Assembly (NCBI GenBank): GCA_963692865.2
Contig: OY843592.1
Coordinates: 1,152,001-1,216,000 of the forward strand
Direction of reading: 5' to 3'
Source: a bacterium
Lineage (GTDB): Bacteria; UBA8248
Length of the DNA stretch: 64,000 bases
Shown piece by piece: positions 1 through 64,000 of the stretch; positions within the stretch are counted from its first letter, which is position 1; every line of letters starts with the position of its first letter. The notes beneath the pieces were generated by a model. That model searched no databases. It was not told where the DNA came from and was given only the letters and a program-made list of their open reading frames with translations. A program made the position numbers and the translations under genes.

Positions 1-45
1 TCATGAGCAGGCTTTAGATGGTTCCCCGATTACTTTCAAGCCTGT

Positions 46-1251
46 TCACCACCGCTTGGGATGATCATCGGGAATGGGGCCGCTCAAGGCGCCGCGGCCC
101 GATTTCTGCCTGATGTAGACGGTCTTGTCGTGATCGTCCGGGATTTCTCCGTTCAGCGCTTTTTTCAGCCAATCCACGGCCCAGGGGTTCAGGTCCAGGT
201 TGCCGAGCCCCTGCATTCCCCACACCCTGTGGAACTCGTTTTCCAGCACCCATAACTCCTTAGGCGCCGTGATCTCCTCGAAGAAACGAAAAGCGTCTTC
301 CAGGTGGCTCAGCGGGTCGAACTCCCCGGTGGCCAGCAGCGTCGGGCAGGATATTTTCTCCCCGCAGCCATTTAGCGTCATCTTCGAAGCCATCTCGTCG
401 AAGGCCTCTTCGTCCGCGTATCCGGCCATGTACATGAAGATTTGCTTGAAACGCGGCGAGGCTTCGCCGAAGATCACGTGTTTGTCCGAAAAGGTGGCGC
501 TGCCTCCCGCGCAGGCCTTGATCCGCTCGTCTATCGCAGCGGCGAGCGGCGCCCAGTAAGAGCCCATGCTGATGCCGAAGACGCCGATTTTATCCGCGTC
601 GATTTCCTCGCGGGTTACCAGATAATCGACGACCGCGGAAACGGCGCGCTCGTAGTTATTTTCGGTCACGCGAATTTTGCGCATGTTGGAGATGCCTTGT
701 CCGGGGCCGTCGATGGCGCAGGCGTGCAAGCCGCGCCGGATCATGTCGTTCTGCAGGATGTAGGGGTAAAATTCCTTCGTCTGGTCCATGCCCGGAATGT
801 AGATGATGCACGGGGCTTTTCTTCTATCCGGCAGGAGATGGAGGATGACTTGAATCTCCTGCCCCTCGAAGGGGACTTCGACCCGCTCCATCGGGTAGTC
901 GGCCAGGGCCATCGCGCGGTCGTAGCAGCGGATCAACCCGGCGTGAAGTTTGATTTTCTGCGGGTGGTCGTCCTGGAAGATCACGTGTTGTCCCTTGCGG
1001 TATGATTCCGACGCCTGGATGTAGAGTTCGAGCGCCGTTTCCTTCAGGCCGGCCTCTTCCGCCGCCCGGGCGATTTCTTCTTTGTGTTCCGCGTCCTCGC
1101 CCTGGAGTTTGCTGATCATCTTGTAGTTCTTGACGCCCTTTGGAAGTTCGAACTTGTCGTCTTCGAAGTTCTGGACCATTCCGGCCGTCTTGGCGATGTA
1201 ATCGAGAATCCATTGCTGGTTGTCCCGATGGCGAACGTGTTTCAAAGGCAT
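46..1251 (-). CDS. Alpha/beta hydrolase, FrsA/DUF1100 (2,6-dihydroxypseudooxynicotine hydrolase-like) family
   Basis: GISMG nucleophile elbow, PGMDQTKE and DGPGQG motifs, C-terminal Asp/His of triad (GEFDPL, EFH). Confidence 0.8.
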   Translation of the reverse strand: MPLKHVRHRDNQQWILDYIAKTAGMVQNFEDDKFELPKGVKNYKMISKLQGEDAEHKEEIARAAEEAGLKETALELYIQASESYRKGQHVIFQDDHPQKIKLHAGLIRCYDRAMALADYPMERVEVPFEGQEIQVILHLLPDRRKAPCIIYIPGMDQTKEFYPYILQNDMIRRGLHACAIDGPGQGISNMRKIRVTENNYERAVSAVVDYLVTREEIDADKIGVFGISMGSYWAPLAAAIDERIKACAGGSATFSDKHVIFGEASPRFKQIFMYMAGYADEEAFDEMASKMTLNGCGEKISCPTLLATGEFDPLSHLEDAFRFFEEITAPKELWVLENEFHRVWGMQGLGNLDLNPWAVDWLKKALNGEIPDDHDKTVYIRQKSGRGALSGPIPDDHPKRW

Positions 1252-1312
1252 ACGATTATCCTCGCTTGATCAGGTTGTATGAGCGCCCATTCTTATCGAA
1301 ATATCTCGAAGC

Positions 1313-2416
1313 CTAGCATCCGCTTTTTCCGTCTTGCGGGATGGTGAGAATTTCCGCTGAATTCAGCACCTCGTTGTCGGATGCGCCCCCTGCGATGAGA
1401 ACCCGCCCTCCTCCGAGGGAAGTGGCCGTATGGAGGCGTCTGGGAGATTTCATTTCGACTCCCACAGCCCAGAAGCATCCCTTATCGGGTTCGAACACTT
1501 CCGCGCCGGCGAGGGTTCGCCCCTCGCCGCCCCAGCCGCCGATCAGGACGACTCTGCCGTCAGGCATCAGCGTGGCGGTATGTTGCTGGCGGTTGACGCG
1601 CAGCTTGCCTTTCAGGGGAATGAATTTCTCCGTCGCCGGGTCGTAGATTTCAGCGCCGGCGAGCGTTTTTTCCTTGCCCAGGCCGCCTGCGATGAGCACC
1701 TTTCCGTCCTTGAGCCTCGTTGCGGTGTGGCGGCTTCTCTGCGTCGTCAGGCTTCGTACCAGCCGCGTTCTTCTGCCGGAAGGCGAATAAAGCTCCGCGT
1801 ACCTCGCCCCTTTTCCTTCCGCGCCGCCGAGGATGAGGACGCCGCCTCCGGGCAGCGCGGTGGCGCTGTGCTGCTGGCGCGCCATGAGCATGGGCCTGCG
1901 CGAGGGGAGGAAGCGCCTTTTGCCGGACGCGTAAATTTCCAGATGGCGGATGGCGCGCTTGCCGTCGTTGCCGCCCGCGATGAGCACGTCTCCGCCGGGC
2001 AGCTTCGTCATCGTGTGGTCATAGCGGCCATACTTCATCATGGCCCGTGCGCGAAGCCCCCCGCCGGGTTTTATAAGAAAGGAATCTCTGAGCGCTTCGC
2101 CTCCGGTTGTCCAGCCCCCGGTAATCAGCACACCGTCCTTCAGGAGGAGCGCCTTGTGCCAGCCGCGCTTCCTCAGACCCCCAATCTTGTAGGGTTTGAA
2201 TGTCCCTTGGGCCGGGTCGAATATCTCGAAATCGTCGAGCGGAGAAGTTTTCGTGAGTCCCGCGGCGATGAGTATTTCGCCTGAATCAAGCGTCGTGGCC
2301 GTATGCCCGTGCCGGGGGGCGTTCATGTTTCCCGACGTGGAGAAATCCCCCTCGCCGCCGCAGGCGGAAAGGACGATGCCGAGGCAAAGACAAAGAACCG
2401 TTCGTTTTCCCATCAT
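1313..2416 (-). CDS. Kelch-repeat (beta-propeller) lipoprotein
   Basis: Lipobox LSAC after hydrophobic signal; ~6-7 repeats of R..HTAT.L.DG.VLIAGG...AEIYDP. Confidence 0.85.
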   Translation of the reverse strand: MMGKRTVLCLCLGIVLSACGGEGDFSTSGNMNAPRHGHTATTLDSGEILIAAGLTKTSPLDDFEIFDPAQGTFKPYKIGGLRKRGWHKALLLKDGVLITGGWTTGGEALRDSFLIKPGGGLRARAMMKYGRYDHTMTKLPGGDVLIAGGNDGKRAIRHLEIYASGKRRFLPSRRPMLMARQQHSATALPGGGVLILGGAEGKGARYAELYSPSGRRTRLVRSLTTQRSRHTATRLKDGKVLIAGGLGKEKTLAGAEIYDPATEKFIPLKGKLRVNRQQHTATLMPDGRVVLIGGWGGEGRTLAGAEVFEPDKGCFWAVGVEMKSPRRLHTATSLGGGRVLIAGGASDNEVLNSAEILTIPQDGKSGC

Positions 2417-2528
2417 ACTTCCTTCGGGCTTTGAGCCGCTTTGGCGGGAGGCCTCCTGATGGCCTGGTGAACGTCCCTATGATACATTTTCACTCATACC
2501 TCCAGTCCATTCCATACCGGGAGCCATT

Positions 2529-3479
2529 ATGCGCGAGACAAGCGATATACGAAACGTCGCTGTCATCGGGGGAGGGTACGTGGGCCGGGGCGTGGCGCTG
2601 CAGTTCGCCCTGGCGGATTATCGCGTCTTGATGTTCAACAGAAGCCCCGAGAGCGCGGCTCGCGCGCGCGCTGAAATCGAGAAAAGCCTTGGAATACTCA
2701 TTGACGCCGGTGCGCTGGATGATAAAGAAGCGCGCGCCGTTTCAGAGCGCATCGCCCAAACGCAGGATTTCCACGAAGCAGCAGTCGGAGGCGATTTCGT
2801 CGTCGAGGCGGTGAGTGAAATTTTATCGCTCAAACAAGATGTTTTCGAGAAGATGGACGCGATAGCCCCGCCCGACGTGATTCTGGCGAGCGAGACTTCG
2901 GGGCTGGGCATGACGGAAATTTCCGCGCGAACGAAGCATCCCGAGCGTTGCGTCGTCACGCACAACTACACCCCCCCTCATCTCGTTCCCGTGGTGGAGG
3001 TGGCGGCGGGCCGCCGGACGAGCCCGGATGCGACGCGGATCACATGCGAGTTGCTCGAAAAGTCGGGAAAAGAACCCATCGTATGCCGGGAGGTGCCCGG
3101 ACACATCGGGGTGAGGCTCACGACGGCGCTCAGGCGCGAGGCCTTTCATATCGTGGAGAAAGGCTACGCGCGCCCCGAGGACGTCGATGCCGTGTGGCGC
3201 TCGATCGCCTCTCTGTTCCCGGCGCTGGGATTGTGCAAGCTCAACGATTTCTCGGGAATGGACGTTTTGCGCGATGTGCACCGGAACATCCAGCCCTCCC
3301 TCGATCACCGAGCGGAACCCAGTCCCTTGATGGACGAGATGATCGAGAAGAACCTGCTCGGCATCAAGAGCGGCGAGGGGTTTTACAGGTGGACGGAGGA
3401 ATCGGCCCGGGAGGCGGCGCGGGCGCGGGACGCGGAATTGATTCGAATGTATAGAAAAAACAACGCTTCGGAGGAGTAG
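2529..3479 (+). CDS. 3-hydroxyacyl-CoA dehydrogenase family protein
   Basis: GGGYVG Rossmann motif, VVEAVSE..LKQDVF, ASETSG, H..PPHLVPVVEV, LGIKSGEGFY. Confidence 0.9.
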   Translation: MRETSDIRNVAVIGGGYVGRGVALQFALADYRVLMFNRSPESAARARAEIEKSLGILIDAGALDDKEARAVSERIAQTQDFHEAAVGGDFVVEAVSEILSLKQDVFEKMDAIAPPDVILASETSGLGMTEISARTKHPERCVVTHNYTPPHLVPVVEVAAGRRTSPDATRITCELLEKSGKEPIVCREVPGHIGVRLTTALRREAFHIVEKGYARPEDVDAVWRSIASLFPALGLCKLNDFSGMDVLRDVHRNIQPSLDHRAEPSPLMDEMIEKNLLGIKSGEGFYRWTEESAREAARARDAELIRMYRKNNASEE

Positions 3480-3522
3480 GAGCGAAAATCGGGTTCGCGA
3501 ACCTTCATGCGGGGGAGCCGAC

Positions 3523-4740
3523 ATGGTGGATTACATTCTGGACGACGAACTGAAAGCCTGGCGGAGCAAGATCGCCGAATTCTCGAAGAACGAATTGAGG
3601 CCCTACGCGGCCGAGTGGGACCGCCAAAACGGGATCGACCCGACGAGTTCTTTTCCCATGGACGCGCTCAGGAAAGCCTCGGCGGCGGGTATCCGGACGC
3701 TCACGACGCCCAGGGAGATGGGCGGGGAGGGTTTCGGGATATTCGCGCACGTGGTCCTGCTGGAGGAGCTTTTCCAGGGCGAGGCGGGCTTCGCCTCCGT
3801 CATCCACCAGAACTGGAAGCTCGCCAAGATGCTCTGCCACTTCACCACCGAGGAGCAGCGCGCGGAGTTCCTGCCCCGCTACATGGACATGGACACCTCC
3901 ACCATGGCCATCGGCATGACGGAGCCCCAGGCGGGCACGGACAACATCATGCCCGCCACGAACATCGACGGCGGCGCGCGGCTCTCCGCCGCCAGGCAGG
4001 GCGATACCTGGATACTGAACGGGAAGAAGCACTTCATCGCCTGCGCGTCGATGAGCAACATCAATTTCATCGTGGCGCGAACCAACCCGAACGCTCCCGT
4101 GAACGAGGGCGCCACCATGTTCATCACCACGGACGAGATACCCGGCTTTAGGCGCGGAATCGTCCACGGAAAGCTCGGCGCGCGCCTTCTGATGAACGGC
4201 GAACTCATCTTCGAGAACGCCGAAGTGCCCGAAAAATGGCGGCTCAGCGAGGTGGACGGCGGCCTGCCCTACATGGCCCGCGTCTTCTCGCGCCACTCGC
4301 CGACCACGGCCACCTTCGGCATCGGCATCGCGCGCGCCGCCTTCGAGGACGCCCGCGCCTACGCCAGAGAGCGCGTGCAGGGCGGCAAGCCCATCATCGA
4401 GCATGCGCGGATTCGCGAGATTCTGGCCGACATGTACGTGAACATCACCGTCGCGCGAGACGCCGTCTGGCGCGCGGCCTGGCACGCGGATACGGCGGGG
4501 GATGATGAATACGACCACAAGGAGGGCATGCGCGCCGCCCTGTTCGCCTCCGAGATGGCGCCCCAGGTCTGCATCAAGGGGATGAACATCTTCGGCGGCA
4601 ACGGCTATATGGACACCCACCCGGCGGAGCGCCACCTGCGCGACGCGATGATGTGCTACCACATCGACGGGCTGAACGACACCACGCGCTTAAAGCTCGG
4701 GGGGTTGCTGGCGGGAGAGGCCTTCGCGGGCGCGCTCTAG
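3523..4740 (+). CDS. Acyl-CoA dehydrogenase family protein
   Basis: MTEPQAGTD, WILNGKKHFI, RVQGGKPI, IFGGNGYM..HP.ERHLRDA. Confidence 0.92.
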   Translation: MVDYILDDELKAWRSKIAEFSKNELRPYAAEWDRQNGIDPTSSFPMDALRKASAAGIRTLTTPREMGGEGFGIFAHVVLLEELFQGEAGFASVIHQNWKLAKMLCHFTTEEQRAEFLPRYMDMDTSTMAIGMTEPQAGTDNIMPATNIDGGARLSAARQGDTWILNGKKHFIACASMSNINFIVARTNPNAPVNEGATMFITTDEIPGFRRGIVHGKLGARLLMNGELIFENAEVPEKWRLSEVDGGLPYMARVFSRHSPTTATFGIGIARAAFEDARAYARERVQGGKPIIEHARIREILADMYVNITVARDAVWRAAWHADTAGDDEYDHKEGMRAALFASEMAPQVCIKGMNIFGGNGYMDTHPAERHLRDAMMCYHIDGLNDTTRLKLGGLLAGEAFAGAL

Positions 4741-5050
4741 GGCCTGATGGCCCCGAAAAGGGGCGAAAACCGCCGTTTTTGCCGAAAAAGGGCCGTTTTG
4801 CTCCCAAAATGCGCCGTTTCAGGGTGCGTTTATTTATCGTAAAACTACCTTAATTTATCCAAAAACCCCGTGAATTTATCGAATTTTACAGGAAATATCA
4901 TTATTTGCATTCCCATGAATTCTTGCGTTCCTCGCGCGTTCTTCGTGAGAAGCGCGCCTTCCGGGTTTTGTCGCATCCTCATTCTCCTCCGGGAAACACG
5001 AGCGGCAATCTACACGAACCCGCCCGTCCCGGCGCACCGCAAATGCGGGG

Positions 5051-5082
5051 AAATGCGCACCCCGGTTCATTGACGAATCCAT
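5051..5082 (+). repeat. 32-bp direct repeat, copy 1 (AAATGCGCACCCCGGTTCATTGACGAATCCAT)
   Basis: Identical copy at 5977-6008; the pair brackets the higBA module. Confidence 0.9.
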
Positions 5083-5251
5083 TGAAGGTTCTTGGACGCC
5101 GGGGAATCGACGCTTGAGGGCAAGGCTTGGTTTTGGCGTCCCATTAAGGGACGCCGCGCCTTCACCGACCCGAAAGGACGGGGGCGAGCGGATGAAAGAT
5201 CCTTGAAGCCCCTTTGCGCGGTTCTGCGAGCGCGTCCGATCGCGGCTCGCC

Positions 5252-5545
5252 TCACGCCGGTTGCGGCTCGTAGCGATCTACCTCGATTTCATCCTCGCGC
5301 TCCAGCGCCCGCGCGATGTCGTAGGCCGACTGAAGGCGTATCCAGGTCTCCGTCGTCGAGCCGAAGGCCTTGGCGAGTCGTATCGCCATCTCGCTCGACA
5401 TCCGCGCTCGCCCGTTCACCAGGTTCGAGAGCGCCTGGCGGCTGACGCCCAGCGCCTTGGCGCCTTCGGTCACGCTCAAGCCCAGCGGCTCCAGACACGA
5501 GACGCGCACGACCTTGCCGGGATGCGGCGGATTCTTCATGGGCAT
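5252..5545 (-). CDS. higA: HigA-family antitoxin (HTH addiction module antidote)
   Basis: PPHPG..., [34 protein letters not shown]. Confidence 0.92.
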
Positions 5546-5563
5546 GGTGGGCCCCTCCTTGGT

Positions 5564-5842
5564 TCAGTGATAGTCGATGAGTTCAACGTCGTAGACGTCC
5601 TCGCCTTCGAAGCGGAAAATGATGCGCCAGTTCGCGTTCACGGTGACCGACCAATAGCCTCTCCATTCGCCCTTTAGTTGGTGGAGCCGATAGTAGGGCA
5701 TTCGCAATGCCTCCGGCGACAAGGCGACATCGAGTTGGGCCAGAATCACCTCCACTCGTTCCCGCAGGTCGGGATGGATGCGGCTGGGGTCGCCGCGTTG
5801 GTATAAGCGTCTGAGGCCGCGATGCCGAAAACTCTTTATCAT
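5564..5842 (-). CDS. higB: HigB-family (RelE superfamily) toxin
   Basis: MIKSFRHRGL..., LHQLKG...YWSVTVNANWRIIFRF...VELIDYH; toxin upstream of antitoxin; true start ATG 5842 rather than track start 5986. Confidence 0.92.
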   Translation of the reverse strand: MIKSFRHRGLRRLYQRGDPSRIHPDLRERVEVILAQLDVALSPEALRMPYYRLHQLKGEWRGYWSVTVNANWRIIFRFEGEDVYDVELIDYH

Positions 5843-5976
5843 CCGTGAAATGTAATGTGTCAATCGACGCTTGTCAACCGCGTATCCGAGCCGGAGCATC
5901 CTTCGCCCGGTTTCGGGAGGAGCGGCCTGTCTTACAGGTTGGAGGAGAGCACGTAGACTTGGCGCCTGCGCGCCGC

Positions 5977-6008
5977 AAATGCGCACCCCGGTTCATTGAC
6001 GAATCCAT
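5977..6008 (+). repeat. 32-bp direct repeat, copy 2
   Basis: Identical to 5051-5082. Confidence 0.9.
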
Positions 6009-6066
6009 GAGTGTGGGATGATGGCCGGGTTTGATGCGAGTGATTGTTTCCGGCGTAATGAGGCGC

Positions 6067-6162
6067 ATGATGGTTGAGTACGACAATTATCGGATGTCTC
6101 TCAAGCGTCTCGAGGAGCAATACGAAAATTACATCGAACTCGACGAGGCGTTGCCCCGATAA
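6067..6162 (+). pseudogene. Truncated N-terminus of a probable HEPN (HI0074-like nucleotidyltransferase substrate-binding) gene
   Basis: Short ORF MMVEYDNYRMSLKRLEEQYENYIELDEALPR* with GAGG upstream; resembles N-termini of that family from memory; overlaps the helicase 3' end. Confidence 0.4.
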
Positions 6163-9100
6163 GCCGTCGCCGAGGCGGCTGCCTGAGCAAAAGGCTTGCC
6201 GTTTGATTGTTCTTTCGAGTTATCGCGGGTGTATTTGCACGTGGGATAATTCGAGCATCCTATAAAAGGGCCGTATCGACCGTTTTTTGCCTCTAGCGAG
6301 CCGTCGCATTCGGGGCAGGCCTCGATGAACTTGCCGCACTCTCGGCAGCGGAAGGCTTCGGCCGCCTTGACTGGTAATCCCTTCCCGCAAACCGGACATG
6401 GCTGCTGTGTATGCCTGCAATGAGGGTAGTTCGAACAGCCGTAGAAGATGCCGCCGTTCTGTCTGTTTTGGCGTTGCTCGATCCGTCCCTCGATACATGC
6501 CGGGCAGGGGACGTCGTAATGCGGCATCCAGCCGAAGACGGTGACGTCGTATTCCCCGTCGAACAGCTCCATGTCAAAGGGAGAAGTCGGACCGCCCTCG
6601 GCAAGAAGAAAGACGCGGCGTCTGGCGCGGGTGATGGCGACGTAGAACAGGCGCCGCTCCTCGGCATTCGGGTAATCTTCGGGCACAGAGAGAACCAGAT
6701 CGAGCAACGGGTCGTCTTCGATCTCAGTGGGGAAGCCGTACCTCCCCGAACACAGGTCGAGCAGCACGACGTAATCCGCTTCGCGTCCCTTGGCGCTGTG
6801 CACGGTTTTGTAGGATATCCCGAGTCCGGCATACTTCCTTGCCAGAGCAGATATGTTCTGCGGCTTCGTGTGTTTGTAGCGGCCCAACAACAGCACGCTC
6901 GATTTCCCCTCAAACTTCGCGGCGTCCTCTGTGATCTTGTCTAGCGCCTCATTCAACAGGGGAAGTCCTTGCTCGCCGGAAAGACCTACATGGACGCACG
7001 GCCTGTCCGCCCGGTGCACCGAACCGACCCTCTTGGATATCTGCGCAGGGTTGCGCAGAACGAATTCGGTGGCGACGGAGGCGATGCGGTCGGCGCAGCG
7101 GAAGGTCGTCTCCAGAGGGATGCGTTCACAGTCGCCGAAGTGCTCTATGAACTCCCGCATGATTCCGATGTCCGAGCCTGTGAAGCGGTATATCGCCTGC
7201 CAGTCATCCCCGACGGCGAACAGCCGGGCGCCCGGCGACTTCTCCAAAAGCGCCTTCAACAACCTTGCCCTGCCCTGCGAGATGTCCTGGAACTCATCAA
7301 CCAGGATGTAACCGAAAGGGCTGCTATAGCGGCCGGTTTCCACATGCTCCGTCGCTCTGTCAATCATGTCGTGGAAGTCGATCTCTTCTGATCGGGAGAG
7401 AGTTTCCTCGTAGCGCTCGAAGGCCGGCTGGAACAGGGTGAGGAAGGCTTCGGCCCGCAAGCGGTCCGGATGGTCGGCGGCTTGCCGGGCGACTTCCGGG
7501 AAACTCAGCCATGCGCCCTTGAAGTGCTCGAGAAAGGTCGCCAGCAGACGCATGAACGGATTGATTCGTCCCTGCCGATTCAGCATGGCGAAGACCTCGT
7601 CACGGGGAATGGGGGACAAGGTTACGCCGTAGGCGAGTAGCCTCCCGGCCAGATTTTCGGTCAATCTACCGGCGGCGCGCTCATAGCTGAAGGTCTCGAT
7701 CAAGATAGTGCCGTGTTCGGCGTGGGTCCGGCGTTTCCACGCCATCGATTCGAGATACTCTTTCTGCGGAACGAACGGAGCGGTCTTCCCCTCGATGTCG
7801 ATCCCGAAAGGCTCGATACAGATACCTTCTTGCAGTTTCTCCCTAAGTTTCGTTTTTTCGATCTCGATCCCCAAGTGCTCAATGTAGATACCGGCTTCGG
7901 TCAGATAGAAATCCGGCCTGTACGGCCCCTTCTCCGGCGTAGCCGTGTCGTGCTCATACTTGCGTTCGTACTCGTAGGGCACGCCGTTGAGGTAGAGGAA
8001 GTTGGCGATCTCACATTCCTCGTAGCTGGGAACCTTCTCGCCCTTGAGCGAGCGGATCTCATGCCGCCGAATATAGTCCCGGTACTCACTATAGCTCTCG
8101 AATTCGTGCTCGCTCCTGTAGGGCGCGAACTGAGACTGAAACCATTTCAGCAAATCTTCATAGTATTTTTGTTCCGCAGCCAAGTCAGTGACGATGGTCT
8201 TGAGCAGGTCGAGTAGCGCCTTTTCGTCTTCAGCGGCCTTGGCCAAGCCCGGGCGCCTGCCTTCGGCTTCACCGATGATCTTCATACCCAGGCCGTGGAA
8301 CGTCCTGACGGTCATGTCGGCCGCCGCTTCGTCGCTGAGACGCTTGCGGATCCGTTCTTCCATCTCTTTCTGCGCGTCTTTAGCGAACGCCAGGAGCAGC
8401 AATTCCGAGGGACGCCGGTAGCCTCTATGGAGAAGCCAGCCTGCCTTGGCCACGATCACAGAGGTCTTGCCGCTGCCGGCAGCGGCGACCACCAGATTCC
8501 GGTCATCGTCTACGACGACCGCCCGGCGCTGCTCCTCGGTAAGTGGCCGATCCTCGATCCGGTCGAAGAACTCCCGCAACCGGAACATTTCATTTTCGAC
8601 GAAAGCTTTGTTCGCTTTCTCCCGTATAGGCTCTGGGTCTTTTAGAAAATCCTGTATCCTTTTCAGCAGCCGGATTTCCGGAGCATTCGACAGCACCTTC
8701 GGCCAGCGCTCCGCGAATTGATCCGCCGCCTTCTTTGCGTTGCGCCTCAGTTTACGGAAGACGCTGCGCGCCATGTACTCTGGCGGACTCACAAGTTGTA
8801 GCAGGCGCTCATCTACCGAATGGAGAGCCGCGATCTCTTCCACCAGCGTCCTGCGCCACCAATGGATTCTGTTGGTCTCCAATACTTCGACGAACGCCCA
8901 AGCGTCGTCCTGCGTCAGCCCCGACACGGTTGCGCGCCCTGTCGAATGATGGAAGTGGATGCCGCACCAGCGTAGCCCGATTTCAACTTTGGCCGACACG
9001 ATGTCCTCAATAGGAATTTCCGTGTATCGGGACCCGTGCATTGGTTTCAGGGAGTTCGCGCTCACGAATGCAGCCTTGGCGTCTCGTGGTCGCAAGACCG

Positions 9101-9635
9101 CGAACAGGAAAGAAGCTAGTCCGGTTCGTTCGACCCTGAAACGACCTGCGGCCTCTGAGGCATTCATGGGTCCGGCTTCTCGACCGGAGCGGAGGGTTTG
9201 GTCCCGGTCACGTCCAAAAACGCTTCGACCTCGCTGCGGAAGGCCAGCCCCAGAGGTTTTTCTTGACCCAAGAGATATCACGTAAGTGACGATTCTCGTG
9301 AGAAGGGACGCCCCAATGCCGAATATGGAAGTCAGAAACGCCGTTTTCAGACCGGCGAGAAGCGGCGGAACGCTGCTTTCTATATCATTGGCGTCAAAGT
9401 CTTTCAGGCCGAGAGCGATACCGATGAACGTTCCGAGAATTCCGAGAACGGTCGTCGCCGATTGCGAAAATCTGAGGGCGTTTCTTTTCCAGAAAGCGAA
9501 TACGAGGCAGATTGCGAAACATGCGAGTATCACCACGCAAAAGACTTGCGTTAGCCGTTCGGGATCGCTTGCGGGAGAAACGACGGGTTGAAAAAGGGCG
9601 TATAGAGACGAAAAAACAGGGCGCAGATAGTCCAC
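6129..9635 (-). CDS. UvrD/helicase IV-like SF1 helicase with N-terminal MotA/ZorA-like transmembrane segment, internal nuclease-like insert and C-terminal topoisomerase-type C4 zinc ribbons
   Basis: AAAGSGKT, LVDEFQD, VGDDWQAIYRF, TVHSAKGREAD, EERRLFYVAITRAR; C-terminal CP.C...FYGCSNYP.C repeats; N-terminal LGILGTFIGI..GL..FD...LLAGLKTAFLTSIFG. Confidence 0.85.
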   Translation of the reverse strand: MDYLRPVFSSLYALFQPVVSPASDPERLTQVFCVVILACFAICLVFAFWKRNALRFSQSATTVLGILGTFIGIALGLKDFDANDIESSVPPLLAGLKTAFLTSIFGIGASLLTRIVTYVISLGSRKTSGAGLPQRGRSVFGRDRDQTLRSGREAGPMNASEAAGRFRVERTGLASFLFAVLRPRDAKAAFVSANSLKPMHGSRYTEIPIEDIVSAKVEIGLRWCGIHFHHSTGRATVSGLTQDDAWAFVEVLETNRIHWWRRTLVEEIAALHSVDERLLQLVSPPEYMARSVFRKLRRNAKKAADQFAERWPKVLSNAPEIRLLKRIQDFLKDPEPIREKANKAFVENEMFRLREFFDRIEDRPLTEEQRRAVVVDDDRNLVVAAAGSGKTSVIVAKAGWLLHRGYRRPSELLLLAFAKDAQKEMEERIRKRLSDEAAADMTVRTFHGLGMKIIGEAEGRRPGLAKAAEDEKALLDLLKTIVTDLAAEQKYYEDLLKWFQSQFAPYRSEHEFESYSEYRDYIRRHEIRSLKGEKVPSYEECEIANFLYLNGVPYEYERKYEHDTATPEKGPYRPDFYLTEAGIYIEHLGIEIEKTKLREKLQEGICIEPFGIDIEGKTAPFVPQKEYLESMAWKRRTHAEHGTILIETFSYERAAGRLTENLAGRLLAYGVTLSPIPRDEVFAMLNRQGRINPFMRLLATFLEHFKGAWLSFPEVARQAADHPDRLRAEAFLTLFQPAFERYEETLSRSEEIDFHDMIDRATEHVETGRYSSPFGYILVDEFQDISQGRARLLKALLEKSPGARLFAVGDDWQAIYRFTGSDIGIMREFIEHFGDCERIPLETTFRCADRIASVATEFVLRNPAQISKRVGSVHRADRPCVHVGLSGEQGLPLLNEALDKITEDAAKFEGKSSVLLLGRYKHTKPQNISALARKYAGLGISYKTVHSAKGREADYVVLLDLCSGRYGFPTEIEDDPLLDLVLSVPEDYPNAEERRLFYVAITRARRRVFLLAEGGPTSPFDMELFDGEYDVTVFGWMPHYDVPCPACIEGRIEQRQNRQNGGIFYGCSNYPHCRHTQQPCPVCGKGLPVKAAEAFRCRECGKFIEACPECDGSLEAKNGRYGPFIGCSNYPTCKYTRDNSKEQSNGKPFAQAAASATAYRGNASSSSM

Positions 9636-9749
9636 GGGGGTTGGGTCCTCAGTGGTTCCTCGGTTTTCAAGACAACCGCTCTATGCTAGCACCCGCGCCG
9701 GGGGTTTGTCGATTTTTTCCGGTTCTCGTTTTTCACGCCCATGCGGTTA

Positions 9750-10056
9750 GGGGTTGTTGAAAAAGTTCCTCGATGCGGGAAAACCACCGTCATTCCGGCG
9801 AAAGCCGGAATCCATTTTATGATTTTTGCTTTCGTTTTCGCATTTGATTCCGACTCGCGGGTGGGCGCGCCGCGCACGAATCCGGAACGGATGAGGTGGA
9901 TATATATGGGGGCGTCCGTATCTTCCCCGGCCGGGAGCGAGGACGTCCGGACAAAAGGCCAAAGACAAAGGTGAAAATGAATCCCGGCTGAAGGCCGGAA
10001 TGACGAGCAAAGGCGAAGGTCAATACCAAGCAAAGCGAGGGTTTTTCAACACCCCC
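9750..10056. mobile_element. MITE-like element with GGGGTTGTTGAAAAA termini carrying GTCATTCCGGC-type palindromes
   Basis: Inverted termini at 9750 and 10042-10056; flanks GGTTA/GGATA (4/5 match); its left ~65 bp recur inverted at ~16596-16660. Confidence 0.7.
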
Positions 10057-10327
10057 GGATATGTCGTGTTCGTGGCGGGGGAGGGAGGTGGGGTGCAGGA
10101 TTGCTCCACCAGGACGGTGTGTTGCTCCGTCGGCATAGCAAGAAGCCGCGACCGTATTTTCTCATCAAAATTCAGGGGAATGCTATATTAAAGGCGCATC
10201 GTCTCTAAAAGACCAATTCTTTTGGGCTCAAGACTCCAAATTAAGCCGATGCCGCAATTTGGCGGTTATAAGCTGCGCGAATCGCTTTTTCGAGTTCTTT
10301 CTCGAGACGTTCCATGGAGCCGAAAAT

Positions 10328-11320
10328 CTAAAAAAGCGCGCCTTGCGCGTTCGCAGCGGCGGCGATTGCCGTATCCGGGCCGATGTCGGGCAGGTCGCTC
10401 TCGAAAGGGTGTCCGTTTTGCCATCCGGTCTGCCCCGTGGAGCGAAATCGTTCAAGACGCCGAATCGTAATTTCCGCATAGACCGGGTCGACGTCCATGG
10501 TGAAACACTTTCGGTCGAGAATTTCACTCGCGAGCAGGGTTGTTCCCGAGTGCGCGAAAAAATCGACCACCAGATCATCGGGCGATGAACTGGCCCGAAC
10601 AATTCTGTCGATACATTTGATGGGCTTTTGGGCGTAACACCCGGAGACGTTCTCCTGCATCCGATAAAATATCTGTTGAATATCGACCCAGACGTTACCC
10701 GCCCTGATTGTATCGGACCGGCTTCTCTCCAGGTTTTCCGTTCTCTTGCCGTTCACTTTCTTGTAATATCCGCGCAGGATTTTGGGAATGTCCGTATATT
10801 CTGCATCGACCCAAAAATCAGGGTTTCCTTTCGTGTAATAGAGCAACTCCTGCCGAACCGCCATCCAGTTCTTTTGCGTGCCGTATCCCCGTTGGTTTCT
10901 CATCGTGATCATGCTTCTTGAGCGAAAAGGTTGTTCTCGCATCATGAGCGCGAAATCGGGCAATGGTTGGAAACCGTTGTTCTGGTCGGCTCCGAGCCAG
11001 ACGTAAAGCGATGAATCCGGGGCCATGGAATAATGTGAGTGAGACACCCATTTTCGGCACCATTCGATGAATTCCGTTACTTCCTTTTGCTCGAACGCGG
11101 CGAGATTGTAAGGCGGATCATGAATCGCCAGTTTCGCCCGCTCTCCGTCCATGATGCTCCGGGTGTCTTCGCCGCTGGAGGCGTCGAGACACCCGACTCG
11201 ATGGCCTCGCGCGTCGTCGATCCATATCTCTCCCGGCCGAAGGCGGCAATACGGCAGTAACTTGTTTCGCAGTTCAGGCGATGCGTCCAGTCTCGGGAGA
11301 GGGTTGTTTTTCATGGTCAC
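10328..11320 (-). CDS. Site-specific DNA methyltransferase (N6-A/N4-C, beta class), orphan
   Basis: DPPY catalytic motif precedes QKP and DFFAHSGTT SAM-binding motif. Confidence 0.9.
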   Translation of the reverse strand: MTMKNNPLPRLDASPELRNKLLPYCRLRPGEIWIDDARGHRVGCLDASSGEDTRSIMDGERAKLAIHDPPYNLAAFEQKEVTEFIEWCRKWVSHSHYSMAPDSSLYVWLGADQNNGFQPLPDFALMMREQPFRSRSMITMRNQRGYGTQKNWMAVRQELLYYTKGNPDFWVDAEYTDIPKILRGYYKKVNGKRTENLERSRSDTIRAGNVWVDIQQIFYRMQENVSGCYAQKPIKCIDRIVRASSSPDDLVVDFFAHSGTTLLASEILDRKCFTMDVDPVYAEITIRRLERFRSTGQTGWQNGHPFESDLPDIGPDTAIAAAANAQGALF

Positions 11321-11499
11321 GCCTTCAAATCCTTGTGCTGAAGCCTTCGTCCGGCCATTGTATAAGCCGAGGCCTGCATCTGTTCTTTGGCGTCCGTCGG
11401 GCGGAGATTGCGGTCGGTTCGAACACGCCGACCCCGGCTCTGCTTGCTTTCGCTTTTATTATGCTGATGAGGGTTGGTTTGTCAAGCCCCCGCCTCGCC

Positions 11500-12597
11500 T
11501 CACGAAGCGGCGGACTCCCCCTCCGAGTCGGCGTAGAGCCGGAAGTAGGCGAGGGCGGCGTAGGCCTTGGCCTCGACGGCGTCGCCCGTGAGCGACAGCT
11601 TGAAGTGGTTGATTCCCTTGTAGAGGATGGACATGCCCTTTTCCTCGAAAAGCCGCTCGACTCCCGGAAAGGCGCGCAGGCCGTCGCCCTTCTCCGGCAG
11701 GCACCATCCCATCTCTTCGAGGTAGTCCACGACGGGTCGCCAGGCGTTGCGCCCCGAGGTCAGCCAGTAGTCGAGGTTCGAGGGTTTCCTCGGCCTGTAC
11801 ATCTCGAGGCCCAGGCGCGGCCCCGGGCCGTTCGCGCCCACGTCCAGCGCCAGCCGGAAGACCGGCGTCACGTCGCGCATCTCCTCGAGAACGTCCATCG
11901 CCTTGTCGATGGAGCCGTTCCACTTGAGCCGCTTCAGGAACGCCGGGACGTTGCGCAGTTTCACCCCGTCCACGATGAGGCGGATGAGGCGCGGCTCGCG
12001 CTCCGGCACGGCGCCGATCTGATCCACCACGCCGGTGCGGGGCAGGGCGGCGCACACGCGCTCCACGGCGCGTCGCTCCTCCTCGTTCTCCTCCCAGCCC
12101 GCGGCGCTCGCCATGGCGGCGGCCAGGCGGTCGGGGGTTCGCAGGCCCGCGGCGTCTTCGGCCAGTTCGGATTGAGGCCGCAGCGCCAGGAACACGCCCG
12201 GAGACGGGCGGGCGTCCGGGGGAACCTCCGCGATGTCGTATTCGAGCATCGACGCCCTGAACCAGCCGGCGAGGGAGGGTTCGGAGGCGCAGCCCGCGTC
12301 GTTCATGCGGGCGTAGGCCCGGCCGAGGGCCGCCGCCGCGGAATCCGGCTCCGCGGCCTCGCCCAGGCGGACGTAATACTCCATGGAGGGACGCCCCGGC
12401 GCGACCGAGACGAAATAATCGGCGGCGGGCGCGGGTTCTCCCAGCCGGAACTCGAAAGCCGCGTAATTCAGGGTCAGCCAACTCGGGAGTTCGCCGACGC
12501 GCTCCAGCAGGCGGTCCCACCACGGGCCGTCGAGCAGGGAGGGTGGAACGAAGCGGCGCAACCTGGGAAAGACATCCCCAAAATTCTCAGACATCAT
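11500..12597 (-). CDS. Putative RiPP maturase, ABBA-type prenyltransferase-like (function inferred)
   Basis: Directly downstream of the NHLP precursor; motifs FEFRLG..ADY, LEYD, LALDV...PRLGLE, NHFKLSL....EAKAY; start taken at MMSENF (ORF open to 12774). Confidence 0.55.
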   Translation of the reverse strand: MMSENFGDVFPRLRRFVPPSLLDGPWWDRLLERVGELPSWLTLNYAAFEFRLGEPAPAADYFVSVAPGRPSMEYYVRLGEAAEPDSAAAALGRAYARMNDAGCASEPSLAGWFRASMLEYDIAEVPPDARPSPGVFLALRPQSELAEDAAGLRTPDRLAAAMASAAGWEENEEERRAVERVCAALPRTGVVDQIGAVPEREPRLIRLIVDGVKLRNVPAFLKRLKWNGSIDKAMDVLEEMRDVTPVFRLALDVGANGPGPRLGLEMYRPRKPSNLDYWLTSGRNAWRPVVDYLEEMGWCLPEKGDGLRAFPGVERLFEEKGMSILYKGINHFKLSLTGDAVEAKAYAALAYFRLYADSEGESAAS

Positions 12598-12793
12598 CGA
12601 ACCCTGTTTGCGATTGGGCGCATATGCCGGGACGAACGCGGCGGCGAGCGGCGCTCTGCTCCCCGGCCCCCTGTAGCGAAGCGGGCCGCGGAGGCGTTCG
12701 AACACGCGATACATCCCCCTCGAACCAACCCCTTCCCGGGGTTTTCCGCAGATAGAGCCCCGCCAGACTGTCATGCTCTTTTGATATAACGTA

Positions 12794-13081
12794 TCAGATG
12801 TTTTGGTTCAAGTTGTTCCAGGCGTTGACGAAGTCCAAAGGCGCCTGCGTTCCGGCCACGATGTCGTTCAAATCGGACTCGCTCAACTCGGCCGGGGGCA
12901 ATACGAGGTTGATGCTCATGACGTTGTCCGTGTGCACGCCGATCTTGAACCCCTCGGGAATGGTGATCCCCAGTTCCCGCTCGATGGTGGTCTTGGGGTT
13001 GGTCAGCAATTCGGTGCGGAACGCCGGGTTCTCGCTCGCCTTTTTGATGATCTCCTCGCGCATTTCCTGTACGGTTTTCAC
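12794..13081 (-). CDS. NHLP (nitrile hydratase-like leader) RiPP precursor peptide
   Basis: IIKKASENPAFRTELLTNPK..IERELG..IP...I.VH......LVLP..ELSESDLNDIVAG leader, then 18-aa core TQAPLDFVNAWNNLNQNI; GTG start at 13081 inferred. Confidence 0.88.
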   Translation of the reverse strand: MKTVQEMREEIIKKASENPAFRTELLTNPKTTIERELGITIPEGFKIGVHTDNVMSINLVLPPAELSESDLNDIVAGTQAPLDFVNAWNNLNQNI

Positions 13082-13487
13082 TGCCTCGGGTTCTCCGGGT
13101 GATATGTAGGGCCCGCCGAAAAGCGGGCAACGCTCCCCTGCTCGCCCCGGCCGCCGGCGCAACGGGCGCCGCCTCCGGGAGGGATTGGCTGCTTCGTCAT
13201 CCCTCCGCTCGGGCGAGAGAAGAGGACATGCTCAAAAAGTATATGCGCCGTGATTGCCGCGTCAACAAAATTATGGCCTTTCGCCGAACGAAAGTGCGAA
13301 AAATTCGATTTTTCGCACCAAACGCCCCGACCCCTGGAATTCCTGCGAACCGCCGGCGTCCTTCGCGCGCGCTTTTTTTCTTGAGGGGCCGGGAGTAGTG
13401 TGAGAAACTTGCCCTTTCGCCTCGGGGGACTCGAGTGCTCGTTCCCGTTTCACGAAAAGCCCGCTTAACGGCCAGGGAGGATGCGAC

Positions 13488-15260
13488 ATGATGGACAGGG
13501 GTTCCCGGCGGCACGCGAGCGCCGACGTACGCTACGAAGCCGACGAAAAACCGCCGCCCCTGCTCGCGTTCGGCCTCGGCCTGCAACTCGCCGTCCTCTG
13601 CGTGAGCGGCATCGTGTTCACACCCTTGATCGTGGTTCGGGCCGCCGGTGGAACTGAGGATTATCTCTCGTGGGCCGTGTTCGCCGCTTTGGCGATCTGC
13701 GGCGCGACCACGATGCTCCAGGCGGTCCGGATCGGCCGCTTCGGCGCGGGCTACGTGCTCATCATGGGCACGTCGGGCGCCTTCATCGCGGTCTGCATCG
13801 CGGCGCTCGCAAAGGGAGGGCCGGGGATGCTCGCCACGCTGGTCCTCGCCTCCTCGCTTTTCCAGTTCGCGCTCTCCGAACGCCTCTCGCTGTTCAGGCG
13901 GGTGCTGACGCCGACCGTCGCAGGCACCGTCATCATGCTGATAGCGGTGACGGTGATGCCCATCGTCTTCAAGATGCTCGGGGACGTGCCGAAGGGCGCT
14001 CCCCCGCTCGCCGCCCCGCTGAGCGCCGTGACGGCGGTGGTCGTCATCGTCGGCATCGCGCTCAAGGCGACGGGGGCGCTGCGCCTGTGGGCGCCCGTCG
14101 TCGGCGTGGTCGCGGGTTCGCTCGTAGGCCTCTATTACGGCATCTACGACACGGCCCGCGTCGCCGGGGCTTCGTGGATAGGCCTTCCCCACGGCGCGTG
14201 GCCGGGCCTGGATTTGAGCTTCGGGCCCGTTTTCTGGACGCTTTTGCCGGGGTTCATTTTCGTGACCCTGATCGGCGCCATCGAAACCGTGGGCGACGGC
14301 GCCGCCATCCAGCGCGTGTCCTGGCGGCGGCCCCGGGCGGTGGATTTCAAGGCGGTGCAGGGCGCGGTGGCCGCCGACGGGGTGGGCAACCTGCTCTCGG
14401 GCCTTCTGGCGACGGTGCCGAACACGACCTATTCGACGAGCGTGTCCGTCACCGAACTCACCGGCGTCGGCGCGCGCAGCGTCGGCGTCGCCGCCGGGTC
14501 GGCGTTCCTCGCCCTGGCGTTTCTCCCCAAGCTGGTCGCCGTGGTGCTGGCGATACCGGCCCCGGTCGCCTCGGCCTACATCACCGTGCTGCTGGCGATG
14601 CTCTTCGTTGTCGGCATGCGGATGGTCGTCCAGGACGGAATCGACTACCGCAAGGGGCTGGTGGCGGGCGTCGGTTTCTGGGCGGGCGTCGGCTTTCAGA
14701 ACGGCGTCATATATCCCGAGTACTTCTCCACGTTCGCGGGCGGCCTCTTGAGCAACGGCATGACGGCCGGCGGTCTCGTCGCCATGATCATGACGCTGTT
14801 CGTCGAACTCACCGAACCGCGCCGCAGACGGCTCGAGGCGGCGTTCGACCTATCGGCCCTGCCGAAGATCCGGGAGTTTCTCGGCGAGTTCGCCTCCGCC
14901 GCCGGCTGGGACGAGGTGATGGCGCATCGCCTCGACGCCGCGGGCGAGGAGACGCTGCTGACGCTTCTGCGCCGCGATGAAGACGGCGAGGACGACGAAC
15001 GGCGGCGGCTGCTCGTGGTGGCGCACAAGGAAGACGGCGGCGCGGTGATCGAGTTCGTCGCCGCCGGCGGCGAGGAGAACCTCCAGGACCGGCTCACGCT
15101 GCTCGGCGAACAAACCGCCGGCGCGCCGATCGAGCGGGAAGTATCGCTCCGGCTGCTGCGCCACCTCGCCACCTCGGTCCGCCACCAGCAGTACCGCGAC
15201 ACGGATATCGTGACCGTCCGCGTGGATGTCTCGGGCGCGCCGCGCGGCGAGGGGAGTTGA
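13488..15260 (+). CDS. NCS2 (xanthine/uracil permease) family transporter fused to C-terminal degenerate RsbW-like domain
   Basis: LGLQ, MGTSGAF, IETVGD, ADGVGN..SG....PNTTYS NCS2 signatures; hydrophilic ~145-aa tail aligns by eye with the RsbW at 19235. Confidence 0.85.
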   Translation: MMDRGSRRHASADVRYEADEKPPPLLAFGLGLQLAVLCVSGIVFTPLIVVRAAGGTEDYLSWAVFAALAICGATTMLQAVRIGRFGAGYVLIMGTSGAFIAVCIAALAKGGPGMLATLVLASSLFQFALSERLSLFRRVLTPTVAGTVIMLIAVTVMPIVFKMLGDVPKGAPPLAAPLSAVTAVVVIVGIALKATGALRLWAPVVGVVAGSLVGLYYGIYDTARVAGASWIGLPHGAWPGLDLSFGPVFWTLLPGFIFVTLIGAIETVGDGAAIQRVSWRRPRAVDFKAVQGAVAADGVGNLLSGLLATVPNTTYSTSVSVTELTGVGARSVGVAAGSAFLALAFLPKLVAVVLAIPAPVASAYITVLLAMLFVVGMRMVVQDGIDYRKGLVAGVGFWAGVGFQNGVIYPEYFSTFAGGLLSNGMTAGGLVAMIMTLFVELTEPRRRRLEAAFDLSALPKIREFLGEFASAAGWDEVMAHRLDAAGEETLLTLLRRDEDGEDDERRRLLVVAHKEDGGAVIEFVAAGGEENLQDRLTLLGEQTAGAPIEREVSLRLLRHLATSVRHQQYRDTDIVTVRVDVSGAPRGEGS

Positions 15261-15339
15261 GGAGTCCGGGCGCGCTCAAGGGGTGGCTCCTGCTTCTCGC
15301 CGTTCGCGTCAAACCCGCGTTCATCAGCGTTTTTTCCAT

Positions 15340-16660
15340 AACCCCGCATACAGGGCTGTTGAAAACCCCCTGATTTCGTGATTCGGCGTATGCGGCCGAC
15401 CGGGGGATGATTCCCGATTGACAAGGGGTCCCCCGTAGGGGCCGTATACCATGCGACCCGCTTTCCGACCGGGAAGGGCCGCATACGGGGTTGTTGAAAA
15501 ACCTCCAGGAAGCGATTTTGGGTTGCGCGCTCGCTTTTGAAGTTCACTCCCCCCTTGAGGGGGTTGTTGAAAAAGCCTTCCCCACCTCATCCTGAGTAGC
15601 GGCGAAGCCGCGTATCGAAGGATGCCCGCTCGCCCTTCGATACGCCGCCTCCGGCGGCTACTCAGGGTGAGGAAAAAGGCGTCGGCGGTTTGCAGGCAAG
15701 GGTTTTTCAAAAGCCCCTTGAGGGGGAGTCGGTGAGGTGAGGGGGTTTTTCCCCGAAACCGAACCGGTGGGGGGAGCTTTTTCAGTGGCATGTCTCCCCA
15801 CCGATTCAGCCTTCGCACAAACCGCTCGGCTTCATCGTCGGGCTTTCCCCTCGGGAAGCCCGACCCTCAAGGGGCTGTTGAAAAAGCCGGAGAGAGACAA
15901 TTTGTTTGTAGGTGACAACCCCTCCTCGGGGTTGTCCCACACATATCATGCGACCCTGATTTTCGCCCTCCACAAGGCGGGCCGCATGATATGTCAGACA
16001 TATATGTCTGACCTACAAGAACCTTTCCTCCCCGGTCGCGTAAAACACTCGTTCATCAGGACTTTTTCAACAACCCCGTATGCGGCCCCTACACCAGGCT
16101 TACGACCAGAACGACGTGCGGGGTGAGGACGTGAAAGAGACGAAAAGGCGAAGTCAAAATGGATTCCGTCGAACACTCCCGCCCCGGTCGCGTCCGACGC
16201 CGGAACGACGGATAAAACCGCGTTAGCCGTAGGGACAGGCCTCCGCGCCTGTCCTGATGAAACGCAACAACGCGGATGGATATCCCGAATACGGGCGGCC
16301 ACGGAGGGCCGCCCCTACGAACCCCCCGACCCCCCTTGTCGAGGGGGCTTTTTCGACAGTTCCTTGCGGGCCGGTCGGGATTCCCCCGCAGTGGGCCGTT
16401 TTCATAAACGGCCCACGTTCGCGAACGTGGGTTGTTCCCAAGAACGACCCACTACAAAACCATCGTCCCCTTTTGCCTGTGCTCGTCATTCCGGCGGAAG
16501 CCGGAATCCATTTGCGGGTGCGGGTGAATGAAAGGCGGCGTTTCATTCCCCGCCGATGCGCGGGAACCCCGACGAAAGGCAAAAGGCGTAAAAACGGATT
16601 CCGGCTTTCGCCGGAGTGACGGTGGTTTTCCCGCGTCGAGGAGACTTTTTCAACAGCCCC
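15340..16660. repeat. Cluster of nested MITE-like elements and REP-like palindromes
   Basis: Left termini at 15352, 15487, 15560, 15871; right termini ending 15717, 16077, 16660; GTAGGGG-type, CTCAGGGTGA-type and GTCATTCCGGC-type hairpins. Confidence 0.85.
15560..15717. mobile_element. 158-bp MITE-like element with TTGAG target-site duplication
   Basis: TTGAG at 15555-15559 and 15718-15722; removal restores hairpin CACTCCCCCCTTGAGGGGGAGTC, seen intact (inverted) at ~34349-34372. Confidence 0.85.
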
Positions 16661-16717
16661 GGGAAAGGAGCATTCGTATCGAAGGGCGGGGGAGGCCGCT
16701 CATCCATCCATGAAACC

Positions 16718-17398
16718 CTATCTGCTCCTCCTCGGGTGGTGGTCGATGCCGCGAAAGGCGTCGATGAAGGCGGTGATGCGCTCCTCGTCGAACGCCTCCA
16801 GCGTGTCTATCTTGCCCCAGGCGGTGAGGGCGATCCTGTGCTTCATGGCGGGGTAGGGGGCGAGGACGACGAACTTCGGGTAGCGGCGCACGACGGATTC
16901 GAGTTTCTTCACGAGTTCGGGGCAATCGGAGCAGCCGTATTGGACGAGCACGCCGCCGTCTTCGAGGTTGTGCACCTGAAATCCCCTGTCGATCGGCCTC
17001 CGGTGCACGCCCCAGGGGACGATGGTCGGGTAGTGGGGCCCCGAGGTGGGGGGATCCGTGTTGTAGGAGACGGCGCCGCTCGTGCCGGCGCGGATGTGGC
17101 GGTTGCCGAGCGAGGGCACGTCGCGCGCCTTGTGCGCGGACGCGCCCGTCAGATAGTAGACGCCGAGGAGGACCACGGCGATGACGCCCGCCCACACGAG
17201 CGGGGCCGTGCGGATTTTCCCGGAGCCCGCGGCCTTCGACGGACTCGGTGCGGCGCGCCCGGCGGAGCGGGGACGTTTCTTTTTCCCCTTGGATTTTCGG
17301 GACAAGGCGGCGCCTTTCTCTTTGGAGCGGCGGTCGGCGGCTTCTGCGCGCCCGGGGGGCCGCCGCGACAGGATACGCAAAGGCGGGCGCCCGGACAA
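16718..17398 (-). CDS. DUF3105-like membrane-anchored protein
   Basis: YNTDPPTSGPHY, VHNLEDGGVLVQYGCSDC, IALTAWG; basic N-terminus plus one TM helix; real start may be TTG 17305. Confidence 0.8.
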   Translation of the reverse strand: MSGRPPLRILSRRPPGRAEAADRRSKEKGAALSRKSKGKKKRPRSAGRAAPSPSKAAGSGKIRTAPLVWAGVIAVVLLGVYYLTGASAHKARDVPSLGNRHIRAGTSGAVSYNTDPPTSGPHYPTIVPWGVHRRPIDRGFQVHNLEDGGVLVQYGCSDCPELVKKLESVVRRYPKFVVLAPYPAMKHRIALTAWGKIDTLEAFDEERITAFIDAFRGIDHHPRRSR

Positions 17399-17568
17399 GC
17401 GGGAGGCGGATGAAATTTTTGCAATCCGCTTTCATGCGCCGCGGGACCGGCCATGCGCCCGGCTTGCGGAATACGGGCGAAATGAGTTGCGCGGGGGGTG
17501 AGTCTTTTATACATTGAGCAGGGATTTGCCGTTGCCCGAGCGGGCGCGGCGCGAGCGACGAGGAGACG

Positions 17569-18018
17569 GTGAAGAACATGGATACCTGTCGGATACTCGT
17601 GGTGGACGACGAACCCGATCTCGAAGATCTCGTGAACCAGCGCATGCGGCGCGATATCCGCAGCGGCCGCTATTCGTTCGTCTTCGCCCGCAACGGGGTG
17701 GAGGCGCTCGAACGCCTGAACGGGGACGATGAAATCGACATCGTCCTCACGGACATCAACATGCCGGAGATGGACGGCCTCACGCTGCTCGATCAAATCC
17801 CGGCGTACAACCCGAAGCTGCGCTGCGTGATCGTCTCCGCCTACGGGGACATGAAGAACATCCGCACGGCGATGAACCGGGGCGCGTTCGATTTCCTCAA
17901 CAAGCCGATTGATTTCGATGACTTGCGGCAGACCATCGAGAGGTCCGTGAAGCATCTCGCGACGATGCGGGAGGCCTTCGAGGCGCGCGACAGAATGCTG
18001 GCCGAAGGGAGAGGATGA
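17569..18018 (+). CDS. Single-domain response regulator (REC)
   Basis: ILVVDDE, LTDINMPEMDG, VSAYGD, GAFDFLNKP. Confidence 0.92.
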   Translation: MKNMDTCRILVVDDEPDLEDLVNQRMRRDIRSGRYSFVFARNGVEALERLNGDDEIDIVLTDINMPEMDGLTLLDQIPAYNPKLRCVIVSAYGDMKNIRTAMNRGAFDFLNKPIDFDDLRQTIERSVKHLATMREAFEARDRMLAEGRG

Positions 18019-19238
18019 TGGAGGAGCCGCACAGGATACTCGTGGTGGACGACGAGCCCGATCTGGAGCAGCTCGTGCTGCAGCGCATGCGGCGCGAGAT
18101 CCGGCGCGGCCGCTATTCGTTCGTCTTCGCCCGCAACGGGGTGGAGGCGCTCCAGCGTCTGCGCGAGTGCGCCGATAACGGAAAAGAGCGGATCGACATG
18201 GTGCTCACGGACATCAACATGCCGGAGATGGACGGCCTCACGCTGCTCGATCAAATCCCCTCGGTCGACACCAACGTGCGCTCCGTGGTCGTCTCAGCCT
18301 ACGGGGACATGAAGAACATCCGCACGGCGATGAACCGGGGCGCGTTCGACTTCGTCACCAAGCCGATCGATTTCGAGGATTTGCGGATCACCATAGAGCG
18401 GACCCTGGAGCACCTCGCCATGCTGCGCGAGGCTCTCGATGCGCGCGACAGGCTGGTCGCGCTGAGGAGCGACCTCTCCCTGGCCAGCAAGATGCAGCAA
18501 TCGATCCTGCCGACGAAATTCCCCGAAAGCCCCCACTACGAGATATTCGGGGGCATGGAGCCCGCCCGAGACGTGGGGGGCGATTTTTTTGACATCATCG
18601 AATTGGCCGACGGCCGCCTCGCCATGACGGTCGCCGACGTTTCGGGCAAGGGGGTGCCCGCCGCCCTGTTCATGATGTCGAGCCGCACGCTGCTCAACAG
18701 CGTCGCCGTTGCGCGCGCCCATCCGGGCGACGTGCTCGGCGAGGTCAACCGTATGCTCCAGCCCGGCGACGTGCTGAGCGAGGTGAACCGCCTGCTCCAG
18801 GAGAACAACGACGCCGCGATGTTCGTCACCGTCTTCTTCGCCATTTTCGACGCCGCGACCGGCGAGATCATCTACTCGAACGGCGGGCACAATCCCCCCG
18901 TCGTCCTCCATGCCGACGGGTCATCGAGCCTGCTTTCCCAGGATCCGGGGATCGCCCTCGGGATCGCGCCCGAATTCAGCTACGACATATATAAAGCGAC
19001 TATCGCGCTCGGCGACGCCCTCGTTCTCTACACCGACGGCGTGACGGAGGCGGAGAACGAGAAGACCGAGCAGTTCGGCCTCGACCGCCTCCGGGGGATT
19101 CTCGGAGGTTCGCCGCCGGCCTCCGCCCGGGAGATCAACGAGAAAGTTTTCGAGGCGGTCAAGGAGTTCGCGGGCACTGCGCCCCAGTTCGACGACGTCA
19201 CCTGCCTGACCCTTTATCGTCGCGGAGGGGGGGAATGA
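18015..19238 (+). CDS. REC-PP2C (SpoIIE/RsbU/RsbP-like) phosphatase
   Basis: N-terminal REC; VGGDFFD, ADVSGKGVPAA, NGGHNPP, YTDGVTEA, QFDDVT. Confidence 0.93.
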   Translation: MMEEPHRILVVDDEPDLEQLVLQRMRREIRRGRYSFVFARNGVEALQRLRECADNGKERIDMVLTDINMPEMDGLTLLDQIPSVDTNVRSVVVSAYGDMKNIRTAMNRGAFDFVTKPIDFEDLRITIERTLEHLAMLREALDARDRLVALRSDLSLASKMQQSILPTKFPESPHYEIFGGMEPARDVGGDFFDIIELADGRLAMTVADVSGKGVPAALFMMSSRTLLNSVAVARAHPGDVLGEVNRMLQPGDVLSEVNRLLQENNDAAMFVTVFFAIFDAATGEIIYSNGGHNPPVVLHADGSSSLLSQDPGIALGIAPEFSYDIYKATIALGDALVLYTDGVTEAENEKTEQFGLDRLRGILGGSPPASAREINEKVFEAVKEFAGTAPQFDDVTCLTLYRRGGGE

Positions 19239-19654
19239 GCGCGAAACTATCCTTGACGATGAGGTTCGAAGCCTCCGACCTCCCGCAAATCCAATCCGCC
19301 ATCGGGGAGTTCAGCCGGGAGCAGGACTGGCCGCCCGACATCGAATTCCAGGTCGACCTCGTGCTCGAAGAACTGGTGCTCAACGTCGTGCACCACGGCA
19401 GCGACCGCGGAGAGGGTGAAATCACCATCGAAATCTTCTCGGACGCGGACGCGGTGATCATCGAGATCATCGACGACGGCCGGCCGTTCGACCCCCTGAC
19501 CGACGCGCCCGATCCCGACACCGAATCGGCCATCGAAGACCGCCCCGTGGGCGGGCTCGGCATCCATCTGGTGCGGACGATGATGGACGAAGTGGCCTAT
19601 CGGCGGGAGGAGAACAAGAACCACATTCGCCTCGTCAAGCGGAGGAGTGAATGA
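19235..19654 (+). CDS. RsbW-like anti-sigma factor Ser/Thr kinase
   Basis: EELVLNVVHHG (N-box), DDGRPFDP, GGLGIHLVRTMMD. Confidence 0.92.
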   Translation: MSAKLSLTMRFEASDLPQIQSAIGEFSREQDWPPDIEFQVDLVLEELVLNVVHHGSDRGEGEITIEIFSDADAVIIEIIDDGRPFDPLTDAPDPDTESAIEDRPVGGLGIHLVRTMMDEVAYRREENKNHIRLVKRRSE

Positions 19655-20844
19655 GGCTCCCGCTCCGGACCCGCCGGGCGTTTATCCTGCTTGCCGCCGC
19701 GATAATCTGCTCGGCGTCGGAAGCGCGGGCGGCCGCGCCCGGGGTTTCCCCCCGGCGGATTCTTTTCGGCCAGTCCGCCGCTTTCACCGGTCCCGCCAGG
19801 GCGCTGGGCGAGGAGATGCGGCTCGGGGTCGAAGCCGCCTTTCGCGCGGAGAACGCGCGCGGCGGCGTTCACGGGCGCCGGCTCGAACTCACCTCCCTCG
19901 ACGATGCGTATGAACCCGAAGCCGCCATCCTGAACACCCGCCGGTTGATAGAACAGAACAAGGTTTTCGCCCTCATCGGGGCCGTCGGAACGCCCACCTC
20001 GCGCTCGGCCACGCCGGTCGCCGCAAATGCGGGCGTCCCCTACATCGCGCCCTTCACCGGCGCCGCCTTCCTGCGCGACCCCAAATGGAAGAATATCATC
20101 AACCTGCGCGCCTCCTACTTCCAGGAGACCGAGGAGATGGTGAATCGGCTGATCAGGGACTTGGGCGTCAAGAAGATCGCCGTGCTCTACCAGGACGATT
20201 CTTTCGGCTTGGCGGGCTACCGGGGCGTTCGCCGCGCCCTTGAGCGGCGAAACCTGAAACCGGCGGTCACCGGGGTGTATCCGCGGAATACGACGGCGGT
20301 CAAAACGGCCCTGCTCGACATCAGGCGCGCGAAACCCGCAGCGGTGATCCTGGTGGGGGCTTACAAGCCGGTCGCCGCCTTCATCGCCTGGGCGCGCCAT
20401 ACGGGTTTCAATCCGATTTTCGTGACGCTCTCCTTCGTGGGCAGCAATGCGCTCGTGCGTGAGCTCGGCCCCGCCGGGGTCGGAATCTACGTCACCCAGG
20501 TGGTTCCGTTTCCGACGACGGAAAATCTTGAGATCGCAGCGGACTTCAGGCGGGACCTGGAGGCTCACAAGCCCGGCGCGGCCCCCAGCTTCGTCTCCTT
20601 CGAGGGCTACATGGCCGGCAGACTGGCCATCCGCGCCCTCGAGTTGTGCGGGCGCGAGCCCGATCGCGACTGTCTTCTGAAGAGCCTGCGACGCGCGGCC
20701 GCCATCGACCTCGGCGGATTCAAGCTCCGCTACGGCAAGGATGACAACCAGGGCTCGGACGCCGTTTTCCTCACCGTCGTCGGCGAGGGCGGCCGCTACA
20801 TTCCGACCGAAAAAATACGGCGGCCGGAGCAGGAGCAACGATGA
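19651..20844 (+). CDS. Periplasmic binding protein, LivJ/branched-chain type
   Basis: Signal peptide; GQSAAFTGP, GGVHGR, LDDAYEP, GAVGTPT, RASYFQE, YQDDSFG. Confidence 0.9.
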   Translation: MRLPLRTRRAFILLAAAIICSASEARAAAPGVSPRRILFGQSAAFTGPARALGEEMRLGVEAAFRAENARGGVHGRRLELTSLDDAYEPEAAILNTRRLIEQNKVFALIGAVGTPTSRSATPVAANAGVPYIAPFTGAAFLRDPKWKNIINLRASYFQETEEMVNRLIRDLGVKKIAVLYQDDSFGLAGYRGVRRALERRNLKPAVTGVYPRNTTAVKTALLDIRRAKPAAVILVGAYKPVAAFIAWARHTGFNPIFVTLSFVGSNALVRELGPAGVGIYVTQVVPFPTTENLEIAADFRRDLEAHKPGAAPSFVSFEGYMAGRLAIRALELCGREPDRDCLLKSLRRAAAIDLGGFKLRYGKDDNQGSDAVFLTVVGEGGRYIPTEKIRRPEQEQR

Positions 20845-23033
20845 AAGGCGCGCTGAAAAACCTGCTGGACAAGCGTTACAAGATATCGACGCAACTCTAC
20901 CTCAGCATCGGCGCCGCCGCTTCTCTCACCGTCATCGCGAGCGTGGTCGCGTGGGTCTCTTTCGGGTTCGTGGGAGAGGTGCAGAACCGCGTGAACGAGG
21001 GCACCGTCCCGTTCCTGGCGAGCGCCTTTGGAATCGCCCAGGAGAGCACCGCCCTGGTGGCGGCCGCGCCGCGGCTGGCCGCGGTGGTGAATCCCGATAA
21101 TCTGAACCAGATAGCCACCGAGGTCGCCAAGGACCAGGAGGCGTTCGAGACGGCGCTTGCGGCGCTGATTCGCCAGGAAGGGAACGAGGAAATCTCCCTG
21201 CGCATCAAGAAGCTCGGAGAGGTGCTGATAGAGAACCTCAACGCCATCAAACGACTGGTGCTGCAGCGTTTCGACCTCACCGATCTGCGTGATACCCTGC
21301 AACTCCAGCTCACGTGGGTGCGCAAGGAACTGAACAACGTCATGGTTCCCGCCATCGACGATCAGCTGTTCTACGCAATGACGGGCTACGGCAAAATCGG
21401 CAAGGCGTCCGTTCCCCGCGAGAAACACTTCTCCGAAGAGGGAATCAACCTCTACCGCTACATCGCCGGCTTGCGGTCGGACGCCACCATCGCAACGCAG
21501 CTTCTCGCCACCGCCTTCAGCGTGTCGGACGCCGCCCAGCTCGAGCCGTTGCGCGAGCGGTTCGAGGCCACGGCGCGCGGCATCAGGCGGCGTATGAACG
21601 CGCTCGGGAAGGTTCCGGTGCGCGCGGCTCTCGAACCTCTCTTCGAACAGATGATCGAGCTGAGCATCGGGGAGGAGGGGGGGTTCAGCCTGCGCGCGCG
21701 CGAACTGGCGCTCGAGAGGAAACAGGGCGAGTTGCTCGCGTTTCACGAATCTCAGGAAGCGAAGATCCTGGCCGCCACGCAAACGCTGGTGAGCACGGCC
21801 CGCATGAGCGCGAAGCAGGCCACCCAGGACTCCGCCCAGGCCATCAGCATGGGCGGCAACATCCTGCTCGCGCTGAGCGCCATCAGCTTCGTCGGCGCCG
21901 TGCTGATCGGGTGGTTGTTCATCGGCCGCGTGCTGTCGCGCCGGCTCGGGCGGCTCTCGGACCGCATGCGCCGCATGGCCGACGGCGACCTGGAGGAGAG
22001 GGTCGACATCGGCGGTCAGGACGAAGTGGCGGAAATGGCGGCGGCGCTGGAGATATTCCGCCGCCACGCCCTGGAGGTGCAGCGCTTGAACCTCGTGGAG
22101 AAACTCGCCGAGGAGATCAAGGCGAAGAACGAAGAGCTCGAGACCACGCTGGGCGACCTGGAGAAGGCGCAGGATCAGATCGTCATGCGCGAGAAACTCG
22201 CGGCGCTCGGCGAACTGACGGCGGGCGTCGCCCACGAGATCAGAAATCCGCTGAACTTCATCAAGAACTTCTCGGAAGTTTCCGAAGAGTTGATGGAGGA
22301 GTTGATGGAAGAGCTGGAGAAGGCGCTGGATCACGGCGGCAACGGACAGGAAAACGGACAAGGAGCGAAGGAAGAGGAGAAAAAACAGGACGAGGAGGAG
22401 GATCCGGTCGAGCTCATCAACGAAATCGGAGAGGACCTGACTGGCAATCTCCAGCGCATCCGCGAGCACGGGGAGCGGGCCAACAGCATCGTGGAGAGCA
22501 TGCTCCAGATGGGCAGGGGGTCGGGCGAAGCGCAGCCGACCAACATCAATACCCTGCTCGATGAACACACGCGCCTCGCCTATCACAGCGCCCGGGCGGC
22601 CGACCCGAACTTCAACCTCACGATCGATTGGGATCTGGACCCGGACATGGTGGAATGCGAAGTCATTCCGCAGGATTTGGGGCGCGTCTTCCTGAACATG
22701 GTGAGCAACGCCTGCTACGCCACCGACGAGAAGCGAAAAAATCTCACCGCCTCGGCAGGTGAAGATGAACCGCGCTACGACCCCACCCTGAAACTCGCTA
22801 CGAGATGCGGCCCGGACGGCATCGAGGTGCGCATTCGCGATAACGGTAGCGGTATGCCGCCCGAAGTCGCCGAGAAGATATTCAACCCATTCTTCACGAC
22901 AAAGCCGACGGACAAGGGCACCGGGCTCGGCCTCTCGCTCTCCAGCGACATCATTCGTCAGCACGGGGGAAACATACGGGTCGAAACCGAGCCGGACGAA
23001 TTCACGGAGATGGTCATCGAGTTGCCGCGATGA
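20841..23033 (+). CDS. Membrane sensor histidine kinase with large helical (TorS-like) periplasmic domain, HAMP, HisKA, HATPase
   Basis: Two TM helices, HAMP (MADGDLE...DEVAEMA), [33 protein letters not shown]. Confidence 0.92.
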
Positions 23034-23137
23034 GCGGCCTCGGCCGCCCGCTCAGGATATCCGGGAAAATTTCGGGAGAGATGAAGGATTGCAGGGCGGC
23101 GCGCGAAGGCGACGAAGAAGGCTTTGCTTTCGACCCG

Positions 23138-23476
23138 TCAGCCTGCGGTCGCGGCGAGCGCCTCCGCCTTCGAGCCGTGGATCTGTATGATTCGGTCGAA
23201 ACCGGATATCTCGAAAACCTCGCGCGTCAGTTCACCGAGCGCGTACAGTGCGAACATCGTATTGTTTTGGCTGAGTTGCTTGGCGACCAGCAGGACGGCG
23301 CGGAGGCCGGCGCTGCTGATATACGAGACACCCTCGAAATTGACGATGACGGCGCGGTCGCCGTCGCTGATGACGTTCTTTATCGTACTTTCGAATTCAG
23401 GAGCGGTGGCGCCGTCGATGCGGCCATCAACCTGCACGACCAAGGTACCGTTTTCCTGCTCAGTCTTGATTTCCAT
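23138..23476 (-). CDS. STAS-domain anti-sigma factor antagonist (RsbV/SpoIIAA-like)
   Basis: GRID, VSYISSAGLR (phosphoacceptor Ser), VFEISGF; start at MEIKTE. Confidence 0.92.
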   Translation of the reverse strand: MEIKTEQENGTLVVQVDGRIDGATAPEFESTIKNVISDGDRAVIVNFEGVSYISSAGLRAVLLVAKQLSQNNTMFALYALGELTREVFEISGFDRIIQIHGSKAEALAATAG

Positions 23477-23950
23477 GCCCGGCTCTGCCTCCCACAACGG
23501 CCTGAGATATTTTCCGTTATCGGCCCGATACCACGAGAGTGTACGCCCAGGCCGTAAATTTACTCCGCCTAGCGTAATACATTATATCACACGAATGCAA
23601 CGACATTCCCCGCGTTCGCGCAAAAACAACGTAGTCATAATGACCACTTCTTCGAGAAAGACGCTAGCCAGCATATACAATTTCTCCCCTTTTGGCAACT
23701 TATGGGGTCGTTTTCGGTTCAATATCATTTTTACCGCCCCGCGCAGGAAGTTCCTGACGGCCCGGTCAGTTTGCTCCCATTTCGTTGACAATCTGCCGGG
23801 AATCAGTGAAACTTGGCGAAATGCGACACGACGAATGACGAGGTTTTCCGTTGCGCTAGGTTTGCTCCTTGGGGCGGGACGGGACGCTCGGGCAGGCCTC
23901 TCCATATTCTGCCCAGGTCATTTTTTTGTTCTACCCCTGTACAAGGAGGC

Positions 23951-25408
23951 ATGATGAATCTCTCGGCAGAAGCAACAAAAGGGGCTGGTGACGACGGCCT
24001 GCGGATGACGTCCGACGCGATGCTGGAGCTCGCGCGCCGGGCGGCGGAACTCCTCGTGGAGCGCACCGAGGGCCTCAGCGAAGGAGGCGCCTGGGACGGG
24101 GATTTCCAGCAGGAGCTCGAAAAACAACTCATGGAGGCGCCGCCCGAAGAGGGACGTTCGGCGAAGGAGGTATTGGAGCGCGCCGCGCGTGATATTCTCC
24201 CTTATTCGTTGCGTCTGGACCATCCCCGCTCCCTCGCGTTCGTCTCGGCCTCGCCCACCTGGCCGGGGGTGCTGGCCGACTTCATGGCTGCCGGCTACGC
24301 CATCAACCAATGCACCTGGCTGGTCGCGAGCGGCCCGAGCCAGCTCGAACTGGTGGTCATCGACTGGTTCCGGCGCTGGGTCGGTTATCCCGACGGCGCG
24401 GGCGGTCTTTTCACGAGCGGGGGATCGGCGGCGAGCCTGGACGCGTTCGTCGCGGCGCGCGAGGCGGCGGGTCATCCCGATCGCGCGAGCGTCTACATGA
24501 GCGACCAGAGCCACAGCGCGCACGTCCGCGCGGCGCGCATCATCGGGGTTCGCCCCGAGCGCATCCGGTTGCTCCCGTGCGATGAACGCTTCCGGCTGGA
24601 TATGGAAGCGCTCGCTCGCGCCGTGAATGAGGATCGCGCGGCGGGGCTTCACCCCATAGCGGTCTGCGCCAACGCCGGAGCGGTCAGCACCGGGGCCATC
24701 GACCCGCTCGAAGAGATGGCGGATTTCTGCGAGGCGCAAGGAATCTGGCTGCACGTCGACGCCGCCTACGGCGGTTTCGCGGCCGTGACCGAGCGGGGCA
24801 GGGAACTCCTCACAGGCATGGAGCGCGCCGATTCGATAGGGATGGACGCGCACAAATGGTTCTTCCAGCCCTACGAGGCGGGCGCCCTGCTCGTCAAGGA
24901 CGTCAGCACGCTCGAACGCGCCTTCGCGGTGCGCCACGACATTCTCCAGGACACGATATGGGGCGCGAACCACCCGAACTTCTCGGACCGCGGCCTGCAG
25001 CTGAGCCGCTCGTTCCGTGCGCTCAAGGTCTGGATGTCGGTGCAGACCTTCGGGATGGGCGCGTTCCGGCGGGCCGTCTCGAAGGGGATGGAACTGGCCG
25101 ACCGGGCCGAGGAATACGTTCGCGAGAGTCCGGTTCTGGAGATGCTTACGCCCGTCTCGCTGGGGATCGTGTGCTTCCGGGTCAATCCGGCGGACGCAGG
25201 CCTCGACGAGAGAGCGATCGAGGATCTCAACAAAACGATGCTCGCCCGCGTCTTCTGGGACGACAAGGCGTTCATCTCCTCGACGCTTCTCAAGGGAAAG
25301 TTCGCGCTGCGCTTTTGCATCATCAACCACACGACGACCTGGGACGACGTGCGCGAGACGCTCGAGACCATCGAGCGCTTCGGCAAAGAAGCGCTGGGTA
25401 CGGGTTGA
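23951..25408 (+). CDS. PLP-dependent group II (aromatic-L-amino-acid-type) decarboxylase
   Basis: AGGAGG RBS; HP, TSGGS, SDQSHS, TGAIDPL, WLHVDAAYGG, DAHKW (PLP Lys), LSRSFRALKVW. Confidence 0.9.
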   Translation: MMNLSAEATKGAGDDGLRMTSDAMLELARRAAELLVERTEGLSEGGAWDGDFQQELEKQLMEAPPEEGRSAKEVLERAARDILPYSLRLDHPRSLAFVSASPTWPGVLADFMAAGYAINQCTWLVASGPSQLELVVIDWFRRWVGYPDGAGGLFTSGGSAASLDAFVAAREAAGHPDRASVYMSDQSHSAHVRAARIIGVRPERIRLLPCDERFRLDMEALARAVNEDRAAGLHPIAVCANAGAVSTGAIDPLEEMADFCEAQGIWLHVDAAYGGFAAVTERGRELLTGMERADSIGMDAHKWFFQPYEAGALLVKDVSTLERAFAVRHDILQDTIWGANHPNFSDRGLQLSRSFRALKVWMSVQTFGMGAFRRAVSKGMELADRAEEYVRESPVLEMLTPVSLGIVCFRVNPADAGLDERAIEDLNKTMLARVFWDDKAFISSTLLKGKFALRFCIINHTTTWDDVRETLETIERFGKEALGTG

Positions 25409-25615
25409 TGGCCTCGGCGCCCACCCGGGCCCGATCTCCCCGCATCCCCCTCGCAGCCCACTTCAAAAAACTTGCCTCCACGCGCTCTCTGGCGTAATCT
25501 GAACGTATTCGAGTTTCTTGCGACGCTATCACGCTCGCTTTTCCGCTTCCGGAAAGGAAGCGGCGTTTCCCGCTCCCGCCCCGATGAAGCGGGATTCGGC
25601 TCAGGAGGCCCCACG

Positions 25616-28600
25616 ATGAGATTTCCGAGACGAATGGTTTTGACCGCACTCATCCTTTCGCTGGCCGGCGTCCTGTCCGGCGCGCTCGCCGCCTTCGCGC
25701 AGGATTGCCCGCGCCCGTCGGGCGTCGCCCCGAACTCGCTCGAAACCCCGGACGTTACGGCCGCGCAGGCGGCGGCGAACCCCACGGCCGCGAACCTCAA
25801 GGCCTTCGCCCTGGCGGGGAAAGACCTGATAGCGAGTTCCAGGACGTTTCCTGCGAATTCATACGTTTTGTGTCTTTTCAAGAATCATTCGAACTGGAAT
25901 TCCGGCTCCATCTACGTCACGGGCCTGACTCCGGACGGGAGACTGCTCTTTCACCCGAACAATGCGAATCTCGGGGGCAGGCGGCTCAACCCCGCCCTTT
26001 GGGGACAGATCGCCGGCGCGGCCGGTTTGACTCCAAGGGGTTTCAGCAATCCGGACGGCGGCGCTTTGCCGGGAGGCGGGCATGCGGTCGGTTATATAGA
26101 CGGTCTTTCCAACTTCCCGCACATCGTGGTGGCCGGCCTCGATATCCAGGAATCCAGCCTAGTGAAGGAAGTCCTCGACCCGGGCGCCATCCCGGCCGTA
26201 ACGGCCAGGGACGTGGTGGACCGCGCGACGCTCGAGGCCTTCGTGAACGGGGCGAGGACTTTCATGGGAAACTTCTTCCGTGACCGCGGCAACACCTTTT
26301 CAAAACTGAGGAGCGTCTTCAGGACCGAGCATTGGAGGCACGGCGAAATCTACCTGTTCCTGATGGATGAAAGCGGCTACACGTTCTTTCACGGGGGGGA
26401 TCCGGGGCGATACGAACTCGCCACCCCCACGGACACCTTGCGGGACGTCGTCACCGGCAAGCTCATTCTGCCGCAGATCATCGAGGCGGCGAAGAAACCC
26501 GGCGGCGGCTTCGTGCAGTACTATTTCGACAACCCCGACGACGACACGGACAGCGCCGACGTGCCGAAGGTGACCTTCGCCCGCAGTCTCAGGAATGAAG
26601 TTACTGGAAATTCATTCATCATCGGCGCGGGGATCTACAGGGACCCGGGCGCGGTGTCCGAGGCCGTCTGCCCGCGCCCGGCGGGCGTGGCGGTGAATAC
26701 GCTGGAGACCCCGGACGTTACGGCCGCGCAGGCGGCGGCGAACCCCACGGCCGCGAACCTCAAGGCCTTCGCCCTGGCGGGGAAACGGTATCTGGCGAGC
26801 GTTCGTCCGGGGCCGGAATTGGTGTACAGCGGGTGCCTCCTCAGGAATGAGGGCCCCTGGAAGGCAGGCTCCAACTACGTCGTCACCATGACCACCGACG
26901 GCAGGGTGCTCTTGCACTCGGGCAATATGGCCTTGAGCGGCAAGCCGCTCAAGGCCGCCGTCTGGAGGGCGATAGCCGCCGCGACCGGCGCGGCCGCCCT
27001 GGGAACGACGGGCGCCTTCGGGAAACCGGACGGAGGCGCCCTGCCGGCGGAGGTCGGCGGCGGCTACGCCGTCGGCTTCAAGCGCACCCAGGGAGGCGCC
27101 ACGTTCATCCTGGTCGCCGGCCTCGACATCGGGAAATCCGACCTCGCGCCGGAAACCGTCGACCCCGGCAATCCGCCGATCCGGGCCGATCAGGTGGTGG
27201 ACCGCGCGACGCTCAAGACCTTCGTGAAAGGAGCGAAGGACTACGTCCTCCAGCTCTACAGGACCGAAGGCCGCAGCGCCTTTTCGAAGGCGAAGAGCGT
27301 CCTCCGGGACCCGAAAGGCCCCTGGCGGAGCGGTCCCGTCTATCTCTTCATCATGGAGCCCACCGGCTACACGATCTTCCACGGGGCGTTTCCGGACAAG
27401 TACGAACTCCAGACCCCGACGGCCACCCTCAGGGATCAGGTCACCGGCGATCTCATCCTGCCGCAGATCATCAATGCGGCGAAGAAACCCGACGGCGGCT
27501 TCGTGAAGTATTATTTCGACAACCCCGACGACGACACCGACAGCGCCACGGTCCCCAAGGTGACCTATGCGGTCCGGCACGTCATTCGTGCTACGCGGGC
27601 GGACGGCAGCACGTTCGAATACCCGCTCATCTTCGGCGCGGGGATCTACGGCGATCCGGACACGGTGTCCGAGGACGCCTGCCCGCGCCCGCCGGGCGTC
27701 GCGAAGAACCCGCTGGAGACCCCAAGCGTCACGGCCGCCCAGGCGGCGGAGAGCGCGGAGAACCTGAAGGCCTTCGCCCTGGCGGGGAAACGGTATCTGG
27801 CGAGCGTCCGCGTGGGGCCGGAATTGACGTACAGCAGGTGCCTCTTCAGGCATGAGGGGCCCTGGAAGACCGGCGCCACCTACGCCGCCACCATTTCCCT
27901 CGACGGCAGGGTGATCTTTCACTCGGGCAATATGGCCTTGAGCGGCAGGCCGCTCAAGCCCGCCGTCCGGGGGGCGATAGCCGCCGCGACCGGCGCGGCC
28001 GCCCTGGGAACGACGGGCGCCTTCGGGAAGCCGGACGGCGGCGCCCTGCCCGGCGGCGGCTACGCCGTCGGCTTCAAGCGCACCGTCGGAGGCGGCACGG
28101 GAATCCTGGTCGCCGGCCTGGACATCAGGGAATCACAACACCTCGCGCCGGAAACCGTCGACCCCGGCGATCCGCCGATCCGGGCCGACCAGGTGGTGGA
28201 CCGCGCGACGCTCAAGACCTTCGTGAACGGAGCGAAGGACTACGTCCTCCAGCTCTACAGGACCGAAGGCCACAGCGCCTTCACGAAGGCGAAGAGCGTC
28301 CTCCGGGACCCGAACGGACCTTGGAGACACGGCCCCGTCTACCTCTTCATAATGGAGCCCACCGGCTACACGCTCTTCCACGGGGCGTTCCCGGACAAGT
28401 ACGAGCTCCAGGCCCCCACGAATACCCTGCGGGACGCCGTCACCGGCAAGCTCATCCTGCCGCAGATCATCCAGGCGGCGACCGCCAACCCCGACGGCGG
28501 CTTCGTGAAGTATTATTTCGACAACCCGGACGACGACACGGACAACGCCACGGTCCCCAAGGTGACCTATGCGGTCCGGCACGTCATTCGGGGGCAGAGG

Positions 28601-31159
28601 CAGGACGGCAGCGCGATCGAATACCCGATCATCTTCGGCGCGGGGATCTACGGGGACCCGGGCGGCGTGTCCGAGGACGCCTGCCCGCGTCCGCCGGGCG
28701 TCGCCGTGAACCCGCTGGAGACCCCAAGCGTTACGGCCGCGCAGGCGGCGGGCGGCGGAGACCTGGGCGCGTTCGCGCGGGCGGCGCGGGACTACTTCAA
28801 CACCATCGTGACGCCGGAGGAGTTGGGCTACGCCGGGTGCATCACCCGGAACGAGGGCCCCTGGAAGGCCGGCGACACCTACCTTTCCGCCGTGACGCTC
28901 AACGGCAGGGTGCTCTTCAACGCGAAGGACATGTCGACGGGGGGCCGACCGCTCAAGCCCGAGGTTCATGCGGCCATCCTTTCGGCGGCGCTGGGGGTCC
29001 CTCTTGACCCGGCCAACCCGGCCGCCTTCCAGAGCGCCGTGGCCGCCGCCCTGGGCCAAGTGGCCGCAACGGCCGCCACGGGGAAAGCCGTTTTCCCGAA
29101 GCCCGGCGGCGGCCCCGTGCCGCTGCTCGGCGGCTACGCCGTGGGGTACGGCGCCAACATTCCCTACATTTTCCTGGCCGGCCTGGACCTCAAGGAATCC
29201 CACTTCGGGGAGGAAACCCTGCCGCCTGCGGACCCGGAGGTCAGCGCCGACGAGGTGGTGGACCGCCGGACGCTCAAGAAATTCGTGAACGGGGCGACGG
29301 ACTACTTCCTCGGAATCATGCGGTCGAAGCCCACCGAAGCCCTCGGCATCGCGAGGAGCGTCATGAGGCGGCCGCCCTGGAAGCACGGCTCCGTCTACCT
29401 GTTCGTGATGGACCCGAACGGCTACACGCACCTTCACGGCGGGTTCCCGGACAGGTTCGAGTTCCAGACCCCGACGGCCACCCTCAGGGACCAGGTCACC
29501 GGCGATCTCATCCTGCCGCAGATCATCGAGGCGGCGCAGAGGCCCGGCGGCGGCTTCGTGCAGTATTATTTCGACAACCCCGCCGACGACAGCGACAGCG
29601 CCGACGTGCCGAAGGTGACCTATGCGCACCTGATCACCGTGACGGTCAACGTCCCCGGCTTCGGACCGATAACCAGTTCGTCCATCATCGGCGCGGGCAT
29701 CTACGGGGATCCGCTCTCGAAGGAGAGCCTTGCGGCGGCGCGCGGCTGGCTGGCGCGCTTCGGCCGGGCGGCGGCGAGCCAGGCGGTGGAGATGATCGCC
29801 GGCCGCATGAACGCCCCCGCCCCGAGCGGGGCGAAGATGACGCTCGGCGGGCGGACGGTGAACCTCGATGAGGGCTCGGCCCGCTTCATGGCGGAGAACG
29901 ACCCGGAGGTCATGGACCGGGATGGTCTCGAGCGCTGGGTCGCGTCGAGGAGGCTCGCGATGGGGCGCGACGCCCCGGAGACCTACCGCGAGACGACGGT
30001 GAGCGAACTCCTCTCGGGCGGTTCGTTCCACCTGGCCTCGGCGAAGGACGCCGGGGAGGCGGCCGGCCGCTGGTCGATCTGGGGCCGCGGGTCGCGGACG
30101 AGCTTCGAGGGCGGAGAGGCCGCTACCCAAGGCGACGTGACGACGGCCATGCTGGGGATGGACTACGAGAAGGACAGCGTCCTCATGGGCCTCGCGCTCT
30201 CGCGCGCCACGGGCGAGGGCGGCTTCGAGAACGGGGGCAGCGGCGAGATGGAGGCGACGCTCACGAGCGTGCACCCCTACCTGCGCTACCGGGCGAACGA
30301 GCGGCTCTCGATGTGGGGCATCCTGGGAATGGGCCAGGGAGAGATGACGCTGGAAGTGGAGGAGAAAGACGTCGACAAGAAGGTCGAAGCCGAGACCGAC
30401 ATCGAGATGCGCATGGCGGCGTTCGGGCTTCGGGGAGAATTAACGAAGACGGGCGGGTTCGACCTGGCGGTGAAGTCCGACGTCCTGGTGGCGCAGACGG
30501 ACGCGGACGCGGCCGACGGGGTCGAGGCGATATCGGCGGAGACGACGCGGCTCCGGGTGATGCTCGAAGCCTCGCGCGAGGTGGCGATGAAGAACGGCGG
30601 CGCGTTCACGCCTTCGGTGGAGGCGGGCCTTCGCCATGACGGAGGCGACGCGGACGAGGGGGTCGGCGTGGAGGTGGGCGGCGGCCTGCGCTTCACGAAC
30701 CCGGCCTCGGGCCTCACGCTGGAGCTCAAGGCGCGCGGGCTCCTCGCGCATGAAGAGGAAGACGTGACCGACTGGGGCGTGGGCGGCATGATCCGCTTCG
30801 CTCCGGGGAAGGCGGGCCGTGGGCTTGCGCTCACCGTGCGGCCCTCGGTGGGCGAGACGGCGGGCGGCGCCGAGCGGCTGTGGGGCATCGAGGACGCCTC
30901 GCGCCTGGCGAAAGGGGAAGTCGGGGACCTCGACCCCCGCGTGCGCGCGGAGGTGGGCTACGGGCTGGACGCCTGGGGCGGCCTGCTGACGCCCTACGCG
31001 GGCCTTTCGGTGTCCGAGGACGGCGGCGGCGCCTACCGCCTGGGCGGTCGTTTCAGGATGGGCGAACGCCTCAGCATGAGCGTCGAGGGCGACGTGCGCG
31101 AGCGCGAGAACGACGACCCCGTCCACGGCGTGGCGCTGCGCGGCTCCCTGCGATGGTAG
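25616..31159 (+). CDS. Autotransporter-like outer-membrane protein with four tandem Cache-like repeat units
   Basis: AGGAGG RBS, signal peptide, four ~1 kb repeats, WLARFGR linker helix, beta-barrel ending in Trp (GSLRW). Confidence 0.85.
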   Translation: MRFPRRMVLTALILSLAGVLSGALAAFAQDCPRPSGVAPNSLETPDVTAAQAAANPTAANLKAFALAGKDLIASSRTFPANSYVLCLFKNHSNWNSGSIYVTGLTPDGRLLFHPNNANLGGRRLNPALWGQIAGAAGLTPRGFSNPDGGALPGGGHAVGYIDGLSNFPHIVVAGLDIQESSLVKEVLDPGAIPAVTARDVVDRATLEAFVNGARTFMGNFFRDRGNTFSKLRSVFRTEHWRHGEIYLFLMDESGYTFFHGGDPGRYELATPTDTLRDVVTGKLILPQIIEAAKKPGGGFVQYYFDNPDDDTDSADVPKVTFARSLRNEVTGNSFIIGAGIYRDPGAVSEAVCPRPAGVAVNTLETPDVTAAQAAANPTAANLKAFALAGKRYLASVRPGPELVYSGCLLRNEGPWKAGSNYVVTMTTDGRVLLHSGNMALSGKPLKAAVWRAIAAATGAAALGTTGAFGKPDGGALPAEVGGGYAVGFKRTQGGATFILVAGLDIGKSDLAPETVDPGNPPIRADQVVDRATLKTFVKGAKDYVLQLYRTEGRSAFSKAKSVLRDPKGPWRSGPVYLFIMEPTGYTIFHGAFPDKYELQTPTATLRDQVTGDLILPQIINAAKKPDGGFVKYYFDNPDDDTDSATVPKVTYAVRHVIRATRADGSTFEYPLIFGAGIYGDPDTVSEDACPRPPGVAKNPLETPSVTAAQAAESAENLKAFALAGKRYLASVRVGPELTYSRCLFRHEGPWKTGATYAATISLDGRVIFHSGNMALSGRPLKPAVRGAIAAATGAAALGTTGAFGKPDGGALPGGGYAVGFKRTVGGGTGILVAGLDIRESQHLAPETVDPGDPPIRADQVVDRATLKTFVNGAKDYVLQLYRTEGHSAFTKAKSVLRDPNGPWRHGPVYLFIMEPTGYTLFHGAFPDKYELQAPTNTLRDAVTGKLILPQIIQAATANPDGGFVKYYFDNPDDDTDNATVPKVTYAVRHVIRGQRQDGSAIEYPIIFGAGIYGDPGGVSEDACPRPPGVAVNPLETPSVTAAQAAGGGDLGAFARAARDYFNTIVTPEELGYAGCITRNEGPWKAGDTYLSAVTLNGRVLFNAKDMSTGGRPLKPEVHAAILSAALGVPLDPANPAAFQSAVAAALGQVAATAATGKAVFPKPGGGPVPLLGGYAVGYGANIPYIFLAGLDLKESHFGEETLPPADPEVSADEVVDRRTLKKFVNGATDYFLGIMRSKPTEALGIARSVMRRPPWKHGSVYLFVMDPNGYTHLHGGFPDRFEFQTPTATLRDQVTGDLILPQIIEAAQRPGGGFVQYYFDNPADDSDSADVPKVTYAHLITVTVNVPGFGPITSSSIIGAGIYGDPLSKESLAAARGWLARFGRAAASQAVEMIAGRMNAPAPSGAKMTLGGRTVNLDEGSARFMAENDPEVMDRDGLERWVASRRLAMGRDAPETYRETTVSELLSGGSFHLASAKDAGEAAGRWSIWGRGSRTSFEGGEAATQGDVTTAMLGMDYEKDSVLMGLALSRATGEGGFENGGSGEMEATLTSVHPYLRYRANERLSMWGILGMGQGEMTLEVEEKDVDKKVEAETDIEMRMAAFGLRGELTKTGGFDLAVKSDVLVAQTDADAADGVEAISAETTRLRVMLEASREVAMKNGGAFTPSVEAGLRHDGGDADEGVGVEVGGGLRFTNPASGLTLELKARGLLAHEEEDVTDWGVGGMIRFAPGKAGRGLALTVRPSVGETAGGAERLWGIEDASRLAKGEVGDLDPRVRAEVGYGLDAWGGLLTPYAGLSVSEDGGGAYRLGGRFRMGERLSMSVEGDVRERENDDPVHGVALRGSLRW
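25706..29712 (+). repeat. Four intragenic tandem repeats (~960-1030 bp) each starting CPRP.GVA.N.LETP
   Basis: Unit starts 25706, 26669, 27680, 28682; conserved YLF.M...GYT..HG, GGFV.YYFDNP.DD, PKVT.A, GAGIY. Confidence 0.93.
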
Positions 31160-31169
31160 GGGGGAAGGG

Positions 31170-31465
31170 AAACCTCCCGTAGAGGCCAGGGGGTCCCACC
31201 GTAGGGGCCGCATATCATGCGGCCCATCGCGGGAAGGGCGAGAAAAGCCTCCTGACAGGGTAAAGGCAACCCCCCTACCCCCCTTGTCAGGGGTCAATTT
31301 CGAACGATGAGCGAGAAATTGCGAACCGACGTGTTTCTCATCAATGGCTTATGCAAACGCTCGTTCCTCACTCGCGTTTGACCCCTGACAAGGGGGGGGT
31401 TGGATTTCTCTCTTTGTCAAGGGGTAACAGCGATGCCCTTCGACGAGGACTTTTTCAACACCCCC
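31170..31465. repeat. REP-like palindrome cluster with an orphan MITE right end
   Basis: GTAGGGGCCGCATATCATGCGGCCC at 31201; CCCCCTTGTCAGGGG/CCCCTGACAAGGGG pair; TTTTTCAACACCCCC ending 31465. Confidence 0.7.
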
Positions 31466-31509
31466 TCCCCGGTCGGGATTGATCCTCCACCGCTCTGACA
31501 AGGCCCCTC

Positions 31510-32565
31510 CTATGCGGGAGGCATCACGAGGGCGGCGCGTCCGGTGACGCGTCCCTCTCTCAAGCGCTCGTGCACGAGGTTGGCTTCTTCCAGCGGGTAG
31601 GTCTCGCTCACCAGCGGCCACACGTCGCCGCGCGCCGCGAGTTCGAGCGAGTCGACGACCTCCTGCCGGGTGGCGTAGCGGCTGCCCATGATCTGCTGTT
31701 CCTCGCGGAGGAGTTCACGCGGAGAGAAGGGGAAACGCTCTATCCGGTTCGCTCCCATGGCGAGGAAGCGCCCCCCCTTGCCGAGGCCGCGCAGGCCGCC
31801 CTCCACCCCTTCGGCGGTGCAGACGAAATCGACGACGACGTCGGCGCCCGCGCCCCCGGTCAGGTCTCTGAGCGCCTCTTCGAGATTCTCCTGCGAGGCG
31901 TCCACCGTGTCGTGCGCGCCCACGTCGCGGCATTTGCCCAGCTTGTCCGCCGCGATGTCCACGGCGATGACGCGCGCGCCCGCCCAGCGGGCCATCATCA
32001 CCATGTGGATTCCCACGCCGCCGCCCGCGCCCACCACGGCCACGTTCTCCATGGGGCGAACGCCCGCGTGGCGGATAACTTTATACGGCGTGGCCACGGC
32101 GTCGCAGATGACGCTCACCTCGGCGGGGTGCGCCCGGTAGTCCAGCCCCTCGGGCAGGGGGATGAAGCTCCTGGCGGGCAGCTTGACGTATTCGGCGTAG
32201 CCGCCGTCCATCCGGCGCCCGACCTGGCCTGCGAGATTCTCGCACAGGGTCTCGCGGTTCACGCGGCACCAGCGGCAGCGCCCGCAGGTGAGGTAGTAGT
32301 ACGCCGTCACGGCGTCGCCTTCGGTGAGCCCCTCCACGCCCGCGCCCGCCTGGGTGATTACCGCTGTGATCTCGTGGCCTATCACGAGCGGGAAATTCCC
32401 GCCCATGCGGCCCGTCCGGGTGTGTTCGATCGTGAGTCCCGCGCCGCAGGCCAGCACGCGCGCCACGGCCTCGCCCGGCCCCGCTGCGGGAATGGGTCTC
32501 TCCTCCAGGACGAACGGAGCGCCCGCCTCCGCCAGTACCATCGCCTTCATGTCGTCTCCCGCCAT
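31510..32565 (-). CDS. Zinc-binding alcohol dehydrogenase (MDR) family
   Basis: GHE, structural Zn CGRCRWC..NRETLC, GAGGGVG. Confidence 0.9.
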   Translation of the reverse strand: MAGDDMKAMVLAEAGAPFVLEERPIPAAGPGEAVARVLACGAGLTIEHTRTGRMGGNFPLVIGHEITAVITQAGAGVEGLTEGDAVTAYYYLTCGRCRWCRVNRETLCENLAGQVGRRMDGGYAEYVKLPARSFIPLPEGLDYRAHPAEVSVICDAVATPYKVIRHAGVRPMENVAVVGAGGGVGIHMVMMARWAGARVIAVDIAADKLGKCRDVGAHDTVDASQENLEEALRDLTGGAGADVVVDFVCTAEGVEGGLRGLGKGGRFLAMGANRIERFPFSPRELLREEQQIMGSRYATRQEVVDSLELAARGDVWPLVSETYPLEEANLVHERLREGRVTGRAALVMPPA

Positions 32566-32650
32566 GTGTGGAGTGAAAGTGTTCCGGTGAGTTTAGTGCA
32601 TCTCACCCGGATGGGGTATTGCGCGGGGAACGTAAACCGTTCCGGCTTCG

Positions 32651-33640
32651 CTAGTCGGTTCGGATGTCTTTCGCCCACTCGCGGTTGGCCGCGTACCACT
32701 CCACCAGATGCGCGAGGCCCTCCGCGAGCCTCACGCGGGGCCGCCAGCCCAGGAGCCTCTCCGCCTTCTCGACGTTCGCCCACGTGGCATCGACGTCGGC
32801 GGGGTTGCGTTCCTCGTAACGGATACGGGCTTTCTTCTCCGTGAGGGCCTCGATGCGGGCGATGGCCTCGTTCAGGACGACGGGCTCGTCCGAACCCAGG
32901 TTGACGACCTCGTAAGAGAGCGGCCTGATGGCCGCGATCGTGCCCCTCGCGACGTCGTCCACGTAGGTGAAATCGCGCGACTGCGTTCCGTCTCCGTAGA
33001 CGATCACGGGCCTTCCCTCGGCTATCCACTGCGTGAAGCGGAACAGGCTCATGTCGGGCCGTCCGGCCGGGCCGTAGACGGTGAAGTAGCGCAGCACGCT
33101 CACGTCGATCCCGAACAGGTGGTGATAGGTGTGGCAGAGCGCCTCGGCCGCTTTCTTGGAAGCCGCGTAGGGCGAGAGCGGCCTGTCGCTCGGGGCGTCT
33201 TCTCGAAAAGGCGCGGGCGCCTCCGCCCCGTAGGCGCTCGAAGTGGAGGCGAGGACGAACTTCATGACGCCGAAATCCCTGCACAACTCCAGCAGGTTCA
33301 GCGCGCCCGTTACGTTCGTCTCGAAGTAGCCCCAGGGATTCTCGATGGATTGGCGCACTCCGGCTCGCGCGGCCAGGTTCAGGACGGCGTCGAAGGGCGG
33401 CGCATCGCCCGCGTTTTCCGCGAACAACGCGCGCAAAGGGTCGAGACGGGCGATGTCCATTTCATGAAAAACGAAACCGGGCCTCGCCTTCAGGCGCGCA
33501 AGACGGTAGCCCTTGAGGCGGACGTCGTAGGCGTCGTTCATCTCGTCGGCCCCCACGACGGCGTGGCCTTCATCCAAAAGGAATTCGCACACCCTGGAGG
33601 CGATGAAGCCCGCGGCGCCCGTGACGAGGTATCTGGCCAA
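32651..33640 (-). CDS. NAD-dependent epimerase/dehydratase (UDP-glucuronate 4-epimerase-like)
   Basis: VTGAAGFI, NLAARAGVR, ASTSSAYG, YAASKKA, RYFTVYGP.GRPDM. Confidence 0.9.
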   Translation of the reverse strand: MARYLVTGAAGFIASRVCEFLLDEGHAVVGADEMNDAYDVRLKGYRLARLKARPGFVFHEMDIARLDPLRALFAENAGDAPPFDAVLNLAARAGVRQSIENPWGYFETNVTGALNLLELCRDFGVMKFVLASTSSAYGAEAPAPFREDAPSDRPLSPYAASKKAAEALCHTYHHLFGIDVSVLRYFTVYGPAGRPDMSLFRFTQWIAEGRPVIVYGDGTQSRDFTYVDDVARGTIAAIRPLSYEVVNLGSDEPVVLNEAIARIEALTEKKARIRYEERNPADVDATWANVEKAERLLGWRPRVRLAEGLAHLVEWYAANREWAKDIRTD

Positions 33641-34146
33641 AACGGATTTCTCCTTGCGACGAACTCGTTGACGGCGACGCCAAGGCTATCAGGGGCGGGC
33701 GGTTCAGGCAAAACGACCAGCGTAAATTCAGGTTTTCCGAAGAAGAAAACCCGACCCTCAAGGGGTTGTTGAAAAAGTCCACGGAAGGAGCGCACCGAAT
33801 TTCACTCCCCCCTTGAGGGGGTTGTTGAAAAACCTGTCCCTATCGGGTCAACCACGTTTTATCCGTAGGGGCCGTTCGCGAACGGCCCTTCCCGGAGAAG
33901 AAACGGGCGCTTCACGAAGCGCCCCCTGTCCTCATTGCCAGTAAGAGCGTCAGCGCCGCATCAAGGGATAGCCCTTCGATACGCCGCCTCCGGCGGCTAC
34001 TCAGGGTGAGGAAAACAAAAAACACCCTCATCCCGAGTAGGCCCGCAAGGGCCGTATCGAGAGCCTGCCCTGAGCCTGTCGAAGGGGACGCGGGAAAACG
34101 GCCTTCCCGTCCCCCTTGTCGTGAACCCCCGAACCCCCCCTTGTCA

Positions 34147-34458
34147 GGGGCTGTTGAGAAAGTCCCGCAAAAGGAGCGTACTGAATTTCACTCCCCCCTT
34201 GAGGGTCGGGCTTCCCGAGGGGAGAGCCCGACGAAGAGGCCGAGTCCTTTGGACGAAGGCCGATTCGGTGGGGGGCAAATCTCGTTTTGCGCCATTCCGA
34301 ATAATACCCCCCACCAGTTCGCTTTCGGGCTTACGCCCTCAGCTCACTGACTCCCCCTCAAGGGGGGAGTGAATTTCCCCTCTACTTGTTCGACAATAGC
34401 CCTCAAGAGGTGAGTCAATTCATAAGCGCATGTCGATTGGGACTTTTTCAACAGCCCC
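34147..34458. mobile_element. 312-bp MITE-like element with TGTCA target-site duplication
   Basis: GGGGCTGTTGAGAAA...TTTTTCAACAGCCCC; TGTCA at 34142-34146 and 34459-34463. Confidence 0.85.
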
Positions 34459-34517
34459 TGTCAGAGGGGGGCTTTTTTCACCCCTCGCCGTGGGCATTGC
34501 TTTTACCCCCCTGACAA

Positions 34518-34710
34518 GGGGGTGTTGAAAAACCCCTCCTTGCTCGGATTGACCACCGCCGTCATTGTCGTTTCTATTGTAGGGGCCGCATATCATGCGG
34601 CCCGGCTTTTTCGCCTTCACAATACGGGTCGCATGATATGTCAGACATATATGTCCGACCTACGGGTAAAACGTGGTTGATCCGAGAGGGACAGGTTTTT
34701 CAACAACCCC
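34518..34710. mobile_element. 193-bp MITE-like element with GACAA target-site duplication
   Basis: GGGGGTGTTGAAAAA...TTTTTCAACAACCCC; GACAA at 34513-34517 and 34711-34715. Confidence 0.85.
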
Positions 34711-35013
34711 GACAAGGGGGGACAGGGGGGTTGGTTTTGTAGGGACAGGTCCCCGTGCCTGTCCTGACGCGCCCTCCAATCAGGGACAACCACGGGGGGT
34801 TGTCCCTACGATTCCTGAATCGAAGATATCCCGCACTCCGTTAAAACACGGCCCGTGCTTGAAATCCGCGGCGCAATCCGCAATGGTTGGTTTGATATGG
34901 GCGAACATATTCTCCATGCGGTTGGGGGAGTAGCCGCTTCATGTTTCTCGGGCCGTGTATGGACTTCGTGTCCAGCGAACCCGGTTCTTGTAAAGATTGA
35001 TTGAGAATCCGAG

Positions 35014-35943
35014 ATGGCGAACGTGTTGGTGACGGGAGGCGCGGGCTTCGTCGGCTCCCATGTGGCGGAGGCCTGCCTGGAGACGGGCGATTCCGTCTGG
35101 GTGGCGGATAATCTCGCTACGGGCCTGTTGGAGGACGTTCCCGCGGGCGCGGTTTTTTGCGAGGGCGACGTGGCCGACGCCGCGTTCATGCGCCGCGTGG
35201 CGGAAGAGGCGCGCCCCGGCGTCATCCACCATCTGGCGGCCCAGTCGAGCGTAACGCACAGTCTGGCCGACCCCGTGTTAGACGCGCAGGCGAACGTCCT
35301 GGGCACGCTGAGCGTTCTGGAGGCGGCCAGGAACATGGACGCGCCGCCCCGGGTCGTCTACGCCGCCACGGGCGGGGCGTGCTACGGGGATCCCGAAGAG
35401 GAGATTGTGGACGAGAGCTGTCCCCTCGCTCCCGCCTCCCACTACGGGATGAGCAAGGTGGCGGGCGAGCGGTATCTCGCCTTCTACGGGGAGCATTTCG
35501 GGCTGCCCGTCGCATCGCTGCGCCTCGCCAACGTCTACGGGCCGAGGCAGCGCGCGACGCTCGACGCGGGCGTGATATCCATATTCGCGGATAAGCTGAC
35601 GAAGGCCGAGCCCCTCACCCTCTACGGGCACGGACGCGCGGGGAGGGACTACGTCTATGTGAAGGACGTGGTCGAGGCATTCCTCATGGCGGGGAAGGGA
35701 GGCGTGGACGGCGGGGCCTACAACGTCGGCACCGGCGTCGTCACCGAGGTGGAGACGCTGCTCGAAGTTCTCTGCCGCCGGATGGGGAAAAACCCCGTGA
35801 GCATCGAGCGCGCGCCCCTGCGTCCGGGCGAGGTGTTCCGAATCGGCCTGGATGCGAGCGCGTTCCAAAGAGACGCTGGCTGGCGGCCCGGCTTCTCGCT
35901 CGAGGAGGGAATCGCCGCCTTCCTGGAATCGCTTGAGGTTTAA
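35014..35943 (+). CDS. NAD-dependent epimerase/dehydratase (UDP-glucose 4-epimerase-like)
   Basis: VTGGAGFVGSH, HLAAQ, YGMSK, RLANVYGPRQ, RDYVYV.DV. Confidence 0.9.
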   Translation: MANVLVTGGAGFVGSHVAEACLETGDSVWVADNLATGLLEDVPAGAVFCEGDVADAAFMRRVAEEARPGVIHHLAAQSSVTHSLADPVLDAQANVLGTLSVLEAARNMDAPPRVVYAATGGACYGDPEEEIVDESCPLAPASHYGMSKVAGERYLAFYGEHFGLPVASLRLANVYGPRQRATLDAGVISIFADKLTKAEPLTLYGHGRAGRDYVYVKDVVEAFLMAGKGGVDGGAYNVGTGVVTEVETLLEVLCRRMGKNPVSIERAPLRPGEVFRIGLDASAFQRDAGWRPGFSLEEGIAAFLESLEV

Positions 35944-36365
35944 GCCGGCAGGCGGCCGTAGACGCGCTCGGGCGTCACCAGCACGGCGACCGCGCCCTGG
36001 TCCACCATCGCCTGGTCGTATTCCTCCCAGTCGGGATGGTCCGAATCCCCGCAGGCGCGAAATACCTCGCGGAACATCACGCGCATTTCCTCTTTTTCGG
36101 TGTTCTCGTAGTCGAAGAGTCTGGCCTTGCCCTCCACGCACACCCATGTGCGCCAGTCGGGGGTGACGTAGAGCACCGTGCACCGGGGGTTCCGCCGCAG
36201 GTTCCCCAGCTTCACCGACCAGCCGCGCACGATGACGAACGCGGCGCAGTCCTCATACGCCCCGCAGACGATGACGCTCGATTGCGCCGTGCCGTCCGGC
36301 CTCAGGCTCGTGACCACCCCCTTGTGGTTTTTCTCCATAAACGGCCTTGCATCTTCGAAGTTCAT
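35940..36365 (-). CDS. Pyridoxamine 5'-phosphate oxidase-like (PPOX class, possibly F420-dependent) protein
   Basis: RPDGTAQSS, K..NLRRNPR, VEGKA, HPDWEEY..AM, TPERVYG. Confidence 0.8.
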   Translation of the reverse strand: MNFEDARPFMEKNHKGVVTSLRPDGTAQSSVIVCGAYEDCAAFVIVRGWSVKLGNLRRNPRCTVLYVTPDWRTWVCVEGKARLFDYENTEKEEMRVMFREVFRACGDSDHPDWEEYDQAMVDQGAVAVLVTPERVYGRLPA

Positions 36366-36447
36366 GAGATACCTCGCTAGGAATGAGAGAAACGGATGTT
36401 TTCGCCATTGTAGCAAAATTCACGGATGAACGACGCCATGAGGAGAG

Positions 36448-36981
36448 ATGCCGATGAGCCGTCTTGCGCCGCTTGAGCCCGAGAACATGCCGCCCCGTCA
36501 ACGAGATGCGTATGAGGAACTCATCGCCAACCAGCGCGGCGGCGTGCGCGGGCCTTTCGGCGTCTGGGTGCGAAGCCCCGGCCTCGTCATCGCCCTTCGC
36601 GGGCTGATGAAGTTTTATTACGAGGAAAGCGTCATCACCGAAGACATCCGCGAACTCGCCATCATCATCACCACGCGCCATATGGGGGCGACCTACGCCT
36701 TCTCCGCCCACGAGGCGCAGGCGCTCGACAGCGGCCTTACGCCCTCCCTCGTGGCCGCCGTGATGGCGCAGGAACAGCCTGTAGAAGGTACTCCGCTTGA
36801 GCTTTGCGTGTACAGGTATTGCACCGAGCTGCTCGAAACCAAAAAGGCGTCGGACGCCGCCTACCGGGAGGCGTTCTCCTTGCTCGGGGAGAAGGGCGTG
36901 GTCGACCTCACCGCCCTCGTAGGCTTCTATTCGGCCATCTCACTGACGCTGAACGCCTTCGAGATACCGCCCGTTACGTGA
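36448..36981 (+). CDS. Carboxymuconolactone decarboxylase (CMD/AhpD-like) family protein
   Basis: RGPFGVWVRSP, RELAI, H...A...G, GEKGVVDLTALVGFY. Confidence 0.8.
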   Translation: MPMSRLAPLEPENMPPRQRDAYEELIANQRGGVRGPFGVWVRSPGLVIALRGLMKFYYEESVITEDIRELAIIITTRHMGATYAFSAHEAQALDSGLTPSLVAAVMAQEQPVEGTPLELCVYRYCTELLETKKASDAAYREAFSLLGEKGVVDLTALVGFYSAISLTLNAFEIPPVT

Positions 36982-37130
36982 GGGGGAGATTTAATTTTCT
37001 AGTACGAACCTTTATTATGAAAGTTCTGCCCACCTTTAAGTTGTCTTCGCCTATGCTTTCTAGACTTGCCGAATACGAAATTTAAAACTTAGATGACGAT
37101 AATAAAACGAAAGCATGGTATAGTTTTAGA

Positions 37131-38474
37131 ATGGTGAATAAAAGAACACATGAAATACGAGATCCCATCCATGTTTTCATCAGACTGGATTCTGATGAGA
37201 GGAAAATTCTTGATTCGCCCCCCTTTCAGCGGTTGCGCCATATCCATCAACTGGCTTTGACCTATCTTGTCTACCCGGGTGCAACCCACAAGAGGTTCGA
37301 GCATTCACTCGGCGTCATGGAGCTTGCAAGCAGGATTTATGATGTCGTGACGGAACCGGAGAATATTTATCAGGAGTCTGAATCCGTCAGGAACATGATT
37401 CCGAAGCATAGGGAGCTTGGGCATTTGAAATGGAGAAGGACGTTAAGGCTTGCGGCGTTATGCCATGACCTGGGCCATCTGCCGTTTTCCCATGCGTCCG
37501 AAGCATTGTTGCCGCAGGATTGGGATCATGAGCGCATGACGATGGAAATCATTTTGGGCGAAGAAATGGCAGGCATCTGGAAAGAAATAGACGTTCAGCC
37601 GGAGCATGTCGCGAAATTGGCGATTGGCCCTCAAAAATCGAAAGATTATATGAATGCCGATCTTGACGAATGGGAAAGTATTTTATCGGAAATCATCACG
37701 GGGGACGTGTTCGGCGCCGACAGGATGGATTATTTGCTGCGGGATTCCTATCACGCGGGGGTCGCCTACGGGAAATTCGATCATCACCGTTTGATTGACA
37801 CGATTAGGATATTGCCCAAGCAGGGAACGGATGATTCGCAAGAAACGGATATTTCGGAAGAGCCGCATCTGGGTGTCGAGGAAGGCGGATTGGAATCCGC
37901 CGAGGCATTGTTGCTTGCGCGATACTTCATGTTCTCACAAATATATTTTCACCCCGTTCGCCTTATATATGACGAGCATTTGTCGGATTTTTTGAAATCC
38001 TGGCTGGAGGGAGGGATGTTTCCGACGGATTGCCGAGGGCATTTGAAGCATACGGATAATGAAGTAATATCCGCCATGTTATCCATAGCCAAAGATAAGT
38101 CTCACCCCGCCCATTTGCATGCTGACCGAATAATTCATCGGCGGCATTTCAGAAGTATTTACAGGTCTACTGCGGAAGATAGAAAACTTTCAGGTTTCAA
38201 ACCTGGCAGGAAAATATATGAAGCTGCTTGCGAGATGTTCGGTGAGGAAAATGTGAAGCATATTGAAAGAACTCAAACGAGAAGAATCAATGATTTCCCG
38301 GTTCTCGTACAAAGGGCGAGAATTACGGGCGCGTTGAGCGAGAAAGAAACTTTCTCGGGGGTTCCGCTGGCGTCCTGTGGGCATGTTTTCATTTCATCCG
38401 AAATGAGAGGTCGAGCCGGTAACTGGCTCAGAGAAAATAGAGAGAAAATCCTTTCATCCGTTGAGGGGGGGTAG
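37131..38474 (+). CDS. HD-domain phosphohydrolase (SAMHD1/YwfO dNTPase-like)
   Basis: RDPIH, FQRLRHIHQL, YPGATHKRFEHSLG, LCHDLGHLPFSH, ADRMDYLLRD, YFHP. Confidence 0.9.
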   Translation: MVNKRTHEIRDPIHVFIRLDSDERKILDSPPFQRLRHIHQLALTYLVYPGATHKRFEHSLGVMELASRIYDVVTEPENIYQESESVRNMIPKHRELGHLKWRRTLRLAALCHDLGHLPFSHASEALLPQDWDHERMTMEIILGEEMAGIWKEIDVQPEHVAKLAIGPQKSKDYMNADLDEWESILSEIITGDVFGADRMDYLLRDSYHAGVAYGKFDHHRLIDTIRILPKQGTDDSQETDISEEPHLGVEEGGLESAEALLLARYFMFSQIYFHPVRLIYDEHLSDFLKSWLEGGMFPTDCRGHLKHTDNEVISAMLSIAKDKSHPAHLHADRIIHRRHFRSIYRSTAEDRKLSGFKPGRKIYEAACEMFGEENVKHIERTQTRRINDFPVLVQRARITGALSEKETFSGVPLASCGHVFISSEMRGRAGNWLRENREKILSSVEGG

Positions 38475-38479
38475 GAGAT

Positions 38480-39019
38480 ATGGAGCGATTGGAGAGAGCC
38501 GCTGTTTTGCTGTCTTTGGTTGAGAAACTAAAAGACGGAGACAGTTGGTGCGGGGAGACGCACGTCCAGAAGAGCACCTATTTTTTACAGAATTTATGGG
38601 GTGTCCCGCTGGACCTCGATTTCATTCTCTATAAGTATGGCCCCTTTTCTTTTGACCTGGGCGATGAAATATCCTGGATGCGGGCGAACGACGTTCTCAA
38701 ATTGCAGCCGCAGCGGCGTCCTTACGGACCGAAGATCGTGCCTGCTGAAAACGCGGAACTCTTGAAGAGAACGTATCCGAAACAAATGGAGCGGTATGCC
38801 GATGAGGTTCAAAAGGTCGCGGATGAATTCGCCTATATGGGCGTGGCGACCCTGGAGAGATACGCGACGGCGCATTACGTCTCGCAAAATTACGAAGAAG
38901 TGGGCGAAGGCGGGATCGCGGCGAAAATCGCCGAATTGAAGCCGCACATCAGCCATGTCCAGGCGGAGGAAGCCGTCGCGTTTGTTGCTCAGTTAAGAAG
39001 CGATTTGTCGGATTTGTGA
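38480..39019 (+). CDS. YwgA/DUF4065-like winged-helix partner protein
   Basis: ETHVQKSTYFLQ, FILYKYGPFSFDL, LERYAT; 5 bp downstream of the HD gene. Confidence 0.6.
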   Translation: MERLERAAVLLSLVEKLKDGDSWCGETHVQKSTYFLQNLWGVPLDLDFILYKYGPFSFDLGDEISWMRANDVLKLQPQRRPYGPKIVPAENAELLKRTYPKQMERYADEVQKVADEFAYMGVATLERYATAHYVSQNYEEVGEGGIAAKIAELKPHISHVQAEEAVAFVAQLRSDLSDL

Positions 39020-39096
39020 GTGATGCGCACTCGTCTTTTTTGACCAACAAGAATCCTTTTCTCTGCGATTAACATAAATGGCCAGCAGGCATGCCC

Positions 39097-40629
39097 TCAC
39101 TCCGGCGCCCGGCCGCTGCGCTGCGTCATGCCCAGCAGCCTTTCCCGGATTTCTCCGTTCCATGCGCCCTCGCGCATCCGCCAGACCCAGTTGCCCTGCG
39201 GGACGCCGGGGCGGTTCATGCGGCCCTCGTTGCCGAGACCCAGGACGTCCTGGGCGGGGATGACGGCGAGGGCGGCTTGGGACTTCATCGCCGCGCGGAT
39301 CATCGACCAGTGGATGTCCTCGGGTTCGCCGCCGAAGGTTCTGAGCGCCGTGGCGCGCGAGATGGCGAAGCCGGCGGGCGTCTCGTTGCGCAGAATCGGG
39401 TCCGCGCCGTGGAACCAGCCGAGAGCCGTGTCGTTGTCGTGCGTGCCGGTGTAGACCACCGCGTTCTCGGGAATGTTGTGGGGCAGATGGGGGTTGTCCG
39501 GGCTGCCGTCGAATGCGAACTGCAGGACGCGCATGCCGGGCAGGCCGAAGCGATCCCGCAGCGCGTGAACGTCGTTTCCCACCGAACCGAGATCCTCGGC
39601 GATGAGCGGCAGCGCGCCCAATTCCTCCTCCATGGCGCTGAAAAAGGCCTCCCCCGGCCCCTCGCGCCAGGCGCCGTCTTTGGGTGATTCGGCGCCCGCC
39701 GGGATCGCCCAGAAGCGCGCGAAGCCGATGAAATGATCGAGGCGCAAGGCGTCGAACCGTTCAACGTTCACGGCGAGGCGCATCTTCCACCAGACGAAAT
39801 TCTCCTCACGGTGCGCGGCCCAGTCGTAGAGGGGATTCCCCCAGTGCTGGCCATCCTGGTTGAAGTAATCGGGCGGCGCGCCCGCATAGGCGATCGGTCG
39901 GCGCGCCTCATCGAGTTCGAACAGGTGCGTCCGCGCCCATACGTCCGCCGAGTCATGGGCGACGTAGATGGGAATATCCCCGATGAGGCCGACTCCTTTC
40001 CCGGCGGCGTAGTCCTTGAGGGCGCGCCACTGGCGGTCGAAAAGAAACTGCTCGAAGCGCGTGTAGCGAACGTTTTTTTCGAACTCGGGATCATCGGGGT
40101 CATTGTGCCTTGCATCATCGGGCCATTCCCACCAGGGAGATCCGCCGAAGGCGCGCTTGAGCGCACGGAACCGCGCGTAATCGGTCAGCCAGCCGGCCTG
40201 GGCTTCGCAGAACCCGGAATACGCCGCGTCATTCGTCCCGCCGCCGTTAGAGAAGACCTCGAACGCCTCCGCGAGCAGCGATTCGTGTACCTGGAGCGTC
40301 TGGGCAGGCTCGATATCCCCATCGTCGGGCAGACGATGGTTCTCCAAATTTTCCGGGGAGAGCAGACCCTCTTCTACGAGCGCATCGAGCGATATCAGCA
40401 ACGGGTTTCCCGCAAAGGTGGATGAGGAAACGTAAGGCGAGCCCGTCTCGTCGGTGGGGCATACGGGCAGCATCTGCCACCAGCCCTGGCCGGAGGATGC
40501 GAGCAGATCGACGAACTCGAACGCTCCCGGCCCCAGATCGCCGAAGCCCGCCTCGCTCGGCAGCGAGGTGGGGTGGAGCAGGATGCCGCTCTTTCTGGCG
40601 TGAAGCGGATTCTCGGGGCTCATGTGCAA
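39097..40629 (-). CDS. malQ: 4-alpha-glucanotransferase (amylomaltase, GH77)
   Basis: GILLHPTSLP, WQMLP, GDIPIYV, GQHWGNPLY, RLDHFIGF, AEDLG, YTGTHDNDT, RMNRPG. Confidence 0.96.
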   Translation of the reverse strand: MHMSPENPLHARKSGILLHPTSLPSEAGFGDLGPGAFEFVDLLASSGQGWWQMLPVCPTDETGSPYVSSSTFAGNPLLISLDALVEEGLLSPENLENHRLPDDGDIEPAQTLQVHESLLAEAFEVFSNGGGTNDAAYSGFCEAQAGWLTDYARFRALKRAFGGSPWWEWPDDARHNDPDDPEFEKNVRYTRFEQFLFDRQWRALKDYAAGKGVGLIGDIPIYVAHDSADVWARTHLFELDEARRPIAYAGAPPDYFNQDGQHWGNPLYDWAAHREENFVWWKMRLAVNVERFDALRLDHFIGFARFWAIPAGAESPKDGAWREGPGEAFFSAMEEELGALPLIAEDLGSVGNDVHALRDRFGLPGMRVLQFAFDGSPDNPHLPHNIPENAVVYTGTHDNDTALGWFHGADPILRNETPAGFAISRATALRTFGGEPEDIHWSMIRAAMKSQAALAVIPAQDVLGLGNEGRMNRPGVPQGNWVWRMREGAWNGEIRERLLGMTQRSGRAPE

Positions 40630-40744
40630 GGCTCATCCGTTCGAAAAGCGTTTCTCGCAGTCGCTTCATCTCGCGTCGGGCGCGTCGCTTGACTGATCAT
40701 ATCGCATGGGCGGGGCGTATGTTCAAGCTCCGCCGGGTCTTGGC

Positions 40745-41845
40745 CTAGTGTCCCTCCCCGAGGGGGAGCTTCACGGCGTCGCCTGTGCGGGCCGATTCCT
40801 CCATGGCGATGGTCACCTCGAGCGTCTGGCGCGCGTCTTCCGCCGTGGCGAGGTGGCAGGGGCGCCCCGTAGACAGGTGATCCAGCCAGCTCCTGGTTTC
40901 ATCGCCGATGGGGCCGTACATGGTGTCGAGCGCCCAGTCGCCGGACGACGTGCTGCCGAGAAAGACCATCGGCAAATTGTGGTCGGGCACATAGGCGTGC
41001 GGATAGCCCTTTTCGGTGTAGAGGATATTCTCCTTGTGGTCCTCATCGAAGAGCATCACCCCGTCCGTGCCGATGACTTCCAGGCGGATGCTCTGCCCCG
41101 CCGTCGGGTACTTCGCGGGAAGCGCGTAGCAGATGCCGAGGTTTACGGTGGCGCCGTCGGCGAAGGTGATGATCGCCCAGCTCACGTCGTCCACATTGGG
41201 ATAGCCCGCCTCCTTGAAGACGAAACCGCCTCCCCGGCATATCACCTCCACCGGCGGGTTTCCCTCCATGAACCAGCACATCATGTCGACCCAGTAGGTG
41301 AGCACGTCGAGAACAGGCGTGGCGTCCGCCGAGCGCTTGAGTATCTCGAACGCCTGCGCCCTGGTGTTGAACACGCGGCCCGTCGCGCCGATGAGCCTGC
41401 CCAGGCGGCCCTCCTTGATTTGTTCTTTCCCCAGGAAATAGCGCCGCTTGTAGCGCATGATGTAGCCCACCCGGAGGTCGGTCTCGTATCTTTCCGCCGC
41501 GCTCAAGAGCCGGTCGGCGTCCTCCAGCGTCATGGCGATGGGCTTTTCCACCAGCACGGGCTTGCCGAGCTCCAAAGCCTGAAGCACCGGCTCCACGTGG
41601 GCGAACTCCGAAGTCGAGACGATGACGGCGCCCACGTCGGGATGGGAGATGACCTCCTCGTTGCTCCCGGACGCCACCTGCGCGCCCACGCGTTCGCCCA
41701 GGGCCTTCGCGCGCTCGGGTTCGGCGTCCGAAATCGCCAGAAAGCGAACGGCGGGGTGCTGCGCCGCGAGGCGCGAGCGGTGCGCGCCGATTCTTCCGGC
41801 GCCCACGACGGCTACCCCGAGTTCTTTCCTGTCGAAAAGCGTCAA
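40745..41845 (-). CDS. Gfo/Idh/MocA family oxidoreductase
   Basis: VVGAGRIG, VLVEKPIA. Confidence 0.9.
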   Translation of the reverse strand: MTLFDRKELGVAVVGAGRIGAHRSRLAAQHPAVRFLAISDAEPERAKALGERVGAQVASGSNEEVISHPDVGAVIVSTSEFAHVEPVLQALELGKPVLVEKPIAMTLEDADRLLSAAERYETDLRVGYIMRYKRRYFLGKEQIKEGRLGRLIGATGRVFNTRAQAFEILKRSADATPVLDVLTYWVDMMCWFMEGNPPVEVICRGGGFVFKEAGYPNVDDVSWAIITFADGATVNLGICYALPAKYPTAGQSIRLEVIGTDGVMLFDEDHKENILYTEKGYPHAYVPDHNLPMVFLGSTSSGDWALDTMYGPIGDETRSWLDHLSTGRPCHLATAEDARQTLEVTIAMEESARTGDAVKLPLGEGH

Positions 41846-42000
41846 CGCGGGCCTCCTGCATGATGTCGGATGGAAACGGCGCGGACATTCTACGCCGCGC
41901 GTCAGCCGCCTTCAATCGGAATGCGGGTGGTAGGGCCTCGTTTGACTGTCCGGGAATTTTCTTGCGTCTTGCCGGAATCAGGATGGACGCGCCTCAAGCC

Positions 42001-43230
42001 TCAAAGAAGCAGGCGGTCGTCCATGCGCGAGCGCGTCAGCACCTCGTGCCCCTCTTCGGTGATGAGCACCGTCTCCTCGATGCGCACGCCGCCGCCACCG
42101 GGCACGTCGGGCACCCAGATGAGCGGCTCGATGGCGAACACCATCCCCGGCTCGAGATCCACTTCTTCGGAATCGGGGTCGGGTTCCCCGATGTAGGGAG
42201 GCTCGTTGGGCGATGTGCCCACCGCGTGGCCGATGCTGAGCGAAAACCAGTTTTTTCTCAAGCCGTACTTCTCGCCCGTCTCCCAGATTCGCTCGGCCAC
42301 CTGCTTGTTCGTGAAACCGGGGCGGGTGCGATCGAGTCCCAACTGCAGCGATTCATGTACGGCCGTGTAGATTTCCTTTTGCCGTTTCGAGGGTTTTCCG
42401 CAGATCATCGTTCGGGCCACGTCGCCGAAATATCCGTTCCACTGCGCGCCGATGTCGATGAACACCAGATCGCCGCTGCGGATGATCTTGTCGCTCGCGA
42501 AACGGTAGGGCGGCGACATGTGCTCTCCCGAGGCGACGAAGGGGGAGACCAGATGCGCCATTTCGCCACCGTAGTGATGGAGCACCTTCATCGCGTCCGC
42601 CGCCACGTCGCACTCGCGCTTTCCCGCCCGCACGCTGTCCATGGCCTCCTCGTTCACGGCGTCGGCGATCGCGCAGGCCTCGCGGATCATGTAGACCTCC
42701 TCGGGCATCTTGTGACGCCGCACCTTGTGCATGAACGAATCGCCGTTCACGAACTCCACGTCGCCCAGATGCTTCTGGTAGGCGCTGAACTGGATGAACG
42801 TCATCAGGTCCAGGCCCACCCGCTTGCCGATGAGGCCGAGGTCTTCAAAGAGGGGGCGCAGCGTCTCGCGGATCATCTTGTCCACGAGGGGCTGTTCCTC
42901 CATCTTCGCGAGGTGATGGAATTTCTCTATCCAGGGCATGTCGCGCGAGACGCGGGGTATCTCGCCCCCGTTGGTCATGATGTGGGCTCTCCCCTCCCTG
43001 GGGAGGATGACGGCGTTTCTCGTTCCCTCGCGGTGCGCCAGGAAAGAAGAGCGCATGCTCGTGAGGTAGCGCACGTTTTCGACCTTCCAGAGGAAAAGTG
43101 CGTCGATATCCGCCTCGGCCATCGCCTTTTGCGCCTTGTCCACGCGCTTTTGGCGGAGTGCGCCCACGTCGACGCGTTCCTCGTAGTCGACGTTGAATTG
43201 GCCCCGCGCGAATCCCGGCATGAATTTCAT
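42001..43230 (-). CDS. M24 family (Xaa-Pro) metallopeptidase
   Basis: Metal ligands in DIGA..GYFGDVART, GHAVG, IEP, GGVRIEE; start 43230 or 43221. Confidence 0.88.
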   Translation of the reverse strand: MKFMPGFARGQFNVDYEERVDVGALRQKRVDKAQKAMAEADIDALFLWKVENVRYLTSMRSSFLAHREGTRNAVILPREGRAHIMTNGGEIPRVSRDMPWIEKFHHLAKMEEQPLVDKMIRETLRPLFEDLGLIGKRVGLDLMTFIQFSAYQKHLGDVEFVNGDSFMHKVRRHKMPEEVYMIREACAIADAVNEEAMDSVRAGKRECDVAADAMKVLHHYGGEMAHLVSPFVASGEHMSPPYRFASDKIIRSGDLVFIDIGAQWNGYFGDVARTMICGKPSKRQKEIYTAVHESLQLGLDRTRPGFTNKQVAERIWETGEKYGLRKNWFSLSIGHAVGTSPNEPPYIGEPDPDSEEVDLEPGMVFAIEPLIWVPDVPGGGGVRIEETVLITEEGHEVLTRSRMDDRLLL

Positions 43231-43316
43231 CTCCTCAGGCGAGGACGCCCTCACGCGATTATCGAAAACCGCGCGCCGCGCCGCCCCGTATGTGCTGCAT
43301 GAAAAATGAAGTGTTA

Positions 43317-43697
43317 TTAAAGTTCTTCCACCAGTTCGATCACGACGTTATCGGGCGCGATGATGAAGGCAGTACGCGAACCCAGAACGCCGTCTCCCGG
43401 TTTTTTCGTGAAGACGACGCCCGCCTTCTCCAGGCGTTGGGCCACCTCGTCGATGCCTTCGACCTGGATTCCGAAATGGTGGAGGCCGCGCCCCACCTTC
43501 GCGGTGGAATCGTCCTCGTCGGCCCTTAAGCCGCGAATGCGGATCTCCACCTCCCCGAGCATCACGCTGATGTAGGGGGAGCCGCGGTATTCGATCTCCG
43601 GCGTGAACAACTCGCCGCCGAAGTGCTTGATGTAGAAATCCGCCGCCGCCTGCGGGTCCTTGGCGACGTGGTGCACGTGATGGGTTCGTGAGGCCAC
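43317..43697 (-). CDS. VOC/glyoxalase family protein
   Basis: HHVH, FY...FG, GLHHFG, APDNVVIELVE. Confidence 0.88.
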   Translation of the reverse strand: MASRTHHVHHVAKDPQAAADFYIKHFGGELFTPEIEYRGSPYISVMLGEVEIRIRGLRADEDDSTAKVGRGLHHFGIQVEGIDEVAQRLEKAGVVFTKKPGDGVLGSRTAFIIAPDNVVIELVEEL

Positions 43698-43726
43698 CCT
43701 CTTTTCCTCCCTTGTTCTCGATGGGT

Positions 43727-45004
43727 CTAGAGGCCGTCGCCGACGGCGACGTATGCGCCGCCGGGCACGGGGTTTTCATCCTCGCTTCGCGCGCCCCACT
43801 CGCCGGTGATGGCGTACATCGCGCGCACCTTCTTCATGTTGTTTCCGCCGTCGCTGGAGAAAAGCATGTTGTGCGTGTCGCGGAACCATTTCTCCAGGAA
43901 ATTCTCGCGCTGCACGCCCTCGCCCGCGTGAATCTCCATCGCCATCTTCGTCACGTCGCAGGAGATCTCGTGCGCGAAGGCGCTGGCGGTGAGCGTCATC
44001 GGCGGGTCGACGGGAATCTCGTGGCGCATGTCCTGGCGCCACGCCGCGTAGTGCACGTAGGCGCGCGCCGCCTGGATTTTCGTGTACATGTCGACGAGCT
44101 TGATGCCGACCGACTGGTGGTGCGCGATGGGGCGTCCGCTTTGTTTGCGGTTTTGCGCGAATTCGAGCGATTTCTCATACGCCGCGCGCGCCACGCCAAT
44201 CTGGCCCGCCGCGTTGATGAGGGCGTCGCCGCGCAGGTGGCGTCTGATGTAGGAAACGCCGCAGTTCTCGGGACCCAGGCGGTATTTCGCGGGGATTATC
44301 GCGTCCTCGAAAATGATCTCCGCGTTCTGGTTCAGGCGGTAGCCCATCTTGTTGTGCACCTTGCCCATCTTCACGCCGGGCGCGTCCATGGGCACCATGA
44401 GGAGGGAAGCCCCCTGCTCGACGCCCACGTCGGGGTTCGTGCGGACGAACGTGAACATGAGCCGCGCCCAGCCGACGTTCGAGATGAAGTGCTTCTTCCC
44501 GTTCACGATGTAGTTGTCGCCGTCGAGCACGGCGGTGGTCTGGTATCCGCCGTCCGCACCGTTGTAGGGGAGCTGGTTCTCGGAACCGGATATAGGCTCG
44601 GTCGTCGCCGTGCCGATGAGGAACGTGGGGTCGCTCACGTACTCGCGCATCCAGTAGTCCGCCAGTTCCGGGTCTCCCAGAAGCTCGCTCGCGAGAATGT
44701 GGGCGATCTTCGTGGAAGATAGCATGAACCCCGTGGCGCCCCTGTCGCCCCAGGAGATCTCCTCGCCCACGATGCAGTGCGTGAGCAGATCGTCCACGCC
44801 GCCGCCCCCGTATTCCTTGGGAATGCTCATCGTTCTGAGACCCGTCTTGTCGAGTTTTTCGAGAAGGTGGGGCATGTAGGCGCAATCGAGCGGGTCTTCC
44901 TGATGGTCCAGCTCCAGGCTGATGGGCCGGATTTCATCCCGCGCGAATTCATGCGCTATTCTCTGATATTCTTTTTGCTCATCGGTCATTCGGTAGTCGT
45001 ACAT
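43727..45004 (-). CDS. Acyl-CoA dehydrogenase family protein
   Basis: TEPISGS, YIVNGKKHFISN, KMGYR, RKQSGRPI, LEKWFRD. Confidence 0.92.
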   Translation of the reverse strand: MYDYRMTDEQKEYQRIAHEFARDEIRPISLELDHQEDPLDCAYMPHLLEKLDKTGLRTMSIPKEYGGGGVDDLLTHCIVGEEISWGDRGATGFMLSSTKIAHILASELLGDPELADYWMREYVSDPTFLIGTATTEPISGSENQLPYNGADGGYQTTAVLDGDNYIVNGKKHFISNVGWARLMFTFVRTNPDVGVEQGASLLMVPMDAPGVKMGKVHNKMGYRLNQNAEIIFEDAIIPAKYRLGPENCGVSYIRRHLRGDALINAAGQIGVARAAYEKSLEFAQNRKQSGRPIAHHQSVGIKLVDMYTKIQAARAYVHYAAWRQDMRHEIPVDPPMTLTASAFAHEISCDVTKMAMEIHAGEGVQRENFLEKWFRDTHNMLFSSDGGNNMKKVRAMYAITGEWGARSEDENPVPGGAYVAVGDGL

Positions 45005-45058
45005 CGGTCTCCTTCCTTCCAGTGATGGGCGGGTCTACCCCGCCGGAGCCATTCGCGC

Positions 45059-46090
45059 CTAGTCGACTTCTTCTAGCACCTCCGCCACTTCCACGGGCTC
45101 GCCGCGCTCCCATGAGCGCATGGCCGCCCACACGGCGCCCAGAACGTGGAGTCCTTCCGCGCCGCCCACCTCGGGCGGGCGGTTATCCCGGACGGCGCCT
45201 GCGAAATCCTTGAACTCTTCTATCAGGTAATCCTGCCTGGGGTATTCCTCATAAGGGATCTCTTCGCGCTTCTCCCCGTCTTTGCGCAGGATTTTGATGC
45301 CCTCCCATCTGTCGTGGTAGAGGTTCGCCTCATCCCCGTAGGCGTTCATGAAATAGGTGTAACGCCCGTTCGGCGTGCGCGGGCTGATGAAGCTCGTCCC
45401 CAGCGTGCCGAGCAGGCCGGATTCGAATTCGAACCACACGACGCTCACGTCGGGAATTTCCGATTTTGTCTTTATTTTGCTGAACGCCGCGGACGCGCGC
45501 TTTATCGGCCCGTAGAGATAGAGCAGGTTGTCCACCTGGTGTATGGCCACCTGGAGCAGCGGGCCGCCGGGGGAGCCTTCCGCGTACCATTGCCAGTTGT
45601 CCGGCGTGTAGTGAAGCCCCCGGTCGTTCGAGTAATTGGTCTCGGCCATCGCCAGGGTGCCGATGGTTCCCTCATCAAGCAGTTGTTTGAAGAGGCGATG
45701 GCCCCTGAGCCATCTCGAACTCGCGCCCACCGCCAGGGTGACGCCGGCGTCCTCACACGCGCGGATCATCTTCTTGGCATCCGGGATGGAGGCGGCGATC
45801 GGCTTGTCGACGAGCACGTGCTTCCCCTGCTCGGCGGCCGCCATGGCGAGTTCGGCGTGCTTGTTGTTGGGCGCCGCGATGACCACGGCGTCCACCTCGG
45901 GGTGGCGCACAACCGCCTCGTAGCTCTCCTCCTCCCCGCAGGAGAATTTTTCGGTGAATGCCCGGCGTTTTTCGGGCGTTCTGGTGAAGCACGTGGTGAT
46001 TTTCATCCCGGGCGTTCTTTCGATATAGGACGCCAGGGTGTTGCCCCAGCGGCCCAGCCCGACCACGGCCACCTTGAGTGGATCGCTCAT
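45059..46090 (-). CDS. Gfo/Idh/MocA family oxidoreductase
   Basis: VVGLGRWG, GKHVLVDKPIA, GGPLLQVAIHQVD; start MSDPLK. Confidence 0.9.
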   Translation of the reverse strand: MSDPLKVAVVGLGRWGNTLASYIERTPGMKITTCFTRTPEKRRAFTEKFSCGEEESYEAVVRHPEVDAVVIAAPNNKHAELAMAAAEQGKHVLVDKPIAASIPDAKKMIRACEDAGVTLAVGASSRWLRGHRLFKQLLDEGTIGTLAMAETNYSNDRGLHYTPDNWQWYAEGSPGGPLLQVAIHQVDNLLYLYGPIKRASAAFSKIKTKSEIPDVSVVWFEFESGLLGTLGTSFISPRTPNGRYTYFMNAYGDEANLYHDRWEGIKILRKDGEKREEIPYEEYPRQDYLIEEFKDFAGAVRDNRPPEVGGAEGLHVLGAVWAAMRSWERGEPVEVAEVLEEVD

Positions 46091-46119
46091 CAAATTTCTC
46101 TCCTCATTCCGTAACGAAC

Positions 46120-47025
46120 TCACAACGATTTCAAACGCGGGTCCAGCACGTTTCTCAGCCAGTCGCCCACCAGGTTCGCTCCCAGAACCGTCACCGTAAT
46201 CGCCAGACCGGGCAGGGTGACGACCCACCAGGAGGTGTAGAGGTGCACCTTTCCGTCGCTGAGCAGACCGCCCCAGGTGGGCGTGGGCGGCGGCACGCCG
46301 AGGCCCAGAAAGCTCAGGCCCGCCTCGATGATGATCATCCGCCCCAGATAGAGCGACGCGATGATGATGACGGGCGCGAGGACGTTCGGGAGAATGTGGC
46401 GGACGATGATGCGGAGATGGCTACCGCCGATGCTCCGCGCCGCCTGGACGAACTCCTGCTCGCGCAGCGTGAGCACCTCGCCGCGCACGACGCGGGCGTA
46501 GATAACCCAGATGCGCATCGACATCACGAGTATCAACACGACCAAGCTCGGCCCGACGATGGCGATGGTCGCCAGCGCCAGAAGAATGAACGGGAACGAG
46601 AGCACCAGGTCCACGAGCCGCATGAGCAGAAAATCCACCTTCCCGCCGAAATAACCCGCCACCAGCCCCACGCAAAGACCGAAACATCCCGTGAGCAAAA
46701 CGGCGAAGAACCCCACCAGCAGGGAGATGCGCGCGCCGTAGATGAGCCTGCTCAGAAAATCCCGCCCCAGATGGTCCGTGCCGAGCAGATAGATTTGCCG
46801 GCCGTCCGACCACATGGGCGGCTTCAAGTTTCTGTCCAGCAGTTGCGCCTGGGGGTCCATGGGCGCGAGCAGCGGCGCGAAGACGGCCATCACCACCACG
46901 GATATCAGGATGACGCAGCCCAGGAGCGCCGATTTATCCTTCCACAGGGACGCCCATATCCTCGGGCGCTCGGGGAGTTCCTCGATCTCCACGGAATCCT
47001 GAAAGGTGAGCGCTTGTTCTCTCAT
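46120..47025 (-). CDS. Peptide/nickel ABC transporter permease (DppC/OppC-like)
   Basis: LGTDHLGRD, GARISL, EFVQAARSIG (EAA), RHILPN, EAGLSFLGLG; ATG overlaps the upstream stop (ATGA). Confidence 0.93.
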   Translation of the reverse strand: MREQALTFQDSVEIEELPERPRIWASLWKDKSALLGCVILISVVVMAVFAPLLAPMDPQAQLLDRNLKPPMWSDGRQIYLLGTDHLGRDFLSRLIYGARISLLVGFFAVLLTGCFGLCVGLVAGYFGGKVDFLLMRLVDLVLSFPFILLALATIAIVGPSLVVLILVMSMRIWVIYARVVRGEVLTLREQEFVQAARSIGGSHLRIIVRHILPNVLAPVIIIASLYLGRMIIIEAGLSFLGLGVPPPTPTWGGLLSDGKVHLYTSWWVVTLPGLAITVTVLGANLVGDWLRNVLDPRLKSL

Positions 47026-47939
47026 TCGTACGATATCCGCGGATCGAGATAGGCGTAGACGAGGTCCACCGTCAGATTGATGAGCACGAACCCCGACGCC
47101 AGAAGAAACACGGCGGCCTGTACGATCGGGAAGTCGCGGTTCGCGATTGAATCGACCACCAGCCGCCCGACTCCAGGCCAGGCGAAAACGACCTCGATGA
47201 TCACGGTTCCGCCGAGGAGTATGCCCAAATCCAGACCCATGACGGTCACGATGGGAATCGAGGAGTTCTTCAGTGCATGAACCATGAGTACGATTTTTTC
47301 GCTCAGCCCCTTCGCCCGAGCCGTGGTGATGTAGTCCTGGCGCAGCACCTCGAGCATCTGGGAGCGCATGAGCCTCGCGAGCCGGGCGAGGTGATACGTG
47401 GAGGCGGCGAAAGCCGGCATGATGAAATGCTCCCATCCGCCGCGGCCGAAGGAGGGCAGAAGTCCCAGCGTCACGGAGAAGAACATGATGAACATGATCG
47501 CCAGCCAGAAATCGGGGACCGCCTGCATCAGCACCGTAATGCCCACGCAGCCCTTGTCGTAGGACGAGCCTTCCTTGAAGGCCGCCAGACAGCCGAAGGG
47601 AATCCCGATGAGCACGGCGAAGGCAAAGGCCCCGACCGCCATCTCTATCGTCGCCGGAAAATGTTCCAGAACGAGCCCCATGGCCGATTCGCCGTGTTCG
47701 GTGGATTCCCCGAAATTCCCCTGGAGAGCGTTCGAGAAAAACCGCCCGTACTGTACGTGGAGCGGCTGGTCGAAGCCCATGAGTTTTCTCAAGTGCTCGA
47801 TGTCTTCGTGGGTCGCATCGGTATCGAGCATCACCAGAACGGGGTCGCCCGTCATGTGGAGCAGGAGAAACACGATGATCATGACGCACTTGAGGAGGAC
47901 GATTGCCTGAATCAAGCGCTTGACGACATATCCGGCCAT
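47022..47939 (-). CDS. Peptide/nickel ABC transporter permease (DppB/OppB-like)
   Basis: GDP, DYITTARAKGL, HALKN, EVVFAWPGVG, LVYAYLDPRI. Confidence 0.93.
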   Translation of the reverse strand: MAGYVVKRLIQAIVLLKCVMIIVFLLLHMTGDPVLVMLDTDATHEDIEHLRKLMGFDQPLHVQYGRFFSNALQGNFGESTEHGESAMGLVLEHFPATIEMAVGAFAFAVLIGIPFGCLAAFKEGSSYDKGCVGITVLMQAVPDFWLAIMFIMFFSVTLGLLPSFGRGGWEHFIMPAFAASTYHLARLARLMRSQMLEVLRQDYITTARAKGLSEKIVLMVHALKNSSIPIVTVMGLDLGILLGGTVIIEVVFAWPGVGRLVVDSIANRDFPIVQAAVFLLASGFVLINLTVDLVYAYLDPRISYE

Positions 47940-47999
47940 AAAACCACCCAGCGACTAGGAACTGTCTTGTTTCAATACGAGGACGACATTCGTTTATCC

Positions 48000-48036
48000 G
48001 CCGGAGGGTCGCGCCCGGCGAAAACCACCCTCCGGC
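48000..48036 (-). promoter_or_regulatory. Intergenic stem-loop between substrate-binding gene and permease (possible mRNA stabiliser/attenuator)
   Basis: GCCGGAGGGT (48000-48009) / ACCCTCCGGC (48027-48036) perfect 10-bp inverted repeat. Confidence 0.45.
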
Positions 48037-48118
48037 AGGCGGCTTGCGAACGCCTCCGGCCGGGGCGGGTTCATGCCCGCGCCCGACCGGAGCTTCGCCT
48101 CGAACCAAAGATTTGTAT

Positions 48119-49633
48119 CTACTTCAAGCCGACCTCGGCGGCTATCAGTTTTCCGTCGGCGCGCGGTTTCCAGTCTATCTTCTTGTTTGCGCCGAAGATG
48201 CGGAAAGTCTGATACAGCGGAACGATCGGGACCTTCTCGTGACGCAGAACGCGGGCGATTTCCTGGTATTTCTTCTCCCGCGCCTTGTTATCCAGCGTCG
48301 AGCGCGCGTCGTTGATCATCGCGTCCACGGCCTTGTCGCGGAATCCGCCGTAGGCCGAGCGGCTGCTGATAGCGCCGGCGAACATGTGCTCTGCGCTGAA
48401 GGCCGTGTTCATCCGCGCCAGATAGTACAGGAACGGTTTTACGTTCTTCTTGTACTTGCCGAAGATGATCTTCTTCATCGCGCCCCATTCCATCACGCGG
48501 ACGTTCGCCTTGAGGCCGACCTTCGCCCACTGGCCGGCGATGCCCTCGAGCGCTTCCTTGCCCATCATGAAGCGTCCGCGGGGGATGTACACGTCGAAGG
48601 AGAATCCCTTCGCGAATCCGGCCTCGGCGAGCAGCTTCTTCGCCTGGGCGGGGTCGTAGGGATAGGGTTTGAGTTCGGGATTGAAGCCGAAGCTCGCGGG
48701 GCCCTGAATGATCGCCACCGATTTGGCGAAGCCCATCATCACGTTCTTGGTGATGGCTTCGCGGTTGATGGCGAGGTTCATCGCCCTGCGTACCCGCACG
48801 TCCATCCAGGGCGCGCCCTCTTTGATCACCATCAGGATGTAGTTGGTGCGCGGCGACTGCTTGGCGATGACGTCCGTTTTGCCGCTTGCCCGGACGCGGT
48901 CGCTCAAGGCCGGAGGCAGGTTGTCGATCACGTCCACGTCACCGGAGATGAGTGCTGAGACGCGCGTGGTGGACTCGGGGATGAACTTCACCACCGCCGT
49001 CTTCACCTTCGATTTTCTCCAGGCGTTGGGGTTCGCTTCGTAGATGACCTCCTGGCCCTTGCGCCATTTCTTCATCACGAAGGGCCCGCTGCCCACCGGG
49101 TTGCGGGAGAGATGTTTCTTGTCGTGTTTCTTGTAATACTCGGGCGGCACGATGAAGCCGTAGATCGCCAGAAACGGCGGGAGCATGGGGTCTGGTTTTT
49201 TCGTGTGAATCCGGACCGTGTGCTCATCGACCACTTCCAGCTTCGCCATGCTCTTGAAGTAGCGGTACTGCCTCGATTTCATCTTGGGGTCGAGAATCCG
49301 CTCGAAGCTGAACTTGACGGCAGCCGCGTTCACGGGATCGCCGTTGCTGAACTTGACCCCCTTCCTGAGCTTGAACTCCCACACCTTGGGGCTCACCATC
49401 TTGTAGCTTTCGGCGAGCTGGTGCGTCATGGAGCCGTCGGGAGCGCGCGCGAGCAGCGTCTCGAAGACGTTCGGGTGGTGCATCGAAATCGGCAGGGAAC
49501 TGAAGGTGTGGGGGTCGAACGTCGTCAGCGCGCCGGCCATCCCCAGCACGACCTTCCCCTTGGGCGCCGCTTTCGCTCCCGCGGGAAGCAGCAACAGCGA
49601 CAGTACGACCATCCAAAGCCAAAGCCTCTTCAT
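48119..49633 (-). CDS. ABC transporter substrate-binding protein, family 5 (DppA/OppA-like)
   Basis: AGGAGG RBS, signal peptide, FKLRKGVKFSNG, PVGSGPF, VRRAMNLAINRE, YDPAQAKKLLAEAG. Confidence 0.93.
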   Translation of the reverse strand: MKRLWLWMVVLSLLLLPAGAKAAPKGKVVLGMAGALTTFDPHTFSSLPISMHHPNVFETLLARAPDGSMTHQLAESYKMVSPKVWEFKLRKGVKFSNGDPVNAAAVKFSFERILDPKMKSRQYRYFKSMAKLEVVDEHTVRIHTKKPDPMLPPFLAIYGFIVPPEYYKKHDKKHLSRNPVGSGPFVMKKWRKGQEVIYEANPNAWRKSKVKTAVVKFIPESTTRVSALISGDVDVIDNLPPALSDRVRASGKTDVIAKQSPRTNYILMVIKEGAPWMDVRVRRAMNLAINREAITKNVMMGFAKSVAIIQGPASFGFNPELKPYPYDPAQAKKLLAEAGFAKGFSFDVYIPRGRFMMGKEALEGIAGQWAKVGLKANVRVMEWGAMKKIIFGKYKKNVKPFLYYLARMNTAFSAEHMFAGAISSRSAYGGFRDKAVDAMINDARSTLDNKAREKKYQEIARVLRHEKVPIVPLYQTFRIFGANKKIDWKPRADGKLIAAEVGLK

Positions 49634-49671
49634 CTCGTGTTCCTCCTTTTGGGTAAGAATCAACCAAGCCG

Positions 49672-50814
49672 TCAGAGACAAACCAGTTCGTCGGTGCTCG
49701 TGTTCAGCGGTTCGTAACCATCGTCCGTGACCAGATAGGTTTCACCCCAGAAAATCTGGCGGTTGGGGCCCAGGTTGAACATGGGGTGCGTCGTCACCAC
49801 CATGCCCGGCTGCAGCTCTCCCTCCGAGAGCGGCGTGATCATGTAATCGGTGAGGTCCAGGCCCGTCAGATGCACCAGGCCGTAAGGCCACACCTCGTAG
49901 CCGTGTTTTTCGAAAACGTCGTTCATCGCCGCGACCATGGCGACCATCGGTTCTCCCGGCTTCATGCGCTCCAGGGAGGCGTCGCGCGCCTCGCGCACCA
50001 CCTGATGGGCGTCGATAAGCCACTTTTCCGCCTCGCCCAGCGCCAGGACCCGCACGATCTGGTTCCAGTATCCACGAACGCGCGGGGAGATTTCCAGCAG
50101 CACGGCGTCACCCTGCCTGATGGGCCTGTCCGTCTGGGGGATGACGTAGCCCCAGGGCGCTTCGCCGCCGTTCGCCATGCTCGCGAGGCCCATCATGTTG
50201 AAGTTCTCCGTCCCGCCCTCGGGGATGATCACCCGATCCATCTCGGCGCGCATGTCGAGTTCCGTCACCCCTTCGCGAATGAAGCCGCACAGGTGATTCC
50301 ACACCTTATCACCGAGCCGGGCCGCGTGGCGCGACATTTCCACTTCTTCCTCACTTTGCACGAGGCGCAGCTTCCAGACGAGTTCGCCCGCTTCCACCCA
50401 TTCTTTCGCGTTCACCTGATCCAGAAGCTGCTGGTGCCAGGCCACGGGGATGATGGCGAGCGAGGAGATTCCGATTCTGGAGTTCGAGGAGGTGATTTCG
50501 TTCAGGTAGTTGCACGCCTGTTTCGGGACGGGGGTGAGCGCCTCGCAGCGCGTGTCGGCGATCCAGCCGTTTCGCAGGGATTCGATTCTCTGATTCTCCA
50601 CCCCCACGAACAGCACGGGTTCTCCCTCGCGCGGGAAGACCAGAATCTGCTGGCCGGAGAACGAGATGAAATTGCTGACGTAGGCCAGATTGCCCGTACG
50701 CGGCCCCTGGCGTCCGCTGTTGCCGTAGACGACGAGAACGTCCAGGCCCTCGCGCTCCATTTCCGCCCTGAGATTCGCGTGGCGGCGGTCACGCTCTTTG
50801 GTCGATAAACCCAA
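49672..50814 (-). CDS. M24/creatinase-fold hydrolase with non-canonical active site
   Basis: Creatinase-like N domain; pita-bread motifs altered (LEISPRVRGYWNQ, VHLTGLD, TTHPM, WGETY). Confidence 0.75.
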   Translation of the reverse strand: MGLSTKERDRRHANLRAEMEREGLDVLVVYGNSGRQGPRTGNLAYVSNFISFSGQQILVFPREGEPVLFVGVENQRIESLRNGWIADTRCEALTPVPKQACNYLNEITSSNSRIGISSLAIIPVAWHQQLLDQVNAKEWVEAGELVWKLRLVQSEEEVEMSRHAARLGDKVWNHLCGFIREGVTELDMRAEMDRVIIPEGGTENFNMMGLASMANGGEAPWGYVIPQTDRPIRQGDAVLLEISPRVRGYWNQIVRVLALGEAEKWLIDAHQVVREARDASLERMKPGEPMVAMVAAMNDVFEKHGYEVWPYGLVHLTGLDLTDYMITPLSEGELQPGMVVTTHPMFNLGPNRQIFWGETYLVTDDGYEPLNTSTDELVCL

Positions 50815-50841
50815 CTTTCCTCTCCTTCGCGTTGCGTACCG

Positions 50842-51609
50842 TTAAAAGATCACCTTACCGCCCGAGACGGCCATGTTCACGCCCGTCACGTAGGCGGCCT
50901 CTTCGCTGCAGAAAAACACCACGGCCCCCCCGACGTCCTCGGATCGCCCGAGGCGCTTCATCGGTATGGCGTCGATATACTCTCTTTGGTAGTCATCCGA
51001 GTGGAGGATGGGCCGCTCCGTTTCGGTGAGGCCCGGAGAGACCATGTTCACCGTGATGCCGTAAGGACCTGCCTCCACGGCCAGATTTTGCGAGAAATAG
51101 AGCAGTGCGGACTTGACGGCCCCGTAGGAGTTCGTGCGCGCGCGCTTCTCGCCCAGCACGGTGGACAAGACGTTGACGATGCGGCCCCAGCCCCGCTCCC
51201 GCATGCCCGGCAGCGCCGCCTGACAGCAGTGAAAAGCGCCCCTGAGCATCACTTGAATCTGCGGTTCGTAATCCTCCTCCCAACTCATCTCCATAAAGGC
51301 TCTGCCCTTCACCAATTGGCGCGCGTTGTTGACGAGAATGTCGACGCCGCCCATGCGCTTCCCGCATTCTTCGAACATGCGCGCCACGTCGTCCTGGCGG
51401 CTCACATCGGCCTGAACGCCGAACGCGCCGCCGCCTGCTTCCCGAATCGCGTTGGCCGTTTCGTGCGCCGCCGCCTCGCCCGCGTGGTAGTGCACGGCGA
51501 CCGTTGCGCCCTCTTTCGCCAGTGCGTGGGCGATGGCTTTGCCGATGCCGCGCGTAGCGCCGGTGACGAGCGCGGCGCGTCCTTCGAGCCTCATGCGGAA
51601 CTCATCCAA
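50842..51609 (-). CDS. Short-chain dehydrogenase/reductase (FabG-like)
   Basis: TGATRGIG, LVNNA, YGAVK, VNMVSPG. Confidence 0.9.
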   Translation of the reverse strand: MDEFRMRLEGRAALVTGATRGIGKAIAHALAKEGATVAVHYHAGEAAAHETANAIREAGGGAFGVQADVSRQDDVARMFEECGKRMGGVDILVNNARQLVKGRAFMEMSWEEDYEPQIQVMLRGAFHCCQAALPGMRERGWGRIVNVLSTVLGEKRARTNSYGAVKSALLYFSQNLAVEAGPYGITVNMVSPGLTETERPILHSDDYQREYIDAIPMKRLGRSEDVGGAVVFFCSEEAAYVTGVNMAVSGGKVIF

Positions 51610-51699
51610 TTCGTGAGCGAAAAATCATGTATTCCCGATGCCGGTGAAAACAATTCCCGCCCCTGGCGACTTGTATGAAACGAGCAATTAAGTCTTGAA

Positions 51700-51725
51700 T
51701 AATGGTATTGTATTTAATACCATTA
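51700..51725. promoter_or_regulatory. Palindromic operator candidate TAATGGTATT-N6-AATACCATTA in divergent promoter region
   Basis: Perfect 10-bp arms in the AT-rich gap between the SDR operon and the GntR gene. Confidence 0.65.
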
Positions 51726-51830
51726 AGGTTCGCAAGCGTTAATTTCGCAAAGAGGACCATTTCCAACGAAGTTGCGATATGTGAAACTTCCGTCTTGCCC
51801 CAGACTCGAAACCCGTCGATATTCGAGGAG

Positions 51831-52592
51831 ATGGAAAGCGAGGGAAAAATGTTGGAGCTGAGCGCTGAAAAACCGTTTTCGAACGAATTCATCCCCTATT
51901 ACTACCAGATCGCGAATCTCCTGCGCGGCAAAATCGAAAGCGGAGAACTCTTCGCGGGCATGAAGCTCCCGAAGGAACTGGATCTTTCCAAGCACTTCGG
52001 CGTCAGCCGGGTCACACTGCGGCAAGCCCTCGCCATACTGGAGAAAGAAGGTCTCGTGACGCGCGAGCGCCGCAAGGGCACGTTCGTGAACCACGGGGGC
52101 GTGAAATCCAAAATGATTCCACTCACCGGCGTCGTATGGGAGGAGGACGCGGGCGGGGAGAACATGCGGGTCATATCGACGGAGGAGGTAGACGCATCGG
52201 CCATGCTCAAGAAATTCTTCGGCCTGGACGACGGGGAGAAGTTGAGCAGGGTCGAGCGTTTGAGGATGGTGGAGGAAACGCCCCTTTGCTACGTGATGAA
52301 CTATTTGCCCCGAGAGCTCGCGAAGGACATCCCGCAAGAAGACATCCGCACCCGCAGCATGCTCCACATCCTGAAGAGTCGGCTGAATATCCCGCTGGGC
52401 AAGATTCAGCAGACGTTCGAGGCGCGCATCGCCGAGAGCGACGTCGCGGCCCATCTTTCCATCGGCGTTCTGGCGCCGGTTTTGTACGTGGAAACCTTCG
52501 TGCGCAGCAAAAGCGGGGAACCCGTCGAATTCTCTCAAATCTATTACCGCGGAGATCAGCACCGGTACAGAGTGGAACTCGTGAGCGAGTAG
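51831..52592 (+). CDS. GntR/HutC-family transcriptional regulator (HTH + UTRA)
   Basis: YYQIA..LR, LPKE.DL...FGVSRVTLRQAL, RRKGTFV, UTRA-like C-terminus; start 51831 or 51849. Confidence 0.92.
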   Translation: MESEGKMLELSAEKPFSNEFIPYYYQIANLLRGKIESGELFAGMKLPKELDLSKHFGVSRVTLRQALAILEKEGLVTRERRKGTFVNHGGVKSKMIPLTGVVWEEDAGGENMRVISTEEVDASAMLKKFFGLDDGEKLSRVERLRMVEETPLCYVMNYLPRELAKDIPQEDIRTRSMLHILKSRLNIPLGKIQQTFEARIAESDVAAHLSIGVLAPVLYVETFVRSKSGEPVEFSQIYYRGDQHRYRVELVSE

Positions 52593-52649
52593 TCCCTCGC
52601 GTCTCGTGCTGCGCGCTTTTCCAAACTATCGCTGGATGGGAGGGGCAAG

Positions 52650-53561
52650 ATGCCCAAAAAGAAGAGTACGAAAAGAACCATCGGCTTCATCGGCCTGGGC
52701 CTCATGGGCCAGGCGTTTTCCAGGAATCTCATCGCAGACGGCCATCCCCTCGTCGGAACCGACGTGCTGTCGGGGGCGATGCGCAAGTTCAGGCGCCTGG
52801 GGGGAGAGGCCCTGGAATCGCCCCGCGCCGTGGCCGAAGCGGCGGATATCGTGTTCATCTCGGTTCCCAATTCGAAGATATCCCTTCAGACCGCGCGTGG
52901 GAAAAACGGCTATCTGGCCTGTGCGCCCGAATCCGCGCCGGAGGTCGTTCTCGACACGACGACTTCGGATCCGGAAGACTCGAAAAAACACGCCGAACTT
53001 TGCCGGAAGAAGGGAATACCCTATCTGGACGCCAGCGTGAGCGGCAACAGCGACCACGTGGCGAATCGGGAAGGCTTGTTTCTCGTGGGCGGGAACAGGA
53101 AAGCCTACGAGAAAGTGGCGCCGCTTTTGGAGACGATGCTCTCCGATCAGGTTTACTGCGGGCCGTCGGGCTCCGGCGCCGCGATGAAAGTGGTCGTGAA
53201 CTACATGACCTCCATGGGACGCTGCGTCATCGCCGAAGGCTTAAGGCTGGGGATGCGCAGCGGATTCGGGAAGGATTTTTTGTTCGACACGCTCAAGAGA
53301 AGCCGCGCGGGCGACTCGAGCGGGTTCCATGGCCACGGCGGCATCATGGTGCGGGGCCGCTTTCGCCGTCCCCGGAGCACCTTGAACGTCATCCGCAAGG
53401 ACATCGGGCTCGGCCTCAGGCTGGCCAGGAGGCACGGCGCCGTGACGCCCGTGGGCAACGCATGCGCGCCGCTGTACAGGGAAGGCGCGCGCGCAGGCAA
53501 TGGAGAGTTGGACAGCGCGGCCGTGTATCTCTCCTATCTGGATCGGGAGAACAAAAAATAG
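52650..53561 (+). CDS. Beta-hydroxyacid dehydrogenase (3-hydroxyisobutyrate dehydrogenase family)
   Basis: GFIGLGLMG, DASVSG, GSGAAMKVVVN. Confidence 0.88.
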   Translation: MPKKKSTKRTIGFIGLGLMGQAFSRNLIADGHPLVGTDVLSGAMRKFRRLGGEALESPRAVAEAADIVFISVPNSKISLQTARGKNGYLACAPESAPEVVLDTTTSDPEDSKKHAELCRKKGIPYLDASVSGNSDHVANREGLFLVGGNRKAYEKVAPLLETMLSDQVYCGPSGSGAAMKVVVNYMTSMGRCVIAEGLRLGMRSGFGKDFLFDTLKRSRAGDSSGFHGHGGIMVRGRFRRPRSTLNVIRKDIGLGLRLARRHGAVTPVGNACAPLYREGARAGNGELDSAAVYLSYLDRENKK

Positions 53562-53638
53562 AACGGCTCGACCGGGCGTTCTCGACAGGTGAATGGAGCG
53601 CGCCCGCGATCGGACCGTCGTCGCTGCGCCCTTTCTGA

Positions 53639-54694
53639 ATGGATGAGGGGCGAGGCGCGGTATTTCAAGAACGGGGGTGGTCGTTGCCGGGTGAAGCGCA
53701 CGATTCAGCGGATAAAGAATCCACGCTCGTCGTGGTGGGCGACATGGAGGTCGACCGCCCGGAGCCCCGGAACACTTTCTCGAAGGTCGCCTCGTATCTG
53801 AAAGCGGCCGATCTGCGCTTCGGCGGCCTGGAAGCCTCGATGTCCCACCTGGGCGCCCCGGCCAGCGGGAAGATCGTGATGCGCCACAGCCCTGAGATGA
53901 TTCAGGGCTATCTCGAGGGCGGCTTCGACGCCTTGGCGTTCGCCAGCAACCATTGCATGGATTACGGGGTCGAGCCGTTCGTCGAGACGATGGCGTTGCT
54001 CGAGCGAAACGGAATCGCATATTCGGGCGCGGGCCGGAACATCCAGGAGGCGCGTACGCCCGCCGTCATCGAACGGGGGGGCGTGCGCTACGGGTTCCTG
54101 TCCTACGTGCTGGAACTCCCCCTGGGCTGGGGGGCGGGCCCTTCGAAGCCGGGCGTCGCGCCCATCCGGCAGGATGCGCTCTATGGCCCTCCCTACGTCA
54201 ACGAGGAGGATTTGGCGGCGATGATCGCCGACATGGAGCGCGCGCGGCCGAGGGTCGATTTTCTTCTGGCCTCGTTCCACTGGGGCGCGAGCCAGAGCCG
54301 CACGCTCACGCTTTCCCAGCAGGCGTCGGCGCGCGCGGCTGTCGAGGCGGGGGTGGACGTCGTCGTCGGCCACCATCCCCACATCGTGCAGGGGGTCGAG
54401 GTGTATCGCGGCAGGCCCGTTTTCTACGCGCTCGGCAATTTCGTGCTCGATCACGACCACCCGATGTTCCTGCCCACCGCGCGCGAGTCGATTTGCCTGA
54501 AGTTGACCCTGAGAGGCGGAGCGCTCGCCCGGGCGGCGGTATCGCCCGTCTTGATCGAAGCGGACGGCAGCCCCCGGATTCCGGGGCCCGAGGAGCCGAA
54601 ATCGGCGGAAATTCTGGGCAAACTCGTATCGCTCTCGGAAAAGCTGGGGACAAGGATCGAGGTTTCCGGGGGCGAGGGGGTGGTCGCGCTGTGA
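53639..54694 (+). CDS. CapA/PGA_cap family metallophosphoesterase
   Basis: VGD, ASNHCMDYG, FHWG, GHHPHIVQGVE, YALGNF. Confidence 0.88.
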   Translation: MDEGRGAVFQERGWSLPGEAHDSADKESTLVVVGDMEVDRPEPRNTFSKVASYLKAADLRFGGLEASMSHLGAPASGKIVMRHSPEMIQGYLEGGFDALAFASNHCMDYGVEPFVETMALLERNGIAYSGAGRNIQEARTPAVIERGGVRYGFLSYVLELPLGWGAGPSKPGVAPIRQDALYGPPYVNEEDLAAMIADMERARPRVDFLLASFHWGASQSRTLTLSQQASARAAVEAGVDVVVGHHPHIVQGVEVYRGRPVFYALGNFVLDHDHPMFLPTARESICLKLTLRGGALARAAVSPVLIEADGSPRIPGPEEPKSAEILGKLVSLSEKLGTRIEVSGGEGVVAL

Positions 54695-54743
54695 ACAGCC
54701 GGATTGCTTCCCTCATCGAGCGGCGAACCGCGGGAAATCCATC

Positions 54744-55487
54744 ATGGAGCTGAAGGATAAGATTTTCGTCATCACGGGCGCGGCCCGCGGCATCGGCGCG
54801 GAAGCCGCGCGCCGCTTTTCGGGTATGGGCGGAAACGTGGCGGCCCTGGACGTGGAGGAAGACGGCCTGCGAAGCCTCGAAGCGGAATCGGGCGGCGAAA
54901 TCTTGGGCGTGCGCGCGGACATCTCGAACCCGAAGGGCGTCGAGGACGCCTTCGACGCGGCGGCGGCGAGATTCGGCGGCGTGGACGTTCTGATCAACTG
55001 CGCCGTCATCCGGGGGAACGGCCCCCTGGCGGAGGTCGAGGAAGCCACGATCGACCTGGCGCTGGCCGTGGGCCTCAAGGGCGGCATCCTGTGCGCGAAG
55101 CGCGCGGCACAGGAGATGAAAAAACGCGGCGGCGGCGCCATCGTCAACATGTCGAGTTTCTACGCGCGCACGCCGGCGAAGGAGCGCGTGGTCTACGTCG
55201 CCGTGAAGGGGGGCGTCGAAGGTCTCACGCGCGCGCTGGCCGTCGAACTGGCGGATTCGAACATCCGCGTGAACGCCGTCGCGGCGGGGCCGGTGCTGAC
55301 GAGGCTCAGGGAATCCCAGGGGGAGGGCGACCCCGAAAACCTGGCGGAGCGCTACCGCAAATCCCCCATGGGCAGGTTCGGCCGGGTCGATGAGGTGCTC
55401 GACGCCATCGAGTATCTGGTGACGCCCCGCTCGTCCTTCATGACGGGCCAGGTTCTGGTGCTCGACGGCGGTTTGACCATCGTGTGA
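54744..55487 (+). CDS. Short-chain dehydrogenase/reductase
   Basis: TGAARGIG, YVAVKGG, IRVNAVAAG, TGQVLVLDGG. Confidence 0.9.
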   Translation: MELKDKIFVITGAARGIGAEAARRFSGMGGNVAALDVEEDGLRSLEAESGGEILGVRADISNPKGVEDAFDAAAARFGGVDVLINCAVIRGNGPLAEVEEATIDLALAVGLKGGILCAKRAAQEMKKRGGGAIVNMSSFYARTPAKERVVYVAVKGGVEGLTRALAVELADSNIRVNAVAAGPVLTRLRESQGEGDPENLAERYRKSPMGRFGRVDEVLDAIEYLVTPRSSFMTGQVLVLDGGLTIV

Positions 55488-55499
55488 TGTTTTTGGAAG

Positions 55500-55596
55500 T
55501 GGCGGGAACGCGTGGGAGTCGAACCCACCGACGAAGTGATTAGCCCCGTCCACTGGATTTGAAGTCCAGGCGGCACACCGGCGCCGATGCGCTCCC
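55500..55596 (-). tRNA. selC: tRNA-Sec (anticodon UCA)
   Basis: Minus strand GGGAGCGC...CTGGA-CTTCAAA-TCCAG...long variable arm...GGTTCGACTCC...GCGTTCCC-G-CCA; 8-bp acceptor stem, 97 nt. Confidence 0.95.
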
Positions 55597-55748
55597 ACCA
55601 GGAGAATACAACGGCGGGCGTGGCTGCGAAAGCGCCATTGGCATTTGGAGCGCCTCCAAGCCGCGAGGCGGGGGCCGCGCGGCTTGTACTGGGAGCAGGA
55701 ACGTCCTAAAAGGGAGCGGAATTCATCGCCATCATAGGAGACAGGAGA

Positions 55749-56645
55749 ATGTCGCAGCGCGTGGGTATCGTGGGCATGGGGCTGATGGGCCAGGCGTTCA
55801 TCAAGAACTTGCGCGAGACGGGCTTCGAGGTGCAGGGCTTCGACGTGGACCCCGCCCGCATGGACGATTTGCGCGAGAAGGGAGGCGAACCCGTCGAGAC
55901 GCCGGAAGCGGCGGCCAGCGGCGTGAACTTCGTCGTCACCTCCCTGCCCACCAGCGGCGTCGCGCGCGAGGCGGCTCTGGGCGCAAGCGGGGTCGCCGAG
56001 GGAGCGAAGGAGGGCCTCTACCTTCTCGATACGACGACCTCCCGTCCCGAGGATTCGGTCCGCCTCGCGGAGGATTTGGCCGGGCGGGGCATCCGCTTTC
56101 TCGATTCCGCCGTGAGCGGGACGAGCGCGATGGCGGTAGAGAAGGATCTGGTGGTCGTCGCGGGCGGCGAGGCGGAGGATTTCGACGCCTGCCGCGCCGT
56201 CTTCGCGGGCTTCAGCCGGGCGGCCTACCACATGGGGCCGGTGGGTTCGGGCGCGCGGACGAAACTCGTCATCAACATGATCCTGGCGGGCAACCGGCTC
56301 GCCCTGGCCGAGGGGCTGATGCTCGGGACGAAGGTGGGCCTCGAGATGGACACCCTGCTGGAGGTGCTCAAGGACGGCGCGTGCTTCTCCAAGACGATGA
56401 TCGACAAGGGCCCCAAGATGATCCGCGCGGACTACTCGAAGCAGGGCCAGGTGAAGACCTCGCTCAAGGATTCGCGCCTCATGCTGGAGCAGGGCCGCCT
56501 CCACGGCTCGCCCATGCTGCTGACGAACCTGTGGTCCCAGGTCGCGCAGATGGCCTACGAGCGGGGCTACGGCGAGGAGGACACCGTCGCCTTCTTCGAG
56601 GTGCTGCGCGAGATGGGCGGCCTGCCTTCGAGGATTGACCCGTGA
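55749..56645 (+). CDS. Beta-hydroxyacid dehydrogenase (3-hydroxyisobutyrate dehydrogenase family)
   Basis: GIVGMGLMG, DSAVSG, GSGARTKLVIN. Confidence 0.88.
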   Translation: MSQRVGIVGMGLMGQAFIKNLRETGFEVQGFDVDPARMDDLREKGGEPVETPEAAASGVNFVVTSLPTSGVAREAALGASGVAEGAKEGLYLLDTTTSRPEDSVRLAEDLAGRGIRFLDSAVSGTSAMAVEKDLVVVAGGEAEDFDACRAVFAGFSRAAYHMGPVGSGARTKLVINMILAGNRLALAEGLMLGTKVGLEMDTLLEVLKDGACFSKTMIDKGPKMIRADYSKQGQVKTSLKDSRLMLEQGRLHGSPMLLTNLWSQVAQMAYERGYGEEDTVAFFEVLREMGGLPSRIDP

Positions 56646-57157
56646 TGCGGGGCTGAGCCCTGTTGCGGGGAGTTGCGGGGAGATACGCTCAATTCGGCGC
56701 AAATGCGGGCAAATGCGCCGCTCGAAAATTTCTTTGACTCCGTATTTGAGTCGCCTGCGCTCAGGTTTGTATCCATAACCCTTGTATTACAATAACTTGC
56801 GCTGGTTTCCCGCACGCTTTTTTTATCGAAAAACATCGTGAATTTATCCAATTTTGTCGTATTTTTCACTAAATTTTATCCAAATTCCCGGCGCGGCCGT
56901 TCCCACGCGCCGCTTCCGGCTGATGCGTGTCGCCCCCGACCGGGGGGGAAAGGGCCGCTCCGACCGGGAAGGATGCGTTCGCCGTCTTCATTTTCGCCCC
57001 GACGCCCGATTCCATGAAAAAGCCTCCGCTCCATTCCGGCCGATACGGGAAAACCGTTTTCCCGCGCCGCGCGCACGATACCGCTGCCCGGGGTTTCGGG
57101 GCGTATCGCAATTGCGGGGAATTGCGGGGTCAAACGCGGTTGATGAATGAGCGTTTG

Positions 57158-57296
57158 CGACCGGGGAGGGATCGTTTCCGGTGCTTTTGGGATGCTTTGG
57201 GGTGAAAATTCAAGTCGTTGGGGTGAAATGAGCGGGGAATAAACCCAAAAACGGGAGAAATATGATTTCTTGTCCGTCTCCGGTGATTCATCTTTG
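57158..57296 (+). repeat. ~130-bp diverged direct repeat, copy 1
   Basis: CGACCGGGGAGGGATCGTTT...GGATGCTTT.GGGTGAAAATTCA.GTCG...GTGATTCATCTTTG shared with 59454-59578. Confidence 0.85.
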
Positions 57297-57432
57297 GCGA
57301 TTCCCCCGATGCCTGATTCGCAGGCGGGAGAGGCGAACGGCGAACGGCGAACGGCGCAGCTTGGATATCGGCGGGTTGTTTCGTTCTAACTCTATGAGAT
57401 GGGTGAGGCTTTTTTTCGTTTCGGTTACTCGT

Positions 57433-58070
57433 TCATCCAGACTCCGGCGGATTGCCTAGGGATTCGAGACGCATTACCCACCTGTCGAATAGCGGGCATT
57501 CCGTGCGGATGGCGTCCAAGCCAGCTGCTGCGGCTATCAATGGCCCGTGAACTTTCTTGTTGTATCGGGGTATGAGTTGCCGTATTCGTTTGCTCGGAGC
57601 CGTCAGAGAGTTGTCGTTGATGTCTTCCGGGGTCTGGAACTTCTCCCGGATGCCCCGCAAATTCTCGATGGTTTCCGGCGTTACACCAAGCACCGGAATC
57701 ATCCGTTCAAATGCGTTCAGGTCGGAGAACAGGAGTCCTTCGAATTCATACTGTTGAACATAGGGAAATAACCGTGACTGAGCCCAGGGACGATTTATCT
57801 TCCTGTCGACTCCTTGATGGATGTGTCGCTCCAATACTTCAGATTCATCGATCCCTTATCGCGAAACCCGTAGAAGTCGACGAGCGAAGTCACGGCATCG
57901 TGGGAATGGAATAACAGAACCATTCGCTGTACGAGCCGATCTGTTGAAACATTACCTCTAAGCGAATGTGGTATCGGCTCGACTCCTTTTTCCCGCAAGT
58001 AGCCTGCGAGTACGCGCTTGACGAATTCTACTTCGGTATCTCCTTCGACGGATATGGCGACTCGGATCAA
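57433..58070 (-). pseudogene. DUF4276-like (TOPRIM-like) protein, frameshifted
   Basis: N-half (VEGDTE, TSLVDFYG) and C-half (PYVQQYEFEGLLFSD, PEDIND, APSKRI, IRTECPLF..W) in different frames; a 1-nt shift near 57843-57846 joins them. Confidence 0.8.
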
Positions 58071-59206
58071 GGCCGTCCTCCGATCAGGTTCGTTTGCCAT
58101 AGTTCGCCGGTAGTGAAGCTGTCATCCAGCCATGCTTGGTAATCGTCCGATTTGAGTTTACGGAATTTCGTTCGCCCGTCCTGCAATTCCAGCACGAAAA
58201 TCTCGTCGAGATCGAATTCATCGACGAGCAAGGGAGATTGCGTCGCCACGAAGATCTGTCTATCCACGGAGAGGCTCTTTATCATGCCGCCGACCAGGGA
58301 GACGGCCGCGGGGTGAAGCCCCAACTCGGGCTCGTCCAATAGCAGAATGTTGGGCAACATCCCGGATGGCAGATTGAGCAGTGTCGCCAGGGCGAAGAAG
58401 CGGAGCGATCCGTCGGAAGTCAAGTGCGCGCCGAAGGTCTTGTCCATTCCCTGGGCTTTCCATCGAAGCAAGACTTTTCCGTAGCTTTCCTCGATCTCGA
58501 AACGGTCGAATACCGGCAAAATCCGTCGAATCTGGTTGTTGATCCACTCGAATCGATTTATGTCCTCCCGCTCCAGGCGATGCAGAATGGCCGCCAGGTT
58601 GCCGCCGTGAGCGCGGAGGTAGTTGTTATCCTCCACGTCCCATCTTTTCTTGAAATTGGAATAGTTGGACGTGTCGTGAAATTGATAGACGGAACACTCG
58701 CGGAGCAGGTTCACAATCACTCGTGCGGTTGCAGGGTTGAAATCCTGAGGCTTGACGGCTTGCGCCGCCTCGACAATCTTGGCTTCTTCGTGCGTACCTC
58801 CCAAAGAGTACCATGGCGCCTCGCCAGTATGGTCATTTCCGTTGAATCGGAAGCACTCCTCGCTGAAATATAAGCTATCGGTATCCGCATGGGAGAGTTT
58901 GAATTGATAATCATTTCGGCCTTTGTCGGTCCGCATTCTGATTTCGGCCTCGATGCGAGAGGTAACGCGGTTGCCGCCGAAGAGTTGATCGTCGGCTCCT
59001 CCTTGAATTTTGACGAACTCGGCGAATCGCCGGGAGCGAAGCATCCAGCTTATCATCTCGAAGAAGCGGATGAAGTTGGATTTTCCCGAGCCGTTCGCGC
59101 CGATGAACACGGCGGCTTTGGGTATGTCGTTCACCTCGACGTTCGCCAAGGATCTGAACCCGCGGATATGCACGGATTCAATCGTCGTTCCGCTCATTGG
59201 CTGCAA
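58067..59206 (-). CDS. ABC/AAA_21-type ATPase
   Basis: IGANGSGKSN, SDGSLRF signature, LLDEPELGLHP, ATQSP. Confidence 0.9.
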   Translation of the reverse strand: MQPMSGTTIESVHIRGFRSLANVEVNDIPKAAVFIGANGSGKSNFIRFFEMISWMLRSRRFAEFVKIQGGADDQLFGGNRVTSRIEAEIRMRTDKGRNDYQFKLSHADTDSLYFSEECFRFNGNDHTGEAPWYSLGGTHEEAKIVEAAQAVKPQDFNPATARVIVNLLRECSVYQFHDTSNYSNFKKRWDVEDNNYLRAHGGNLAAILHRLEREDINRFEWINNQIRRILPVFDRFEIEESYGKVLLRWKAQGMDKTFGAHLTSDGSLRFFALATLLNLPSGMLPNILLLDEPELGLHPAAVSLVGGMIKSLSVDRQIFVATQSPLLVDEFDLDEIFVLELQDGRTKFRKLKSDDYQAWLDDSFTTGELWQTNLIGGRP

Positions 59207-59453
59207 ATCCTCCTTTTCTAGCCCGGCATCCTAACGATTATAGCCTGCCGACGCCAGTGGTTATTCACGCCCGATATGAACGGAGCAAATGCGGAAGCGC
59301 CGGTTTTTCCGGTATGGGTGGTCGCCAACGCGCCCCTGCGCGCCTTCCCCGAGTTTTGGGATCGACCCTCAAAGGGGAGTATTTTTCGCCGACGACCGGA
59401 GAGGGATTTTGCTCTTGTAGGGGCGGACCCGCGTGTCCGCCCGGCGTCGTTTC

Positions 59454-59578
59454 CGACCGGGGAGGGATCGTTTTCGGCGTTTTTGGATGCTTTCGGGTGA
59501 AAATTCACGTCGCTTGGGCGGATTAAGCGGCGATTCAGTCAAAAAATGAGAAAAATCATCTCCCGTGATTCATCTTTG
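59454..59578 (+). repeat. ~130-bp diverged direct repeat, copy 2
   Basis: Aligns with 57158-57296. Confidence 0.85.
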
Positions 59579-59604
59579 CTGATGAGCGCACAAGCGTCGC
59601 CGCG

Positions 59605-60276
59605 TCACCCCGCCGCGAGCTTGGCGGCTTCGCGGATTGCTCTGGTCAGACGGCCCACGGTAGTCGAAGGGTTTCCGTATGGATTGCAGCCTTGTTCGCG
59701 GTTTTGAAGTTGTCTTTCGCCGCGTTCTTCGGCGTCTTCGACTCTGGCGAACATCTCGTCGCAGTCGGGCGTTTTCCCGGAATCCCTGTCATATTCCGGT
59801 CGCAGGGATTCTAAGATTTTCTGCATCTTGTGGCGGTTTTCTTCCCGGTCGTGGTCTGTTTCGTGCAGTATGAGCCAGAGTTCGAAACACGGGTTCGAGC
59901 GGCCGACGTTGACGCCGCCTCGTTCGCAAAGCGCCACCGCTTCGTCGAAGTGAGGATGTTCGTCCCGGTCGAACACGGCCCAGACCTGGTCGTTTTCCTC
60001 GAACGAATCTATTTTCCTGCGTCTGCGCCGAGCGATTCCCAATTCCCGGGCGTGCTCGACGGCTTTTTCCGCGATGGTGCGGGGAACGCCCAGATCACCT
60101 ACTGCTTCTATGGAAATGAGGGTGCCTCTGTAGGCGCGTTTGATCGCGTCGAAATAGGCGGGTTCCGTATTCTTGCCCTCGCAAAACAGGATGAAGCGCC
60201 GCTTCGGCTCCCGTCGATAGCGGGGACGCCTCAGGTTCGAGGTTGCGCGTCTGGCGGCCTTAGTTCGACGCGCCAA
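59605..60276 (-). CDS. RloB-family protein (AbiLii-like)
   Basis: CEGKNTEPAYF, VWAVFDRD, SNPCFELWLILH, NPST.V. Confidence 0.88.
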   Translation of the reverse strand: MARRTKAARRATSNLRRPRYRREPKRRFILFCEGKNTEPAYFDAIKRAYRGTLISIEAVGDLGVPRTIAEKAVEHARELGIARRRRRKIDSFEENDQVWAVFDRDEHPHFDEAVALCERGGVNVGRSNPCFELWLILHETDHDREENRHKMQKILESLRPEYDRDSGKTPDCDEMFARVEDAEERGERQLQNREQGCNPYGNPSTTVGRLTRAIREAAKLAAG

Positions 60277-61528
60277 GAGTTGAACCAGGAGCCGTGAAGG
60301 TATCGATGAAGGGAACTCCGCCGTAGCGGCCCTGGAGATATCCTTTCTCGATGTTGTCGCCCTTGCGGGTTCGGATGTCGGTCAAGGGGTAGAGTCGGGT
60401 CGCGCCTTCGGCGTCTTTTTCAGTGAACCAGACCTCATCGCGCCGCAGTAGCGGCGAGGCCAGTAAATTGGTGTCGTGGGTCGTCGCTATGAGTTGCGCG
60501 CCTTTGGGGTTCGTCTCCCGCGAGCAGAATAATTGCATCACCGCCTCGGCGGCTTGCGTGTGCAGGCTGGCGTTCAGTTCGTCGATGAACAAGGGCGCGC
60601 CTTCGTCGAGCGCGCGAAATGCGAGATCGAGCACGATAAGCAGCCGCCGCGTTCCGGCGCTTTCTCTTTCCATATCCAGATAAAACGGCGCGTCGCCCCG
60701 CCCACGATGGGCGAGTTCGATAGTGGCCCACTTCGGTGGCTCGGGACCGCTTATCTTCTTAAGCAGCGCGAATGCCTCCTGCGGAATCCCCAGGTCTTTT
60801 TCCGAAAGTTCGGATTCACTTAGGCGGTAGTCAATAACTCCGGTATCAATTTTTCCAAGAAAATCGATCACCCGGCCATCCAGTTCTTTCCCGGTGAAAC
60901 GCTCTGAAACTTCTTCCTCGGAGGCGGCCATGTTCTGGTCGCCGCGAATCGAGCGAAAATACGAGAATACTTTTGAAATCTGTTCATGGCCGTTTTGAGC
61001 CGCTGCGGACACGAACAGGCTGTTGGGCCTCGTCAAACCGGCGATAACTCTGTTTTGTCCCCTCAACTCGCGTCCGAAACGAAATTCATCACCTGTGCGT
61101 TCGAACAACGTCTGCCGATAGGACTTTGGAAAGGCGTAAAGCCATTCAGACTCGAACGCAGAGTCTGACGCTTCGAAGCCGTAGTGATGCCGCACGCCGT
61201 CGATGAGGAAGTCGATATCGAAACGAGACGGCGACCGGGGGCTGTCCTCATCGAGCCTGAAAGGATGGCGCGGCACCTCCCCTCCTGGCTCCCCTTTAAT
61301 TTGAGACAGCAATACCATGCCGCACAAGGTCCCCATTGCGTTGACGAGGTTGCTCTTGCCCGACGCATTGGCCCCGTAGATCACTGCCGCCGGTAAAACC
61401 CGTCCACCAGACGCTGCGGCGCACTCGATAAGTCCTGCTTCTCGTCCTTTCAGCGAAGACGCCGAAAGCGACAATTCCTGATAATCGCGTATCGAGAGAT
61501 GGTTGGAGACGCCGAAGCGGAGCAACAT
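60260..61528 (-). CDS. RloA/AbiLi-like ABC ATPase
   Basis: IYGANASGKSN, ESAGTRR, IDELNASLH, AQLIATTHD, RRDEVWF.EK, YLQGRYGGVP; AGGAGG RBS. Confidence 0.88.
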   Translation of the reverse strand: MLLRFGVSNHLSIRDYQELSLSASSLKGREAGLIECAAASGGRVLPAAVIYGANASGKSNLVNAMGTLCGMVLLSQIKGEPGGEVPRHPFRLDEDSPRSPSRFDIDFLIDGVRHHYGFEASDSAFESEWLYAFPKSYRQTLFERTGDEFRFGRELRGQNRVIAGLTRPNSLFVSAAAQNGHEQISKVFSYFRSIRGDQNMAASEEEVSERFTGKELDGRVIDFLGKIDTGVIDYRLSESELSEKDLGIPQEAFALLKKISGPEPPKWATIELAHRGRGDAPFYLDMERESAGTRRLLIVLDLAFRALDEGAPLFIDELNASLHTQAAEAVMQLFCSRETNPKGAQLIATTHDTNLLASPLLRRDEVWFTEKDAEGATRLYPLTDIRTRKGDNIEKGYLQGRYGGVPFIDTFTAPGSTLGASN

Positions 61529-61761
61529 ATAATTTCCTCCTTTTCTTGACATTAAATATGCCAAGAAAAAGTCTAATTTGCAGAAACATAACATTTTATC
61601 AAAATAAAATGCAACATCTTTGCATTGAACCTGCTCCTGTGCGCCTTCTGCGCATTTCGGGCTTGCTTCTCAAGAGGAGGAGTATATGTTGACGATGGCC
61701 AAAGCAGGAGAGATTACGAGGGTGTCGAGTTTCCGTAGGGGCGGCTCGCGAGCCGCTTCCA

Positions 61762-62871
61762 CTATCGCTCAATGGGCACTACTTCTTTAGAAGGAATGGG
61801 ATAAGATTCTTCGTGACCGTCTTTCCGAATCGCCCGGAGTTCAGTCATCAACGCCTCTCCATAAGAGGTGAGCTTCCAGTAGTTTTCTGTATCTTTCAGG
61901 CTTCTGCTTTTTATGCTCTTGGTTATAAGTTTCAGAGCGTGTAACTGCACTTTGATCGTATTGAAGGCATTGTTATTAGCATTGAAATTATAGAGATATC
62001 GGCCAGAGACATTTGAGTTTTCTTGAAGTGATTCGATATTCACTTCTTTGGTCATTAGGTTCAATTCGTCCGTGAGTTCGGAATCGCTTGCTTCGTCAAT
62101 CATGTGTGGAGAAAGCCGAGCGAATATCTGCGACCAAGATGCAAGATACGATGCAGTAAAGGTGTCATAAAAACGGCTTATGGCTCTGATGGAGTCGTTG
62201 GGGTCTGAGTTGGATGACCGAAAAGTATATTTTATCTCGAATTCGTCGTCGCCTTGCGCCAGGTGTACAGTTTCTTGTGGAGGCGTGGTGCTTACTGTTT
62301 CGAGTTCTCGCTCCAGTTCATCTACTTTCTTCCTGAGTTCTAGGATTTCTTTGTTTGCATCTTGGGATGGCAAGAGATCCGCTTTCACCCAACCTGTCGC
62401 GGGGTTATTCTTTATGAGCTTGATAAGGCTACGACTTACGACGGAGCCAAGGTCCGCTGGAGTTTTCCAGTAGTTGACCATCTTTTTTTGAGCAAGACTA
62501 CGAAAATCGTCTAGTTTTTTCGTTTTTTCAGAGTCTTTTTCTGTGTTCTCGGCAGGAAGTTTTCCAGGTTCCTTGTGCAAAAATGCGATTACCGGTTTCT
62601 CCTGAGAAATTGCATATTCGTATTCCAACTGCGTAAAGCTCTTCCCCTCTTTGCCAATTGAGCCGTAACGCCCGGCGATGATCACGATATAATAGTCGCA
62701 ATCGTCGATAGCCCGCTTTATCAGAGTCCATTGATCATCGTCAGCAGCGGGAAACAGCTCCATGCCTGCCGGAATGCAGTCTAATTCCAATAACGCCTGC
62801 ATAACCTCTTGGCGCGCTTCGCGAAGGTCTGTATATGTCGAGCTTACGAATACTTGATAACGCTTATCCAT
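61762..62871 (-). CDS. DUF4062 domain-containing protein
   Basis: KRYQVFVSSTYTDL...R, PAGMELFPA, CDYYIVIIAGRYGS, SFTQLEYEYA; AT-rich. Confidence 0.88.
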   Translation of the reverse strand: MDKRYQVFVSSTYTDLREARQEVMQALLELDCIPAGMELFPAADDDQWTLIKRAIDDCDYYIVIIAGRYGSIGKEGKSFTQLEYEYAISQEKPVIAFLHKEPGKLPAENTEKDSEKTKKLDDFRSLAQKKMVNYWKTPADLGSVVSRSLIKLIKNNPATGWVKADLLPSQDANKEILELRKKVDELERELETVSTTPPQETVHLAQGDDEFEIKYTFRSSNSDPNDSIRAISRFYDTFTASYLASWSQIFARLSPHMIDEASDSELTDELNLMTKEVNIESLQENSNVSGRYLYNFNANNNAFNTIKVQLHALKLITKSIKSRSLKDTENYWKLTSYGEALMTELRAIRKDGHEESYPIPSKEVVPIER

Positions 62872-63125
62872 CGGCTATTCCTGTACTGGAATGAGATACG
62901 ATAGGATTGGCTCTGCTCAGAATACATGGCAGAGCAAACATATCCCGCGTTGAAAATCGAATCAAGACGAGTTCGCTCCTCGTTCGACTTTGCCCCCACT
63001 GGCGCGACTGTGGGCTTGCGCTATTGTTTTGCAGATTCTCCCTTAAGGGAGTATTGTTTACCAACAACCGAGGGGTGAGAGATTGTGTAGGGGCGGGCCC
63101 CTGTGCCCGCCTGCGCGGTTCGCCT

Positions 63126-64000
63126 TTAATAAGGCTTCGTGCTTTTCCCGCCGTGGACGCTCGGCTCGGCGCACCACTGGCGGCGGATGACGTCGAACTC
63201 CTCCGCGACCTCCTTCGGAACGCCGAGCAACTCCACGAGCAGGGCCTCGTCGAGGGCCTTCCTGGCGGGATCGTGGTAGCTCTCGTTGGCGGGCAGGAAC
63301 TCCGCGTCTTGGAACCGCTCGAACAGGGCGTCGGCTTTCGCGAGCATCGCTTCGTCGAATCGCCGGGGATCGATTGAAGGGACTGACGGCAGGGCGGAAA
63401 TTGTTACTCTCGTCCGCCCGAGTTGCTGCCTGGTTCCCTCCCACCAATAGCCCATCAGCCCGAGCGTCGAGTTCAGCCACAGCAGGACGGGGATTTCGTG
63501 CGCCTCATCCTCCAGGACGAAGTTCGGCCAGGCCGTGCCGCCCAGGGCCTTCTCCGGCGTCAGGCAGGCCGCCAGACTTTGCGAGTTGATCTGGAAGTCG
63601 AGCGTCAGGTGGAGTCGGGACGCGAAGCGTTTCCAGGCGTCGGCCGCCTTGGCTTCGTATCCCTCCCGGACCACCAGTTCACAATCCTCCCGCACGACGA
63701 ACGAGCGCTCCCGCTCCGCGGCGTGGCGCCAGAGCGCGGGGTAGGTGGGGACCTGACCGGGGCGCAAGGGCGCCTGGTCGAACAGCCCCCTCGGAGGCGC
63801 TCCGGTAAGGTCCCGGTGAAGGAGTCCTCGATTTCCCAATGCGTCTAATATCGTAACGGGTATATCCGTCGTTTCGTTCCGTCTCGTCGCCAAAAATTCG
63901 CCGTCCGCAAGCGAGAGCATGAATCTGGCGAGGTCGGCTTCCGCCACGCCCGCGCAGCCGCAACTGAACCGCCCGGCGTTGATGTAGCTCCCGTTGCCGG
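63126..64000 (-). CDS. Partial (C-terminal) large protein, probably a type IIG-like restriction-modification enzyme specificity region
   Basis: Frame open to the window edge; LLWLNSTLGL..YWW...Q.GRTR.TI..LP..P.IDPR resembles RM target-recognition tails; defence context. Confidence 0.5.
   Translation of the reverse strand, partial: GNGSYINAGRFSCGCAGVAEADLARFMLSLADGEFLATRRNETTDIPVTILDALGNRGLLHRDLTGAPPRGLFDQAPLRPGQVPTYPALWRHAAERERSFVVREDCELVVREGYEAKAADAWKRFASRLHLTLDFQINSQSLAACLTPEKALGGTAWPNFVLEDEAHEIPVLLWLNSTLGLMGYWWEGTRQQLGRTRVTISALPSVPSIDPRRFDEAMLAKADALFERFQDAEFLPANESYHDPARKALDEALLVELLGVPKEVAEEFDVIRRQWCAEPSVHGGKSTKPY

Follow-up and report, generated by a model that had tools for sequence, protein, structure and literature searches.

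Does an open reading frame that joins a Zorya-like membrane domain to a DNA helicase encode a new single-chain defence enzyme, or does it record the replacement of one defence gene by another? The question is raised by a frame of 1168 codons (9635..6129, minus strand) in the window analysed here, a 64,000-nt stretch of bacterial DNA. The original prediction had described an in-frame fusion lying between a toxin-antitoxin module and a methyltransferase, and both points hold: an ORF check finds a single frame of 1168 aa with a GTG start and no internal stop, both sequence motifs quoted in that prediction are present, and HigBA and a methyltransferase flank it. The features of the locus are:

5252..5842, minus strand: HigBA toxin-antitoxin pair, higA being the conserved flank of a variable cassette
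5975..6178, plus strand: 5' remnant of a HEPN-type (PF08780) gene, overlapped in antisense by the helicase C-terminus
6129..9167, minus strand: helicase IV-like SF1 helicase-nuclease, Met157 to the end, 1012 aa (NCBIfam PRK11054, AlphaFold model)
6222..6506, minus strand: C-terminal topoisomerase-type zinc ribbons (Pfam PF01396, E 2.6e-20, 2 stretches)
7593..8135, minus strand: PD-(D/E)xK/Vsr-like nuclease-fold insert (fold search; E540, D575 and E586 conserved)
9173..9256, minus strand: scar, a regulator-gene fragment of an ICE-like element (C-terminal, HTH_17/excisionase-like), read off its own frame
9257..9635, minus strand: 5' stub of a Zorya II zorA, codons 1 to ~127, with three TM helices and filter residues T69 and S103 but no cytoplasmic tail
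9683..9712, minus strand: promoter-like site TCGACA-18-TAGCAT upstream of zorA (promoter scan, weak alone)
9750..10060, no strand assigned: dispersed repeat of ~310 bp, lying outside the fusion and upstream of the promoter
10328..11320, minus strand: N6/N4 DNA methyltransferase

The 1168-codon frame is real and no assembly artefact. Contigs of three sequencing runs (X1-X3; depth 6, 48 and 26, each a single contig) match 7983-9797 exactly, with 0 differences and 0 gaps, the runs being three samples of one study and possibly the assembly's own source. A single-base indel or a chimera in the assembly might have opened such a frame, given homopolymers of five A at the junction and five T within the scar, and relatives that carry unfused forms. 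However, as the contigs of three runs reproduce the junction exactly and the order stub-scar-helicase is found in other genomes and in a second study, this explanation was rejected as extremely improbable.

By its sequence, the N-terminus is specifically that of a Zorya type II ZorA. It matches the PADLOC ZorA2 profile (E 6e-27) and the solved ZorA II structure 8VVI (E 2.9e-9), the profile matches stopping at residue 117-127; residues ~25-125 correspond to the Zorya II ZorA membrane domain and homology ends at about codon 127. The MotA/ZorA-like membrane segment first proposed is borne out with the ZorA2 profile; the Pfam MotA_ExbB model (PF01618) scores 21.7 bits on about half its length, slightly below its gathering cut-off of 22.9. 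Hydropathy in 19-residue windows peaks at 2.98 (residues 31-49) and 1.83 (59-77), with a weaker 1.4-1.5 at ~91-121, and the three-TM domain keeps its Thr/Ser filter, T69 and S103 aligning with T147 and S184 of E. coli ZorA (counted from the alignment to 8VVI). The stub is identical to the tail-bearing ZorA proteins P0195 and P0196 at 96-97 of 106 residues. The long cytoplasmic tail is absent here; ZorA of intact relatives measures 484-658 aa. As originally noted, no zorB lies near the fusion, and the two ZorB2-profile matches in this 97% complete genome are distant, cover profile positions 64-225 only and, read by eye, appear to be OmpA-like proteins; as a control, zorB was found at 55 of 59 zorA loci with downstream room. 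No zorE is linked to the fusion, the genome holding a single unlinked HNH match of 50 positions, and neither a second zorA nor a donor helicase was found elsewhere in the same genome.

The remainder of the frame begins at Met157, the ATG at 9167 to which the original prediction had already pointed. NCBIfam PRK11054 (DNA helicase IV) is the best family by far, at 483.9 bits and below its equivalog cut-off of 543. SF1 UvrD/Rep helicase motifs and fold are present, and an AlphaFold model of residues 157-1168 (mean pLDDT 90.3) forms a complete folding unit that resembles the Rep/UvrD fold with Z 35.3. Within it, the insert resembles the catalytic domain of I-Bth0305I (Z 9.9, rmsd 2.5, 97 residues aligned) and Vsr (Z 7.8), and its acidic residues are conserved in 78/79 (E540), 78/79 (D575) and 79/79 (E586) alignment rows, pointing to a restriction-like PD-(D/E)xK fold with predicted nuclease activity. 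The identity of the insert is taken from the fold search: sequence searches gave no match in Pfam, NCBIfam or PDB and returned only unnamed atlas clusters, PADLOC gave partial matches to PDC-S68/S69 and PD-DExK, and Foldseek alone gave none at E<=0.001. Pfam and NCBIfam matches, model and fold search agree with the full SF1 helicase, nuclease and zinc ribbon of the earlier description. Its context suggests that the helicase-nuclease probably works on its own in defence or DNA processing; no paper testing this helicase IV-nuclease subfamily was found in the literature searched.

What had been taken for a low-complexity protein linker is, on sequence comparison, an off-frame reading of a mobile-element gene and is not conserved as protein. 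The 84-nt scar is ~80% identical to part of a regulator gene present in multiple copies within the genus; neighbouring pilin-, ParB- and repressor-like ORFs suggest that it belongs to ICE-like elements. The scar's own frame runs into a TGA that shares bases with the helicase ATG. Read in this frame, 3 of its 22 residues are unlike those of the closest homolog, and third codon positions account for 9 of the 12 base changes. The fusion reads another frame, which lacks stops in 9/9 intact regulator homologs, so no selection is needed to explain that it is open.

How the parts came together can be approached from 22 relatives of the same genus (the present genome being G000). Five of them (G019, G001, G009, G015 and G007) carry intact zorA (484-658 aa), zorB and zorE at the same site, and G013 has intact zorABE where its sister G002 carries stub and helicase, these gene sets being profile-confirmed for G013 and G019 only. 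A frameshifted zorA-zorB-zorE copy occupies another site in G010. In the rpoB tree, whose midpoint root serves display only, the five intact-Zorya genomes group on a single side (100/100). Stub plus helicase is scattered (G000, G002, G008 and G011), and other species have type II restriction-modification genes, HEPN-MNT pairs or nothing at the site. We infer that Zorya II is the older occupant.

Among the five stub and helicase alleles known as DNA, only that of G000 is fused. This count leaves out G021 (contig ending within the helicase), P0192 (910/931 residues identical, called from residue 237, protein only), P0197 (a truncated ZorA with a different tail) and the distant fragments P0183-P0190. 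Counted from the helicase start, the stub frame of the unfused alleles stops at -14 in G008, at +1 in G011, past an insertion sequence, and at +10 in G002. The closest strain, X5 from another study, shows 115 differences over ~3.5 kb (~96.7% identical), including a 1-nt deletion at 9201 that, going by the G000 letters, would make the stub end at the TGA over the ATG. The scar's own frame also terminates six additional clusters of stub proteins (103-119 aa), whose tie to the helicase is the common tail and, in two cases, also equally long contigs; three 90% clusters contain a 114-aa stub with the same C-terminus. The third frame, which from the short junction would extend 158 nt into helicase sequence, was not seen in any allele. 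This bias in frames is suggestive of coupling rather than a test of it, since the alleles share ancestry and perhaps represent three to five events. The long junction of G000 exceeds the short one by 112 nt and may predate it, in which case the fusion could be old.

Recurrence in independent genomes, proposed at the outset as a check, was not found. The fused form was recovered in 0/23 and 0/4 database matches, 0/150 helicase representatives (37-81% identity to the helicase), 0/80 metagenomic zorA loci and 0/50 other genomes of the class (51 including this one); the word-based searches among these may miss distant forms. No ZorA-helicase fusion is described in the literature consulted, for most papers the title and start of the abstract. 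The fusion is a real, lineage-restricted chimera.

Whether the long frame is translated as such bears on what the stub contributes. As unfused stubs end no more than 14 nt from where the helicase starts, the stub probably supplies promoter and translation. Alternatively, the long frame might be nominal, the helicase initiating alone at ATG 9167 and the stub being barely translated. A start codon at this position is common to G002, G008 and G011, and residues 157-1168 fold as a complete unit, both of which would suit independent initiation. Yet the Shine-Dalgarno match of ATG 9167 is weak at -3.0 kcal/mol (GTG 9635, -5.6; higA, -11.7; energies computed against the anti-Shine-Dalgarno sequence), and in every readable unfused allele the stub frame terminates next to where the helicase begins, as would be expected from coupling, making solitary initiation rather improbable. 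A promoter scan found 4 sites against 2.6 expected by chance, and a sequence similar to the promoter-like site precedes the stubs in G002, G008 and G011 as well as the intact zorA of G013.

The divergence of the alleles separates the history of the stub from that of the helicase. Between G002 and G011, dS is 0.29 for rpoB, 0.27 for the stub (34 codons) and 0.078 for the helicase, and between G000 and G008 it is 0.29, 0.37 and 0.65, respectively; stub dS tracks host rpoB and helicase dS does not. The G002 stub groups with the intact zorA of G013 (93/94, just under the tool's support star); a coding-region tree of zorA 5' ends had 0/8 branches starred and was not used. The G000 stub gives a dN/dS of 0.14-0.17 against G008, G010 and G013, compared with 0.19-0.23 for intact zorA pairs, and five of eight aligned stubs are unaltered at 32 invariant ZorA columns although they diverge by 3-13%. 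This conservation is the strongest point against an accidental origin of the fusion. Tail-bearing ZorA alleles are identical to undamaged stubs at 95-101 of 106 residues, and five stubs are damaged (G002, G011, P0180, P0181 and P0182; shortened, IS-interrupted or TM3-deleted), the helicases of G002 and G011 remaining open though their stubs are not intact. Undamaged stubs would need a recent origin from, or repeated exchange with, intact zorA. Most simply, every stub would have belonged to a functional zorA before the cassette came in, or may be renewed from one.

On this evidence we consider it likely, with a probability of roughly 70%, that the fusion is an accidental scar of cassette replacement at a defence hotspot. 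Starting from the observed parts, frames, junction sequences, allele series and discordant helicase and host divergence, we infer a recombination route in which the site would first have carried zorA-zorB-zorE, as seen in relatives, and a helicase-nuclease cassette led by a scrap of regulator gene would have replaced all that followed the ZorA membrane domain. Homology arms may have been provided by higA and the 5' end of zorA. The cassette would pass from lineage to lineage. The 5' end of zorA would remain in the host chromosome and equip the helicase with a promoter, a ribosome-binding site and a leader that is translated. Two frames would be permissive under this route, read-through as in G000 or a stop beside the helicase start as in all other alleles seen, and the fusion would be one tolerated outcome, easily lost. 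The fused product, if made, would be a membrane-tethered helicase-nuclease with no motor function, as ZorB and the tail are missing. Zorya I and II defence is reported to depend on the ZorA tail and on ZorB with its peptidoglycan domain (PMC11890865), and deletion of the whole tail is reported to have abolished motor assembly in type I (PMC11946911). On these findings the fused ZorA domain should not act as a Zorya sensor.

An unlikely alternative is that the stub is a domesticated mini-ZorA, lacking tail and ZorB, which selection maintains to anchor or partner the helicase-nuclease. Relatives would then encode the pair as two coupled genes, and this genome as one membrane-bound chain. Needing no ZorB, tail or ion flow, the mini-ZorA would keep the nuclease at the membrane, the site of phage DNA entry, in place of ZorAB-mediated recruitment. 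Such selection would fit the 32 invariant columns kept in five of eight stubs, the retention of T69 and S103 and the 114-aa stub repeated with an identical C-terminus. Twelve of the 150 helicase family representatives have a single native N-terminal hydrophobic helix, suggesting that anchoring may suit this family, and recruitment of ZorE to the membrane during infection is described in PMC11890865. It is harder to reconcile with five damaged alleles, with stub-free paralogous helicases in G011, G014, G015 and G032, with the loss of the frame in X5, with stub divergence that follows the host and not the helicase, and with the lack of recurrence beyond this genus. Of the two readings in the original prediction, a chance union of a zorA remnant with a helicase having its own ATG is supported, its origin now traced; a single-chain defence enzyme is improbable, the fusion failing to recur and the linker being unconserved as protein, which are grounds for refutation that the prediction itself had named.

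The known effector of Zorya type II is the HNH nickase ZorE, not a helicase. With that system the fusion shares the ZorA II membrane domain and its filter Thr/Ser, and complete Zorya II occupies the same site in relatives, but tail, zorB and zorE are missing and an unrelated SF1 helicase follows the domain in the same frame; as these three features fail, the fusion is not a Zorya II member. Helicase IV-like UvrD helicases with a nuclease insert and zf-C4 Topo I ribbons have the same architecture over residues 157-1138, although 0/150 bear a ZorA domain and the fusion scores below the PRK11054 cut-off. ZorD of Zorya I, DruE of Druantia, ArmD of ARMADA II and GajB of Gabija are likewise helicase or helicase-nuclease genes of defence islands, and fusion of any of them to ZorA is not reported in the literature examined. 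ZorD and DruE are SF2-type, unlike the SF1 helicase here. GajB profiles cover only ~90-150 residues per stretch of this helicase, and in place of the GajB and adjacent GajA of Gabija the flanks are HigBA and a methyltransferase. In one report, Druantia III and ARMADA II co-occur with Zorya II, and ARMADA II, with its UvrD-like ArmD, co-localises with it (10.1101/2025.09.22.677730); Druantia is also described, in a further source, as able to recruit ZorE without ZorAB (PMC13192584).

Depending on the species, this site holds Zorya II, the helicase, type II restriction-modification genes or HEPN-MNT pairs. Cassette turnover at defence hotspots can leave gene stubs; here the stub would differ in staying translated and, in one allele, reading through into the new cargo. 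The locus is most likely an unusually well-resolved case of defence-gene turnover, in which a destroyed gene leaves its promoter and translation start to the arriving cargo, at times with a chimeric protein as the result, one that annotation could mistake for a new system. ZorA fusions should accordingly not be called from one genome. Were the doubtful mini-ZorA explanation true, the locus would be a snapshot of a new defence system arising by domain shuffling. The natural series of intact Zorya II, coupled stub and fused stub is suited to testing tethering as a substitute for ZorAB recruitment, and the helicase IV-nuclease family is a widespread defence candidate.

The surroundings of the fusion also vary among relatives. 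The methyltransferase is absent at this site in G002, G008 and G011, and the repeat at 9750..10060, which has 55 genome matches (10 of them of at least 200 nt, itself included), is skipped by the X5 contig. On the other side, the HEPN remnant is 74% identical to a longer gene at the same site in G022.

Near the fusion, the 1168-residue frame in which a zorA 5' stub runs into a helicase IV-like helicase-nuclease, two further elements were identified:

Window 9750-10060: dispersed repeat of ~310 bp with internal hairpins, found by matches within the genome sequence
Window 5975-6178, + strand: 5' remnant of a HEPN-type gene, found by comparison with the same site in relatives

Genome-wide, 10 of the 55 matches to the repeat are at least 200 nt long. 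The contig of the ~96.7%-identical strain, X5, skips the repeat, and by this comparison of sequences its presence here is attributable to a recent insertion. A longer version of the HEPN-type gene occupies the fusion site in G022, G014 and G006, accompanied by an MNT partner in G022, the genome scanned, and the helicase C-terminus reads antisense through the remnant.

Variation within the helicase-nuclease family includes the following:

Window ~7800-7870, - strand: 22-residue insertion within the nuclease domain (fusion residues ~590-611)
P0046, P0060, P0105, P0118, P0129, P0131, P0136, P0158, P0160, P0166, P0172, P0173: single N-terminal hydrophobic helix
L033:12629-15913 and L035:10031-13276: paralogous helicases of G014 and G011, respectively

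The insertion, over which pLDDT is low, is common to the fusion, P0010 and P0192 and absent from all other aligned homologs. The 12 helix-bearing proteins (of 150 representatives) possibly constitute a membrane-anchored subfamily. Both paralogs have a duplicated N-terminal domain; L033 also encodes a tyrosine integrase, and L035 a type IIG RM-like gene (weak match).

Zorya genes of the relatives also vary:

L026:14550-14620: G013 zorA, lacking one base in a T run close to the gene start
L025:9275-11826: G010 zorA, zorB and zorE, apparently split by frameshifts
L038:1-828 (G023:C383): frame of 276 codons whose N-terminus likewise resembles ZorA

The G013 and G010 lesions may reflect either decay or assembly error. 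The L038 frame is truncated by the contig end, and its C-terminal half looks unrelated. In the Zorya II loci L145, L181, L193 and L194 the genes are arranged differently: either a zorE-like gene separates zorA from zorB, or a short match to zorA lies downstream of zorB.

Follow-up and report, generated by a model that had tools for sequence, protein, structure and literature searches.

We propose that two adjacent genes within a 64,000-nucleotide stretch of bacterial DNA (hereafter the window) form a minimal system for leader-guided peptide prenylation by an enzyme of the ABBA type, in which an NHLP leader precedes a linear, helical core with an internal tryptophan (Table 1). This is the best reading of the locus, and both its chemistry and its leader logic are already of a known kind. 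Both genes are real, conserved and under selection, as shown by dN/dS values across 15 orthologous pairs (enzyme 0.24, leader 0.21). We consider the reading as a whole, comprising leader-guided prenylation of Trp88, cleavage at an Ala-Gly site and export in trans, to be fairly probable. Taken by its parts, prenyltransferase activity of the enzyme on this precursor is quite likely, W88 would very probably be the prenylation site given such activity, and export in trans also appears quite likely; these estimates of activity, site and export are not fully independent of one another. A search of the open literature found no two-gene locus that combines an NHLP precursor and an ABBA enzyme with a linear core, and the papers on srp and NctPC or their supplements might show one.

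Table 1. Features of the two-gene locus, with positions counted along the window.
Feature	Position	Strand	Basis
Precursor gene, 95 aa, GTG start	12794..13081	minus	TIGR03793 match; orthologue adjoins enzyme
Enzyme gene, 365 aa, predicted peptide Trp prenyltransferase	11500..12597	minus	model, fold searches
Leader, residues 1-77, L(X)4L (L66, L71), predicted Ala-Gly cleavage	12851..13081	minus	sequence, conservation
Predicted 18-residue core TQAPLDFVNAWNNLNQNI	12797..12850	minus	conservation, hydrophobic moment
Trp88 codon, predicted prenyl acceptor	12818..12820	minus	TGG in 15/15 orthologues
Sigma-70-like promoter match TTGACG-16-TATACT, upstream of precursor	13238..13265	minus	consensus scan, pattern match only

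An earlier note, made from this DNA alone, had described a canonical NHLP leader, a core without Cys or Ser that holds one Trp and five Asn, a co-oriented unknown protein of 365 residues, and the lack of YcaO, LanM, radical SAM, C39 peptidase and exporter genes nearby, and our analysis bears this description out. The precursor scores 62.1 bits against TIGR03793 (cut-off 50.9) and is thereby an NHLP protein. Its leader ends in ...ELSESDLNDIVAG, and the core that follows, TQAPLDFVNAWNNLNQNI, has 18 residues, including a single Thr besides the Trp and the five Asn. Across 22 precursors L71 and G77 are invariant and L66 nearly so, and the predicted cleavage site, Ala-Gly at 76-77, is the same in a second precursor of this genome, which carries an LCCCW core. 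With its L(X)4L motif, double-Gly-type site and variable core, the protein has the defining features of a proteusin precursor. Over the 15 orthologous pairs, dN/dS within the core is 0.51 for residues 78-86 and 0.11 for A87-N94, a segment that is nearly invariant among the orthologues. The conserved core Trp that had been anticipated among homologous pairs is present, W88 being found in 15/15 orthologues, with a second Trp at position 81 in 9 of the 15; the neighbouring Asn residues show the same invariance as W88. For 11 of the 14 orthologous cores examined, the hydrophobic moment was above that of composition shuffles (p<0.05), and the core is likely to form an amphipathic helix.

Precursor and enzyme genes are co-oriented and separated by a 196-base spacer, whose RNA structure is not unusual (z -0.34; covariation term -0.55). 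A sigma-70 consensus scan returned 2 sites against a shuffle mean of 0.2. Pfam scans of 6 + 42 called proteins from the 64-kb window detected no YcaO, LanM or radical SAM protein and no C39 or ABC exporter family; the genes were called with a codon-score script, and 8 of the 42 proteins had no family at E 1e-10. Signs of expression are weak: in one metatranscriptome run (X1; share 0.08), a 419-base contig that is ~95% alike spans the precursor gene in full, and the enzyme gene is touched by two short contigs, with DNA carry-over possible; four further runs may themselves have supplied the assembly.

The locus had been taken to be stand-alone, and here the rest of the genome and its relatives point to a different conclusion. 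A paralogue of the enzyme, 33% identical, lies at C1:188373-189401 within an srp cluster, which in this genome also comprises the LCCCW precursor, a YcaO protein, a desaturase-like fusion, a leader-fused cyclase-like protein, two ABC exporters and a Trp halogenase. This cluster also contains the genome's single C39 match (C1:200795), whose catalytic Cys motif is intact, so that NHLP-type C39/ABC export is available in the genome, outside the window. The exporter-bearing srp cluster is 0.96 Mb from the precursor/enzyme pair; its exporter at C1:196-201 kb scores just below the TIGR03796 and TIGR03797 cut-offs (846 against 853 bits and 656 against 709 bits), and the adaptor gene beside it encodes only 183 aa. 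In 51 genomes of the phylum, we found the enzyme family in 16 of the 23 that belong to this genus and in 0 of the 28 others, and an NHLP gene above cut-off in the same 16/23 genus genomes. Of the 16 genus genomes that hold the pair, 15 have a C39 domain, as does 1 of the 7 that lack it. One genome has the pair without a C39 match (G021; 350 contigs, 92% complete), and another lacks the pair and has a C39 exporter beside a diverged NHLP-like gene (G028). The genus genomes are kin and their counts are not independent; moreover, the 13 loci of the genome scan discussed below probably overlap with this 51-genome survey.

Genomes that carry the pair without an srp paralogue of the enzyme bear on the same question. 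There are five such genomes, none with a YcaO match (0/5), and two of them are fragmented and uninformative. In the near-complete genomes G026, G030 and G035, matches to YcaO and to the srp prenyltransferase-like gene are absent, and the precursor described here is the sole NHLP gene above cut-off. In G026 (2 contigs, 95% complete), three exporter genes are intact and lie between remnants of srp tailoring genes that span only 42 and 118 codons. A different NHLP exporter operon, 44% identical in the C39-ABC subunit and with no precursor found within 20 kb, is present in G030 and G035 (one contig each, 94% and 96% complete); in G030, its three subunits score above the TIGR03794, TIGR03796 and TIGR03797 cut-offs. 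Because C39 and the pair co-occur across the genus and exporters are kept in G026, G030 and G035, we tie the pair to an exporter in trans, and dependence on such an exporter would be the simplest reading of these gene distributions. If the pair were instead truly stand-alone, Trp88 would still be prenylated, a housekeeping protease would remove the leader or the leader would stay in place, and the link to the exporter would reflect shared inheritance. This would fit the exporter-free window, the genome with the pair and no C39 match, and the fact that every genome counted comes from one genus; the mpp cluster, too, is described in the accessible part of its report as having no transporter peptidase domain, with a separate peptidase presumed (PMC11791876). 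Shared inheritance does not, however, readily account for exporter genes that stay intact beside deleted srp genes in G026, for a differing exporter with no precursor nearby in G030 and G035, or for the missing C39 domain in 6 of the 7 genus genomes that lack the pair, and we regard a stand-alone pair as unlikely. Sponge microbiomes are reported to carry the srp family ubiquitously (bioRxiv 2023.06.09.544420, in the accessible text), and on this basis the bacterium is likely a sponge symbiont.

The enzyme, whose C-terminal region reads ...NHFKLSLTGDAVEAKAY..., yields no sequence match in Pfam, NCBIfam or the PDB. Its 88 aligned relatives gave weak and scattered matches to the same databases, and a PDB search with a 115-sequence alignment likewise led to no named family. 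PF11991 (Trp_DMAT) matched neither the enzyme nor the 88 aligned relatives, which limits the likeness to DMATS to the fold; a Trp_DMAT search of the genome itself found none, and as it found none in control genomes either, it is uninformative. A homologue search returned 98 proteins, of which those named are all 'hypothetical', and a profile search returned 3,830 representatives at E <=0.001 and 2,861 at E <=1e-10. The enzyme thus belongs to a large unannotated family. No fusion of the enzyme turned up in 8,000 scored candidates with lengths of 731-2085 aa, a weak negative. In a language-model atlas, unnamed clusters scored 0.95-0.96, a Trp_DMAT cluster 0.89 (a lead only) and a cluster with DUF5838 in 12% of its members 0.89, and the recognition value for the enzyme was below the level usual for known families.

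A structural model supports the ABBA barrel that the earlier note had suggested. The AlphaFold2 model (88-sequence alignment; mean pLDDT 91.9, pTM 0.90) contains five helix-helix-strand-strand repeats and an extra hairpin strand at 312-318, and predicts a ten-stranded antiparallel ABBA barrel. All 39 matches listed by Foldseek are ABBA aromatic prenyltransferases, with TleC on top (E 8.9e-7, TM 0.52), as are all 50 listed by VIA, with indole enzymes foremost. The best of the listed VIA matches is MpnD (Z 16.3, rmsd 4.6, 302 aligned), with FgaPT2 (Z 16.1), DMATS1 and CymD (15.9) and NphB (13.5) also listed. Among the matches listed, the closest solved folds to this model are DMATS-type indole prenyltransferases. 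TM-scores to solved ABBA enzymes are only ~0.5, at 7-15% identity. It should be noted that a common fold is no proof of function.

Residues that would serve a prenyltransferase are strongly conserved. Among 115 diverse relatives, whose mean column identity is 22%, E49 and D60 are each retained in 113, D121 and R200 in 114, R206 in 105, H331 in 112, K333 and Y346 in 114, and K344 in 111; the conserved acidic residues are E49, D60, E119, D121 and D252. From their positions in strands 1 and 2, we take E49 to correspond to the Glu that contacts the indole and D60 to the Asp of NphB. According to the available text of PMC7973389, ABBA enzymes bind the diphosphate through basic residues and tyrosines, Asp62 of NphB holds Mg2+, and Glu102 of FtmPT1 sits on the indole nitrogen. 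An alternative is that the barrel acts on the peptide by another chemistry, such as a non-prenyl reaction, or at another site, alkylating for instance the N-terminus or Phe84. The very low identity to all solved ABBA enzymes would agree with this, as would the five conserved acids, which are more than a metal-independent DMATS needs, and the equal invariance of the Asn residues flanking W88. Against it stand the conserved basic and Tyr residues, which are typical for diphosphate binding, and the contents of the cores near homologues, where each of the 12 core types described below has a Trp or a Tyr, and we hold this alternative to be rather unlikely.

The homologues further support prenylation of a core Trp as the preferred reading. 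A genome scan found 13 loci, 12 of which are close orthologues (82-87% identity); the precursor lies directly upstream of the enzyme in all 12, and 5 of them are labelled Nitrospinota or Nitrospinaceae. Among 14 metagenome loci, which are partly redundant, an NHLP gene occurs in 13 and a core with Trp (NGLISSWARA, F/YGAFWG and FGGWSDMSDW) in 12; one has a Tyr core 5.4 kb off, and one 3.6-kb contig has no NHLP gene. Paralogues in two genus genomes adjoin cores such as EWVWH, FYHEDGTPWV, DMDWCTSSGAV, IYY, NLYY and YRLDIF. Near homologues there are 12 distinct core types, of which 8 contain Trp, against 0.8 expected from the proteome frequency; this count omits two degenerate leader fragments without a clear core, and pairing is assumed from proximity. 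Four of the 12 core types contain Tyr without Trp. Family members also occur in cultured bacteria that do not come from sponges. On a Pseudanabaena galeata plasmid, a 597-aa homologue that carries a 2OG-Fe(II) oxygenase domain as fusion partner (E 2e-58, 12/12 key residues) lies in a LanM/Nif11 cluster whose Nif11 precursor has a C-terminal Trp; together with the close and metagenome loci, this upholds the expected link of homologues to NHLP or Nif11 precursors. A family member on a plasmid of Azospirillum B510 is near four NHLP genes, 3 of which end in Trp. In Gammaproteobacteria (the class of G051), the family was matched in 8 of 400 scored genomes; of five loci viewed with wide flanks, one combines an NHLP gene for a Trp core with a cyclase-like gene, two are in YcaO/exporter clusters in which no precursor was detected, and two are distant matches without clear RiPP context. 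Beside homologues in srp-type and other clusters lie genes that we take to be terpene-cyclase-like (Pfam gave no match), and this adjacency also speaks against a chemistry other than prenylation.

To our knowledge, leader-guided ABBA prenylation of a peptide Trp has been shown for a few cyanobacterial enzymes only. MppC is an ABBA enzyme that geranylates C5 of Trp in a lanthionine-cyclised core and requires the whole Nif11 leader (PMC12715784). MppC and MppE of Moorena producens resemble this pair in having a soluble ABBA-type enzyme, a core Trp, a long leader, an L(X)4L leader motif and a similar size class (PMC12715784). MppE differs in its Nif11 leader, its lanthionine-cyclised heptapeptide core and its large cluster (PMC12715784), whereas the precursor here has an NHLP leader and a linear, Cys-free 18-mer, and no other tailoring gene is adjacent. 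MppC favours a macrocyclised core, and the core here has no Cys to cyclise. NctPC, as described in the accessible part of PMC13290415, is likewise an ABBA-barrel enzyme that prenylates peptide Trp and has little similarity to cyanobactin enzymes; it carries a fused terpene cyclase, and the group that it adds to Trp is a cyclised geranylgeranyl, whereas the enzyme here has a single domain and no cyclase nearby. Because the family profile matches the protein of the cyanobacterial LanM/Nif11 cluster, it is plausible that MppC or NctPC belongs to the same family as this enzyme. The cyanobactin F family, which acts independently of a leader and had been offered as the model, gives way here to MppC and NctPC, which depend on the leader and are the closest of the characterised peptide enzymes. 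Single and profile queries in PDB sequence searches matched no F-family enzyme (PagF, KgpF), and no F-family chain is among the fold matches listed, although kinship may still exist. The cyanobactin context of PatA/PatG proteases and a cassette precursor is also lacking, given that the precursor is of the NHLP type and no such protease family turned up in the window.

The srp system (SrpE/SrpC/SrpI), as far as its accessible descriptions go, shares an NHLP precursor and a Trp core with this locus (PMC10858898, PMC10286304, bioRxiv 2023.06.09.544420). It differs in its LCCCW core, YcaO protein and halogenase, as the core here is Cys-free and neither gene is at the pair; the definition of srp (LCCCW core, YcaO, brominase) instead fits the separate locus of this genome. 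The presence there of a Trp halogenase, YcaO and leader-fused cyclase-like gene, and an L(X)4L motif and Ala-Gly end common to both leaders, raise the idea that the precursor is a second srp substrate, brominated or terpene-cyclised by srp enzymes in trans. We find this improbable, as SrpI is reported, in the accessible part of PMC10286304, to act on C-terminal Trp only, the core has no Cys or Ser, and the pair persists in G026, G030 and G035, which match neither YcaO nor the srp prenyltransferase-like gene. MpnD, TleC, FgaPT2, CymD, PriB and NphB have the same ten-stranded ABBA barrel (Z 13-16) and differ in their small-molecule substrates, their 6-15% identity and the lack of any match at sequence level. 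The nearest solved folds (FgaPT2, DMATS1, CymD and MpnD) use small indoles, which would fit a substrate like free Trp or an indole for this enzyme too, beside a precursor with a separate role; MppC, however, is reported to turn over its precursor and not free Trp or indole. We hold such a small-molecule substrate to be improbable, since it would leave unaccounted for the precursor directly upstream in all 12 close loci, the NHLP genes at 13 of the 14 metagenome loci and the shared presence of enzyme and NHLP gene in the same 16 genus genomes. ComQ-type and PalQ-type enzymes adopt the isoprenyl-diphosphate-synthase fold instead of the ABBA barrel. In overall design, ComQ/ComX and PalQ/PalX, as presented in the accessible parts of PMC10853753 and PMC13290415, are similar to this pair, in that a precursor and one Trp prenyltransferase yield a linear prenylated peptide.

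For leader-guided prenylation of Trp88 we propose the following course. By analogy with MppC, the enzyme would bind the folded NHLP leader, including its L(X)4L motif. An allylic diphosphate would be ionised in the barrel with loss of diphosphate, and the indole of W88 would be alkylated; E49 would probably hold the indole NH, D60 probably bind Mg2+, and the basic residues and tyrosines probably bind the diphosphate, roles that are suggested by strand position. Two polyprenyl synthetase genes are present in the genome, and therefore donors from C5 upward are plausible. An NHLP-type C39/ABC exporter encoded elsewhere would then cut at Ala-Gly and release a linear prenylated 18-mer, an amphipathic lipopeptide whose likeliest role is that of a signal or a membrane-active agent. 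One enzyme and one linear NHLP core offer a simple two-gene test of a large unannotated family. If the activity holds true, the family would provide an enzyme for lipidating an internal Trp of linear peptides, and a function would be assigned to the paralogue in the srp cluster. The srp product is called cryptic, and its ecological role unclear, in the accessible portion of a 2025 review of sponge peptides (PMC12426817), in which the word 'prenyl' is absent. We found no prenyltransferase of an srp cluster in the open literature, and the original srp paper or a 2026 review of peptide prenyltransferases might show one. For genome mining, the locus suggests satellite pairs that are exported in trans without the genes that cluster finders use.

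The divergence from an NCS2/partner-switching region that had been pointed out is confirmed. Upstream of the pair, the NCS2 permease gene starts divergently at 13488, with the partner-switching block beyond it, and the divergent block consists of the NCS2 permease with a C-terminal extension, a periplasmic binding protein, a histidine kinase, a response-regulator/PP2C phosphatase, an anti-sigma kinase and a STAS protein. A more far-reaching proposal, which we regard as doubtful, is a genus-conserved, ABBA-built pheromone system like that of ComX, in which a Trp-prenylated amphipathic helix borrows any NHLP exporter and the divergent block senses the product. Were this true, it would constitute a peptide signalling circuit in likely sponge symbionts; the srp paralogue would be a prenyltransferase, and the abundant cryptic srp product a lipopeptide. 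The divergent NCS2 gene is found in 13 of the 15 orthologous loci, in one of these as a matching piece of 60 residues only, and in the remaining 2 the contig ends just upstream of the precursor. This kept neighbour reflects inheritance within one genus, and a functional link is not implied. Downstream, the pair is followed here by a DNA methyltransferase and a UvrD-like helicase, and this flank differs among the 15 orthologous loci.

Besides the pair, the genome carries an srp cluster, the sponge-derived proteusin cluster with an LCCCW core precursor. One of the proteins encoded there is 372 aa long and paralogous to the ABBA-fold enzyme, and its gene converges on that of the LCCCW precursor. 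All of E49, D60, D121, R200, R206, H331, K333, K344 and Y346 (numbering of the 365-aa enzyme) are retained in this paralogue, and the retention of these nine key residues suggests that the srp product may be prenylated. The cluster also encodes a 437-aa protein with a C-terminal domain that gave no Pfam match, a protein that we take to be terpene-cyclase-like in appearance. At the srp remnant of a related genome, G026, three intact exporter genes lie between a remnant of the halogenase gene and a remnant of the leader-fusion gene, and the srp tailoring genes appear to have been lost by deletion. For the second-type NHLP exporter operons of two other genomes of the genus, no precursor was detected within 20 kb.

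Locations of features in the window, in genomes of the genus and in cultured bacteria (L-numbers, extracted loci with their own coordinates; G000:C1, contig of the window)
Feature	Location	Strand	Remark
Complete srp cluster, same genome as the pair	L001:7983-19041 and L002:1104-8625 (G000:C1 about 188-203.6 kb)		
437-aa srp protein	L001:14307-15620	(-)	NHLP-like N-terminal domain
srp remnant with exporter, G026	L094:5074-11798		
Second-type NHLP exporter operon, G030	L095:7128-13472		
Second-type NHLP exporter operon, G035	L096:7295-13639		
Divergent enzyme clade	L060:13986-15376 and L061:5256-6748		
Enzyme-family member, Pseudanabaena galeata plasmid	L098:7992-9785		WP_281009877.1
Four NHLP genes and an enzyme-family member, Azospirillum sp. 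B510 plasmid pAB510a	L099, about 1.256-1.265 Mb		
267-aa frame, two weak NHLP-like segments	G000:C1:1072076-1072471 (L074, L075)		
Signalling block beside the pair	window 13488-23497		NCS2 permease first
Sigma-70 promoter match, 11/12	window 11458-11485	(-)	sequence-pattern match
Variable region downstream of the pair	window 5252-11320		

G023 (loci L061-L066), a genome of the genus with 9% contamination, yielded 39 NHLP and 10 enzyme-family matches, several with internal stops; its Tyr- or Trp-rich cores lie near P450 or flavin oxidase genes. Members of the divergent clade directly adjoin cores that have Tyr-Tyr at their C-terminus, and a P450 is encoded close by; these enzymes are candidate Tyr prenyltransferases. 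Among cultured bacteria, the Pseudanabaena protein, annotated only as a 2OG-Fe(II) oxygenase, has the enzyme-family domain at its N-terminus, and its gene is situated inside a LanM/Nif11 cluster. In Azospirillum, three of the four NHLP genes near the family member encode long hydrophobic cores with Trp at the end. Two sub-cut-off NHLP-like matches like those of the 267-aa frame are present in every one of the 23 genomes of the genus, also where the pair is absent, and the frame is therefore probably a nitrile-hydratase-like housekeeping gene.

Across the genus, the pair keeps its adjacency to the signalling block, in which the NCS2 permease, with a C-terminal extension of roughly 150 aa, is followed by genes for DUF3105, a response regulator, a response-regulator/PP2C protein, an anti-sigma kinase, a periplasmic binding protein, a HAMP histidine kinase and a STAS protein. 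Gene presence in the downstream region varies among relatives; here it comprises a HigA-like antitoxin, a 1168-aa UvrD/HelD-like helicase (MotA/ExbB-like stretch N-terminal, zinc ribbons C-terminal) and an N6/N4 DNA methyltransferase (10328-11320), into which the sigma-70 match just beyond the enzyme stop codon is directed. Elsewhere in the window, a 1895-aa protein with Cache domains (25472-31156 (+)) adjoins a pyridoxal-dependent decarboxylase gene, and a lower-GC stretch (57436-62871) with DUF4276 and AAA ATPase, RloB and AAA ATPase, and DUF4062 genes is likely a defence island.
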